DNA of 64,000 bases from assembly GCA_002633005.1 (NCBI GenBank), contig NMRA01000083.1, positions 198,896 through 262,895 of the forward strand. Reading direction: 5' to 3'. The notes beneath the pieces are model-generated. The model was not told the origin of the DNA and made no database searches. It saw nothing but the letters and a program-made list of their open reading frames with translations. Below are positions 1 to 64,000 of this stretch, one piece after another (position 1 is the first letter of the stretch; each line of letters opens with the position of its first letter). The position numbers and the translations under genes are program-made. The stretch comes from Phoronis australis. Taxonomy: Eukaryota; Animalia; Phoronida.

Positions 1-84
1 GTAGATGGAACGCAACAAGTTGAAATTTGTGTGTTGTCATTTTCAGCGTCAAAATCAATCTGGATGCCAAACAAATTAAATCTA

Positions 85-4481
<4,397 letters not shown>

Positions 4482-4862
4482 TGTTGAGTATGTGTGTAAA
4501 CTTATGTTGTACACTGACAATAGAGAGATGATTAAAAGTGACCAGTCTCTTAGTATGCTATTTTATTGCTACTACTAGACCGCTGTTATTGTGATATTTG
4601 TATCTTTTGTAAGTTATGATCCCCAGGTAACTAAATTAACTGCAATTAAAATTATTTTTATAGAACAAATCTGTCCAATACATAAATTTGCTTTTGTCTA
4701 TGCACATCACCTGATCAATCGGAAGAGGGGGACTGTTTTGTGTGGAAATCGGTCCAAGGAGAGAGAGAGAGAGGAAACACCCGTGTGTTCTTGATTTACG
4801 GATATACTTATTGAGGGGTAACTGAAATTTGTAGTATAAATCAAGTTTCAAAGAAGTGTGAA
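4482..4862. promoter_or_regulatory. Bidirectional promoter between SMARCB1 and PMVK
   Basis: Divergent start codons only 381 nt apart; ETS-like CGGAAG near 4720. Confidence 0.65.
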
Positions 4863-5462
4863 ATGTATGAAATTCCTCATCTTGTCGTTGTTTTTAGCGG
4901 TAAAAGGAAATCTGGGAAAGACTATGTAACTGACTTGATCCAACGGAAACTGGGCAACGAAGTGTGTGCCATCTTGAGGCTCTCTGGTCCCCTTAAAGGA
5001 CAATACGCAAAAGAACATGGACTCGACTTCAACAAACTTCTTGATGCTACAGAGTATAAGGAGAAATACAGAGCAAAAATGATCATATGGGGAGAGGAGA
5101 AACGCAATAGAGATCCATCGTTCTTCTGTCACTTGGCAACACAAGGTCTTGATGCTTCCAGACCTGTCTGGCTAATCAGTGACGCAAGGCGGGTCACAGA
5201 CATGGAGTACTTCATCAGCGCATATGGCTGTAAGACACTTAAAGTGCGTGTTGTTGCAGAAGAAGATGTGAGGCAGGGACGGGGATGGAAGTTTGCAGAT
5301 GGTGTAGATAATGCTGAGTCCGAGTGTGGTCTGGATAAGTGGCCTGATTGGGACTATGTGGTGGAGAATAATGGAGACAATGAGCTGCTGTCAATCACTG
5401 TGGACTCTATCATCCAGCGTTTATCGAACAACTTGAGCTTACCCTCGAATACCCATAGATAA
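4863..5462 (+). CDS. PMVK: Phosphomevalonate kinase (animal type), single coding exon, 199 aa
   Basis: P-loop FSGKRKSGKDY, RLSGPLK..YA, YKE.YR..MI.WGEEKR..DP.FFC, ISDARR..D and R..RGW.F..GVD.AESECGLD motifs typical of animal PMVK. Confidence 0.96.
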   Translation: MYEIPHLVVVFSGKRKSGKDYVTDLIQRKLGNEVCAILRLSGPLKGQYAKEHGLDFNKLLDATEYKEKYRAKMIIWGEEKRNRDPSFFCHLATQGLDASRPVWLISDARRVTDMEYFISAYGCKTLKVRVVAEEDVRQGRGWKFADGVDNAESECGLDKWPDWDYVVENNGDNELLSITVDSIIQRLSNNLSLPSNTHR

Positions 5463-8400
5463 ATGACATTCCAATGAAACTGAAGTTACTAACTCATAAC
5501 CAGCAAGCCTAAACTGAAGCATTCTTCATTAGAATTGCACGATTGCCACAAATGATGAACTTGAAGCATCTTAAGATGACCTTAGGGTCACCTTACCATC
5601 ACCGCAACATCAAATAACGGTGCTTCTTCATGTTCTGCGATTTCCAGTGTGACAAACGCAATTGTCTATGAATTCCCAAAAACATTGTAAAAATGAAATT
5701 AAATGAATTCTTCCACACCAAACATATTTACGATCACCTTAGTATTTTTCTACCAGTTTTAACAGCTAGGCAGCCTGTACATATCTTATACAATTCTATG
5801 TAATTTATTTGACTATAAAACTTACTAATGCATGTCTTTTTAGACAAAATATGTAACAGCAATAACCTGAATAGGTTAACCATTATTACTCACATATGAT
5901 GTGACAAGAAGTCACATTTGTAAAAAGATAAATAAAAATTTTGTTATTTTTAAACAACTTAAATAGAAAAAAATTGGTTGAAGGTATCTTTAAGGGGGAT
6001 AATATAAAAACTGTTAATGTAGCATACAGTTCATTCCCTACAGGTAATGATGTCATGCTATTCATAATGAACATAAAATTTCTCAGGTGTCCTAGCAACA
6101 TGATTGTGACATTATAAATTCACATGCTGAGTCATAGAAATGAAGCTCTGTTGGCGAGAATGGCATTTGCATGCACGCTTTCAACTATAAACAGGTAATT
6201 TGATTGACGTAGCACAATTACACGACCCAAAAACTTGGCAGTCGCAATGGAATTCAAATGCCACAAGACTAATTTTACGCAACTAAAGTCAATACCTATT
6301 CATAAACTTGTTGCTGGGCCTAGCTAGGTGGCCACTGTATTCTCACTTCTGAAGATGGTGTTGAATAAATGACACCGAAACATGTCAAGTCTTAAAATCG
6401 TTGTTTTCTTTAATATTGATAAAGTCGTCAAGAGAATGCGATTTATCCTTGCATGTGGTCTTTCATCAGTAAGCAACTGTTTTTCCGAGCTGCATATGTG
6501 CCTCAGCTCAGCAGTTAGGCGCAGCTTCACAACTAGGGGCATGGGCTGGATTGCTGGGTTTTGCACACACATTTAAACCAAGAAATTCTTGGAAAATGCA
6601 TTAGTTCGGATGCAGGTGCATGGGCCTGTAAATGTGGATACATGATAATAAAACATTAATGATGATAACATATTAAAATAGAAATAACACGCATAATACT
6701 GATAATTATATAACAGTCTAAATAACAGTAATAAAAAATGAGAACATGAATAATAATAGAAACAATAACATACTCCACAATAGTATTAATTTTCATATAA
6801 ACAATGACAAAATCTACAACTATATGTTCTTTATAAGTGTTTTAAATTGTCTCTACAGATGAGCTGGTGGCAAACATGCAAAGACTTTACTTGTGCTTTG
6901 TCTCTGTTGGACTGCTACCCCCTGACAAGAACAAAACAATGCGTCCTATCATGTATGTCGTTCGTGAAGTGAACTACAGAAAACACCTATTCTATCAGAG
7001 CCAATTAATCGCCGTTTGGTTAGTAGTAACATCCAAGCTATACGCTCTGTCTTGTTGCGTTGCAAAGAAAAAATGCACTTAGAACTATAAATACCACTCC
7101 AGTCGAGATCTGCAAAGAAATACTGTCGTACGTGTACGAGTTTGGTTCGCGAGGGCTATTTTTATTCATGGGAATTCCTCCTTGAATTATGGGTAGGGGA
7201 CTATACAGGTTATTAGGCGAGGGGCAGGGAGACGGGGGGAGGGGAGAAATTTGCCCTTCGGATTCGGACAATGAATTACGGAAAATTCGGGCGAACAAGG
7301 AAACAATCGAGCATCCAATGAAAGAATATGGGAGAGATCGTAGATATAACTGGCGGCACCGACTTAACGAGGGAGGATCTGATAAAACTGTTGGAGACCG
7401 CATATGAAACGGATGGCGATGAGCCGGATGAAACACGTATAGTTTCATAAATAATTATTCAAGCGAGAACGATTAAATTTGAAAAATATTGGAAAACAAA
7501 TTAATATAGGTATGGAGCAGACCAAAATTTCGTCTTCTAGGCAGGACAACATGAATTCAAACATTTTAATATGCTTCGGCCATCATCTCAAAAGACGTAA
7601 TGCAATTTTAGGCCCGATGACCGGAAAACGGGAGGTGTATCAGAAAAAGTGTGGTTCCGCGACCAGGAAATTGAAAGCGCTGAGAGACCAAGAAATCAAA
7701 CAACTGTGATATTTTATGAAAAGAGTCATTAAAAGTAGCACCAGCGAAGCAGAAGTAAGTTCATGTAAGCTATGCCATTTAAAGAAAGAGAACCCATGAG
7801 GAGAATTTCTATTCACACTGGTAACCGCTCAGATTCCCTCAGCCCCATGATGCCTATTCAGTTCGCTCTTTGTATTGATGTAGATCTGAGCTAATGAAAC
7901 GGAAAGGTAATAGCTAGCACTGTCTCAACAATGATGGTTGTTATTACGCCCAAATTGGTTTTCTCTGGCATTTACACAGAGATAAAGCCTGCAACTGTAG
8001 AGGGTAGGTTTAACTTCGTACATTTTGAAATATTACAAAATGACTAAAAAGTTAATTTGATGTGTTTATATTAACTGAGGACCACTTCCTAAAGGAAAGA
8101 TATGTTTCATACCGGTTTTAATACTCCTGTCTAAATGTTTTTTTACCGGAAAGGGGTTGACATCTTTTTATTTTATTTTTAAACTTGAAGTAGGCCTACC
8201 AAAACAGTGGTAGATTTTGATTGTCAGCGAAGCTTAATTAGTTTAGTTAATTGAACTTTCCTGATTTCATAGCGTGCCATTAGTTCAAGTTTAATCTTAT
8301 TAGAACTCAAATCATAACATGTATACAAAAGTACAAATGATGGTGATAGCGAAACTGAAGACTTGGAATTTCTCGACAATTTCTTTTTGCACTGACTGCA

Positions 8401-10294
8401 TAACTATTGTCATAGCTGTTTGTCAGTCATAAAAAATGAAGAGTGGGTAAAAGTTTAATGCAACTGTTTCCTAGTCTAAAATCTGGTTATAGCCCTCAGC
8501 CCCCTATTGAGCGCCGCCGATGTAAAAGAGATTGAAAAACTATTAATAAACAATCCATGTGATATTGTTCACTTTGATTAGCATTTGTAAATCCACCGAT
8601 TATATCAATACACACGGTCGTTTATCTTCAATAGTACCCAATGTTTTTAGTCTTTAGCTTATTAGTTCATCGATTTTAAAAATCAAAAAACCTTACTTCA
8701 TTGGCTGTTTTTGCAGCTGAATACCACCGTGGTGTTGGTTTTGACGAAAATTATTGGTTAATGCATTTTCAAAATTTGACATTATGTACCGGCACAGATG
8801 TTTACTACAGTTTATAGACGAGCAATTTTACTTAATTGGGTCTTGCTGGCACCGCACAATGCAGTCATCACAACTGTATCCGACTGCGGCGCCGCGCTCT
8901 CTTTAATCCTAGTAAAAGCTGCTCAGAAGGACGAGCGGTAAAAATTCGGGCATATCTTTAGAAATGCGTAACTTCCTTATACTCATCTCTACTCTCCTCT
9001 GCTCTCCTCTACTCACCAGAAAATTTACAGATCTCTCACTTTGATGTATCCCATTTTTCAGCATAATCAAGTCAAAGAGTTTAAAATGCACTGAGAGTGG
9101 CTTTAATAAAGCGTTTATTTATCAATAAATCCAATTCATGGGTTAAAGACGTGTTTACACACGAGTTTTCAGTAAAACCATATAATTATCCGTCTTTATT
9201 CAATTACTACAAATACCAAGAAATTAAAAAATACAGCCTTCTTTTCACCCTGCCCATAAGCCCTTATTTGACAATGTTTAAATAAAATATTTTTTCAAAG
9301 TCAAGTCCAATACATGTAGTATATACGTTCAGTGCTATATTTATATGCCATCGAGACATGGGTGTCAAACATGTTTTATTAATTTTATCCTGTTTGAGAT
9401 AGTTAACGTTATTGTACTTGACTGTACCTTAGATCAGTGGAGATTTTTGCGGACTTCCCTATTAAATGAATAAAATAATGGATCCTTTCGCACGAATGCT
9501 GGTATTTTTTAATCATTTCTTCGTCTTATTATAATTAAATTGACTGTTTTTTTACGTAGGTAACCCCCCCCCCTTCGTCAAACCCAATTTTATAATAATC
9601 CCTTGTCAATTATACGCCCAGTTACTATATGAGTTCCATTTCAAAATACTTATTTCTATTGTTACTTATTCGTATTTCATTGAAGACACGACTTTGATCT
9701 GTTTCTATTATTTTAATTTCAGTTCTTTCCAACTCTCTAAATAGAGATCTTGTCTTACTGTAAGGATATATAGCTGGGATAACCCAGCCTCAGCCGTATT
9801 CACTAAAAATGTGATTTCTGGCTAAATAATTGTATTGGTAACTCAGAAAATAAGTCCTCAGCAGAATGAAGCGGGGTTGCTAGCGCAGCCGGCACATCCT
9901 CAGCAGGCTCGTGCCGGCCAAGTTGCCAGCGAATTGTTCTTTTCAGTTAAGTCTTATGGGCCCTTGGTGACATGGCAGTCCTGATAAAATAATATTTACA
10001 TGGAGGAGAACGAACCTGGTTAAGAGAGCGCAGCTAGATTCTTTTCTTATTTCCGAGGAGATGTTTAACATGATAGAATATGGGAAAATAACAAGGAGAA
10101 AGCACAGATCATTCCTCTGTCGCATTTGGATTAAATTTTTCTTTGGCTTCTTCTTCGGTGTTTCCGGCCATGTAGTTTTGATGGTCAGTCCGGTCTTCAG
10201 GGCAAAGTCTGCGGTTCGCCGCAATGACGCTGTCGGGCCCCATCGTTTTATTTAGAGTTCCACCGGACTGAGCCTTTGACGAATTAACCACTCT

Positions 10295-10790
10295 TTTCTT
10301 AAAGACACCTAGTTCGTGAAATCAGTCAAAAATGAAATCAAGGAAACCAAATCAGAATACGCTGCCATGCCTTATGAAGAGAGCAAGTTTTATGATTGCA
10401 GATAACGAACTGAATTTAAGTATAGTCGATTTTTTAATATTCGCAATAAAACTATTCAGTTTAGTAAAAAGAAAAACAGAGATACCGATAGCGGCATGAA
10501 AAGTTTAGAAAAAAACAAATAAAATATGCTATTGGAATTGATCGAAAACAAGTATTGACCCGTTTTTGAAGAAATAGTTAAACAATATTCGATGGAATTA
10601 CATGACCTACGCGCGAGAAGATATTATGAAAGGAGCAATATTAATAGAACACGAGCACGGTGTTGTGAACCTGGTGAGAAACTATCGAAACACTCCAGTT
10701 TAGAAAAGGAGCAGAAACATAAAAAGATTTCATTGATTCGAATGGAGAAGCGAGTACAGATCCAGGTCATTGGAAATAAGGATTTTTTAC
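10295..10790 (+). mobile_element. Degenerate L1/Tx1-type LINE ORF2 fragment (post-endonuclease linker)
   Basis: Frame-disrupted translation FLKD..FVKSVKNEIKETKSEYA...IRNKTIQFSKKK...RTRARCCEPGEKLSKH.SLEK resembles the RSRA.W.E.GEK.SKYF.NLEK motif of L1/Tx1 ORF2. Confidence 0.65.
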
Positions 10791-11505
10791 AAGTTGCTGT
10801 ATAAACGTGGAGATCATCAGTTAAATGGTGTTAGCATGTATAGTTTAGTTAGCGATGATAATGCTGTTCAGAAATAAGTACCGCACGCAGGTTATTGTTA
10901 GACGGGCCATTGCTTCGTTTAGTGGGAATGTTCAAAATAGTAATATTTTTTTTTGTATTTGCGCTGGATACGATGCACACAGTAGGTGAGGATGAACGCG
11001 TCACGTTGCTCTTGTTATAACTGGCGTTAATTATTAGCATCTCACGTGAATCTATACATAGGGCCTAGCCGCCTCGTAAGTTATTCGTGACATAGTATCA
11101 TTGGTCTCTCATTACTCTCAAACACTAGAATGTATGGGTTACGCGCTGGGGTTGGCATTCTAGTCTTACAATTATTTATTTAGGAAGTACTAGGCTCACT
11201 TTCTATAGATAGATATTAAACAAAGTGAATTCGAGTAAGGCTACCGGCTACGATGATATCTTGTCTTGTTCTCTGAAGGATGGACTTTCGGTAAAATCAA
11301 AACCCACGATTCCAATTTTTAATAATTTAGAGTAAATTCCAGGACATTGTCTTCTCAAAAACACCTATTGAAAATATTGAGAATTATCTCTTAGTAAACG
11401 ATCCTGTGATGATATTTTCGAGAGCTGTCAAACTTCTTGGTGTTTTTACGGATGAAAAATTAACCTTCATGTAACATATTTAACACATTTTTAAAAAAAG
11501 TGTCA

Positions 11506-12637
11506 CTTAGCAGGTATGTGTTCTCTGAGTAGATATGTGTTCTCTAAGCAGGTATGTGTTCTCTAAGCAGGTATGTGTTCTTTGAGTAGGTATGTGTTCT
11601 CTAAGCAGGTATGTGTTCTCTAAGCAGGTATGTGTTCTCTAAGCAGGTATGTGTTCTTTTAGCTGGTAGGTGCTCTCTAAGCAGGTATGTGTTCTATAAG
11701 CTGGTATGTGTTCTCTAAGCAGGTATGTGTTCTTTAAGCAGGTATGTGTTCTCTAAGCAGGTATGTGTTCTCTAAGCAGGTATGTGTTCTCTAAGCAGGT
11801 ATGTGTTCTTTTAGCTGGTAGGTGCTCTCTAAGCAGGTATGTGTTCTATAAGCTGGTATGTGTTCTCTAAGCAGGTATGTGTTCTTTAAGCNNNNNNNNN
11901 NNNNNNNNNNNNNNNNNNNNNNNNNNNNNNNNNNNNNNNNNNNNNNNNNNNNNNNNNNNNNNNNNNNNNNNNNNNNNNNNNNNNNNNNNNNNNNNNNNNN
12001 NNNNNNNNNNNNNNNNNNNNNNNNNNNNNNNNNNNNNNNNNNNNNNNNNNNNNNNNNNNNNNNNNNNNNNNNNNNNNNNNNNNNNNNNNNNNNNNNNNNN
12101 NNNNNNNNNNNNNNNNNNNNNNNNNNNNNNNNNNNNNNNNNNNNNNNNNNNNNNNNNNNNNNNNNNNNNNNNNNNNNNNNNNNNNNNNNNNNNNNNNNNN
12201 NNNNNNNNNNNNNNNNNNNNNNNNNNNNNNNNNNNNNNNNNNNNNNNNNNNNNNNNNNNNNNNNNNNNNNNNNNNNNNNNNNNNNNNNNNNNNNNNNNNN
12301 NNNNNNNNNNNNNNNNNNNNNNNNNNNNNNNNNNNNNNNNNNNNNNNNNNNNNNNNNNNNNNNNNNNNNNNNNNNNNNNNNNNNNNNNNNNNNNNNNNNN
12401 NNNNNNNNNNNNNNNNNNNNNNNNNNNNNNNNNNNNNNNNNNNNNNNNNNNNNNNNNNNNNNNNNNNNNNNNNNNNNNNNNNNNNNNNNNNNNNNNNNNN
12501 NNNNNNNNNNNNNNNNNNNNNTCTAAGCAGGTATGTGTTCTCTAAGCTGGTATGTGTTCTCTAAGCTGGTATGTGTTCTATAAAGTGGTATGTGTTCTCT
12601 AAGCAGGTATGTGTTCTCTAAGCTGGTATGTGTTCTC
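11506..12637. repeat. 19-bp minisatellite (CTAAGCAGGTATGTGTTCT)n spanning the assembly gap
   Basis: About 20 copies left of the N run and about 6 copies right of it. Confidence 0.97.
11892..12521. other. Assembly gap (630 N)
   Basis: Run of N flanked on both sides by the same 19-bp repeat. Confidence 1.
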
Positions 12638-14084
12638 TTCCGTCTTCGTCACCTTTCGGAGATATCTTCCAAGCTCATGATTTTTCACGCGTATGTAAAA
12701 TCCTATTTTATCACTGGTCTTTGGTTTAGTTTAATTGTGGAATCCAACTTGGCAAGCTTATTCAGAAAGCATTGTGATATTTACACATCGACTATTCACC
12801 TTATTGTCCTTTGTTACTAAACCTGACCAAATGTGAAACACTCGTGAATGTTGGATTTAAAAACCTATGTATAAAAGTTTTTAAGCATGTAAACAGCCTT
12901 GGTCCATGTAGATTAGGAAACTCCTTCGATCTTAAAATTACTCGCCACCTGAAATTTGCAAAAAAGGCCACCTAAAAGTTCGAAAATTTTCCAAAAGTAC
13001 ACGTCTGGGGTGATTTTCTGTAATTGTTAGCATGTTTCGAAAATCTGTTGGATTTTTCTGTAAGCGTGGTATGAAGGGAAGTTTTTAACGCACTAATCTA
13101 AATTACGTGTTTGCTCGAGTGCCAAATCGTATGGACGAATGAAATTCTTACTTGTTAGATACAACAACATACAGTAAAAAGGACGTGTTTATTTGAAAAA
13201 ACTTCTCAAATAATGCTTGTTTAACAAAAACTGCATCACAAAATATTTGACTCAATTTCCGAAAATACGCCTCCCTTTTACGAAAATACGCTCGTACCTA
13301 TATACTCGTTTTCATTTGACATTTTTGAAAGGTCATATTCTGAATATCCACCCTTGGGCCTATATTCGGAAATTCCCAGTACGACCTACGAAATAATACC
13401 CGACGTCAGCCCCAAAATATACTGAGGGCAGAATTGCGCTCAAACTCGGAGTAAAATTATGGTACAATTTGTCTAACTACTTAAGTCATTTTTATGAATT
13501 GAAGGAGTTCTCTTAGGCTGTCTGATACTTTACAAGGATTTTTGAATTTAGCAGCTGTAGTCAAATTTGCAGAATGCTACCATAACTGTCACTTTTATGA
13601 GCTTCTAAATCATAAGTACTCATACACACTGTCAGGCCAACTTTTTAATAGGTCTCCCGCGCCAGTAAACCGCTTGTATGAAATGTTTTTGTATATTTGT
13701 AAATAGTTTTTAAATTATTTAGAAATCAATTTGTCGGTAACCAGCACGTGTGCTTATGTTTTATAGGTTGTATCTTGATCCGACTTGAACGGTTGTTTGC
13801 ATACTTTACTTACCATTTTCTTACATACTTATGAACTAGGAATGTAAAAAGCAATGTACAGCTGAGATGAAATTAAAATACGAATAATTGTCAAGCATCA
13901 TCAGACAAAACGAAGTTAAAAATTGAAGGAAAATGCATAGTCAACAAATATTTGGACTTGCACCAAAAAGGTTAGGGTGTCGGCGTTAGCTGTTACAGCG
14001 ATCACGACATCTAGCGTCCCGGCGTGAGGTTCATCCACGTAAAGTTGTTGTTGTCAGCTGTGAGTTGACCCAAATTTCACCTGA

Positions 14085-14094
14085 GTGACGTCAC
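14085..14094. promoter_or_regulatory. Palindromic CRE/ATF site upstream of the SGLT start codon
   Basis: GTGACGTCAC about 60 nt upstream of ATG 14152 in a CpG-richer segment. Motif match only. Confidence 0.4.
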
Positions 14095-14151
14095 AGGTTG
14101 TTTGCCGATGTGCGCCTGTTGAGTAGTGCAGTCCACAGAACGTCCTAAAAT

Positions 14152-17100
14152 ATGGCAGACGTAACGACAGCGGCCCCTTCGCCCTCGGACGGCGCCTCAA
14201 CCGTTGAAGGAACAGAGCTCCATTGGGCTGATATTCTAATCATCGTCTTATATTTTGTGGCCGTCATAGGAGTCGGATTAGCGGCAAGTGCATCTCTTAA
14301 TTTTTTTCGTTTTAACGCTCTTGTTGCGAGTCGGATGCTGAGATTGCCGGTGCCTTTGTTCATGCTAAGTAGTTGGGCAACTCAAATTTCAGTTCTCAGG
14401 ATCACAATTACAGTCTATGAGCATCTTTTTAAAAAAAAGTCCTTAGACTAGCTGTGATTAGGCATGATTCTGTCAATCACCAAATGCTTCACATTAGCGA
14501 CCGGGATTGGGGCAGTGCGTGTAGGGGTTAGGGCTTCCCACAACTGGACGGATACTCATTCTAGGAATGCTTGAACTCTCAAGATCGCGTATGCGTGAAC
14601 TTATCGTACCATAGGAAACTTATGTTCAAGTTATAATAAGTGGCCAATATATTTTTTGACAGAAAGCCCATGCAGCTTTTATGCCGATTCAAATGCAAAA
14701 CTGTAAAAAATAAAAAATGACCATGATAGCACTTTAAAAATGTAAGGAACATTTCTTTCGCTGAAGGTGTCATTCCGAAGTTAGCAGTTAGGCCTAACAT
14801 TTTTAGTACTTCAGTGATCCCAGCTTTTTGCACTTTGGCATTCAGGTTATCTGCCATGTATTCTGATGTCAGAAATAGCAAGCTTTAATCTGCCACCAGT
14901 TAAGAAATTCACTAAGATGAGAAAAGCATAAATGAAGAAGTTGTCACTCTTCTGAATATTTGGACTATTTGCCTGCAAGAATTTCATTTCAGTTCTTCAC
15001 TACCAATGGCCCGTTCAAGCTAGCCGTTCTTTGGACAGACTTATAATTCCAATGATTGGGTTTATTGCTCCAGTGGAGTCATTTCATGTGCCAAATGCAT
15101 TTTTATAGAGCCTCCGGATATGGGGTTTAAACCTCACAACCCCCGCTATAGATCCACCACTGAAAGTGACTGAGCTGGGGAGAGGAATCCAGTGGCTGGT
15201 TGCATGAAACAGTCCTAAATGGGACTCAACAAAGTTCCCTATATCTATTTGCGTGTTTGGTTCGTCCTTTACTAACAGATCTGTGTATTAATTAATTATT
15301 TTACTATCATTTTATCTTTATCATGAACTCCTCTTTGATTAATGACATTTTCTAATGATTAACTAAAACCTGAGCTTACTCTCAATTTGTATCAAAGCCA
15401 AGAATTTGCATAGTAATGAAAGGACAATCGGTGTTTTCACGAGTCCGCATTAGATTTAGGGAACTTAGTTGAGACTCTATGTGGGACTGTTTCATGCAAC
15501 CGGGCACAGACCCCTCTGGATCCATAGGCACGCCTTTGAAGAATGAACTTAAGGTTATGGAATGAGCTTATCAACAAGTCTATTTATTTTTCCAAAACTT
15601 TAGATTTTGAGTTATATGTCACATCTCTGGCACATTTTATTTTAGAAACTACACGTCATTGGTGTACTTAAAGTGCTGTATAATCTTTGAGATACTTACC
15701 ACTCTGTTTACTATTGAGTGCTAAAATCTGTGTTGTTTGTTATGCTTTACAGTCATCTTTGCGGAACAGAGGCAGCACAAGTGGTTACTTCTTGGCTGGA
15801 CGTAGTATGCACTGGATACCCGTAAGTAGACTATAGATTCATGTACAATTGCACCATGACACAATCCATTGTTGTCGACATGTCCATGGTGTTCTTGAGC
15901 ACAACCAGCACTTAAAGCCTTCTTCGACAGATTTTTTTTATTTTAGACAAACTGGATATATTGGACTCCCAGATAGTCCCAGCAACACTTAAGCAATACA
16001 TTTAAGAAAACATGATTAAAGACCTCAAACGTAAGTTCATCAAATGAGGCACGTGGTAGCCTTTTTACGTTATATTTTGTCACTGTGAGAACAGAGAATA
16101 CAGTAAAGAGCAGAAGGCTGGAAGGAGTTGTATTGAATAGGGGTCATGGTAACATGTACTAGTAAGTCAAAACCTTGTCATCCATCACATTTGACCTTTA
16201 GTGGTATTGTTGTGCTCAAAGTGATATTCAAAACACAATGTGGCAAGCATATCAGATGTTTTCTATTCTGTCCAAAACAGCCAGGCCTAACTGAACACTC
16301 CTCTGGGGATAAACCTGAAGTCGTTTTTATGCTCTTGGGAGTTTTCACTGTCACGTTGGCAATATCTGGCTGAATTTGTGTTGAATGAATGATAAACCAT
16401 ATCTCTTGTTTCTGGGTGGTGTCAGATATTGCTTATCTGAAAAATGAGTAAAAGATTACACACCTTACAGTGGTAGAAGACACTATAAGCTAGGTATTAT
16501 GTTTGAACTATATGCGCACCAAACATTTGGAGTTTCTCTTTATGAGAGGTTTCTTGATATTTTATAATATTGTTTAAATTACCCCCTCACATAAATATTT
16601 GTTTTTTACTTATTATTGAGGTGTGTACCAGGTGTTTTGGTGAATTGACAGATCTTCTGACTTCATTTTAACATTCGTGGAAATTTTAGTTTCCTATTGA
16701 GTACAGTAACCTCATTTTTCGTAACACAACTTTGTCACGATAGACCACGCTGAGCAGCCACCACACCTACTCCAGACGGTCAAAGTTCCTGAGCAAACTG
16801 CATACTTCGTTTTGTTAAGGAAAGTTTATTTACAAAAACTGTATGTAAACGTCAGCCATTTTGAATGTTTGCATTGCTCTCGTTGGTGAAATAATTGCCA
16901 TTTCTAAGGCCGACTGTAGACTTCTGACTTGAAACCTTGCCTAGACATGCCCACATTTTGTTAATTACGTTTATAATGACTTCTACTAGCTGGCATTCTT
17001 GCTGAATGCTGAGTACCACTAAACACTTTCTCGTTGGCTCAAAACATTCTTGCGGTTATTTTAGACACCTTGCTGTCTTTGATTCTCAAAATCACCAAAT

Positions 17101-20100
17101 TAATTTCAGATATTCTGTAAATCACTCTAGTGATTCCAGAATCCCTGCTGTGATTCTAGAAATCACGACTTGAATCAGATTTTCATGGTGAATCTGAAAT
17201 CCCCACCCTGAATCTGAATCTGCTAATATGTAGGGAATGGTTTTCCATACAGCAATGTACATGTGCTAGTTTGGATGTGTATCACTCACCTTCCTTGCGC
17301 GAGGTGATTCACTTTTAAAGCAATATTGAATTAGACTTTTAACTTCATTAAAATTACCATTGAAAATACATTATAATTGATTTTACCAAAATGTACACAC
17401 TCTCGTTATTTAATTTAATTAAAATGATGATTGACCTTTATGTGAAGATGTATTTGGTTCGTAGAAATATTACATAAAGTTGGACAATTCCTCTTAACTT
17501 TTGGGTAGAGGTTTGTTATTGCCGTTCCATTTTTCAGTCTTGCCACTTTGTTGCAAATGCACAAAATTTTACCAAATGTAGTTTGGTGATAGTCACACCA
17601 TGCAAACTTTGCTAAAAGTTATTTTTGTTGAGAAGTTTGACAAAATGAAATTTTCCTTGTCCGCCATGGTCTGTCCCAAACAGAGGAGTTTTAGCGTTGT
17701 CAAGCTGCAACAGTTGTGAAATGTTCGTTGTACCTCCAGTTTAAAAGCTATGCCTATATCAACCTTTGACCAATGAGTCTAACAACTGTTATCTTTTCCT
17801 TTTACTCCTTCATTTATCGGTCTTGTGGTTGGAGTGCGTCAGAATGCACTCAGCAGGTATCAGGGTCTTACACAGTTAGTATTTAAAACCACTAGTACCA
17901 AAAAAATTAAAAAACTACCGTCTTCAAACTAGACAAAAATAACAGCCACAAGTGGCCGGTTTCCATTTTTCAAACATTTCTAACATTGTTGTGAATGCCA
18001 TGAGTTCTCAAACCGTCGTCCCATGGCAGCTATGGTATAGAACTCAAAACTGACGATGTTGATCTATTTTGTGCTACTTACCTTTAAAGTAAAAGATGAA
18101 AAAATTTCACTTGTATGCCACGTTGTGTCCCAAATTGGTGAGATTTTAACCTTAGGAAATTTGGCAATAAGTCTGACATAACGTGCCCGTATTTTGAGAA
18201 CCAGTTTGAAGCCCGTTATTCAGTGGAGAAAATTGGATCTCAAAATTCGGGCACTCTATATCACCCCATTACCGGAAATTTTGTGGTAAAGAAACTACCG
18301 GTAGTACCATAATCACCACTCAGCTGAAAGTGTACTATAAACCAAGCCAGGAATGCTATATAGTGATGTATTAATTCTAAATTCGTCTCCATACCAATCC
18401 ATTTTAGTGATTGCTTGAAAATGGTACAGTTTGTGATTTCTGAATACCAACGCCAAACTTTGTCATTAAAAAACCCACTACTCTATGTCTGAATGCGTAC
18501 TACCTTAGTACCCCAGGTTGGGACAAAAATAACTGCTAAAATTGCTATATTTGTATTTTTCAAAGGTTTACTGCATTGTTGTAAATGCTCAAACTTTTAC
18601 CAAATGTTGCTCGGTAATAACCGCACCATACAAATCATGCTAAAAGCAAAGTAAATTTTCCTGAAAAGTTTATTGTTGTTGAAAAAAATGTCAAAACGAG
18701 TTTTCATCCGTTTGCCTTATTGTGTAAGATACAGCACATTGAACAAAACAGAAGTTAAGGCAGGACTCTTTTAAAAGGCGGATGTGGACTTCACGCTTAC
18801 ACTGATTTTCAGAACCATGAAGTGAAGTGAATTGAATGGATGGTTTTCACCCTTTGTTAATTTTTTGAGAATTAGATAACTAACAGCTAACCACTCAAGT
18901 CTTAACTAAGGGCACTATGTCATGTTGACACTACTTATTCTATGTTCCTATAGTGCATTAGACTAAAGGGATTTCACATGGGGCTTGAATAGAGTTATGT
19001 AGTGCTTGTGCAGATATGCTGGCGTACTTTGCCAATTTGCTACGCATGTGAAATGGATGCCCAAAATTAAGCATGTTTATTTTTCGCATTCTTTCGATTT
19101 AGAGCACCAGAATGCAGAGTACACATAGTTTCACCCTACCCTAATTCTTTACCTCTTTAGCTCGCAATATGACTGTCAAGTGAAATTCTTTTTTGTCAAT
19201 TTTCTCCAGAAAAATAAAGCTTAAGAAAATGTTAGTCTATTACAAGTCATGATTGTACTATGTAGATTTTATAGAACATTTGATTCAGTTTTGTTTAATT
19301 CCTTATATATTATAGCCTTGGAAAAAATGGAAAATGGCAGTCTTGGCAATTAGTTTTATGCCAAATAAGTGGAGAATAGGGCCGTCCCAGATTACACAGG
19401 GACACTGGAATCTTGCTGTATTTACCCACAATGCTGCAGTATCCTTCAGGCACTGTTGTATTTTGCACCTTTGGAATTTACGTGTTCTTTGTTGTATTCT
19501 TTACTTGTTTTTTTGGCTGCATTACTTTATTTGTCCTCCCAGTGTCAACGAAGTGTTACTGCTATGCTATGGGCTACAGTTCCGATGTGAGAAAGTCGAA
19601 TAAATTTGACAAACATCTGTGGATGTGTGATGTTAGTTTGTTGCATTCCGGACATCTATCAACGACAACAAAATGCGAAGTTCTTTGGGTTAATTTTGAG
19701 TGGAATAGTATACCCTTTCTTGAAGATACCTTTCAATTTCGATACTTTTTTAACAGTTGACATTGAGAATATTTCCATGTCCATTCACCCCGACAGTTTA
19801 CGACATGACCTGTGAAAATGTACCTTATATTCCAAAATTAGGTCAGTGAAAACAGAGTTTTATTGCTGTTTAATCTGGGACAGCCCTATCACCTGTACGC
19901 CATGCCATGTGGATTACCCAATGCCAGTCCATCGAAAACCCCACCCGTGCATGAACCTGTGCAAGGACTAGGCCACACCTGTATGCAACAACATTTTTAT
20001 TAGTACTTAACCAAAAAGCTCCACTAGGCAAATCTATAAGTCTGGTTGTGAAAGAGGTATTTATTTTCTTGACAAAAGCATTCCTTTCAATTGGAGTTAT

Positions 20101-23100
20101 CTATGGTAGGTCAATTGTCGGAGTATAATAGAAGGCCTCCAAATTTTATTCACTTAGGAAAACCTGCGTCACCTTAGATGGACAAAAACATCAACAAGAT
20201 TGAATAGTCGTGTCTGTTTTTACGTGGGGTTTGTGTGAAGAGGTCTGCCATGTTATCTTAAATTAGGACAAAAATTCTCTTGTTTAGGTCCGTCCCAAAA
20301 ATTTGGGACACTGAAATTCTAGCTTAAATTGTATTTTCTTTATTCTGAAGATTTGGAAATGGGTGATTTTGGAATTTATGATATTCCTCAAAATATTCAG
20401 CATTGCGTTTTGCATCAACAAAGTCCAAAAATCGACTTCGTAGCTCATATAATTTTCAAAATCAGCAGGCGGTGCAATGTTTTCACGTGTCGCCATACTA
20501 TAATGTGTCACATCGAGGTGAATTCAGTATTCTCCACAATGAAAAATTCAAACTCGACTGGAATTACAAAATTTATGTATATGTTTGAAAATCCACGTCC
20601 TGTAATCGGGGGAGTTTGTGTGTTAAGTCTTGGAATAAATGGATTGAACTGGAACCAAAATCCAAAATGTCTTGACTAATTTGCTTAAGAAATGACTAGT
20701 CTACCAATACTTCAAACTCATTGCATAGGTTTTCAAACACAATGCAAGTAAGCCAAGCTCATCACGACAAAATTCAAAGTTGACGCAGTGACAAGTCCCA
20801 ACAGGTTGTTCAAGAGACTCGAATGACGATAATCATTTGTTGTTGACCGTAATTCTTGAATTTGGGATGACCAATATTGCCTATTTCAATAACTTGGTAC
20901 AAGCCCAAACCTTGAGCAGAATTATTATTTCTTTACAGTTTCAAACTGAAGATTTTTTGCCACAATTAACCTAAATAACCAAAGCTGTTGGGTCTGCTCT
21001 GTTCATGCATTCCTGTGATTTATTATAAATGTCCCAAGATATCAGATAACTCTCTGTTGGAGGGGCGTAACTTGTCTACCTGCAAGGTGATAAGTTGGCT
21101 GCATTCTTACAGAATCCAGGAATGTATTGTGACTTCCACATCCTGATTAGGAGCTAAGGTATTGGCACACCTGATAAAGGTGACTGTATGGCTTACGGCA
21201 GTTACACGTGGTAAATGTGTGCATTGCCATATCCATTTTTATCTTCGTGAAAGATGTTGGATGTTAAGAGGTATTTTGTTACCTCACGAGAGTCAATACC
21301 TTACATATATTAATATATTATTTGAGCAACCGAATATAAAATCAGATAAATGAAATTTAATTGTCAGAACTTAAGTGTACTGGAGTGCACTGAAATTACA
21401 AACATTGTATCTTGAAGAGTCTGCATTTTTTACACGTCAGTTTCAGTGTGTAATGTCATTTTCTACTGAGGCGATTAAGTTATTGTTGCCTTCGTCAAAA
21501 AGAAATACATTCCAGTAACTTTGAATGAAAAAAATCACCTAAGTATGTTAGAGTTAAACTTATTTCACTGGTGAAAGTCATGGAACAAATGAGTTTTCTT
21601 TGTGCACCATACTTGCATTAGGTGTCTATTGTCATGCACAGAGTGACAACTTTCACCTCACCCCAGTCTTATATTTGTGTGTCACTGGAAATTGCTCCCA
21701 TCAGAAGTGAGGAAAATTGCACTACCTGGAGCGCAAATTATTCTAGGGAAAGCTGTGTGGACAGGACTTAAACCCCTGTTGGCCCATGATTTTTTCATTC
21801 ATTTGAAAGTATAGGCTAGTCCTAATGGAGTTTGGTAGTAAATTATTTCCTACTGAAATTTGCCACCAGATGTTGATTCTGTGTAAATGATTAGGGCACA
21901 AGGTCATGATACAGACTGCAGTTGTATAACTCAAGGTTCCTATTTGAGACTCTGAAGAAAACTTAACTGTGGACATCTCCGCACTGTAAACCAGGCTTTT
22001 TGAGGCTGAAATGTTCTTATATTTATTTTTGAAGAAATTCAACAAAACAAAATTTCACTCCTCAGCCATATTGTGTACTAAATAAGTGAAGATGTACCAT
22101 AACTTCAGGCAGCAGTGTTCGCCCTACCTTTTGTAATACTGTTGTTCTAGTGGACCCATTAAACAAATGGTTGGGGTTCATTTCAATTTCTTGTTGTCCG
22201 TAACCTGACTGTCCACAAGCCACTTTGATGCAGGTGTTTCAGAAAAATGTAGTCTGTAGCTATTTTTACCTATAGGGAGAGTAGACTAGAAGATAATTAA
22301 CTAAGAAATGAAACCATCAGTTTTCTTTCTTAAAAGGATACCAAACCCCGGTTTTGCGCATTAACAGCTTTCCCATCAAGTTCTCTGAAACAAAATAATG
22401 CACTGTAACCCCAGTTGACAACCCTCAAGTTTGGAGGAAAATTTAAAAACTCCAAAGTCTGCTAAAGGGGCAAGCGTGACCCATACGATTTTTGCAAACT
22501 ACACGGCAAGTGGGAAAAGACTGCTGACCAAGGACCATAATGTTCAATCCGTGACATAAGTCCCGTCCACACACAGCCTACTCTGGCGTTTCTGATTGGC
22601 TAGTCAAATTCTCATCAGGCAGCGCTTTAAGCAAACAAACTGGCATGACTGATGGACTGAAGTGTAAATGTGGTCTGTTGTACAGACAAATTGGTGCTTA
22701 AAATTTATGTTCAAGAAATGGGAATCCTAGAAATTGTGATTACGCCTTTTTGGAATGCGTGTTTCTACTGTCGATGACTTTTGTTTACGATACTGTCCTG
22801 TATTCGTATAGTATGAATAACACACCGGTTAAATCGGCCAGATATGTGTTTATTGTACATGTATGTACATGTATGTACTTCAAGCACGTGGCTATTAAAC
22901 ATCCCTGCAGAAACGAAATAGTTGCTGTGATGCCACTTGCTTGACAAGGCTAAAAATCGTTCACAGTCTGCCATTTTTTCACAGTGTTGTAAAGCTAACC
23001 AATGACTGCTGAGGTTACATCAACCAATGCCAAAGCGCGTGCCACTGCGTGATACCTGCGTGCTGGCTAGGCACGTAGGGGACCTCGCTGGTTCCCTTTG

Positions 23101-26100
23101 TGCCGCTAGGTGGTCGATAGCTGCGTGATAGGCCTTTACTAGATGCAAATGAGTGGCGAGAATACCAACAGTTTCACTGGAAAATCCTTGAGAAAATGTT
23201 AGCATTATGGCCTGCAGGCGAATGAGCTATCTACATAGTGGTCATTTTTGACTGTAGTTAGTCTGTTGCCTCTCCATCTGAATGGGTTTTAAGCGAAAAT
23301 TGATGTCAAAATATTGTTTGGCATGAATTGATAAACAAGGCCTCTTACTCAGCTTGCGTGTCCTTGGAAGGTCGGGCTACAAATGTGTTACCGGAAATAC
23401 CAGAAGTTTTGGGATAACTCAAACTACCGTCAAAATTGACCCTTGTAACCATTCATATAACTGGCATTTTTGCTACTTGCAAAAGTAGTAGCAAAACGCT
23501 AACGTTTTAGCCAATGTGTGAACAAAGCATTAGGCAACATCTCCATTCCTTAACTTAAAACTATTCTGACTGTCCATTCCATGTATACATTTCTATTTGA
23601 TTTCTGGCTTGAGAGTACAAAAGACAAACACTTTGTGCTGAACAAACTTCAGTGAGGATGCCCTAGGCCCAACAAGTACTCAGTATTTTTGATGTGGTTT
23701 GCTACTGGAAAATTACTAAGCTTCAGTTCTGTGGGATCTTCTATGTAAAAGGCACCTTTTGTAGTTTTACCGAAATGTAATCCAGTGGATTTACGCCCTC
23801 CTGTATGCTTGTTTACTGAACTTGAATTTAGCAAAAGAATGTAAGACTGATATCCTTTTGAACATAACAAGCCTTGATGAACTATGAAACTATTTTGTTA
23901 GCTCTTTACTAAAAGTGGACCCTTCTATATCTAATCTCGCTGCAAAAAATTCACTCGTCTGTGTGGTACTTACTGTATAACTAGTTTCCCTTTATAAACC
24001 TTCCTTGGGGTTCTGGAATACAATCTTTGGTACCCACTATAGCTTGGTCCTCGTATTGGCTGAAAAACTAGCATTTTTGCCAACACTTTTCTAGTTGAAA
24101 AAGTGCCAGTAATGTAAACGGTCATACTTGGCGTTTACTGTTCCGCCAGTTTGAATTGCCAAACTTGTTGCATTTTCCCTAATAATTTTGTAGACAGATC
24201 CTTTTCGTCAAAGGACACGTGAATCATGGAAAGATGCTTCTTGTTTATTGTTATATTTAGTTTATTGGAGTGAATGCCCCTGAAGGTTATGTAGGACCCT
24301 AGAAAAAGGTCCAGTTTTGATCAACTTCAGAGTATCATATCTCCGTAATGGTTAATCGAATTCACATGAAGCTTTGTTCTCCAAAATGCTGGTAGGAATT
24401 GTTTTGCATGAGGGGCTATCAAAAATAAGATTTATGTGATTTTCATGAAAAAACTTAAGTTGCATCAAACAAAAATGAAATAATCATTTAGAAAATTAAG
24501 TGCGATGATGTGAATATGAAGTACGTTGAAAATTTTTAAGAACTAGTTTCGTGTCGAAAATGATCCATCGTAAATCACTTAACCGTGTCCAGTAAGTATC
24601 ATGACGTGGTGCTGGGGAATAACACCGCATGATGCAGGCTATATGAGGTCCTAAGGTGTGTCATCAGTGCAAAGGTCACCTATTTTCTGAATTTTTTTGT
24701 TTTCACAGTCATGTACAAGCTGTCGGGGAATACAACTGCACTTTGTTTAGCATAGGTGATGTTCAAATAGCTTTGTCATTTAGTTCCTGTTATACATTAG
24801 CATAGTTAAAAACATACGAATACATCTTAAACTTTTGTGTCTTGTGATATTTTTGTACTCTTTTCCACCATGATATATGGTAAATTCACAAAGTCTCCCT
24901 TGTCTAAACACCTCACGTCTTGATGTTCAGTTTGTAGGTATTGTGGTAGTATCTCACCAATGCTGGTTACCAAAATTCACCATTTAAGTTTTCAAAGGAT
25001 TTTTGTGAATGCCTAGCATTTGGCAGACCATTGTCTGGTGGAAGCTGTGGCGTAGGACGTACAATGCTGTGCTGCTAACTAGGTTCTGTTGTGGCATATG
25101 AAATATGAAAATTAACATGTCTGCCATATTGCATCCTAAAGTGTCAGATTTTAGTGTATATGAGCCTTCTCATTGCTAGTGTGAATTTGCACGATACTAT
25201 AACCATGGTGAACCTATCGTCTTACCAATTGTAGGTCAAAGAAAAAAATTAAATTCAGATAAACTTTTTGGGGGAATCTGCACAATGAAAAATCGATCAC
25301 CAGTGCGTCAACCTGTTACACTTTTCTGATGTCAGCAGTCACGATGTGTCTGCGTGAACTGTTGCTTATCTGATTGTAAAACTGACACGTGTGATAAAGC
25401 GAAAAATAGTTTACCTCAGCTAAGGATTACCAATTCAAATTTTTAACACAGGTAAAGTGGTACTTTTTGAAAGAAAGATAGAGTTTTGGCCAGTTAATAG
25501 CAGTAAAGTTTCTTCAAATTGAAATATAATATTAAAATTTTCAACAAAAGTATTACTTGACAACTTTCTGTTGTACGAAAAACAAACACATGATAAAATT
25601 TTAAACATTTTGGCAATACAGTGAGCTTTTGAAAGATGAAAAAATTACACTTTTGGCTATTATTTTTGTTTGAATTTTAGAAAACGTTTCCATAATTTGT
25701 GTCGACTTTCAGTATTTAAGTTAATTAAATATGTATACACATTTCTCTAACTTTTTGGCTAATGACGGAAACCATCATTAGGGTACCGAAATGGGGGATT
25801 CTACCAATTAGGAGCAATAATTTGGTAGCAAGTGACGGTTACACTAGATTCATGATAAAACTCTATTCAGGTTGATCTGAGTTTTTAGCTGAGATGTTGC
25901 AGGAATGTGTGTATATTCGTGTTCTTGAATTTTCTGTTAAAGGTATACCTTACAGTGTTTTTCCATTATTTTAGTTGAACGTCATGAAAATACACCATAT
26001 TTTTGATACTGGAAATATTGTATTTGTCCTAATTAGTGCCAAGGGTGCTTAGAAAAAATCGATTCGGGAGGGGGGTGCTTATTGTAGCCTAAGGTGATTG

Positions 26101-29100
26101 AAATCCAGTCTTCGAAACAGGTGAAGTTAGCTGCTAGGATTCATCAAATTCACGCTCTGTGATGTATCTGTAGCCTATGACAGACTTTCCACAAAATTGT
26201 GATTCATTGCTATCAAACTTTGTTGTCGGAAAGTTGTGGGGGAAATTTCAGGGCGAAAACTTGCCAACTGATATGTCGCTGCCTCGCGATCGTCGATAGG
26301 GCAACTTGATTTATTCAATAAAAATAGTTTTGACTCAACAAATTACATGAAATCCTCCTTAAGTTTTCCAAATAGCGTACCTAAGATTTTTAATTTCCTG
26401 TGAAGTCGGAGTTAACCGCAGATTAAGTCCAAATCTGTGTTAGATCGCACCCTGCAACATGAGAAAAATCTGAACGAACACACATGTTGTTGTCGTGTGA
26501 CGTTTGTTTTGAAGTTCGTTTGCGTGTGTGTGCCGAGTGAACAAGATTCACTCCCATTGACAAGTACACTGTGTCTGTTCTGAAAGGCCAGACCATAGTG
26601 GGACACGTGCCTCGCGTGATCTGCGAAACTTTTGAGTTCTGCGGAAGTTGAAAGTGTTACGGCGAAATACCAACTTGTGGTCTAGAAATTTGGCGCACAA
26701 TGATTTTTTCAGGATATTATTGATAAAATGAAGACATTACTGTAGAATTTTAGAACTCGAGGCAAAGCATTTTTCATGTGTATACAAGTTCGTGGGCTTG
26801 GTACTTATTTTAATGAAGTCTGAATAGGTGTGGGACGCTTATTGGGGCATGGGCGCTTACTAGGGCAAATACGGCATGTTTTGCTCAGTTTTGCTATTTT
26901 CTAAAACAAAAAAAAATTTATTTGGTGCAGTGTTTAGTAGCTGCAGACATCAATAACTGCAAATAAGTAACTGGTACTTATTAAAGAGAGGATAAATAAT
27001 GGTATTGACTTGTGTCAACATGCTTTTTATCTGCGTATCAAAATATTTTTTCTTCACTTTGACTTGCATCTGTTGAACTGTTTCAGGTTGGAGCGTCCCT
27101 ATTTGCCAGCAACATCGGTAGTGGTCACTTCATCGGCTTGGCTGGATCTGGGGCAGCTAGTGGAATCGGAATTGCTGTGTTTGAACTCAATGTAAGTTTG
27201 TTTCTATGTATCATAGTTTGATCGCTAGACACAAGGCAAGATGTCATCTTTTTGAATTTGTGTTCTCACAATCCACATTTTGTGCCTGAATGTTATTCAA
27301 TTTGAGTTAGAATGTACTAGTTCAGTTTCATAAATGATGTGTCTTTGTAGGGAACACTTTTTCCATATATGGACCAGGCCTAGTACTCATGTCCCTTTAA
27401 GAAACTGGGTTCATGTTCTTATATTGGTGGAATATCAAGACTTGTCTATAACATGTACAATTATGGGACATTTTTAAAGTAGTCTCCATCCACAGAGAGC
27501 AGAGGGCTGTGTGCTCGTAGACAATCAAAATCACTAGAGCTCAATGGGTCACTTGACCTGTTCACATCATTATTACGTTTGAAACCAGTTTAGAGGTTAT
27601 AACTCTTGGTCTGAACACATTAAATCCAGTTGTAGAAAATGTAATAGTATTAAGGTTAGAACCCTGTGTGAGTGTGGTTTAACGACTTGTTATAAAAGTT
27701 ATAACTAGGTGTGAGTTGTCAGCCCAGTTGTAAAGGTTATAACTGGGTGTTAATAGTCATCCCAGTTGTAAAGGTTAACCTCCTAGGATCACTATTATTC
27801 TCCTATAGTCAACTTCAGAAAGTAATTCATTGACACTGACCTCCAGGGAGTAAAACCAGGAACCTGAGTATTTAACAGTTGTAATTCCTGGTGTGAACAG
27901 TAGCAATTAGATAAATGTTTTGACTCGGGGGGCACTGGTGACTATTACATTTAATAGTGTTTTCCCATTGGAAGCAAAACTTTGTTTTTACCGAAGTTTC
28001 AGTATGTGGGAAAGGTTAACGCCTGTAATAAAACTGCAAGCGAAACTTCACTAAAATGGTAGCATTTAAAACAAAACTTGTTGGTACTCACTAAAACTTC
28101 GGTGTAATGGGAACGATCAAAGCGAAGTTTCGTCGAAGTTATTTGTAGAGATCGCAGCAACGATATATGATCACGCGAGACTTGCAAAATGTGTACTTTG
28201 TCATTGTAGCATTGCTAACGTGCTCTCAATAGACGTAAATAAATTTATAAAAAATCATAACTGATGTAACAAACACTTGTAAATGGCAGGAGAACAATTT
28301 TCAGTTAGCCTCAAACCCACTACTAAATATTCATTTGAAAATCCGAATGAACTGCACCATCTGGTATCTACCGGATGATTGAATCACCATCTAGCGATAA
28401 CTTCGATATTGCTGTCGGAAAGGTTAGCGAAGTTTCGGCTAAGCTTTGGTTAACCGAAGTTCCTCTAAGGGGACAACACCGTCATACTTTATCGTGACTT
28501 CTATGATAACCCAGGTCAGTTGGGTGAGGTTACCATGTGGACCTGTGTTGCAAATCACTACACTAATTGCTGTATAAACAAACATCTGTAGTATTGAAGT
28601 CAGGTGCAAGTCTGATACAGTACATGTATTTAACCTGTACCTCAACAACCGTGCAAATCGTGCGGGCCTGTGCAGTGGTGAAGACTTATAGTCTCGGTCC
28701 CAGTCATGGCTAGTAATTTCATAACTTAAACCTACGAAACTGGTGAAATGTTAAATTCAAGAGAAATGAATCCTAAGTGTAAGTTGCCAAAAGAAATGTA
28801 CCCCCCTTGGTTTTAGTTCAGACATCAATATAGAAGTAACATGATTGTCATGTATCCCTGTGTTTGCTTCTGTTATAATTTTCCTTTTATGCATGTGTGT
28901 CCTTGTTACAATTCTTAGTTGGCAAAATGAAAGTGTTCTGTGAATGGCTCAATAAATAAATGCTACCCAGGTGAGAGAAATTTTGAGTATGCTTTTACAT
29001 TGCCTTGAACTGTGCGTATGCATACGTGAATGGAGATTTTCAGACTTTGTAATTAAGTTCTCCTCTATCAGAATCTCTTTAACTCTTCTCATTGTATAAA

Positions 29101-32100
29101 TTCCAGAAATATATTCATTTAATTTCACATTTAGTTGTTAGGAGCTTGGGAACTAGGTACAGAAGGTAATTGATTCTTGCACTTTGCATGGCAAAAATGT
29201 AGAATTTTAACTTTGTCAAGTTTTTAAACAAAAATGTTTCTAGTTCAGTATTAGCTTAGTTTGTTCTACACGGCCAGTTTCATTAAACAGCGCTTTTTAA
29301 TTTTTTTAGTGGTTGCTGCCAGATAGTGATCCTTAAAAATACAAAAATATAATTTTGTAAATTCTTTTTGTGCCAAATAGCTTAGAAGTACTATCCATTT
29401 TTTGTACGGTATTGATATTTCAAAAGCAAAGTTGACTTGCCAGTTAGTTATTTGCACAACTTTGTCTGTTGAGAGTGGAGTTTCAATGAAGACCTTTAAG
29501 CCTCTTATCGGTTTGACTGTAAACGAAAATCATTTTGGGTTTGGCAAACTAATCTTCGGTATGTCATGTCTCATGACAACTTGCATGCAGGAACCATACT
29601 GTGTGCAGTGCAGTCGTAGGCACATTTCAACCATTTGCCATTGGTCTTGCTATTTTTTGACCAATATTGAACTTGGTTTAGTAAAGCAGTGAGGTATTTC
29701 ACAAAGGACTACTTCAAAGAAGCAAAACAAAGAAGCAAAACAAAGTGACTTTTCTGAAGAATTTTGGCACATTAGCATATCTGTAAAAGCTCACCCCTGT
29801 TACGGGGCTTTCGTGTCAGCGTCAAGGGTTTGGAGAATGTTTATCAGCTACAGTTAACTTGGGTCCTGGGTTGAAGTTAACTGGACTACTCAGCTTCATC
29901 GCCGACAGGTGGATTTAACAGTGGAGCATCGATGCTTCAATACGTTATGAATGGCTAACGTTGGTGTCATTAAAGTTATCGGCAGGTGTTGTTGCCAATG
30001 ATGGCTTGTGTTGTGGTATTATTTGGTATTTCCTTCTTTAAACATTCACCATTTTACCTCTGCAAGCCCTTTATTTCATTTGTTATCTGGCCATAGATAC
30101 GATACTTAGAATTTAAAAAAATATGCCTGCTTAATGTTTTGGTGCTCCATCTTGTGATAACTTCAAAGAGCTGCGCATCAAACTGCAGTAAGTCCATTGT
30201 CCATAAACTACTCAATCCGGTGTGAAAGGTTCAACTAACTTACAGTTTACATCAACAGAACCGAAGTTAACTTGGCCTGAAAAGGCCCAGGTTTGCCCAT
30301 GGCTTGCTTCTCAGATGATGTTGTCAGTAAGCAGGATGATCATATTTTATTTGTTTTCTCAATTACTAGATATAAATTGCATAGCCCTAATTTAATGTTT
30401 CAACAATGACGATTTGATCTAAGTCCCATTTGTTTCTTTCAGGCCATATTTGTGTTGATGATCCTAGGATGGGTGTTTGTACCTGTTTACATCGCGGCTG
30501 GTGTAAGTACCACGTATTTGTCAGGTTTGGTAAAGACTCACCAATTCCAAACAAAATGCCATATTCAATTTTCTTCACTTTTCAAGGACCACTAATATTG
30601 TTACAAATCCCCACAATTTCTCAAAACATTGACTCATGTTTGCTGTGTTACAGAGCTTTATTTGGTTTTATAAGTTATTAAAAATGAAAAAAGAATTTCC
30701 CTTGTCCGCCACATTAAGTCCTAAATTGGTGAGATTTTATCGCATGCTGTATGACTGACATGCAAGTTGGAGGTGCCATCTCCTTGTTTCACACTATTTC
30801 CTGTTAGGTTTTTAAATACCCTAAACTATAAATTTTACAGTTATTTCATAAACAAAGTTTTGACTAGCATTTTGAAGTAACAACATTTTTCTACAAAGTA
30901 TTTTCAAAATAACAAATAAATTAATTTAACAATTGATAGGTGTGAAAACATTCAAATAGATTCATAGCTTACAACTGGTCTGATCTTATGAAAGTTTTAT
31001 TAGTGGAGTATTGCAGATAACTGGAACAATGTTGTATAATTCTCTTGAACTGGGGCTCGAGGCCTAAAACACCTGGGCCGAGTTGCATAAAGCTTCAAAA
31101 GTTATCCGCTCGATAAGTTTGATTGTTGCGTGATGTGAGGTGCATTGTTCGACAATAACAACGCGTGATAATGCGGCGCCATTGTTGCTATACGGCGTAT
31201 AACTTTTATGCAACTGGGCCCTGATTGATAAGGTTATGGCTAACCTTAGTATCACGTCTGTCGGTTTAATCAAATATAATATGTAGCAAAATCAAGATTT
31301 TACTGAGAAAAAGTAAAAAAAAATTGTGAATTCCAATCAAACTGTAGTCTTACACCAGTCATGTTTTGGTCACATGAGCAATTAGTTAGAAAAACAACAT
31401 ATAACGATGATGTGATTATGAAGTCGGTTGAAAATTACCAAATGTTTTTAAGAACGAGTTTTGTGTTGAAAGTGATATGCCATAAATTGAGTTGGTGTTG
31501 GGGAATAACACTGCATGATGCGGGCTATGTGAGCCTCCAAGGTATGTCATTAGTGCAATCAAAGGTCACCTATTTGCAGAATTTTTTGTTTTCACATTTA
31601 CAAGCTGCACTTTGTTTAGCATATATGATGTTCAAATAGCAATGTCGTTAAGTTCCTGCTATACATTACCATAGTTAGAAGCATGCAAATATATCTTTAA
31701 ACTGAATCTGTTCTTATATTGGCTTCTAGGTACTGACTCGGTTTACTCTGTAATTCATCCAATGCGTATGTATTCAACTGTGTGTTTAAAAAAAGTATAA
31801 CAGTGAGCAAATTGCTACCACATCGTCAATAAACCGCCCAAAAATATCTTTATCTAAACAGGTGTTTACGATGCCAGAGTACCTGAGGAAGAGGTTTGGA
31901 GGACAGAGGATCAGGATCTACCTAGCTGTTCTGGCCCTCATACTCTACGTCTTCACCAAGATTTCGGTGAGTACGATAATTTTCTGATAGGTGGAGTTGT
32001 TTTAATGCTAACCTTTTAAAGTACTATTCTTTACATTTCAGAGTTTCAAGTTTGATGGACGCTTAAAAATTGCAAACCAAATACTGCTCCGTCTTATTTT

Positions 32101-35100
32101 AGCTTCATTAGAAATTACCTGTCTGTCATTTGTGGCAAATACTTATGGAAATGTGGTTATGTCTGTGCTATTACTGTGTATCATGCGACCACACATAATT
32201 CTTACTCATACACACGCCTTGGTGGGCACTCCCACTTGGTGATTCCCAAAAAAGTAAAACCATGCAGTATCATGCAGGTGTTTTGCAAGTATGCCTCTTA
32301 ATATACCAAATGATTCCAATGAGGTGATTGGTCGGTGAGGTTGAATTGTTGAATTGTGGGATAGAATTTACCGTTTCAGTTTTGTAAGCAATGATTTCTC
32401 ATCGCTAGTGTACTGGGTTCACGAACCATCCGTGCTGCTCCGTGATTTGGTTGTGTTTATCCTTATGAGCATTAGGCCACAGACTCTCCTCTTAGTACTT
32501 TGTAAAGTGAAGAATTTCAATTTCAAAGCTTGACCTCGATAACTTGACCTTTACAAATAATTTGAAATGTAGGACATCAACCAAACTTTGTTGAATGGAT
32601 TCAGCTCAGTTTATTATTTTAGATTAGAATTTTATAACTTTCCAAACTTCAGAGATTGAGAAATATTGAACTTGGATAGTATTTGAAAAAATGTGCTTGA
32701 ACCAAAATTCTTGAATGAATAATTTCACTTGTCATTTATAAACAGTTATGCCTTTTTTACATATCTCTCACAGGCTGACTTGTACTCTGGTGCTCTGTTC
32801 ATTGAGCAGTCTCTCCACTGGGATCTCTATCTGTCAGTTATTGTGTTACTGCTGATATCGGCTCTCTTTACTATCTGTGGTAAGTCTCTCTCTCAACTCT
32901 AGTGTTTGAGATTTGCACTTTGCACAGACGTTTGTTTCAAGTACCAGCTTATTAATGAGTTATTGATGGTAATTTGTAATATGGTCACAGCTATCAGTAT
33001 TGCTGTTACTTGGTAAAATAAAATTTGCCAATTGTATTACTCTGTTGTGAAATTTTGTTACTTGTATTGGAGTGACTAAAAATGCGTTATTTGTTATCTG
33101 TGCTTTTCTACAATCGGTGTGTTACAGGTGGGCTGACGGCTGTCATCTGGACTGACTTTATACAAACAGTCATCATGGTCATTGGTGCATTTGTGCTTAT
33201 GATAATCAGTAAGTATGACAGCTTTAGTCAAGGTATAAAGCAGCTCACTGACTGCAGATGGTCTTCAATTTGAACCACGATCTTGAATTTCGGACTTGAT
33301 GCTGAATTATTTCTATGCAACCACTTAAGTATATGTTGTCGCATAATGCTGTCATATATGTTGGTCCTCTCGCTTTCTATTCAGTATCTGTGGCTATATA
33401 TCCTAATCTCATTCTAAGATTTTTGAGAGATTTGGCAAGCCTATCCCTATGAATGTGACAGCAGATGACAAACCTTCAGACAGATCCAATTACCACTGTG
33501 TTTTTTACTTTTTCCTCTATCTTCAGAGTTCCTTGACATATTTTCGTGAAATTTGGCATTAGGTTTATATCATTGAGATGGTTCGTGACACCTTCCCATT
33601 TTTTGGTGAATTTGATGTATTCTATGTCACATAGTGAGTGCTTTTATTATTTTAAATTTGCCTATCTGGCAAACCAGTCAAATGATCATTATGAATATTG
33701 GCACATGTGTTCTGAGAAGAGCATAGCTGATGATGATTTTTGGACTGGTCGAACTACTCTGGCAAATTTGTTTTCTTGATGAATCTTCTTGAATTTGTAA
33801 TGTCTTCTTGTTGACGAGCGTACTACTGAAATTTATTTTGGCACAAATCTGACTACTGTGGAAACCTCTTAAGTGGCAATTTTGGTTTTCTTTTCATTTG
33901 CATGGATATCTAACAAGTTCCTTGTTTAATGTTTACATGAAATTTGTCAAATAAGTTATTGTTACTGAGATGACAACATTTCCCTGGTTTCAGGCACATG
34001 TATCAGTGCTGTATGTGATGCACGTGTATCAGGGCTGTATGTGATGCACGTGTATCGGTGCTGTATGTGATGCACACGTATCGGTGCTGTATGTGATGCA
34101 CGTGTATCAGTGCTGTATGTGATGCACGTGTATCAGTGCTGTATGTGATGCACATGTATCGGTGCTGTATGTGATGCACGTGTATCGGTGCTGTATGTGA
34201 TGCACCTGTATCGGACGGGTGCTGTATGTGATGCACATGGTTGGCGCATATCAACAATATGTGCTGCTCTTGCTTATTCTGAAAATAGGGAAAAGGATGA
34301 TTCTTGTTTTTGTCATTTTGTTGTAATGTGTTAACAGAAAAATTTAACATTTTTAGTGAATACCTTGTACATGTGCACTATTGTTGAAATGTCTTGCATC
34401 CAATTGCAGTTATGACAGTGGGCCTTAAAGATGATCTTATTGTTATTGTATTTAAAATAATTATAATGGGAAATCAATGATAATTTTTAATTTGAGGATT
34501 TTTCGCGCATTGGATTTTTGTTAGAACTAAAATTGCACAATTCCTTTTGAACAGGTTTTGTAAAGGTTGGAGGAGGATTTGAAACGATCGTGGAAAAGTT
34601 TTTCACTGCAGTTCCCAACGTCACTCTCCAAGCTATTCAAGGCTACGAGATTGACAGCAACCTGACTAAATACGTGCGCTGTGGCTTCGTGCCTCAGAAT
34701 TCCATGCATCTGATGAGATCTGCTGATGACTCAAGCCTGCCCTGGCCTGGGGTCATAGTTGGTCTGACCATATCATCCGTATGGTACTGGTGTTCAGATC
34801 AGGTTGGACGGTCGATCGTGTACTTTTTGGCTAGCGCGTGCTAACTGGCTAACACTGTTTATTTATTCCAGCTTCGCTCACTCTTACTTTTTGGTGTTGG
34901 CGTTCTTGTGTATTCACCTTGACTAATGCGTGCTAACAGTCTAACGCTGTCGATTTCTTCCAGCTATGGTCACTGTCACGGTGTGGGGTTGGTGTTCTAC
35001 TATGCGTCTCTTTCCTTGAATTTTTCTTATGTTTAAATTGTCATCATACACACGTAATGACCACCTGTGATGGTGGTGGATGCGCATGACATACATTTAC

Positions 35101-38100
35101 CAGACAGTACAGCTTCACATGCAGTTAAAACTTCTCAAAATTGCATACCGAACCCTCCCATGACTTCTTTGAAAGGCTCAATGAAAATTTGATTATAATG
35201 AAATTCCCAATGCTGTTGGCTTGGGACTGTGGTTAGAGGTAGCTTAGGAAAGGTTTGCCCAAGCTCTTGAAATAACCTCGACCAAGTTTCAAGAAATGTT
35301 GACAGATGTATTTGAGCCAGAGATGCATATTCATGGGAGGTCACTATCAATCTTCATTTTTAGTGCCTGCTTGTGGGTTAGGTATTATGCTTCAGCACAT
35401 TTGCGAAATGGCTTGTGCATCTGATCAGTTACCCGATCAAACACGAGCTGAAAGGAATTCTGACCAATCACGGAAATGCAATAGCATTTATATTTTATCA
35501 AAATTTCCCTGGCCAAGTTCTTGATTTACCTCAAACGTGTTTCAAGAAATGTTGACGGATATATTTGAGCCGGGGATATACCTATTCAAGGGAGGTCACA
35601 ATTGTCATCTAATAACTGCTGCTGGATTAGGGTACTATAATTCATCCAACTGCTGATTGTCTGGTGTGTCTGATCAGGTACCCAATAAACCACAAGCTAG
35701 CTGAAGTGCATTCTGACCAATCACTGCAAGGCAATACAACGTTACGTTTCATTGGGCCACACTAGTGTCCTAATTTTGATCACGGTTCAAAAGCTGTAGC
35801 CACAAGCATGTACTACATGAAATCAAGAACTATTAACACCTCTGTTTATTTCTTGTGTTGTGCCTTTAATTATCACTGCCGTCTTCTCGCACAGGTCTTA
35901 CCAAACTGGGTTCCTTTGAGAATGTCATTTCCAAGTTCTTTGAGGCCATTCCTAGCACAACGTTGTATTCCAATGCCAGTTACAACTACAGCAAATGTGG
36001 CATTCCGCCACCTGATTCCATGCATTTCTTCCGTCCAATTGATGACGGTGACCTGCCCTGGTTTGGTGTAATCTTTGGACTAACCGTTTCTGGTGTTTGG
36101 TACTGGTGTTCTGATCAGGTTTGTTCACTAACCCCGTGCTGTTTTGTGAAAGCTTAAATCATTGTTCGCACTGCCTATAAAAGGTTTAAAGCTTAGAGCC
36201 TTGATCTTGAATAGTCCTTGAATATAATTTTGGCCATTTGAAGCCTTGAATTTCAGCATTTAACCTTGCAGATATTTGAAAGACCTTAATTATAAGCAGA
36301 GTATGCTATTTAAATTTTTATTGCAGTTGCTAAAGGGAATTATTTTTTAAATGACCGGCAGGGTAGATTTTACTGTCCCTGTTTTCTTTCAATAAAGCAA
36401 TTCCTGTTTAGTTCCGTGTTATACAGATAGATGGAGCCGATGTCCCCTACTCTCTGCTTTCACAATTCAGCAGCTCTAATTTTGGTATTGATGAAAATTT
36501 ACCTGCGAGGAACACCATTGAAGGAAGACGTCACAGTTTCACCCTTTTGCATGGTGCTGTTTCTTGTAACGTGATATTCTCAGTCTTGCTTTTGTTTACT
36601 GTGCTTAATATTACTCTGACAGTTTCTTGTTTCTGTAACCAGTGTACATTGATTACTTTCTGGGTTTACGCTAGTCCTGCTCCTGCACTTGCTCTCTGTC
36701 CATTCTCCGTTAACTGTTATCCCAACCAGCACTTCATTACATTAACGTTACTGGGGATTTCTAAAAGGGCCCTCATTTAGGTAAACCCCCCAGATGGTAC
36801 TCTGTAGGATCATTAGGGTCTGTTTCATGTGGAAGCCACATGCAAAATGTCATATTTCGTCATTTTTTGGCTTTAAGATTATATTTCAAGTTGATCGCTT
36901 GTCCACAGAAGCGTTGACTGGCCTCTGCTGTTGTAGCCAAGCTGCTAACAAAGTGGAACCTTCCTCTAGCAATAGAGATATTTTAACATTTAAGTCTCTT
37001 GTTAAAACAAATTCGCCTGTCCCCTGCCAGTTTCTGTGTTTTGCGAAAGAAATTAAAAGTCTGAGACACAGATCTCTTGGAAATTGGCTTTAAAATAAGT
37101 ATGAAAAATTTCGTGAAAGTTTACAAAACTAGAAAAATCAAAAGGTCGAAAAATGTCCAATTGGGATTTTCCAAGACTTGCACATTAGCTGCGTTAACAA
37201 TACATTTAAAGAAATGTTAAAATACCTGAAATTTAACAGTTTAGTTATGGAAGTTGAGCTCTCCAATAGTATTGCACAGATTGTTAAAGTTAACACGTGG
37301 TTCCCTCTATAGGTGATTGTGCAGCGTGCTCTTGCTGCCAAAGACCTGTCCCATGCTAAGGCTGGCACCCTATTGGCTGGATACCTCAAGTTCCTGCCAC
37401 TCTTCCTGCTAGTCATACCTGGCATGATTGCTAGGATCTTGTTTCCAGGTAAGGCATCGTACACATCTGCATCCAACTGTGAATGAAGTTGCAGCTTGTA
37501 CCAATTTACACATTGTGCCTGCTCGTAATAAACAACAATGAACTGCCAGTTCTCAAAGCAGTTAAAATCACTTAGTTGAGTGTAGAACATGTTAGTTAAG
37601 TTTTAGAGTGTTAAGTGGTCGAAATCTGTTGGAAAGGTGAGTTTATATGGCAGGGCTAAAATAATTTTGTAATGACATTGATTTTTATGTTTTGATGATG
37701 AGATTGAATTAAAACTTAATGTTAACCGCTGTGACACTAAAAGCATGTATGGTGTGCATTTTCAAAATGGTGTTCTTAGGTCTGTTCTTCAAAATGATGG
37801 TTATCCTTTACAGACCGTGTGGGTTGTGCAGATCCAGAAATTTGCTTCCAACAGTGCAAAAGCAGGTCAGGATGTACCAACATGGCCTACCCCCTGCTGG
37901 TCATCAAGCTGATGCCAGATGGCGCTAGAGGTCTCATGCTTGCCGTCATGATGGCTGCACTCATGTCTTCCCTCACCTCCATCTTCAACAGTAGCAGCAC
38001 TATTTTCACCATGGATATCTGGAGACGCATCCGCAAGCACGCCTCAGAAGTTGAGCTGATGATTGTGGGAAGGTGCGCTTAATAGTTGCAAAAATGCTAC

Positions 38101-41100
38101 AGCATGGATTGCAAAAATGCTACAGCATGGATTGCAAAAATGCTACAGCATGGATTGCAAAAATGCTACAGCATGGATTGCAAAAATGCTTCAGCATGGA
38201 TTGCAAAAATGCTACAGCATGGATTGCAAAAATGCTTCAGCATGGATTGCAAAAATGCTACAGCATGGATTGCAAAAATGCTACAGCATGGATTGCAAAA
38301 ATGCTTCAGCATGGATTGCAAAACTGCTTCAGCATGGATTTCAAAAGGTCCCACATTCCAACTGCGGTTGAGATGGGAATTTTTTTAGTTTTTAGACACG
38401 AAGTGATGTGACCAACAAGTGGAGGTTGAAGAGGTGCATTGTACTTACGTTCACTGGCTTTGGTCAAATGGTTTACAAGTCTATCGAGAGATGCCAATGA
38501 CGAGCAGCCATTTTGGTCAATCTTGAGTTGTGGACTCCTGACAGTCATTCAGTAGTTACAGGTGTGATTTTGCCTTGAGGCAAGGCTTGAGAATGTGATG
38601 AGATACCGTGGATCTCGAGGGTATTTCAAACCTTATTCACAAAACTTGGACGTTTGTATATATGCCTAGATACCTTATCTTCATTCTCGTGGAACTTCAG
38701 ATGCAAAACGTATACCGTGTAATTAGAAAAGTTTTAGCAGAACCACCTTGGAACTGCACAACCTCGTGGAAATTTTACTACTCATCTGAGGTCAAAGGTT
38801 ACAGGGGTGTCACTGAAATTGAATCTCCCACCACACATAGAGAAGTTCCGTATGTACCCTCAGTCCTTTCATTCACTGAGACACCATATTAGGGAGTCTA
38901 TGAGGTATACATAGGACAGGAAGATGCCAGGGAAAACGAAGACAAAACAGTTTTGGTTCTGAGGGAGTTGTGCGTCTGCACGCATATGACCGTTGAGAAC
39001 GAACGCACCGTGTCCGAGTCTGCCTCTGGAACTTTGTGTTCACGAACACCGCAAGTTATGAAAAGAGTTAAATCCTCACCCAAATTCACTAATTTGATCA
39101 GTAATAACATTTCAATCTCATGCTCACACGCTTTAACTACTGACTGGGTTTGTGTTGTCCATTTCGTACTTGGTTTCCTGGCCCATGGTGTGTATAAAAA
39201 GGAACTGTTGACCTACGTAAAATGAAATTTTGACTTAAAGATGTTGACGTAATGATAGCAATGGCACATCAATATAAAACATATTTTATAATCTCTGGTA
39301 TTTTTTCTTTCAGAAAATATATACTTTTACCAGTTGACAAAGCCTGTTTTCTGACATAATGAGTTAGAATGAAGGTCACTAAATAAGGTTTGAGATAACC
39401 TTAAGAAAGATCTACTTGCCACAAGCTCAAACCATTTATCTTTTGTCCTGGAACTTGAGAGGGTCATTGTCTGCAATAGTCTCTGAATGATTGAAAATAC
39501 ATATCATTTGAGTGAATTGTATGCACTCTCTGTTTTATGAAATCGTTTTTCTGAAGTAAAAACAATTAGCAATTTTGGTAAAGCAAACAACAGCGCAGAT
39601 ATCAAGGGTGTTGCACTGTTTGGTGTTTTCCATGAACCAGAAATTTTGTTAATTCCAGTGGGCTTCTATTAACACAATTGTTTGATTATCTTTTTTGTGT
39701 TATGCTTATCTTGTTTCTCTGCTTTAGCATTTGCTCCACACAACTTGTTCTTATCATCTTGCAGATTGTTTGTGGTTGTTCTTGTTGCCATCAGTGTCGT
39801 ATGGATTCCCATTGTGCAGAATGTTTCCGAACTATTCCACTACATTCAGGCTGTCACTAGCTACCTAGCGCCACCTGTGTGTGCTGTCTATGTGCTAGGT
39901 GTGCTGTGGAAGCGAATTAATGAGAAAGTAAGCTTCTTATAATTAAAATTTGTCAAACTTGATTAAAAATGCAACTGTACTTCTGTTGCACAGCTTCATA
40001 TACACTCACTCACACTCTCTGTATAATTTCTAATAATCTGGACTGCAATTGTAAAGCAAATTGCTAATAGAGATTACAGACATACAAGTTGCAGTAGTAG
40101 CTATATTTCGAGAGCACATGTCTCCTAGTCCTCAGGTAAAATGAACACGTTGGAAGCGAAATATAAGCTGCTATTTTAACTTGTTTGTTTGTAATGCCTG
40201 TTGGCAATTTGCTTTCCAACTGCTCACTGTGAGATTTTGGAAGTTATTCAGGGCTTGGAATTTTCCTCTTTTACGAGGATTCCCTCTTTTTTTGGTTTTG
40301 ATTTCCTCTTATTTGATTTCCAGTTTCCTCTTTTTTGTTTCTTTTTATTATTATCTTGACTTTATTCATGCAAAAACATTTATTTCAGCTAACTTTACAA
40401 CTCAAAAATGTTTCTGTCACACAAGCCTTTTTATTTGTGGAACAATACATCACCTGGAAAAATTTCGTGTTTTTTGTCATTGGTCTTTCCAAGCCGTTTA
40501 TATCAACCTTTGCAACAGAAAGTACAGCCGTGTTTTTAATCAAGTTTGCATAAATGAAGGGCTACTGCCAAATTATTTGTCACTGAATTTGTGGCTGCAA
40601 TTAGGAATTTACTGCTTTGTGGCAAAAGAACTGTATTGAGCACCGCTTTAGCGGTTTGAAAATGATCACCTTTAACGTAAACTGAAATAAGATTGTTGGT
40701 TTTTATTAAGTCAGAAGTAACACCTGGGAGCTCCATCCCGACCACAGTCTAACCATCGCAAATCAGAAGTGTTAATTTGCCTTATTTTTCGACTTGATAT
40801 TTCGTGAGTCATAGGGCAATTAAATCAAAACCGATTCTTGCTATGTTTGGAAGGCAAGGGAAGTTTACTAAGAACCCATACATTTTTGGAATGTAGGTCA
40901 GCAGGGTAAAGGAGCAGATTGTAAAATTGAAGAAATTTTATGTATTCATCATAATTTCACTTAAATTAATTCATGGTTTTATTTCCTCAAGTTTTTCACT
41001 GAACTTAGTCCGTGGTTTTATTACCCAGTGAGCAGACAACTAAAAGTTATGTGTGAGGTATTAGATTTTAGTTACATATTTATGGAGTGGGCATTGCTAA

Positions 41101-44100
41101 TGTAATATCACCTTAGCGTGCCACATCTTGTGCAATATTGAAGTGTTTATTCTGACTAATGCAACCATCAAATCATCAGAAACGTCGATGAATATTCATG
41201 TTAAATAATGTAATTTACAAGTTGAATGAAAAAATTTAAACTATGATCACATTAGTTGTGTTCAGCTAAACAACTGAAACTGCAATGTTTGGCCATTCTT
41301 GTTGAGTGAGTTGTTATGACTCATTTGATCTAAATTTAACTCAACTTAGACTATTAAGTGCCACCACAAGAGTCTTCAAAGCACAGGTTTTAAGTGGTAA
41401 GGATCGTTTATTTGTGAATGATTGCACAGTCACTTACATCACAAGCATTAACTTTGTGTTTGACATGAAAATTGGATATAGCTTTGTCGATAATTAGATG
41501 TTGTACTCTTCAAAATGATTTCTGTATTTTTTTAAATCTCTGTTTTTTAAAAGACCAGTGTAGTGCTGTCCTAGTGACGAGTTCTGTTCACAAAATCCCT
41601 CACATGGTGGTCATATCGCATCATGAGAATTCAGAATTTCTGCAGTTTTTTGCCTAAATAGTGAAGAATTTGTGCAAAAAATAGAAAATATTGAAATTGT
41701 AAGTGCTGACTAATTATCTGCAATTTTTTTACCCGATTACCACAGTGTGATCATTTAAATGGTCAACTGGTTATAATGATGTATGATATGTTAAGCAAAA
41801 AGGCTTTAAAATTCCTTTGAAAAATTGACTGTTTCGGTAAAATCTCAACTACTATGGACAAAAATAATTGCCGTGATTGAGTATTTTTCTTTTTTCCAAT
41901 GATTTCTAAGACTTTTGTCAAGGCATGCCCACATTCTGATTGTAGCTGTGATGGAAAACTTAAAAATGAAATGTTAAAGTATTAATTTGGTGCTAATAAT
42001 CTTTTAAGAAAAAGTGAAGAAACAAAACTTCATTTGTTGCCCCTCTGTATCCTACATTATCAAGATTTTGCAGTGTTGGTTCTATTCACCAGGGGGCGTT
42101 CTGGGGTCTGATGGTTGGTCTGGTGTGTGGCTTGATAAGGTTCATCTGGGAGTATGTCTACCCTGTGTATCCATGCGGTGAAGAGTACCTCGACACCAAG
42201 CCAGACATCATCGGCAAGGTGCACTACTTGCATTTTGGCATCCTGCTCTTTGGCATATCAGCTATTGTTACCATAGTGATCAGCTTGTTGACTCCGCCCA
42301 TTCCAGATAAACACGTAAGTGATTCACTGTCAATGGATTATTAGCTTGGCGTGCTACAAGTCTGAGAAGTAACAAAAGGGTACTTGCATTGCTAGTGGTG
42401 TGGAAACCAATCCGTTTGTGAGTTCATCGTTTGGGTTGTTTTTCATGACCTGACCGCAAAAGAACTTGTACAAACAAGATGTTGAAAATGTTTGGTACTT
42501 CACAAACCAACCGGTGTACCTACTGTGGCGAGGTTCAGACTTTTCAACATTTGATTCACAGCTGCTTGTGGGACTCCCTACACCATTTCGTAAATAAAGT
42601 TAAACTTTTTAATTTGCATATTAAGCCAACTGTATGTCACTTTTTAATTTTGCTTCTTTGGCAAACAAAGTGAAGTCTTCACTAGCTACCTTGTATACTC
42701 GTGTCCGATACTATATTTATACGTCATCAAGACAATGAGTATCAACAATGTTTTAATAATTTATAATCTATATTATTGGATACTGTGAACGTTATGTAGC
42801 CTTGTCATACCAGTGGGTGTTATGTAGCCTTGTCATACCAGTGGCAGTGTTTTTTACCACTTCTTTATCTTATCGTAATATAATTTTACACAAGTAATTT
42901 AAGTTATGCCTAAGTTTTTGATGTAGATTAGCCTATGTAAAAGTAAATATATGTACTTTGTTATTCTATTTGAAAGAGCGCAAGAGTGAATGAGTGCATG
43001 AAAATACTCCTCCTTTCTGTTATGTCTCTTTTACAATAATCTACTGTTAATTTCATTTCCCTGCACTATGGGTTCCATTCGGAATAATTATTAGATTAGC
43101 ATGATGCATTGTTATTCATAGAGTAGGGACATGTAGCTGGAGGTTTATGAAAAGTATCTGACCGCAATATCTCGGGCATTGTACCTGAAAAGTCTCACTG
43201 CTTTAACTGCTGTAACAAGTCATGCCCAAAACAAGGTTCATGCACGTGTCCACAGTTGACGGACATAAAACTGCTTTCCAATAGAAATGACGAGCATACT
43301 ATTCAGTCATGTGACCTGCAACAATGTACACTCATTGATGTTAACATTAGCTCTAATGCTGCAAATGTTTTCAGTTGCACCGGTTGACTTTCTGGAGTCG
43401 CCACAGCAGTGCGGAGCGCACGGATATCTCTGAAGCTGAAAACATAGAAATGAGCTCAGCAGGTGGAATAGATAACGTAGCAGCAGAGAGTGACGTGAAG
43501 ATGACGGACAAGGACGATGCTACTAACCTTGAAATCAAAGGTGGGTAGGACATGTGAAAGTATGATAAAAAATTTTCAGTTTGGGACAGTCTCTGAAACT
43601 CATCATGCCAAACTTTAAACCAAAATTGAATTTTCGTGGTTTTGAAGATTGGCATGTAGATGATTTTGGAATTCATTGCATTTCTCATATAATTGAACGC
43701 TGCTTTTTGTATAAACAAGTTCACTCTGAAAATAGACTTATCAGTTCATAAAATGGTAAAAATATAGCTGCCTAAGCAATGCCTCCCCATAGTGGGTTCT
43801 AGGTGAATGACCATTTGTCGTTATTCATAATTCTTGAATTTGGGACGGCCAATGTTGCCTATGTCTAAAATATGGTAGAATCTCCAACCTCAAGCAAAAT
43901 AATTAATGTTTCACTGTCCTAAACTGGAGAATGTTTTCCGTAGATAAACTGGATTAAACAAGCAGTGAGCATTGATTATAGTGGTCCCCTCCAGTTATTG
44001 TTTGTGTCCAGGAATTCCTTCGTCACAATTTATGTGTTTAGAAATGTGGTCTGATGAAAGCTGCAGGACCCTCAGGATCATGTGAGCCAAGAGGATCACA

Positions 44101-44752
44101 AACAGTTCAAGAACTGGAATAAAATGTCTGACTGAATTGGAATACTTAGGGTCTTGAAAGTTGAAACTCCACCCCTTGGCACTGCGTTACTCAGAGTGCA
44201 CTTGAGGGTGTGAGAACACCCGTAATTCAGATCTCGTCCTAATGTGACCTATGTTTACATGGAGCCCAGAGAGAACCACACTTGTCTAACAAAATACCAA
44301 TGACACTCTGAAATATCGATAATGACTAGGAACAATGATTTTGAGGCATTGAAGCTCAAACTATAGTCTTGACAATCTGAGAATAAAAATGACTTAAGAA
44401 ATACATGTAATCGGCCATTTTGCTTTTTGTAGGTGTGACTTCAGATATCCACTATTTAGTCTAACACACTTGTTTCAATATTCACTAAGAGTGTATAATG
44501 TGTTTCTCAATATGAATTTGTGTAATCCAACTCATTACTCATACAGAGGACGTACCAATACCTTGGTGGAAGAAGGCTGTCAATTGGATCTGTGGTATCG
44601 AGAAAATCCATGACATGTCCGATGAAGAGAAGGCAGCGCTGGAGGTGAAGCACATGAATATTGAGGAGAAGCCAATGTTTGCACGCATACTCAATGCCAA
44701 CGCCATCCTACTGATGAGTCTAGCCATGTTCCTCTGGGGATTTTTTGCGTAA
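14152..44752 (+). CDS. SLC5A/SGLT-family Na+/glucose cotransporter (SLC5A1/2/9/10-like). Exons: 14152-14283, 15753-15821, 27087-27191, 30443-30502, 31862-31966, 32774-32879, 33128-33208, [34555-34802 OR 35895-36118], 37313-37448, 37814-38072, 39765-39927, 42093-42314, 43375-43540, 44547-44752. Product is 685 or 677 aa.
   Basis: All exons join in phase with AG acceptors and GT donors (intron 1 has a GC donor). Motifs: [105 protein letters not shown] and C-terminal LWGFFA*. Equivalents of hSGLT1 N78, H83, E102, Y290, W291, K321 and Q457 are retained. The exact vertebrate paralogue cannot be assigned. Confidence 0.96.
15194..15506. mobile_element. MITE with ~80-bp imperfect TIRs in SGLT intron 1
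   Basis: GGTTGCATGAAACAGTCC...CTCAACAAAGTTCCCTA versus TAGGGAACTTAGTTGAG...GGACTGTTTCATGCAACC. Confidence 0.8.
20283..21000 (+). repeat. Interspersed repeat; other copies at ~43575-43980 (+) and ~1080-1245 (-)
   Basis: Shared blocks TTTGGGACA..GAAGATT.G..ATG..GATTTTGGAATT and TAATTCTTGAATTTGGGA.G.CCAAT.TTGCCTAT; the reverse complement GGCAATACTGG..GCCAAATTCAAGAAT is at ~1210. Confidence 0.75.
24600..24830 (+). repeat. Interspersed repeat; second copy at ~31490-31700
   Basis: GGTG.TGGGGAATAACAC.GCATGATGC.GGCTAT...AAAGGTCACCTATTT..GAATTTTTTGTTTTCAC...TGCACTTTGTTTAGCATA..TGATGTTCAAATAGC in both places. Confidence 0.85.
26019..26876. mobile_element. Non-autonomous DNA transposon (pogo/Tigger-like TIR) with a HIRAN-like ORF relic
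   Basis: Left TGTATTTGTCCTAATTAGTGCC, right GGGCGCTTACTAGGGCAAATACGG. Internal relic [24 protein letters not shown]...GLEI...F.G..IDKMK at ~26550-26745. Confidence 0.65.
27558..27900. mobile_element. Probable MITE with internal short repeats
   Basis: Ends CTGTTCACA / TGTGAACAG; internal repeated CCAGTTGTAAAGGTTATAACT units. Confidence 0.5.
31073..31221. mobile_element. Small PIF/Harbinger-like MITE
   Basis: TIR GGGCCGAGTTGCATAAA / TTTATGCAACTGGGCCC. Confidence 0.7.
33994..34239. repeat. 26-bp minisatellite (~9 copies) in SGLT intron 7
   Basis: Unit GCACGTGTATC(A/G)GTGCTGTATGTGAT. Confidence 0.95.
34555..34802 (+). CDS. SGLT exon 8a (mutually exclusive alternative, 248 nt)
   Basis: tttgaacag|GT TTT GTA...: (S)[82 protein letters not shown]|gttgga. 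Phase 1 in, phase 0 out. Confidence 0.92.
35275..35737. repeat. Diverged tandem duplication (~253-nt period) between exons 8a and 8b
   Basis: Both copies: GTTTCAAGAAATGTTGAC.GAT.TATTTGAGCC...TATTCA.GGGAGGTCAC...TCTGATCAG.TACCC...ATTCTGACCAATCAC. Confidence 0.85.
35895..36118 (+). CDS. SGLT exon 8b (mutually exclusive alternative, 224 nt)
   Basis: cttctcgcacag|GT CTT ACC...: (S)[74 protein letters not shown]|gtttgt. Phase 1 in, phase 0 out. Confidence 0.92.
38087..38340. repeat. 23-bp minisatellite (11 copies) immediately after SGLT exon 10
   Basis: Unit TGCAAAAATGCT(A/T)CAGCATGGAT. Confidence 0.97.
40249..40497 (+). mobile_element. hAT-like MITE, copy 1
   Basis: TIR CAGGGCTTGGAA / TTCCAAGCC; collinear with the copy at 45848-46091. 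Confidence 0.8.
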
Positions 44753-45847
44753 TAGCTCCTGGATAGTTTTGGGCGAGAGTTTTTGGACCAGGTTTTTACC
44801 AACGTGTTCCTCGTAAGATTAAAAATGTCAGCCCCATCACAAGTTTTTAAAATTGAACGATGCCACTGTGGTTGCATTTTTTTTGGAAAATGATCCTATT
44901 AAATTTTTTTTACCGATCCTAAAACTTTTCCTGCCATTTTTTTTCATAATGAGTACTAACTGCACCTCCAGTGTTCTCTACAACCTGGTTTGACTAGTCA
45001 TGGTAATGACTTTGAATTTTGTCATGACGATGGTGACTGACATGTGTAGAAGTTGAAAAACAATTCCAGTTTCAAGTTGGAGACGGTCATTTATTTTTTA
45101 GCAAAACTGGGCATTTTGGAAGTTCAAGGGGTTGTACCGATTCCAAAGCTTTTACTAATCCCCAAAGTACGGTCATGTTTATAAATTCATGTCAGATTGG
45201 AATTTTGTGTTACGAAGAACACCGATATACCTATATAATCATTGAGTGTTTGACTGTATTTTACCTTGGTGAAGTAGCAGTGTATCTGCTTTATTCATGA
45301 GTGAATTTTAAGTTACTTTTTGTATAAGATCTATGCATTCCTTGCTTTTACACCTGCTGTTGCCATTCCAAAAAGTAGCTTCAAAAATTTACGCTGGGTG
45401 CTATCTTATGCTAGTTCAGTGCAAGACTGAAAGATGCCAAGATTATTCGATTTACACAAATAGCATCTCTCTGTGTTTTAAATTTCTTAAATATCACAAA
45501 TCACTCTTTTCAGGATTAGATTTTGGATATATGTAATATCTTATTTTAATGGAATATTTTTATACTTCCACGTTCTTTTTGTATTTTACCATAATTTTTA
45601 AATTTTTTTAGATTTCTAGGCTGATTATTATTATACAAGTGATTCAGCATTGAAATACCAACATCAGATATTAGCTTTTCAATAGACTTGTTTAAATTTT
45701 TTAATTGAATTCATGTTACATTCCAAATCAGGTTTGGCTGTATTGAGTAGATTCCTATTGGGCAGTTCCACTATAAGTGCTTTGAATACCTTTGGAAACT
45801 TTCAGCATGTTAGTAGTTTATACTGTTATGCTTTTGCTCCAGTACAC

Positions 45848-46091
45848 CAGGGCATGGAATTTTCCACTTTTAAGAGGATTTCCTCTTTTTTGGTTTCATT
45901 TTCCTCTTATTTGATTTTCAGTTTCCTCTTTTTCATCTCTTTTTAATCATTATTTTGATTTTATTCGTGCAAAAACATTTTTTTCAGTTACAAAACAAAA
46001 AATATTTCTATCTCATAAGCTATTTATCTGTGGAACGATACATCACCTGGAAAACTTTACTCTTTTTTGTCATAGCTCATTCCAAGCCCTG
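45848..46091 (+). mobile_element. hAT-like MITE, copy 2 (downstream of the SGLT stop codon)
   Basis: TIR CAGGGCATGGAA / TTCCAAGCCCTG; same internal sequence as 40249-40497. Confidence 0.8.
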
Positions 46092-46093
46092 AG

Positions 46094-46340
46094 TGTACGC
46101 CGAAAATAATCGGACAAGATACCATTTCCCCGTAAAGACGTCTTCTTATAGTGAAAACGAATAGTAATGACTGCTCACTGCAGTAAAATCTTAATTATAG
46201 AACAGTGCTTCCACCTAGTTAAGTTTCTGATAAATTTGCAATCATCCTCAGTCGAGACAGGCTGATACTTCGGCCAAATCTCATTATCAGGAATTTCCGG
46301 TTCATTTTGTCCGATTACTTTCAATATGAGGTGACGTACA
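46094..46340. mobile_element. Adjacent short MITE
   Basis: AAATAATCGGACAA versus TTGTCCGATTACTTT, with TGTACG/CGTACA outer ends. Confidence 0.55.
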
Positions 46341-48169
46341 GAACCTTTTATATGTATACCACGTTAGTGTTCATTTTTACAGAGGAAATCTTGACTTGGG
46401 AAAATACAACATGATAATTACAGCTTCATACAGCAATGATTAGGTCAAGTAAAAAGCACATGGTTGAAACTTGACACAATCCAGTAGCGATCATTGCCTT
46501 TCGTCCACCGTGTAGTCATAGTGCTGTATGTGGCATTTAGGGAAATAGCTTCAAATGTATAGAACGTTGAAAGTCAATTTTTATAGAACGGACTTCCAGT
46601 CTAGTTTGAAATACTCCGAATGACTTATGTACTCAAGTTGCCTTTGATAATAAAATCAAGTCATAGATTACGTGAAATTAAATTACATGCGTTGGAGCTT
46701 ACATCACAAATCAACAGGAAAACGAAATCACATGGGTAAAAAAAAAATAAGAAATAAATAATCCGTTACCCGATGAAGATATAGCTGACAACTAGGGTAG
46801 CAGCTGAATTGGGTTGGTGATGGCTAGACAGAGTTTTCAGGGGAAATCTTTTCTTGCACACTCCTAGCGTCAAACCATCACCAAAAACAAAGTTATAAAG
46901 AATTTGAAACCACTGTACAGTTGAATAATATTCCATGAAGTCTAAGATCTATTTACAATCACGTTCAGGTTTACCAGCCTAGCTACTACTTTGTGAAGGT
47001 CTTTAATCCACATACAAAACACGAGGATATTAAATTATTAAACAGAAAAGTTTTTTGTCTCTTCTTGCGCGACCAACTGTAAAATAATATGCGATCTGAT
47101 GAGTTGTTTTTTAATTAAATCCGATTTCCCCAAAGTGCTAATAAAATACGAATATCAGAAAATGTTTTCATTAAGAATTAGTGGCGGTTTTCACGTTCCA
47201 AAAATCGCAAATTTTTTTGCAAGGCACAAAAATTGGGGAAATTCTGTCGTCGACTTTTATTAATGATGAAAGTTTTCAGACTACACCACCACCTTGTACT
47301 GTACGCACACTGCACAGAATGGGCACAACTCATTCAACTACTTCATCTTGTGTTTCCACTGCAGAAAACGGAGTAACTTCTTTCAATTGTTCTTCACTTT
47401 GGCTAACGAATTTCAGCCTTTGAAAAATTGGTGGTTGCACTGAAACTACACGAGTCACAGATACATAGAACAATTCAAGTTTACCACCAAACACAAGTGC
47501 AGTAGAAGTTGGACCTGACTGGACAGAGAGATTTCATTTGAGTATGGTAGAATCCACTTATTTGAAGGTCTAAGTGCACTAATGTGAGCAGATGTGCAAC
47601 TGACCTTTGAGTTTAGCGAAAATCCAACTTCTGCAAGTTTTACTTTTACTGTGTTTGGTGCTATAACTAAAAAAATTTTGTTCTCTGCAATTAGAATCAA
47701 CTGTGACACTTTTTCGAACCCTGCACACTTCAAAACAAAGTTTGGGAATCCTGGAATAAGAAAAACGTTACTTCACAGTAAAATGTCATCTCGGTACTAA
47801 TACACTCTATCAGTTTTGTTGACATTACTTTGGGACGTCCAGTAAAAACAAAATATTTTTTGCATTAAAAAGGACCATACCCCAACAATGACAAGTTACA
47901 GAAATATACAATTCACATATACCTAACCATCTCAGAAGAGTGAGAGCAGGGCAAGGGGATTAAAAAATATTCAAAGATTGTTGAATTCCTCATTATCACG
48001 TCAATCAAAGCAGGCAAAATTGGACTCAATTGAAAATTCACAGATGGTATACACACTGTGGTAAGGATTAATCACCAACACTAGACATACTGTGCCAGGA
48101 TGTCAATTATGCGCCCTACTTCCTTAAAATAGCAGTTCTCCATCTTTCCACCAGATGTCACCTTGGTGC

Positions 48170-51100
48170 TCACCTATTGATGCCCATTCTGCTTGCATAC
48201 ATAAGTCCATCGCCCTGAGTAGCTTGCTGAAATTAAATGTTATCCGGTTGTGTAGTACATAGCATTAATAAAGACTAGTTGCTAAAATGTATAAGTGTTT
48301 ATTCTCATACAAAACTTCCTTCATACATACTTGCAAGACGTCACAATTCAGTACATTTTAAAAAATTGCTTCATGAACAAGCACAAGAGACATGGCACAC
48401 AGATTACCTGTCCATTCACATGAATCAAGGAATTTTAGAATTTTTACTTTTTTAAGTATTTATATCCAGTAAAGATTTATAATATTAAAGAAAATAAATC
48501 CAGAATAGAGGAATGGGCAATGTGAAAAATATTCACTACGTAGTACTCGTATAGAAAGAGTCCTATCAGAACCTGAATAGACAGAGAAGATATATTTGTT
48601 CAACATCACGAGGTTGTTTGGCAGATAAGGTCCGTTAAGACCTTAAAGCATGCATTTTACAGAATATAGAACTGTACTTCCAGAAGAACCACACGGTGAA
48701 TTTTGAATTGCTCATTCAGCAGAATATATCTGCCCAATACCTTGTTGATCTCCTTTTGTCTTTCTTTGCTGACAATTTCCTCAATTATCTCACCATCTCC
48801 CTTGACCAATCTGCAATTAGAAGTGACTTTCATGTCAGTACCTTGATCACACGATATTGCGCAAAATAATGAGCAGGCCAATAACAAACAAAACTTTCTG
48901 TTATTCCACAACAAAATAATCCGACAAAAGTGTCATTTTGCTGCTCTTCAAATAAAAGACTGACTACTACAAAATTACAAAATTTTCACCTGATGTTATT
49001 TTACACAAATGGGCAGGAAAAACCATGCTAATTGTATAATATCTTAAAAGTTGATTTTTACAAAAGGGATGACCGCTACCTCACATTCCTTTGTGAATAC
49101 AACGTCTCGCTATCTGTAAAGGTGAATTGCATCTTACAACAGACAGTAACAGTGGAATCATCCTCTAATGTGAATAGTTTTTTAAAAAATGAATTTAAAT
49201 GTATGGTTTCAACTGTCAGAATCGTATTAGGACCTGGAGTGTGTTCAAGAGCCAAGACATTTGCGGTGAAAAATCTTCACTTATGGTGCAGAAACGGTGA
49301 ATTCTATCCCATGATTCAACATTCCAACCTCACCAACCAATCACTGCAGCTGCCACCATTTTAGAAAGGTCCCGTGCACACTTGCAAAAGACTCACTTTT
49401 CCCTCGCGTGATTTTGCATGATCTTGCCGAACTGCAAACTCTTACTAGAGAACCCATACTGTCATATAAACACCTTGAATGCATGCTCAGGAAACAAAAG
49501 TTTAAAAACAAGCCCCTGAGGATTTGATAATAACTACCTTGTTCCTCCATTTCAGAGTCACGGACTCTTGAACTCGAGCTATCTACCCAGTTTCTCCCCC
49601 ATTCCATGGCAATAGGCTCTTCCATTCACATACATGTACTTATCTGTTCCTCCCAGTTTTAGTATCATAGACTCTTCCACTCAGCCACACACACTAACCA
49701 TTGCTCCCAGTTTCAAGGTAATACACTCTTCAATTCACACACACTTACCTGTTCCTCCCAGTTTCAGGGTCATACACTCTTCGCACTACACTTTGCTGTT
49801 TCTCCCACTCTTCCTTAGTCATTGGCACCATACTCCGCGCTTTGGCCATTCCACCAGCAGGTGGCTCTGCAGATGGAATGAAATGATTTCACAAATTGTT
49901 ATGTGTCTGGACTCTTAAACAGTAGCATGTCACTATTTCGCTATCAAAATATAACCAATTACCTAATGAGCCTGTGCAAACATTCATTAATTACCTCTTT
50001 GGGTTGGCCATGTCATAGCATAAATGACGAAGAAAACATGGGATAAAAAACTATTCGATAAAATTGCTCAGGATGCGTCTATTTAAAAAATTCAAAAATG
50101 CTCGAAGTTATTTTAAATTTTGAAAAAAATCATCCTTTGCCAGAACTATCCTGCATTTGAGCTTGAATCTCACATCTTCGTAGATACAATACTTATGATG
50201 GCAGTTAATTAAAGCAAACTACACATTTACAAAGTCCATTTTATAGAGGTAAGCTAGCTTCACCATCGCAAGGAACCACCAGTCCTTTTGATGACCTGAC
50301 AACCAAATGAAACCAGATGAAGGTAGCCAAACAAAAACATCCATAGATGCCTGTGGTAAGTTTGACAGTAAGAGTTTTGCAACAAGGAGTCATGAACCCA
50401 CCTGGATTAGGGCCAACGGGAATGTCAGATTTTAACTCTTTATTGTCTTTGTCACTTTTCAACTTTTTGTGCTTTTTGTGTTTCTTTTTCTTCTTGTTCT
50501 TCTTTTTCTTCTTTTTGTGCTTATGTTCTCTCTCTGATGAAGATGAAGAGGGCGACCTGTTCTTTTTGTGCTTACGTTCTATTTCTGATGAAGATGAAGA
50601 GGGTGACCTGTGTTAAAACAGAAACACTACTAGGATAATATGAACTGTGAAACTTATAAAAAATTAAAATCAAAAAGATTGTTCACATGTTTTGCCCAAT
50701 AGAAAGGCAGATGTCAAAAACTGACTTGGAAATAATAAAAATTGTTCACTACATGGTGCAGAATACATCAAGCCCGAGTGAAACGGGTACGGCATTTTTC
50801 TTTAAAGGCAACTTATTTGTCAAATTTTGTGAAAATCCGTTAAAGAACTCTGACGATATCAAGGCGAATGTAAAAACCTAAAATTGCCACATGAGAGCAC
50901 AGGAGTAGTTGGGTCAATTTGAAAGTTATTGTTGTCATCCATCATCAGCTCCATAGGAACACATCTGATAACTTTTATGAAGATCCTCTACAGTGGTTAT
51001 GCGATGCAAAAGTGGACAGCAGATGCCTAGACAGAGATGATGGTAATATACACCCACACACGTATTGTGTGACAGTACAAAATTGCATAAAGTTCAGATA

Positions 51101-51713
51101 TGAAAGTGCATTCAAAAGTCCAGTATTCAAAAATTGAAAGTGCACAAAAAATTCACAATAAATATATTAGCAAAATATATTAGCAGTTGAGACTGTGGAC
51201 CTGTAGCTTTCACATTTATGATAGACAGACTTTCACAATACTGACAACTGCATTTTCAGCAATATTGAAGACGGTGAGACGGAATTTGATTTAAGTTATA
51301 GGCGTCTAATTAGCATTCTCCAAATCTTCATTCCAAAAACATCGATACAGAGCTGCCATTTCAGAGGATATCGTAAAGGAGAGTCCAACTGCACTTTGTA
51401 GACCCTAAAAACGGCAAGCCAATAATGGCTTCGATTGTTTGGATTGTGCCCATAGACGGGGAGTGGGNGGGGGGGGGGGGGGGGTTAAATCACCCTATGT
51501 TTAATGAACACACCTCGCTCTCTTCTTTTTCTTCCTCTGAGGGCTGCAGCTACTACTTCTGCTACTACGTCTCTTCTTTTTCTTCCCTGGCCTCTTCATG
51601 TCAGGAGTCTTGGATCTGTTACGTCTTTCTTCTTGCTCATCAGTCTTGCATTTTCTCTCACGAGTGTTGGGTGACTGTGAGTCTTTTGAGTGTGTTTGTT
51701 TAACAGAATGCAT
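48170..51713 (-). CDS. ARL6IP4: ARL6IP4 / SR-25 / SRrp37-like Ser/Arg/Lys-rich splicing-associated protein. Exons: 51713-51514, 50607-50402, 49866-49749, 48810-48741, 48226-48170 (~216 aa; start codon uncertain).
   Basis: The spliced C-terminus [27 protein letters not shown]|[24 protein letters not shown]|[18 protein letters not shown] matches the SR-25 domain. The N-terminus is K/S/R low-complexity. All junctions are GT-AG and in phase. Confidence 0.9.
49533..49782 (-). repeat. Five degenerate ~50-nt tandem copies of the ARL6IP4 exon-end/5' splice site
   Basis: On the - strand: GAAGAGTGTATGACCCTGAAACTGGGAGGAACAG|gtaagt followed by four diverged GAAGAG...GGAG..AC.G|(g/a)t.. copies. Confidence 0.85.
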
Positions 51714-51970
51714 TGCAATGAGAATAATCCTTTCTAAACTGTTGCCATTCCTCGCGACAGTAATTGACAGTCACTGAAATGGAAATAAAAGACGTTCTCA
51801 TAAAAATCAATCAATTAAAAATCAAGACAGCCCTAACCTCAGTATCCATTCTAACTGAAGTAAACATGCGAGTGGAAATAAAACTGTCGTTGACATCAGT
51901 TATTGAGACCGCCAATGCACACCCGTCATTCAACAACACTGAGTTTGATGAAGGCCCCTAAACCTGTAAT

Positions 51971-52536
51971 CAGGGCTTGACATAACGAGCTGCAGGTCAC
52001 ATCTGTGACCTGAACTTTGGAAATGCGAGCTGAGATTTTTGCTAGGTCGTACCAAGTCGCCAAATGCAACCTAGAATTTCCAACGTACATGAGCTGAGTT
52101 TTTACACTTTTCGGCAGATACCTGGCAAATATAAAGCAGCTTGTGTGAATCCGAACGTTATTTGGTTGTTGCTAAATCAAGTTCAAAAGAACACTAACCG
52201 AGAACAGCTCTCCCGATGACTTCTAAGCATGTCGAGTGAACATGGGTTCAACTTTCATACTAGCAACTATAGCCTTGCGCTCTAGAGCCTTTCAATGGCG
52301 GTCGTGAAGACCAGTAACGCTGTATCTGAATGTAAGAACTCAATTTTGAGCAGGTAAAAGCATAACATAAACATTTTCTCGATGGTCTAAAAAGTCAATT
52401 TTGGCGCCTAAAAATGGCGGAAACTTCTGCGACATGGCATTAATGAATGCGAGCTGGATTTTGAAAATGCGACCTGGCAGGGATTTTGGCTAAGTCGCAA
52501 AATGCTACCTGGCGATTTTCATAGTATTGAGCCCTG
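51971..52536. mobile_element. hAT-like MITE
   Basis: Ends CAGGGCT / AGCCCTG; subterminal repeats AAATGCGA(G/C)CTG and AAGTCGC.AAATGC.ACCT near both ends. No clear TSD. Confidence 0.6.
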
Positions 52537-54519
52537 GTAGTGGTAATGTATAAATCCCTGGGATTAGATGACATAGCATTGTCGAACAGACTGCATGATG
52601 ACACTTCCAGTGAGCCTTAAGAAACTAGGACACCAACCAGACTGACTTTCAATGTGAATTACCTGGAGTTGTGTAGAGGAGCATTCGCAATCTAGCCGTG
52701 TACAAGGCAATGTAATTAATTGCCTATGAATAGCACAAAGCTGTGTACACCTTCGGACACATGAACCTTCGCCTATCAACCTAGAGTCTAGACCCAGATT
52801 CGCAAGATGCTAAACTCAAGACTGGAGTGGAGGTGATCTGATGATCGAGGCCCGCCGCTAAAAGACAATTAAGAACCTAAATTACAGATAAATTGTAGGA
52901 ACTGTACAACACAATAGACTGAATAAACTAACGTTATATTGATTTGCTGGTCGTATTCATGCCCGCCGAGCATTTATAATGTTTGAAACAAAAACTTGAT
53001 CTTGTAGTTATGGGTATACAGGCACAAGTCGATGGAAGAACGATACCATGGAAGAAACCATATTTTCCCAATTCACATTTTTACAAAACAGATAAATTCC
53101 CTATTTTAGCAAAATTTTATACATAAAAAAATAATAATTTTAAAGAAAACGTAATATAAAACAAAAAAAATTATCAAAAATTGTAATACTTGTCAATTAT
53201 CATTGTTTTCTTGACATTTTAATCAAAATGTGTTTTGGTGCAAATTATTTTCACGTTTCCTTACATTGAAGAGTCTTAACTCATTTCGTAACGTGAGTGA
53301 GGCAGAGAATGTAAACGGAGAACATCATCACGCCAATGGTATGGCACGTTAAGCTGCTGTTTGAAGGGTAAAGTTGTTGCCTGAAATTTAAAGGACTCGG
53401 TCATCGAAGAAGTGTTTCTTTCAGACTGGGTTAAAAGCCCAGGTAAGAGTACTGGAATGGCATAATCAGGAGTTGACTGTTGTTAATTAAGGCTTAAGCC
53501 CTTGATACAAAAACTGTTAACTGAATACAGCTTTGCGCTGATGTAGGTAAAATGAAATCTGACACATAATTAGTGTCATTAAAAACTACAGTTCAGACGC
53601 ACAGGAACGCCAAACTACTCCCCCCCCATCACCACCAACTCTGCCACCCCCAGCCCCCCTGCACGGCTTCACAAAAAGCAGCAAATCGGATGTAATCGAT
53701 TCCAACATTAGGCCCTCTCTCCGTGTGCGACCCCATTAGAATTTGTCAATAAAAACACAAAAAGGGTGGCCACTTGAATATCATCAAGGCCATCCCTCAA
53801 GGGTGGGGCCCCTAAATATATCAGGAAATGCGCAGCACTTTGGCTTGATGTTATCTGTCAGGTTATCAATTTTTCTCAAGTGATATACAGTTTCGACATA
53901 AAAAATATAGCGAATGTTGTCTCCGTTATCCCTTGCCAGAGAAGAGCCTCTGGAAAAATAGTTTTGCATTCACAAAACTGACTTATTGAATTTAAAATCC
54001 AATAAATTAGTATGCTCCGCAAAAGCTTCGCTTTACAAATTTTCTCGATTTTTCAAAATATATGTAGGAGAATGAATGATTACGTGCACACTTGCAAGTG
54101 CGTTTCAGGATTTTGAGTTAGGGAGGGCCATTGGCAGAGTATTAGCCAGGATTTTGCCCGTCAGACATTCGCACCCCCCATCTGACAAATGTAAACCTAG
54201 GAGAATTTTAGGGGGGCCATGGCCCCCTTCTAAATCCGCCACTGCGTTTAGACGACCTGTGCTGCAAAAACAGAGACCCTAACAATGTCTCAAAAGGTAA
54301 ACCATGCACTGCTGTTAAATATTCTCTTAGAATTTTCTCTCTTATCCGTATTTTGCAGTCTTTCTTTTCTCTTTTGTCTCAGGCCCCACGTCTATGTCGG
54401 TTATCACGGTTTAACCCTGATGACTGAAAATTTTTAAGGGGCCTGTGTCCCCCCCCCATGGCCCCCCCCCCTGCTTCCTAAGGCCCTGCAGTCTTCCTTG
54501 AGTAAACTAAATTACTTAA

Positions 54520-54720
54520 CGGTGTTGGAAAAAATGGCGTTCTACCGTAATTCTGTTGCTAAAGTTGTGGAGCGATCTTCTGCGTCAGCTTTCGGCGCCA
54601 TGAAATATTGCGTCACCTATTAGCCAGTTTCTTTTTTCGCCGATTCTTCAATCAACTGTTGTTCTTTCACGAGGTTGCGTACACGTCACAACAAGTTATT
54701 GGAACTGGTTTCACTTCATT
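54520..54720. promoter_or_regulatory. Probable bidirectional promoter / first non-coding exons of ARL6IP4 (-) and MPV17L2 (+)
   Basis: CpG-rich patch between divergent genes with AAAATGGCG (YY1-like), TGCGTCA and CGTCAC half-CRE motifs. Exon boundaries not resolved. Confidence 0.45.
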
Positions 54721-54779
54721 ATAAGTGGTCTCCTCATTAGGAACACACTTGCCAGTAATGATTCTTTAAGCGGTTTAGT

Positions 54780-56465
54780 AAATAGAAAGGCGGACTCCAA
54801 AAACTGACTCAGTCTCGAAAATTTAAAAAATTGCCACAAGGTGGCATAGAATTGACAAAGCTATTCAAAAATGGAAAGGCATCGTCAATTCCTTAACAGA
54901 AATCTATTTGCCAAATTTCATGAAAATCCATCCAAAAAGGAAACCATAAAAAGTTAAAATTGCCACTAAGTGACACAGTGGTAGTCGGATGGGTCTGAAA
55001 TTCGTTGTCATGTGTCATCAGCTTATCAGAACACATCTCCCAAGTCTATGAGAATACAGCTGCGGACGCTGGGACAGAGATGACGGCAATATGCATCCAC
55101 ATGTAAACATGTGAGGTTTAAAAATGTAGAGGCTAGTCTCAATCACTATCAAACTCGAAGGCCTAAAATTTCCAATTTGACTTAGAAAACAGTTGGAGGC
55201 CACTTTCAACATGGAGCATTGAAATGCGCCCACAAATGCAGTGGTGTGCTTCTATTTGTGTCATGAAAATAGCCACTAGATGGTGCAAGATACTTCAAAT
55301 CCATCAAAAAATGGGAAATGTCACCATGTTTTAACAAAAAGCTAATTACCACATTTCATGAAAATCCGTCAAGGAAACAGAGGAAAATGGAAAATATGAA
55401 ATTGCCACTAGGGGGCACAGCATTCGTCAGATCCATCTGAAAGTTGTCTTTCGTTGTCGTCTTTCGTTGTCAACTTCATATAAATACACTTGCTCATTTT
55501 AATAAAGATCCTGCAGAGGGCTTAGGAGATACAGCTAAGGGCGCAAAAAAAAACTGCCACTAGGAGGCACCACAGTAATTGAAGTCTGAAAATCATCATC
55601 AACGGTCTTTTTAACACAAAGAATATATATTATAAGCCAATTTTCAAAATCATCGTAAGAGTGGTTTGGTCGACAGATCGCGGACGCCAAAAACAAACTA
55701 GAAAACAGTAAAAATGGCCACTAGATGGCGCAAAGTACGTCAAAACTGTCTGAAAACCTGAAAATGTCATTGTTTCTTTAAAGGAAAGCTATTTACCATA
55801 TTTCATGAAAATTCCTTGAGGAATTGCAGAGAAACAGAGGAAAACGGGAAAAATGTAATTGCCACTAGAGGCACAGTGTTCATCGCATCCGTCTGAAAGT
55901 CATCTTCTGTTGATAACTTCATATAAATGCTCATGCTAAATTTAATAAAGTAATAAAGATCCTTAGGAGATACAGGCATGGGTGCAAAAAAAAGCAAAAC
56001 TGCCACTAGGAGACGCCACAACAGTCAAAGTAATTGGAAAATCAACGTCAACCATCCTCTTCATAGTAAGAACATACATACCAATTTTCACAATCATCCA
56101 TAGAGTGGTTTGGTTGACAGACTCGAAAATTGTAAAAATGGCCACTAGATGGCACAAAATGCCTCAAATCCATCCGAAATCGGAAGGATAGCGCCACCTC
56201 ATTAATAGATGACGTTCTAACAGATTTCATGAAAATCGGTTGAGGACCTTCGAAGATACAAGGCTAACCAAAAAACTAAAATTGCCAGTATGGGGTACAG
56301 CGGTATTCGGGTCGGTCCGAAACTCGTCGCCCTTTGTCGTCAACCCCATAAAAACACGCCAAATTTTAATAAGACCCTGCTAGGGGTTTCGGAGATGCAG
56401 CCGCGGATGCCCAGACAAAGATGACGGCAGTATGCACCCACGTATCAATATGTGGACGCATAAAA
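54780..56465 (+). repeat. Degenerate ~140-bp tandem array (trimeric higher order) with a hairpin end module; shorter related copy at ~50690-51085
   Basis: Recurring GCCACTAG..GGC.C and ATTTCATGAAAATC motifs. End module GACAGAGATGA.GG.A.TAT.CA.CCAC..TGTG..AAAA at ~55070-55120, ~56410-56465 and ~51030-51080. Confidence 0.85.
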
Positions 56466-56648
56466 ATTGATTTTTGTGGTGGAAAGTGGGTTTATCAGCC
56501 AACTTAAATGAAAAGTCCGGGGAGATGGCATTGCTGTTACTTTTCAAATCTTGTTTAATGTAGTTAAACACATTAAGATGCGAACATCACTCGGTAATTA
56601 ACATGCTTTATTATTTATGTCTTACAGCCTGGCATTGATGTCTATAGG

Positions 56649-57347
56649 ATGTCCAAGATGATCAACCTATCTGCAGCTACATTCAGGTATGCGCGTACTA
56701 AAGTGAAGTTGCTGTTTTCACCCAAATACCTGTTAATCACAAACACGGCAATGTGTGGCGCATTTAGTGGTGTTGGCGACATGATGCAGCAGTTTTATGA
56801 GAAAATTCAGAAACGGCAAGACAGATGGGACTTTAGGAGAACTGCACACCTCCAACTGACGGGAGTTGCTTTAGGACCTGCTTGCCACTACTGGTACCTA
56901 TTCTTAGACCGTTATTTCGCAGGGAACTCCATGAGGGCTCTGTGCAAGAAAATTGTTGTGGATCAAGTGATATTTTCGCCGATAAGCATAGTACTGTTTT
57001 TTGTTTGTCTGGGAATGTTGGAAGGCTCTACATATAAAGAGATAGTGAAGGAGATGATTGACAAAGGAAAAGTGCTTTACGTTGCAGAGTGGATTGTGTG
57101 GCCACCAGCGCAGTTAATCAACTTTTACTTTCTACCGACTCGTTTTAGAGTGCTCTACGACAACGTAGTGTCGTTGGGGTTTGATTACTATTATGCTTAT
57201 GTGAAACACAGGAAGGACTTCAAGGTGCAAGCGTATGATGAGTTTCGTGATATGCACACAGTTACTTGTTCAAATGCTGTGTCCAAACACGAAAGGTTGA
57301 ACAAAAAGAAAAGGACTAGTGCACAAGTTAATACAAAAGGAAATTAG
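56649..57347 (+). CDS. MPV17L2: Mpv17/PMP22-family protein, MPV17L2-like, single coding exon, 232 aa
   Basis: LLITNT...GD..QQ, WD.RRT, GP..HYWY..LD, K...DQ..FSP and W.VWPPAQ.INF.F.P..FRVLY.N..SLG.D.Y..Y.K motifs. A cttacag acceptor at 56621-56627 suggests an upstream 5'UTR exon. Confidence 0.85.
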   Translation: MSKMINLSAATFRYARTKVKLLFSPKYLLITNTAMCGAFSGVGDMMQQFYEKIQKRQDRWDFRRTAHLQLTGVALGPACHYWYLFLDRYFAGNSMRALCKKIVVDQVIFSPISIVLFFVCLGMLEGSTYKEIVKEMIDKGKVLYVAEWIVWPPAQLINFYFLPTRFRVLYDNVVSLGFDYYYAYVKHRKDFKVQAYDEFRDMHTVTCSNAVSKHERLNKKKRTSAQVNTKGN

Positions 57348-58804
57348 TTTGCTTGTTTGTGAATATTTATTGAATCTTTGTGCAAATTAACAAAAATCTG
57401 TGGTGTGGCTTTCATGGGAATACATGTGTGCTACATCCTGTTTCAACTGTGATACAACCCAAACTTGCAGGCCATATTTCTATTAGTTTCAGAAGCCATT
57501 GCTGACCTCAAAACAATGATGAGAGGTGTTATAGGCAGGAACAGAAGGTGGAAATGTGTATTACTCAGAACTGCAATGATTACCAGTTTGTACAATATTG
57601 AGTTTTTGTGATAGTAACCCCAGGGCATATATTCGGACAACTTTTTTAGTTTGTGGTATCCCAAAACTAAACCAAGGTCTATTTTCAGAAATGGGGCGAA
57701 ATCCATTATAAAATATGTCACGCGTTTTGAAGGGTGTTTATCTAGTTGCGAGCATATTTCTAAAAATGTAATGATTAAAATCAAACATCTAAAACTACTG
57801 ACTAGCCCCAAGATTAACTGTAAGCAACAACAATGCTTTGTTTTTGACTGACACATATTTTTTCATTTTAAGAAATCCTACAAACCCTGAAGTTATAGTT
57901 GTGGCTCCAAAAGTAGTCCGTTGGCTTATATTTTGAAAATATTAGAATAGTGAATAAGAACAATTTCTGATGAATCAAAATAAGCAATAACTAATATTAA
58001 ACTAATAGTGTTGGTTCTGTTGATGATGATAAAGTCAAGGGATAGGTGGAGACTTCTTGGAGATGTCAAGCAATGCCTCTGGAAACAACACGTGCATACA
58101 GACAATGAATTTACTCAGATTCCCCACTTCAGTAGTTCTGTTCATAAATAATTCACCTTGAGGACCACAGCCTACTTTGTAGAATAGTTGAGAACAGTAA
58201 AACTTAATAAGTCAGGTCCAACGAGACTAAAAGATTTCACCCTAATAAAGCGAAACGTGAAGGGACTAGACCGCTATTAAGAGCAACTGCAGAACTTAGT
58301 CCAAATTCAGCAAAGCTCCGACTTGAATGTACCAAACTTATGCAGCTTTTACTATATTCATAAAGTACCCACTTTGTTTTGTTAAAGCCCTTGTTATATG
58401 CAACATGTTCACAGTGATCTTGTTCAGTAACTCGTTGGTTGTTACACTGGGAACTGTTTTATCAAAGCTCCGAAGTCGGTTGTAGTAGCTAAGATGTTTG
58501 TAGCCATGGTATTTGGAAAGTCGACACTGCCTTTTTATACGATATAAACATTGCTACTGAAGTACATAAATGTGATCACAATTCACGTTCAATTTGTAAG
58601 CCAAACTTTGTTAATGAATTTGTTTGTCAATAAAAATTCAAGATACGACTTTCTTAGCTACGACTCGACTGACGCCTTTTGATAAAATAGGCCCCTGATG
58701 ATAAATTGGAAATTGTTTTCTTGTGTAAAGAATGTGAGGATAATCCTGTGAATAGAAGAACTAATATTGCAATTCTACGACGTGTCATCTTTATGTTGTA
58801 GACC

Positions 58805-61097
58805 TTAATTTGTAAATTCCCACACGTATGCATGAGTTAATCCATTGTTTTCTTGCCTACAAGTCTTTGACAATGCATATTTAGCCACCTGTCTCATGTG
58901 CTTCATCGGCAAAGATGTCGAGAAAAATGCTCTTCCTGGGTCACCTATTAGAACCCTAGTCCTTGCTTGCACTAAGTGTTGTACCCAACTAAACACAGTC
59001 TTGCTGAAGTCGTAATCATAAAACATGTCTCCAAGCAGCACATAGTCCAGAGTGTTGGTTTGCTGACCTATTTTGTTGCGGCTGTCTGTTTCTATGGTGA
59101 TGTTATTTAGTCTGGCATTCATCTGAATTGCACACAATGCAACTGTAAAGAAAAATCACATAATGTTATGTGTGACAATGTAGGCAAGGTAAACTTCATT
59201 ACAAAACATTGGTTGCACAATATTGCCTGAATTTGTCATTCAGGTAGTGTTGAAATACATTACAGGAAATTTAAAAATATCTCTGGTCTTACCATACTAA
59301 AGAAATTGTCACCTGGGTTTTGGCGGCCACCATCGACTTTTTCAGACTTCTGAGGGTAAATAGCGTTAAACTTTAACCAGTAGCCCGACGTAGTTCATTG
59401 AGAAGATTTGAACTGACAAAGACAATTTCTTGAAGTAATTCCAGGTAAAATTTAAAAATTTCGAGAAATATCAATTTAGAGAAACATATGATAACTGAGA
59501 AGACAAATTAAGGCAACTGTAATGAAATTTCACATATCAGGAAAATTTATCTTTCGTTTGATTTTTAAGTTTCGAACGTCTCATGCGGTCATCACCGGCC
59601 CCATCACGTGATGTTCTCTACTGACCTGGGTCAATATCATTGGCTATTACTCGCTCTGCCCCTGACAACACGCATGCTATGGCCGACGCTCCACATCCAC
59701 TTCCAACATCCAACACACGCTGGTGGGCAAACTGATCTGGGTTGTCCAAAATAAACCTGTAGAACACACAGATATGTATGGGGTGATTTGAAAAGATTTG
59801 CGTACGATCTGATCAAAATTAAATTTTAGTTGCAGTGACCATTTTTGAACTGGCATATCATTTTCTACGCTGAGCATGGCCTGGAGGCATATTTAATTAA
59901 CCTTATGTCAGTTTTTAGCGAGCTTAGAAATCGCTCCAAATCCATGGTTTTGTAAGGAACAAGTTGAGATCAGTTTTTTAAGGATAAATGGTCTAAGTTT
60001 TATCTTTTTTGGTGTAAGTTACAAAGGAATTTCACTACTGTATGAAGTAGTTAATTCCGAATTCCAAACCAAAGTGCTCTTGTGTTTAAAAACATTACCT
60101 CTCTCACCCAATTCTGATTTGTTGCAGAATGTGACATTATCACAGGCAGTGAGTACATGCCACTTTCAAACCCACAATTTTAGGGCGTATTTTTGGAAAT
60201 TTGTTGGAAATACGTCCATGGGCCGTATTTTCGGAAATTCCTGGTATGAAACTTATTTTATGAACTTAAGTGTCTTTTTTCATTTTTTGGAAATTTAGAG
60301 CGGTTATAATCTCACCTTGCATCACCAAAACTGACTTTGATTTAGGCCAGACTTACAAATATATATTTATTGGTTTCAAATTAATTTCCTCAGAGGTTTA
60401 AAAGAAATGGCAGTTGTGAGTAAAGAACATGTTGTAAGTTGTGATCAACTGTATTGCGGTAAGTGGTCTAAATCAAAAGTTCAGTTCATGGATGGAACAC
60501 GAGTTTATAGTCGTCTAAGTTCACAAGAAGCTGGGGCTCTCAGACTGAGTTAATATATCAAAATTTTCGCGATTAAATCAATATCATTTAATTGTCTTTT
60601 GCATCTAGATTTTTTAATTTTATGACACGCATTCAAGGTGCAAAAGTCTCATAGCCTGTAATGACCAATTCAACTTTTTAAGACCACTCTCATTGACAGA
60701 TTATTGTTACTTGTATGTCTTCTCACCTTGTCAATGCCTGTCCACCAGGCCAATAAAATGCCCAAAAGGGATCAGTAAACGGACAACACTCGGGTCTCGC
60801 TCTCCATAAAGTGCAGTTTTGTGTAATCAGATGAAGTTTGATTTCGGGTGTCAAGTGATCATGGGTGATCTCTGTGTGTTCTTGTATTGTCAGTTCCGTT
60901 GAGGATGTTAAGTATCGCCTTGCGTCACGAAATGCATAGCCATCCGCCTTATGTAAGTGGAATACTTCACGTCCTGCTCGCAGTGCACGGCAATGCGGAG
61001 TCAAGTCGAGGATGCAATTCGATAGACTTTGAAAAAATCTTGGATTTCTATAACCAGCCAATAAAGCGTTGCGCAAGAAGGTAGGACCCGTCGTCAT
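58805..61097 (-). CDS. ETFBKMT: ETF-beta lysine methyltransferase (METTL20). Exons: 61097-60727, 59756-59626, 59142-58805; 279 aa.
   Basis: HLTPEIKLHLIT...DPFWAFYWPGGQALT|RFILDNP...VLDVGSGCGASAIA...ANDIDP|VA...LLGDMFYD...VLIGDPGR...ENNG. Basic N-terminus resembling a mitochondrial presequence. GT-AG junctions in phase. Confidence 0.94.
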
Positions 61098-61451
61098 TTT
61101 GCTTCCAATTATTAAGAATTATTTTAGACCTAACAAATTCTGCTCACGCGGTTAAGTTAGCCGTGTCGTTGACCAACCAAGTAAGCCACCAGACCTGTTC
61201 TCATGTGGACCAGTCCCCTTCCAATCGACTTCTCAAGACACTGTATCATTCCTAACTGAGCTTCGAATTTGTTGAATACTATGCTGTCGACTACGTTTTG
61301 CCAAATTTCAGGTGGATCGTTGGACGAGACAAATTCTTGAAACTGATCTGCGACACATCCAAGAAGTATCAGACACGGAAGTGAAATTTCCCTCCATCTG
61401 ACGTCAATAGCACGTGACTATCAGCACAAGCCATTGCACTGGGGTGAAGAC
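61098..61451. promoter_or_regulatory. Bidirectional promoter between ETFBKMT and SWAP70/DEF6-like
   Basis: Divergent ATGs 354 nt apart; CGGAAGTG (61376), TGACGTCA (61399) and CACGTGAC (61411) are clustered. Confidence 0.65.
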
Positions 61452-61544
61452 ATGGCTTTGCAGGACAAGCGAAAGTGTTACTGGCACGCCTTTAACGCAT
61501 TAGATGAACAGAAAAACGACCAAGTACCGAAATCGAAACTAAAG
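61452..61544 (+). CDS. SWAP70/DEF6-like protein, first coding exon; remaining exons not found in the window
   Basis: MALQDKRKCYWHAFNALDEQKNDQVPKSKLK|gtaact resembles the EF-hand-like N-terminus of SWAP70/DEF6 (..WHAFTALD...GKVSKSQLK|), including the intron position. Not in the ORF track. Confidence 0.78.
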
Positions 61545-62047
61545 GTAACTGAAGTGACTTGCTTTTACGTGTCCATTCTTTTATAGACGTCACCTTCCCA
61601 CTTCTTCCTTGTCAACAACGAAACGTAGACCAGTAGCTGTATGGCACAAGCATAGAGGGCAGGAGCAACAGGTTGTCGTGCATGCCATAATGACATAACT
61701 GGAGGTCATAAACACAATCCTTCAAATCCACACTTTCAATTTTTCCCTTCTCAAAACGCCACAGAGAATGATGTGAATTAACAGCTTGAAAGTTTTGGCT
61801 CACTGGAAAATGATTTTTGATCGTATCAACTTGATATTGTTTTAGGGCGTATCAATGTCGGAGTGGCATGGACAATGTTTTTTTTTGCCTTTAACATTTG
61901 AAAGCTTTGTACGAACATGTTCTCGGCTTGTGATTAGTATTTGTCAGTCTCTGAGGTGTGTACAGCGGGAGTGGGAGGTAGGAAAAATTAGGAGACCCAC
62001 CATTTTGGAGTCTCATGTAAAGGATTTGCTGTAGGACGTAATTTAGT

Positions 62048-62492
62048 GGGCCTGTTGCAACCCAAAGCTGATGCCAGCACTGAATTGATTTGATGCTTCA
62101 GTTTGGCACGGGGTGGTGAACCAAACTAATGCCTGCGCTAAACTAAAGCTACCGTAAGTTCCCAAATTATTGCCTATGGTTTATATGTTTTTTAATGGTT
62201 ATCAGAACTGAAATTGACGACACCGAGTGCGGCGTGGTGCGTAATAGTTTCTCAGGACATTTCACCCATGTGATTCATCCATATGACCTGCATACGTGAG
62301 CACTTATTGTCGTCTCTTTTGGGTTCTGATAAGCATCAAAAAAGTCCATGAACCACGTGCAATGATAATTTGGGAACTTACAGTAGCTTAAGTTTGGCGT
62401 AGGCATCAGTTTGGCTAACTAACCTGTGCCAAATTGAAGTATGCCCGGCAATTCAATTAGGCGCAGCAATCAGTTTGGGCTGCAACAGGTCC
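62048..62492. mobile_element. PIF/Harbinger-like MITE with ~140-bp TIRs in SWAP70-like intron 1
   Basis: GGGCCTGTTGCAACCCAAA...AAGCTACCGTAAGTTCCCAAATTAT versus ATAATTTGGGAACTTACAGTAGCTT...TTTGGGCTGCAACAGGTCC. Confidence 0.88.
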
Positions 62493-63259
62493 ATTTGTTG
62501 GGAGCTTCTTAAGTTGCCCTGTTGATTGTGAAGAATTTTCTCAGTGGCAAGGGTTTTCATCTAGAGCTACATAAAATTGAAGGAAACTAAAAAAATTAAT
62601 AAACAACTCGAATACTCTTATGCATGTAATGTCAATCCTTTTTGTAGATTTTTGTCTCAAAAACTGACTCATTTTATTTTGTCGCAAAATTGACTCTCAT
62701 TAAGTCCCAAATTTATAAAAAGTGGTATGCAGAACTTTGGTTCTGCCCGGGGCGATTGTTTATGGGATAGTCCCTCTTACTATAGTCAAATGCATGGACC
62801 CTAGTACTAAGAAAAGAGAAACTATTCAATTTAAGTACAAATCAGTCACAGGTTATTCATAGTAATTCAGTGGATGCCGCCGATGTGTATGTCCGGGGCC
62901 GTCGCTCCATCACCTCTCCCCCTTCCATGCGCTATACAGCTGTAAAGTGCCATGAATTCAGTTAGGAAATGGGTTATGATTACTTTTGGCTTCCCTTATT
63001 TTGTGAACTGAGTTTTCATCAGGCATGTGTTACGCTAACATTATTTGCATGCAAGTGAACGAGAAAAGATGCACTGTTCACCTCAGAGTATCCAGTGAAT
63101 TCCTCACCATATAAAAACGTTAGATGGCGCCATCACAGATTGTAGTGAGGTAGTTACTATTCATTGGGTTGGCCGAATGTGTATTGGATGAGATAACTGT
63201 GGTGGTAAACCAATTCGCCTTCCAAGTAAGGCAAATGACCAACTTTTACTAGTGCGACT

Positions 63260-63285
63260 CACACACACACACACACACACACACA
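63260..63285. repeat. (CA)n microsatellite
   Basis: About 13 CA units. Confidence 0.95.
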
Positions 63286-64000
63286 TATCTGATAATTAAG
63301 GTAAGACGGGAGTTGTCGTTCTGTGCATTACAATTAACAGCTGTTGCGAATACGGGTTGCAAAAGAACATTCCGTCTGTATGTGTAATCGGGACGCTGAC
63401 ATGCATGTCTGGTTATCGAGCCTGGTTAGGATTTGATGAAAACAATCGCCATGATACAGTATGCAGTATGCATCAACTATACAAAGCAGTACAATCTTGA
63501 GTTTCGCTCTTAGGCACTGTCCGTCTTTGTTCTGAGATACTAGAAATACGGGATGCGTGCATTTATGATTGATGCGCCATGATTGACAATCAAGCCCCAG
63601 CATTTTGAGGGGAAAAATGAGACCGATCACTTGCATTGGAGTAAACTGGGTATGTATTTGGAGACGAAAGTTTGAGAGACTGGACCTTAGTGGACTTAAT
63701 CATTCGTAACTGCAAGAACGGCTGCGGTTGAATATGATTGAGCCGAAATGTCTTATCTATATAAAGCCACACGGTGGGCCACTATTTATAGAGGCCATCA
63801 CATGACAAACCGGGCCAGTGACAAGTTCACCCTTAAAGTTCTTGGAATTCAACCATGACCAAATAAGGTATAACCAAAATAGAAGAATACACTAGCTCCA
63901 ACGATGACCAACAGGTGTCATGCTAATACAGAAACAGAGATGTGATCATTCGTGTTACCATATGTAACCGCAGCTTATAATTACTTCCGCCTTGTCCCAG

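Follow-up and report, generated by a model that had tools for sequence, protein, structure and literature searches.

The SGLT-like gene and its exons

The window analysed here, a 64-kb stretch (64,000 nucleotides) of Phoronis australis contig NMRA01000083.1, carries on its forward strand an SLC5A/SGLT-like gene with an alternative exon 8 (Table 1). With one exon 8 the full reading frame is open and comprises 685 (8a) or 677 (8b) amino acids. RNA reads contain joints spanning exons 3 to 14, and exons 1 and 2 were placed solely by sequence and homology. The Pfam SSF domain (PF00474) was detected on exons 3 and 10 and also on both Tubulanus isoforms described below. A model of Tubulanus isoform X2, the one protein used for testing the SGLT fold, matched human SGLT1/2 with E of about 1e-45. 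Residues N78, H83, E102, W291, K321, Q457 and T460 as well as the C255/C511 motifs (7WMV numbering) are kept in both isoforms. From its sequence the gene product is assigned to the SGLT clade of the SLC5A/SSF family, with Na+-coupled sugar transport as predicted function. The gene tree places it within a lophotrochozoan clade (92/95) and outside the mollusc subclade, and resolves its position to that level. A tblastn search of the 64-kb window with both isoforms revealed no second duplicated exon of this gene, and cluster look-ups yielded no names for 10 exon-sized ORFs.

Table 1. Coordinates within the window of the SLC5A/SGLT-like gene and of features around the exon 8 pair
Feature	Position	Strand	Remarks
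SLC5A/SGLT-like gene	14152..44752	+	14 coding exons and alternative exon 8
Exons 1-3	14152-14283, 15753-15821, 27087-27191	+	open frame
Exons 4-6	30443-30502, 31862-31966, 32774-32879	+	open frame
Exon 7, shared upstream exon	33128..33208	+	donor GTAAGT; joints 33208-34555 and 33208-35895
Exon 8a	34555..34802	+	long loop, Ser at hSGLT1 position 287, donor GTTGGA
Ser codon in 8a (hSGLT1 T287, hSGLT2 S287)	34776..34778	+	alignment to 7WMV
92-nt tandem duplication just 3′ of the 8a donor	34827..34998	+	four CTAAC, one ACTAAT, two TGGTG
Exon 8b	35895..36118	+	short loop, Gly at hSGLT1 position 287, donor GTTTGT
Gly codon in 8b (position 287)	36092..36094	+	alignment to 7WMV
Exon 9, shared downstream exon	37313..37448	+	RNA joints from 8a and from 8b
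Exons 10-12	37814-38072, 39765-39927, 42093-42314	+	open frame
Exons 13-14	43375-43540, 44547-44752	+	open frame

Two homologous copies of exon 8

The original prediction held that two intact copies of exon 8 lie in tandem in this gene, and recomputation reproduced their coordinates, lengths, phases, ends and spacer throughout. Exons 8a and 8b have 248 nt and 224 nt (each 2 mod 3) and are separated by a spacer of 1092 nt. Both are bounded by AG and GT, have open frames with phase 1 in and phase 0 out, share the WYWCSDQ end and contain the loop Cys. The claimed difference of eight residues in length was likewise found (82 versus 74 codons), as were the sequons, which are NVT/NLT in 8a and NAS/NYS in 8b. 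Joining of both exons in one mRNA leads to a stop at codon 361 (position 36071, within 8b) and skipping of exon 8 to a stop at codon 235 (position 37359, within exon 9); both or neither exon thus breaks the frame, as had been stated. The donors of 8a and 8b are indeed weak compared to most others of the gene, which follow GTRAG in nine of 12 cases, the remaining three being GCAAGT, GTGCGC and GTGGGT.

The encoded peptides share 54% identity (40/74 aligned residues), and identity by codon position is 58/76/43%. Silent divergence is close to saturation (pS 0.70) at a pN of 0.32. Exons 8a and 8b are intact tandem homologous copies of one exon that go back to an old duplication. Alignment to wild-type hSGLT1 (7WMV) located N248 and C255 in the exon 8 equivalent and bore out the assignment of T287 to Ser in 8a and Gly in 8b. 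Besides 287, about 40 further loop and helix residues differ between the copies; most of the differences fall in the loop, and the sequons vary in count and placement. The other mapped sugar contacts, namely Y290 and the seven single residues named above, are common to both isoforms.

Splicing of exons 8a and 8b

Three raw-read RNA-seq runs from one study, which carry no tissue labels, were used; 18–19% of each run was read, and joints were listed from three reads upwards. All four junctions expected for single inclusion were present in each of the three runs (summed counts: 7-8a 48, 7-8b 76, 8a-9 42, 8b-9 38). In the individual runs the joints of 8a were covered by 5/4/39 reads at the entry and 4/4/34 reads at the exit of the exon, with additional support from one contig of run X1, and those of 8b by 31/9/36 and 13/13/12 reads. 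Joints 8a-8b and 7-9 were absent at three or more reads from all three runs, in which decayed products would escape detection. Thus, 8a and 8b are each joined alone to exons 7 and 9, in a ratio that varies by sample, and at the level of steady-state mRNA their splicing is mutually exclusive, in agreement with the predicted presence of exactly one exon 8 per mRNA. These counts do not establish that the spliceosome itself is strictly exclusive, because joints with fewer than three reads are unlisted and decay would hide faulty products. The 8b-9 joints are half as numerous as the 7-8b joints, which is explained only in part by short overhangs that cannot be assigned.

The share of 8a ranged from 14% to 52% across runs, and usage differed between runs for the upstream joints (chi-square, p = 5e-4) as well as for the downstream joints (p = 5e-5). 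Run X4 represents another genotype, therefore the shift in ratio may be genetic rather than regulated; the 8b variants listed in this run comprise two silent codons and one Lys-to-Arg exchange. In the three introns that flank or separate 8a and 8b, sense-only read depth was about 1–9 (bins ranging from 0 to 9.5), versus 0–0.04 in introns 6 and 9. The spacer between 8a and 8b is covered by intronic reads. An origin of one copy as an artefact of assembly or haplotypes, as a pseudo-exon or from a paralogue, for which no evidence emerged, is already refuted by these reads across the spacer and by the RNA that joins both copies to common exons 7 and 9. The silent divergence, which is far above allelic level, and the same pair in other genomes speak against it as well.

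Exon 8 pairs in other animals

The search for a tandem pair in relatives, suggested together with the original prediction, revealed two versions of exon 8 in an annelid-like metagenome contig (L034), in Tubulanus, in Owenia and in two decapod models. In L034, whose gene shares 73% identity with the window gene over 358 constitutive residues, a long Ser copy (236 nt, donor GTTAGC) is followed by a short Gly copy (221 nt, donor GTTTGA), each with a length of 2 mod 3. The Tubulanus RefSeq isoforms X1 and X2 (XP_074640671 and XP_074640673) differ only at residues 212–279, with Ser versus Gly. The models of Petrolisthes and Chionoecetes contain one Gly and one Ser copy chained together, and each copy is orthologous between both species (100/99). 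The Owenia pair is Ser/Ser at position 287, therefore the pair can persist without Gly. Automatic annotations were wrong or incomplete at these loci: in two decapod models the copies are chained, and one Owenia model begins inside an intron. The occurrence of the pair across phyla goes beyond what had been claimed.

No exon 8 swap was present among 10 mollusc clusters. A metagenome scan yielded at least 120 loci, most of them intronless; an exon 8 profile detected two copies in one of 11 loci scanned of the at least 120 listed, several of the 11 being too short to tell. Two loci (L070, L003) cover exons 7–9 with one exon 8 copy, and a protein search with exon 8b alone gave no matches. Some candidate pairs were rejected. 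Isoforms X2/X3 of Haliotis rufescens differ at 41 sites scattered over residues 31–252, which suggests paralogues rather than an exon swap; P0336/P0341 have eight differences in exon 8 and differ in the flanks too, as paralogues do; P0002, P0004 and P0314 are whole-gene fusions.

In all six comparisons pN was 0.30–0.39 versus a pS of 0.61–0.81. Both copies show purifying selection or are preserved in relatives, as the assumption of an old duplication with selection on both copies had implied. Exclusive use of one exon, with the other neutral or absent from relatives, and an assembly or haplotype artefact, named beforehand as arguments against the pair, were thus not found. The exon 8 tree (70 columns) gave no resolution, with AU p values of 0.22–0.37 across five groupings, and lineage-specific duplications were not rejected (p 0.24–0.33); trees cannot separate one ancient duplication from several. 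Gly287 occurs in one copy in four of the five lineages with the pair versus six of 174 distinct single-motif proteins (binomial p 0.001–0.014 with the window left out, assuming an independence of lineages that the trees do not establish).

Both exons might be spliced and still be nearly equivalent, one being a redundant duplicate policed by the frame and kept only since whichever exon is included has to work. A single copy appears to suffice for the mollusc orthologues, and the AU tests leave room for lineage-specific duplications. Nevertheless, both copies have stayed intact in several phyla despite near-saturated silent sites, usage varies by sample and the Gly change recurs, which makes near-equivalence quite improbable.

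Possible control of exon choice

The CTAAC, ACTAAT and TGGTG motifs in the duplication behind the 8a donor are candidate splicing-regulator sites. The CTAAC cluster is missing at the equivalent place in L034, a GU-rich stretch in common was not significant (p = 0.15), and none of seven region pairs showed significant intron conservation between the window and L034. Both exon ends can pair with positions 36501-36517 (duplex p 0.50 and 0.07, fold z −1.8), and L034 has a local hairpin only (p 0.03 among seven tests, z −1.15). These values do not support exclusion by docking-site/selector RNA structures, for which significant and conserved competing pairings would be expected. For steric exclusion, the downstream exon should have its branch point no more than about 50 nt past the upstream donor and no AG should lie between them. 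A short intron or distant branch point is not supported here: the 8a-8b intron is 1092 nt long, and although CTAAC motifs lie 39–47 nt past the 8a donor, AGs follow from about 34870 and the motifs are not conserved in L034.

Because both exons have weak GTT donors, the flanking introns may be removed late, which would allow the choice to be regulated. Inclusion of both exons or of neither shifts the frame, and such products would presumably be cleared by nonsense-mediated decay.

Position 287 and proposed function

By the swap, the large loop on the extracellular side would be exchanged together with the sugar-site helix that carries WYW. The proposed link of T287 to sugar selectivity is documented (PMC11061222, PMC12322204, PMC12605011). 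S287 or T287 hydrogen-bonds the C4 substituent of the sugar in human SGLTs, which A287 cannot do (PMC12322204), T287N flips the glucose/galactose binding preference (PMC11061222), and T287A is among the pocket changes of SGLT4 (PMC12605011). Because residue 287 contacts the sugar C4 group in human SGLT1/2, the 8a and 8b proteins likely differ in sugar handling, and the original proposal of a difference in substrate, kinetics or inhibitor sensitivity stands as a prediction. The 8a protein, with the usual Ser hydroxyl retained, would be the canonical Na+/glucose carrier, and 8b would lack the hydrogen bond of this hydroxyl, as does Ala287 in SGLT3/SGLT4. Since the remaining sugar contacts are common to both, the exchange is predicted to tune affinity and the preference among epimers and not to introduce an entirely new substrate. 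The best explanation, which we consider probable, combines one-of-two splicing of exon 8 with a Ser-to-Gly287 exchange that renders 8b lower in affinity or less glucose-selective than 8a.

As about 40 other loop and helix residues differ, any effect may stem from the loop. In that case the same sugars would be carried, the swap would tune the loop (glycosylation, C255-C511 gating, trafficking, salinity tolerance) and Gly287 would be incidental. Most 8a/8b differences lie in the loop, sequons differ in number and place, the Owenia pair has no Gly, and the C255-C511 bridge affects the conformational change of the empty carrier and the apparent affinity (PMC2151483). Yet Gly287, so rare in single-copy genes, marks one copy in most lineages with the pair, and we regard loop tuning with unchanged sugars as unlikely.

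An extension of the favoured sugar-handling explanation is tentative: the switch may be as old as lophotrochozoans or protostomes, or have arisen repeatedly at the same exon, toggling Ser/Gly at the C4 contact, and gut, skin or nephridia might use either a glucose carrier of high affinity or a sugar carrier that is broader or of low affinity. If this is true, one SGLT gene does the job that vertebrates divide among SGLT1-5.

Comparison with known systems

This kind of splicing is already known from NKCC2 (SLC12A1), a Na+-coupled cotransporter in which the tandem homologous exons 4B/4A/4F are also used one at a time and also swap a transmembrane helix and a loop (PMC7818487). NKCC2 belongs to another family, has three copies, is altered in ion affinity, and its kinetics and zonal expression were measured (PMC7818487), whereas in the SGLT-like gene the swap concerns the sugar-pocket helix and an extracellular loop, neither exon length is divisible by three and the functional effect is predicted. 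Helminth coq-2 likewise has an invertebrate mutually exclusive alternative exon that changes substrate choice (PMC7434440); it encodes an enzyme and comes with genetic proof, while our gene encodes a transporter with an inferred effect.

No report of exon duplication or such splicing in SLC5A was contained in the literature searched (titles and abstract openings); subscription papers and supplements may bear on novelty. The tandem duplicated exon substitutions described in PMC9741552 are ancient homologous swaps too, with enrichment and convergence in ion-transport genes. SLC5A is not mentioned in its text or in one supplement, which is not the full event list, and compared to the events described there exons 8a/8b represent a new gene family and new phyla.

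Human SGLT1, SGLT2, SGLT3 and SGLT4 have the same fold and the same pocket residues, with Thr, Ser or Ala at 287 depending on the paralogue (PDB 7WMV, 8HG7; PMC12322204, PMC12605011). Vertebrates vary 287 among genes, whereas the SGLT-like gene varies it by splicing. Human SGLT1/2 are drug targets in which residue 287 is tied to sugar selectivity, and several phyla provide natural SGLT pairs that are identical save one exon and, repeatedly, this residue. Engineered S287T in SGLT2 is inactive (PMC12322204), therefore the natural pair could serve for testing the role of position 287.

Two exclusive copies of exon 8 in an SGLT-like gene

The SGLT-like gene model (14152-44752) encodes 685 aa with exon 8a and 677 aa with exon 8b. 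Positions, splice sites, open frames and phases of both copies (listed below) agree with the original prediction, and so does its frame argument: inclusion of both copies leads to a stop at codon 361, within 8b, and omission of both to a stop at codon 235, within exon 9. The copies align to human SGLT1 residues 225-295 (E 2e-14 for 8a and 1e-10 for 8b against the wild-type structure 7WMV). Their protein identity is 54%, and pS of 0.70, with silent sites near saturation, together with pN of 0.32 fits an old duplication with constraint on both copies. Duplicates of other exons of this gene were not found within the window.

The nearest proteins are lophotrochozoan 'SGLT4-like' sequences (~70% identity), and in a tree calculated without exon 8 the gene falls into a lophotrochozoan clade (92/95), outside the mollusc subclade. 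Intron 1 (14284-15752), outside the RNA read coverage, is an apparent GC-AG intron with the donor GCAAGT.

Location of exons 8a and 8b and of other features in the window
Feature	Position	Strand	Remarks
Exon 8a	34555-34802		248 nt, 82 codons; AG acceptor, GTT donor, open frame, phase 1 in / 0 out
Exon 8b	35895-36118		224 nt, 74 codons; AG acceptor, GTT donor, open frame, phase 1 in / 0 out
Phosphomevalonate kinase	4815-5459	+	single uninterrupted frame, PF04275
Mpv17/PMP22-family protein	56598-57344	+	single uninterrupted frame, PF04117
Two frames like methyltransferase exons	58808-61118	-	pieces without Pfam match; presumably ETFBKMT-like
Minisatellite, 26 nt	33994-34236
Minisatellite, 23 nt	38086-38346
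Minisatellite, 19 nt	11509-12638		adjoins run of about 630 N

Transcripts carry either copy

Stranded RNA-seq reads from three runs of a single study (X2, X3 and X4; 18-19% of each) and one contig set were aligned over 32700-38100, and a joint was counted if supported by at least three reads from two starts. Upstream, 5, 4 and 39 joints connect exon 7 to 8a and 31, 9 and 36 connect it to 8b (X2, X3 and X4, respectively); downstream, 4, 4 and 34 joints lead from 8a to exon 9 and 13, 13 and 12 from 8b. Joints 8a-8b and 7-9 did not reach this threshold in the sampled part of any run. The junction count proposed with the original prediction thus shows each copy joined singly to exons 7 and 9 in all three runs. 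The halved number of 8b-9 compared to 7-8b joints is explained in part, and only in part, by the near-identical exon ends. A second read alignment confirmed the joints from exon 3 to exon 14.

The share of 8a among upstream joints was 14%, 31% and 52% (chi-square p 5e-4), and downstream usage also differs among runs (p 5e-5); as X4 carries other alleles and tissues are unlabelled, this indicates variation, not its cause. In the three introns flanking and separating 8a and 8b, sense-strand depth is mostly 1-9; introns 6 and 9 have 0-0.04. Late removal of those three introns is therefore likely. Intronic repeats at 30584-31811 and 39794-41021 attract reads of both strands and from many loci; they are likely mobile elements.

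Either exon is included singly, at a variable ratio. The donors are weak in two species, and errors shift the frame. We have hardly any doubt that the splicing switch is real, and we assign the pair to the class of tandem duplicated, mutually exclusive exons.

Putative control elements

The choice between 8a and 8b would be regulated, and wrong products would be cleared by decay. Directly 3′ of the 8a donor lies a 92-nt duplication rich in CTAAC/TGGTG, motifs which we take to resemble STAR-family and ESRP sites. This cluster stems from local duplication and has no significant conservation in L034, a metagenome contig locus. A candidate nested stem (36104-36120 with 36501-36517, 36137-36153 with 36456-36472; z only -1.8) could bury the 8b donor.

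The 8a-8b spacer contains two tandem 253-nt units (35255-35760, 73% alike), each with a stretch resembling the end of exon 8 and a CCAAT-like box. In the second unit this stretch spans 35650-35679 (uncorrected p about 0.01), and a GT comes directly after it. The units may be degenerate further copies, decoy donors or a repeat without relation to the exon. In run X2, three reads jump 586 nt with non-canonical ends (35124-35711) over most of both units, probably reflecting a polymorphic deletion.

Exon-8 pairs in other animals

A pair in relatives, for which the original prediction had suggested looking, was found in L034, Tubulanus, Owenia, Petrolisthes and Chionoecetes. Metagenome contigs were pattern-scanned and 11 loci checked; among the matches listed, only L034 (1/11) has two exon-8 copies, and in L070 and L003 the sequence from exon 7 through exon 9 contains a single copy. 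L034 is an intron-bearing gene that clusters with sequences from annelids (87/92); its identity with the window gene is 73% across 358 constitutive residues. Its layout matches (exon 7, Ser copy of 236 nt, Gly copy of 221 nt, exon 9), both copies have GTT donors and each alone keeps the frame. Its exon 10 equivalent (1021-1400, minus strand, ends approximate) is divided by an additional intron.

The remaining cases are automatic protein models. Tubulanus polymorphus RefSeq isoforms X1/X2, which carry no comment there, differ exclusively in residues 212-279 (long Ser versus short Gly version). In Owenia fusiformis CAH1801178/9, differing exon-8 versions, both with Ser, are followed by 380 residues that are identical in the two models. 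In the Petrolisthes and Chionoecetes models both copies stand in a row within a single protein, Gly ahead of Ser, each copy being orthologous between the two decapods (100/99). A screen of 230 long proteins yielded no further pairs, and 10 mollusc clusters no exon-8 swap. Lingula isoforms X1 and X2 (P0005/P0006), of the same gene family, are identical to residue 544 and then continue in homologous but differing C-terminal parts; these are alternative last exons.

Of 174 distinct single-motif proteins, 6 have Gly287 (hSGLT1 numbering), as do 12 of 144 exon-sized matches, but it is present in one copy of four of the five lineages with a pair (p 0.001-0.014 with the window left out, provided that the lineages are independent). 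With its 70 columns, the exon tree does not separate one from several origins (AU p 0.22-0.37). Both Owenia copies are nearest to 8b and the decapod order is reversed, a hint in these sequences that duplication happened more than once.

Residue 287 and known systems

In a structural model of Tubulanus isoform X2 (pLDDT 82; SGLT1/2 fold match, E about 1e-45), exon 8 corresponds to the last part of one membrane helix, to the extracellular loop and to the WYW-bearing helix. Numbered as in wild-type hSGLT1, N78, H83, F101, E102, K321, F453, Q457, T460 and the C511 partner are retained in shared exons, and L274, 283, 286, W289, Y290, W291 and C255 are identical between 8a and 8b, leaving 287 (Ser in 8a, Gly in 8b) as the sole mapped sugar contact that differs.

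S287 of hSGLT2 hydrogen-bonds the C4 substituent of the sugar, which the Ala of SGLT3 cannot (PMC12322204), T287N makes galactose preferred over glucose (PMC11061222), T287A, like H83L and Y290C, belongs to the changes opening SGLT4 to mannose and fructose (PMC12605011), and the C255-C511 bridge influences carrier conformation and affinity (PMC2151483). H83L and Y290C are absent in both isoforms. We consider it rather likely that the isoforms would handle sugar differently via residue 287; the Gly isoform would have lower affinity or looser selectivity.

No report of an SLC5A exon duplication of this kind was found in the open-access literature searched. A textbook splicing type appears here in a well-studied transporter family new to it, with a known residue of the pocket recurrently altered. 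NKCC2 exon 4 (PMC7818487) is closest in its way of working, and coq-2 (PMC7434440) would be alike if substrate choice changes here.
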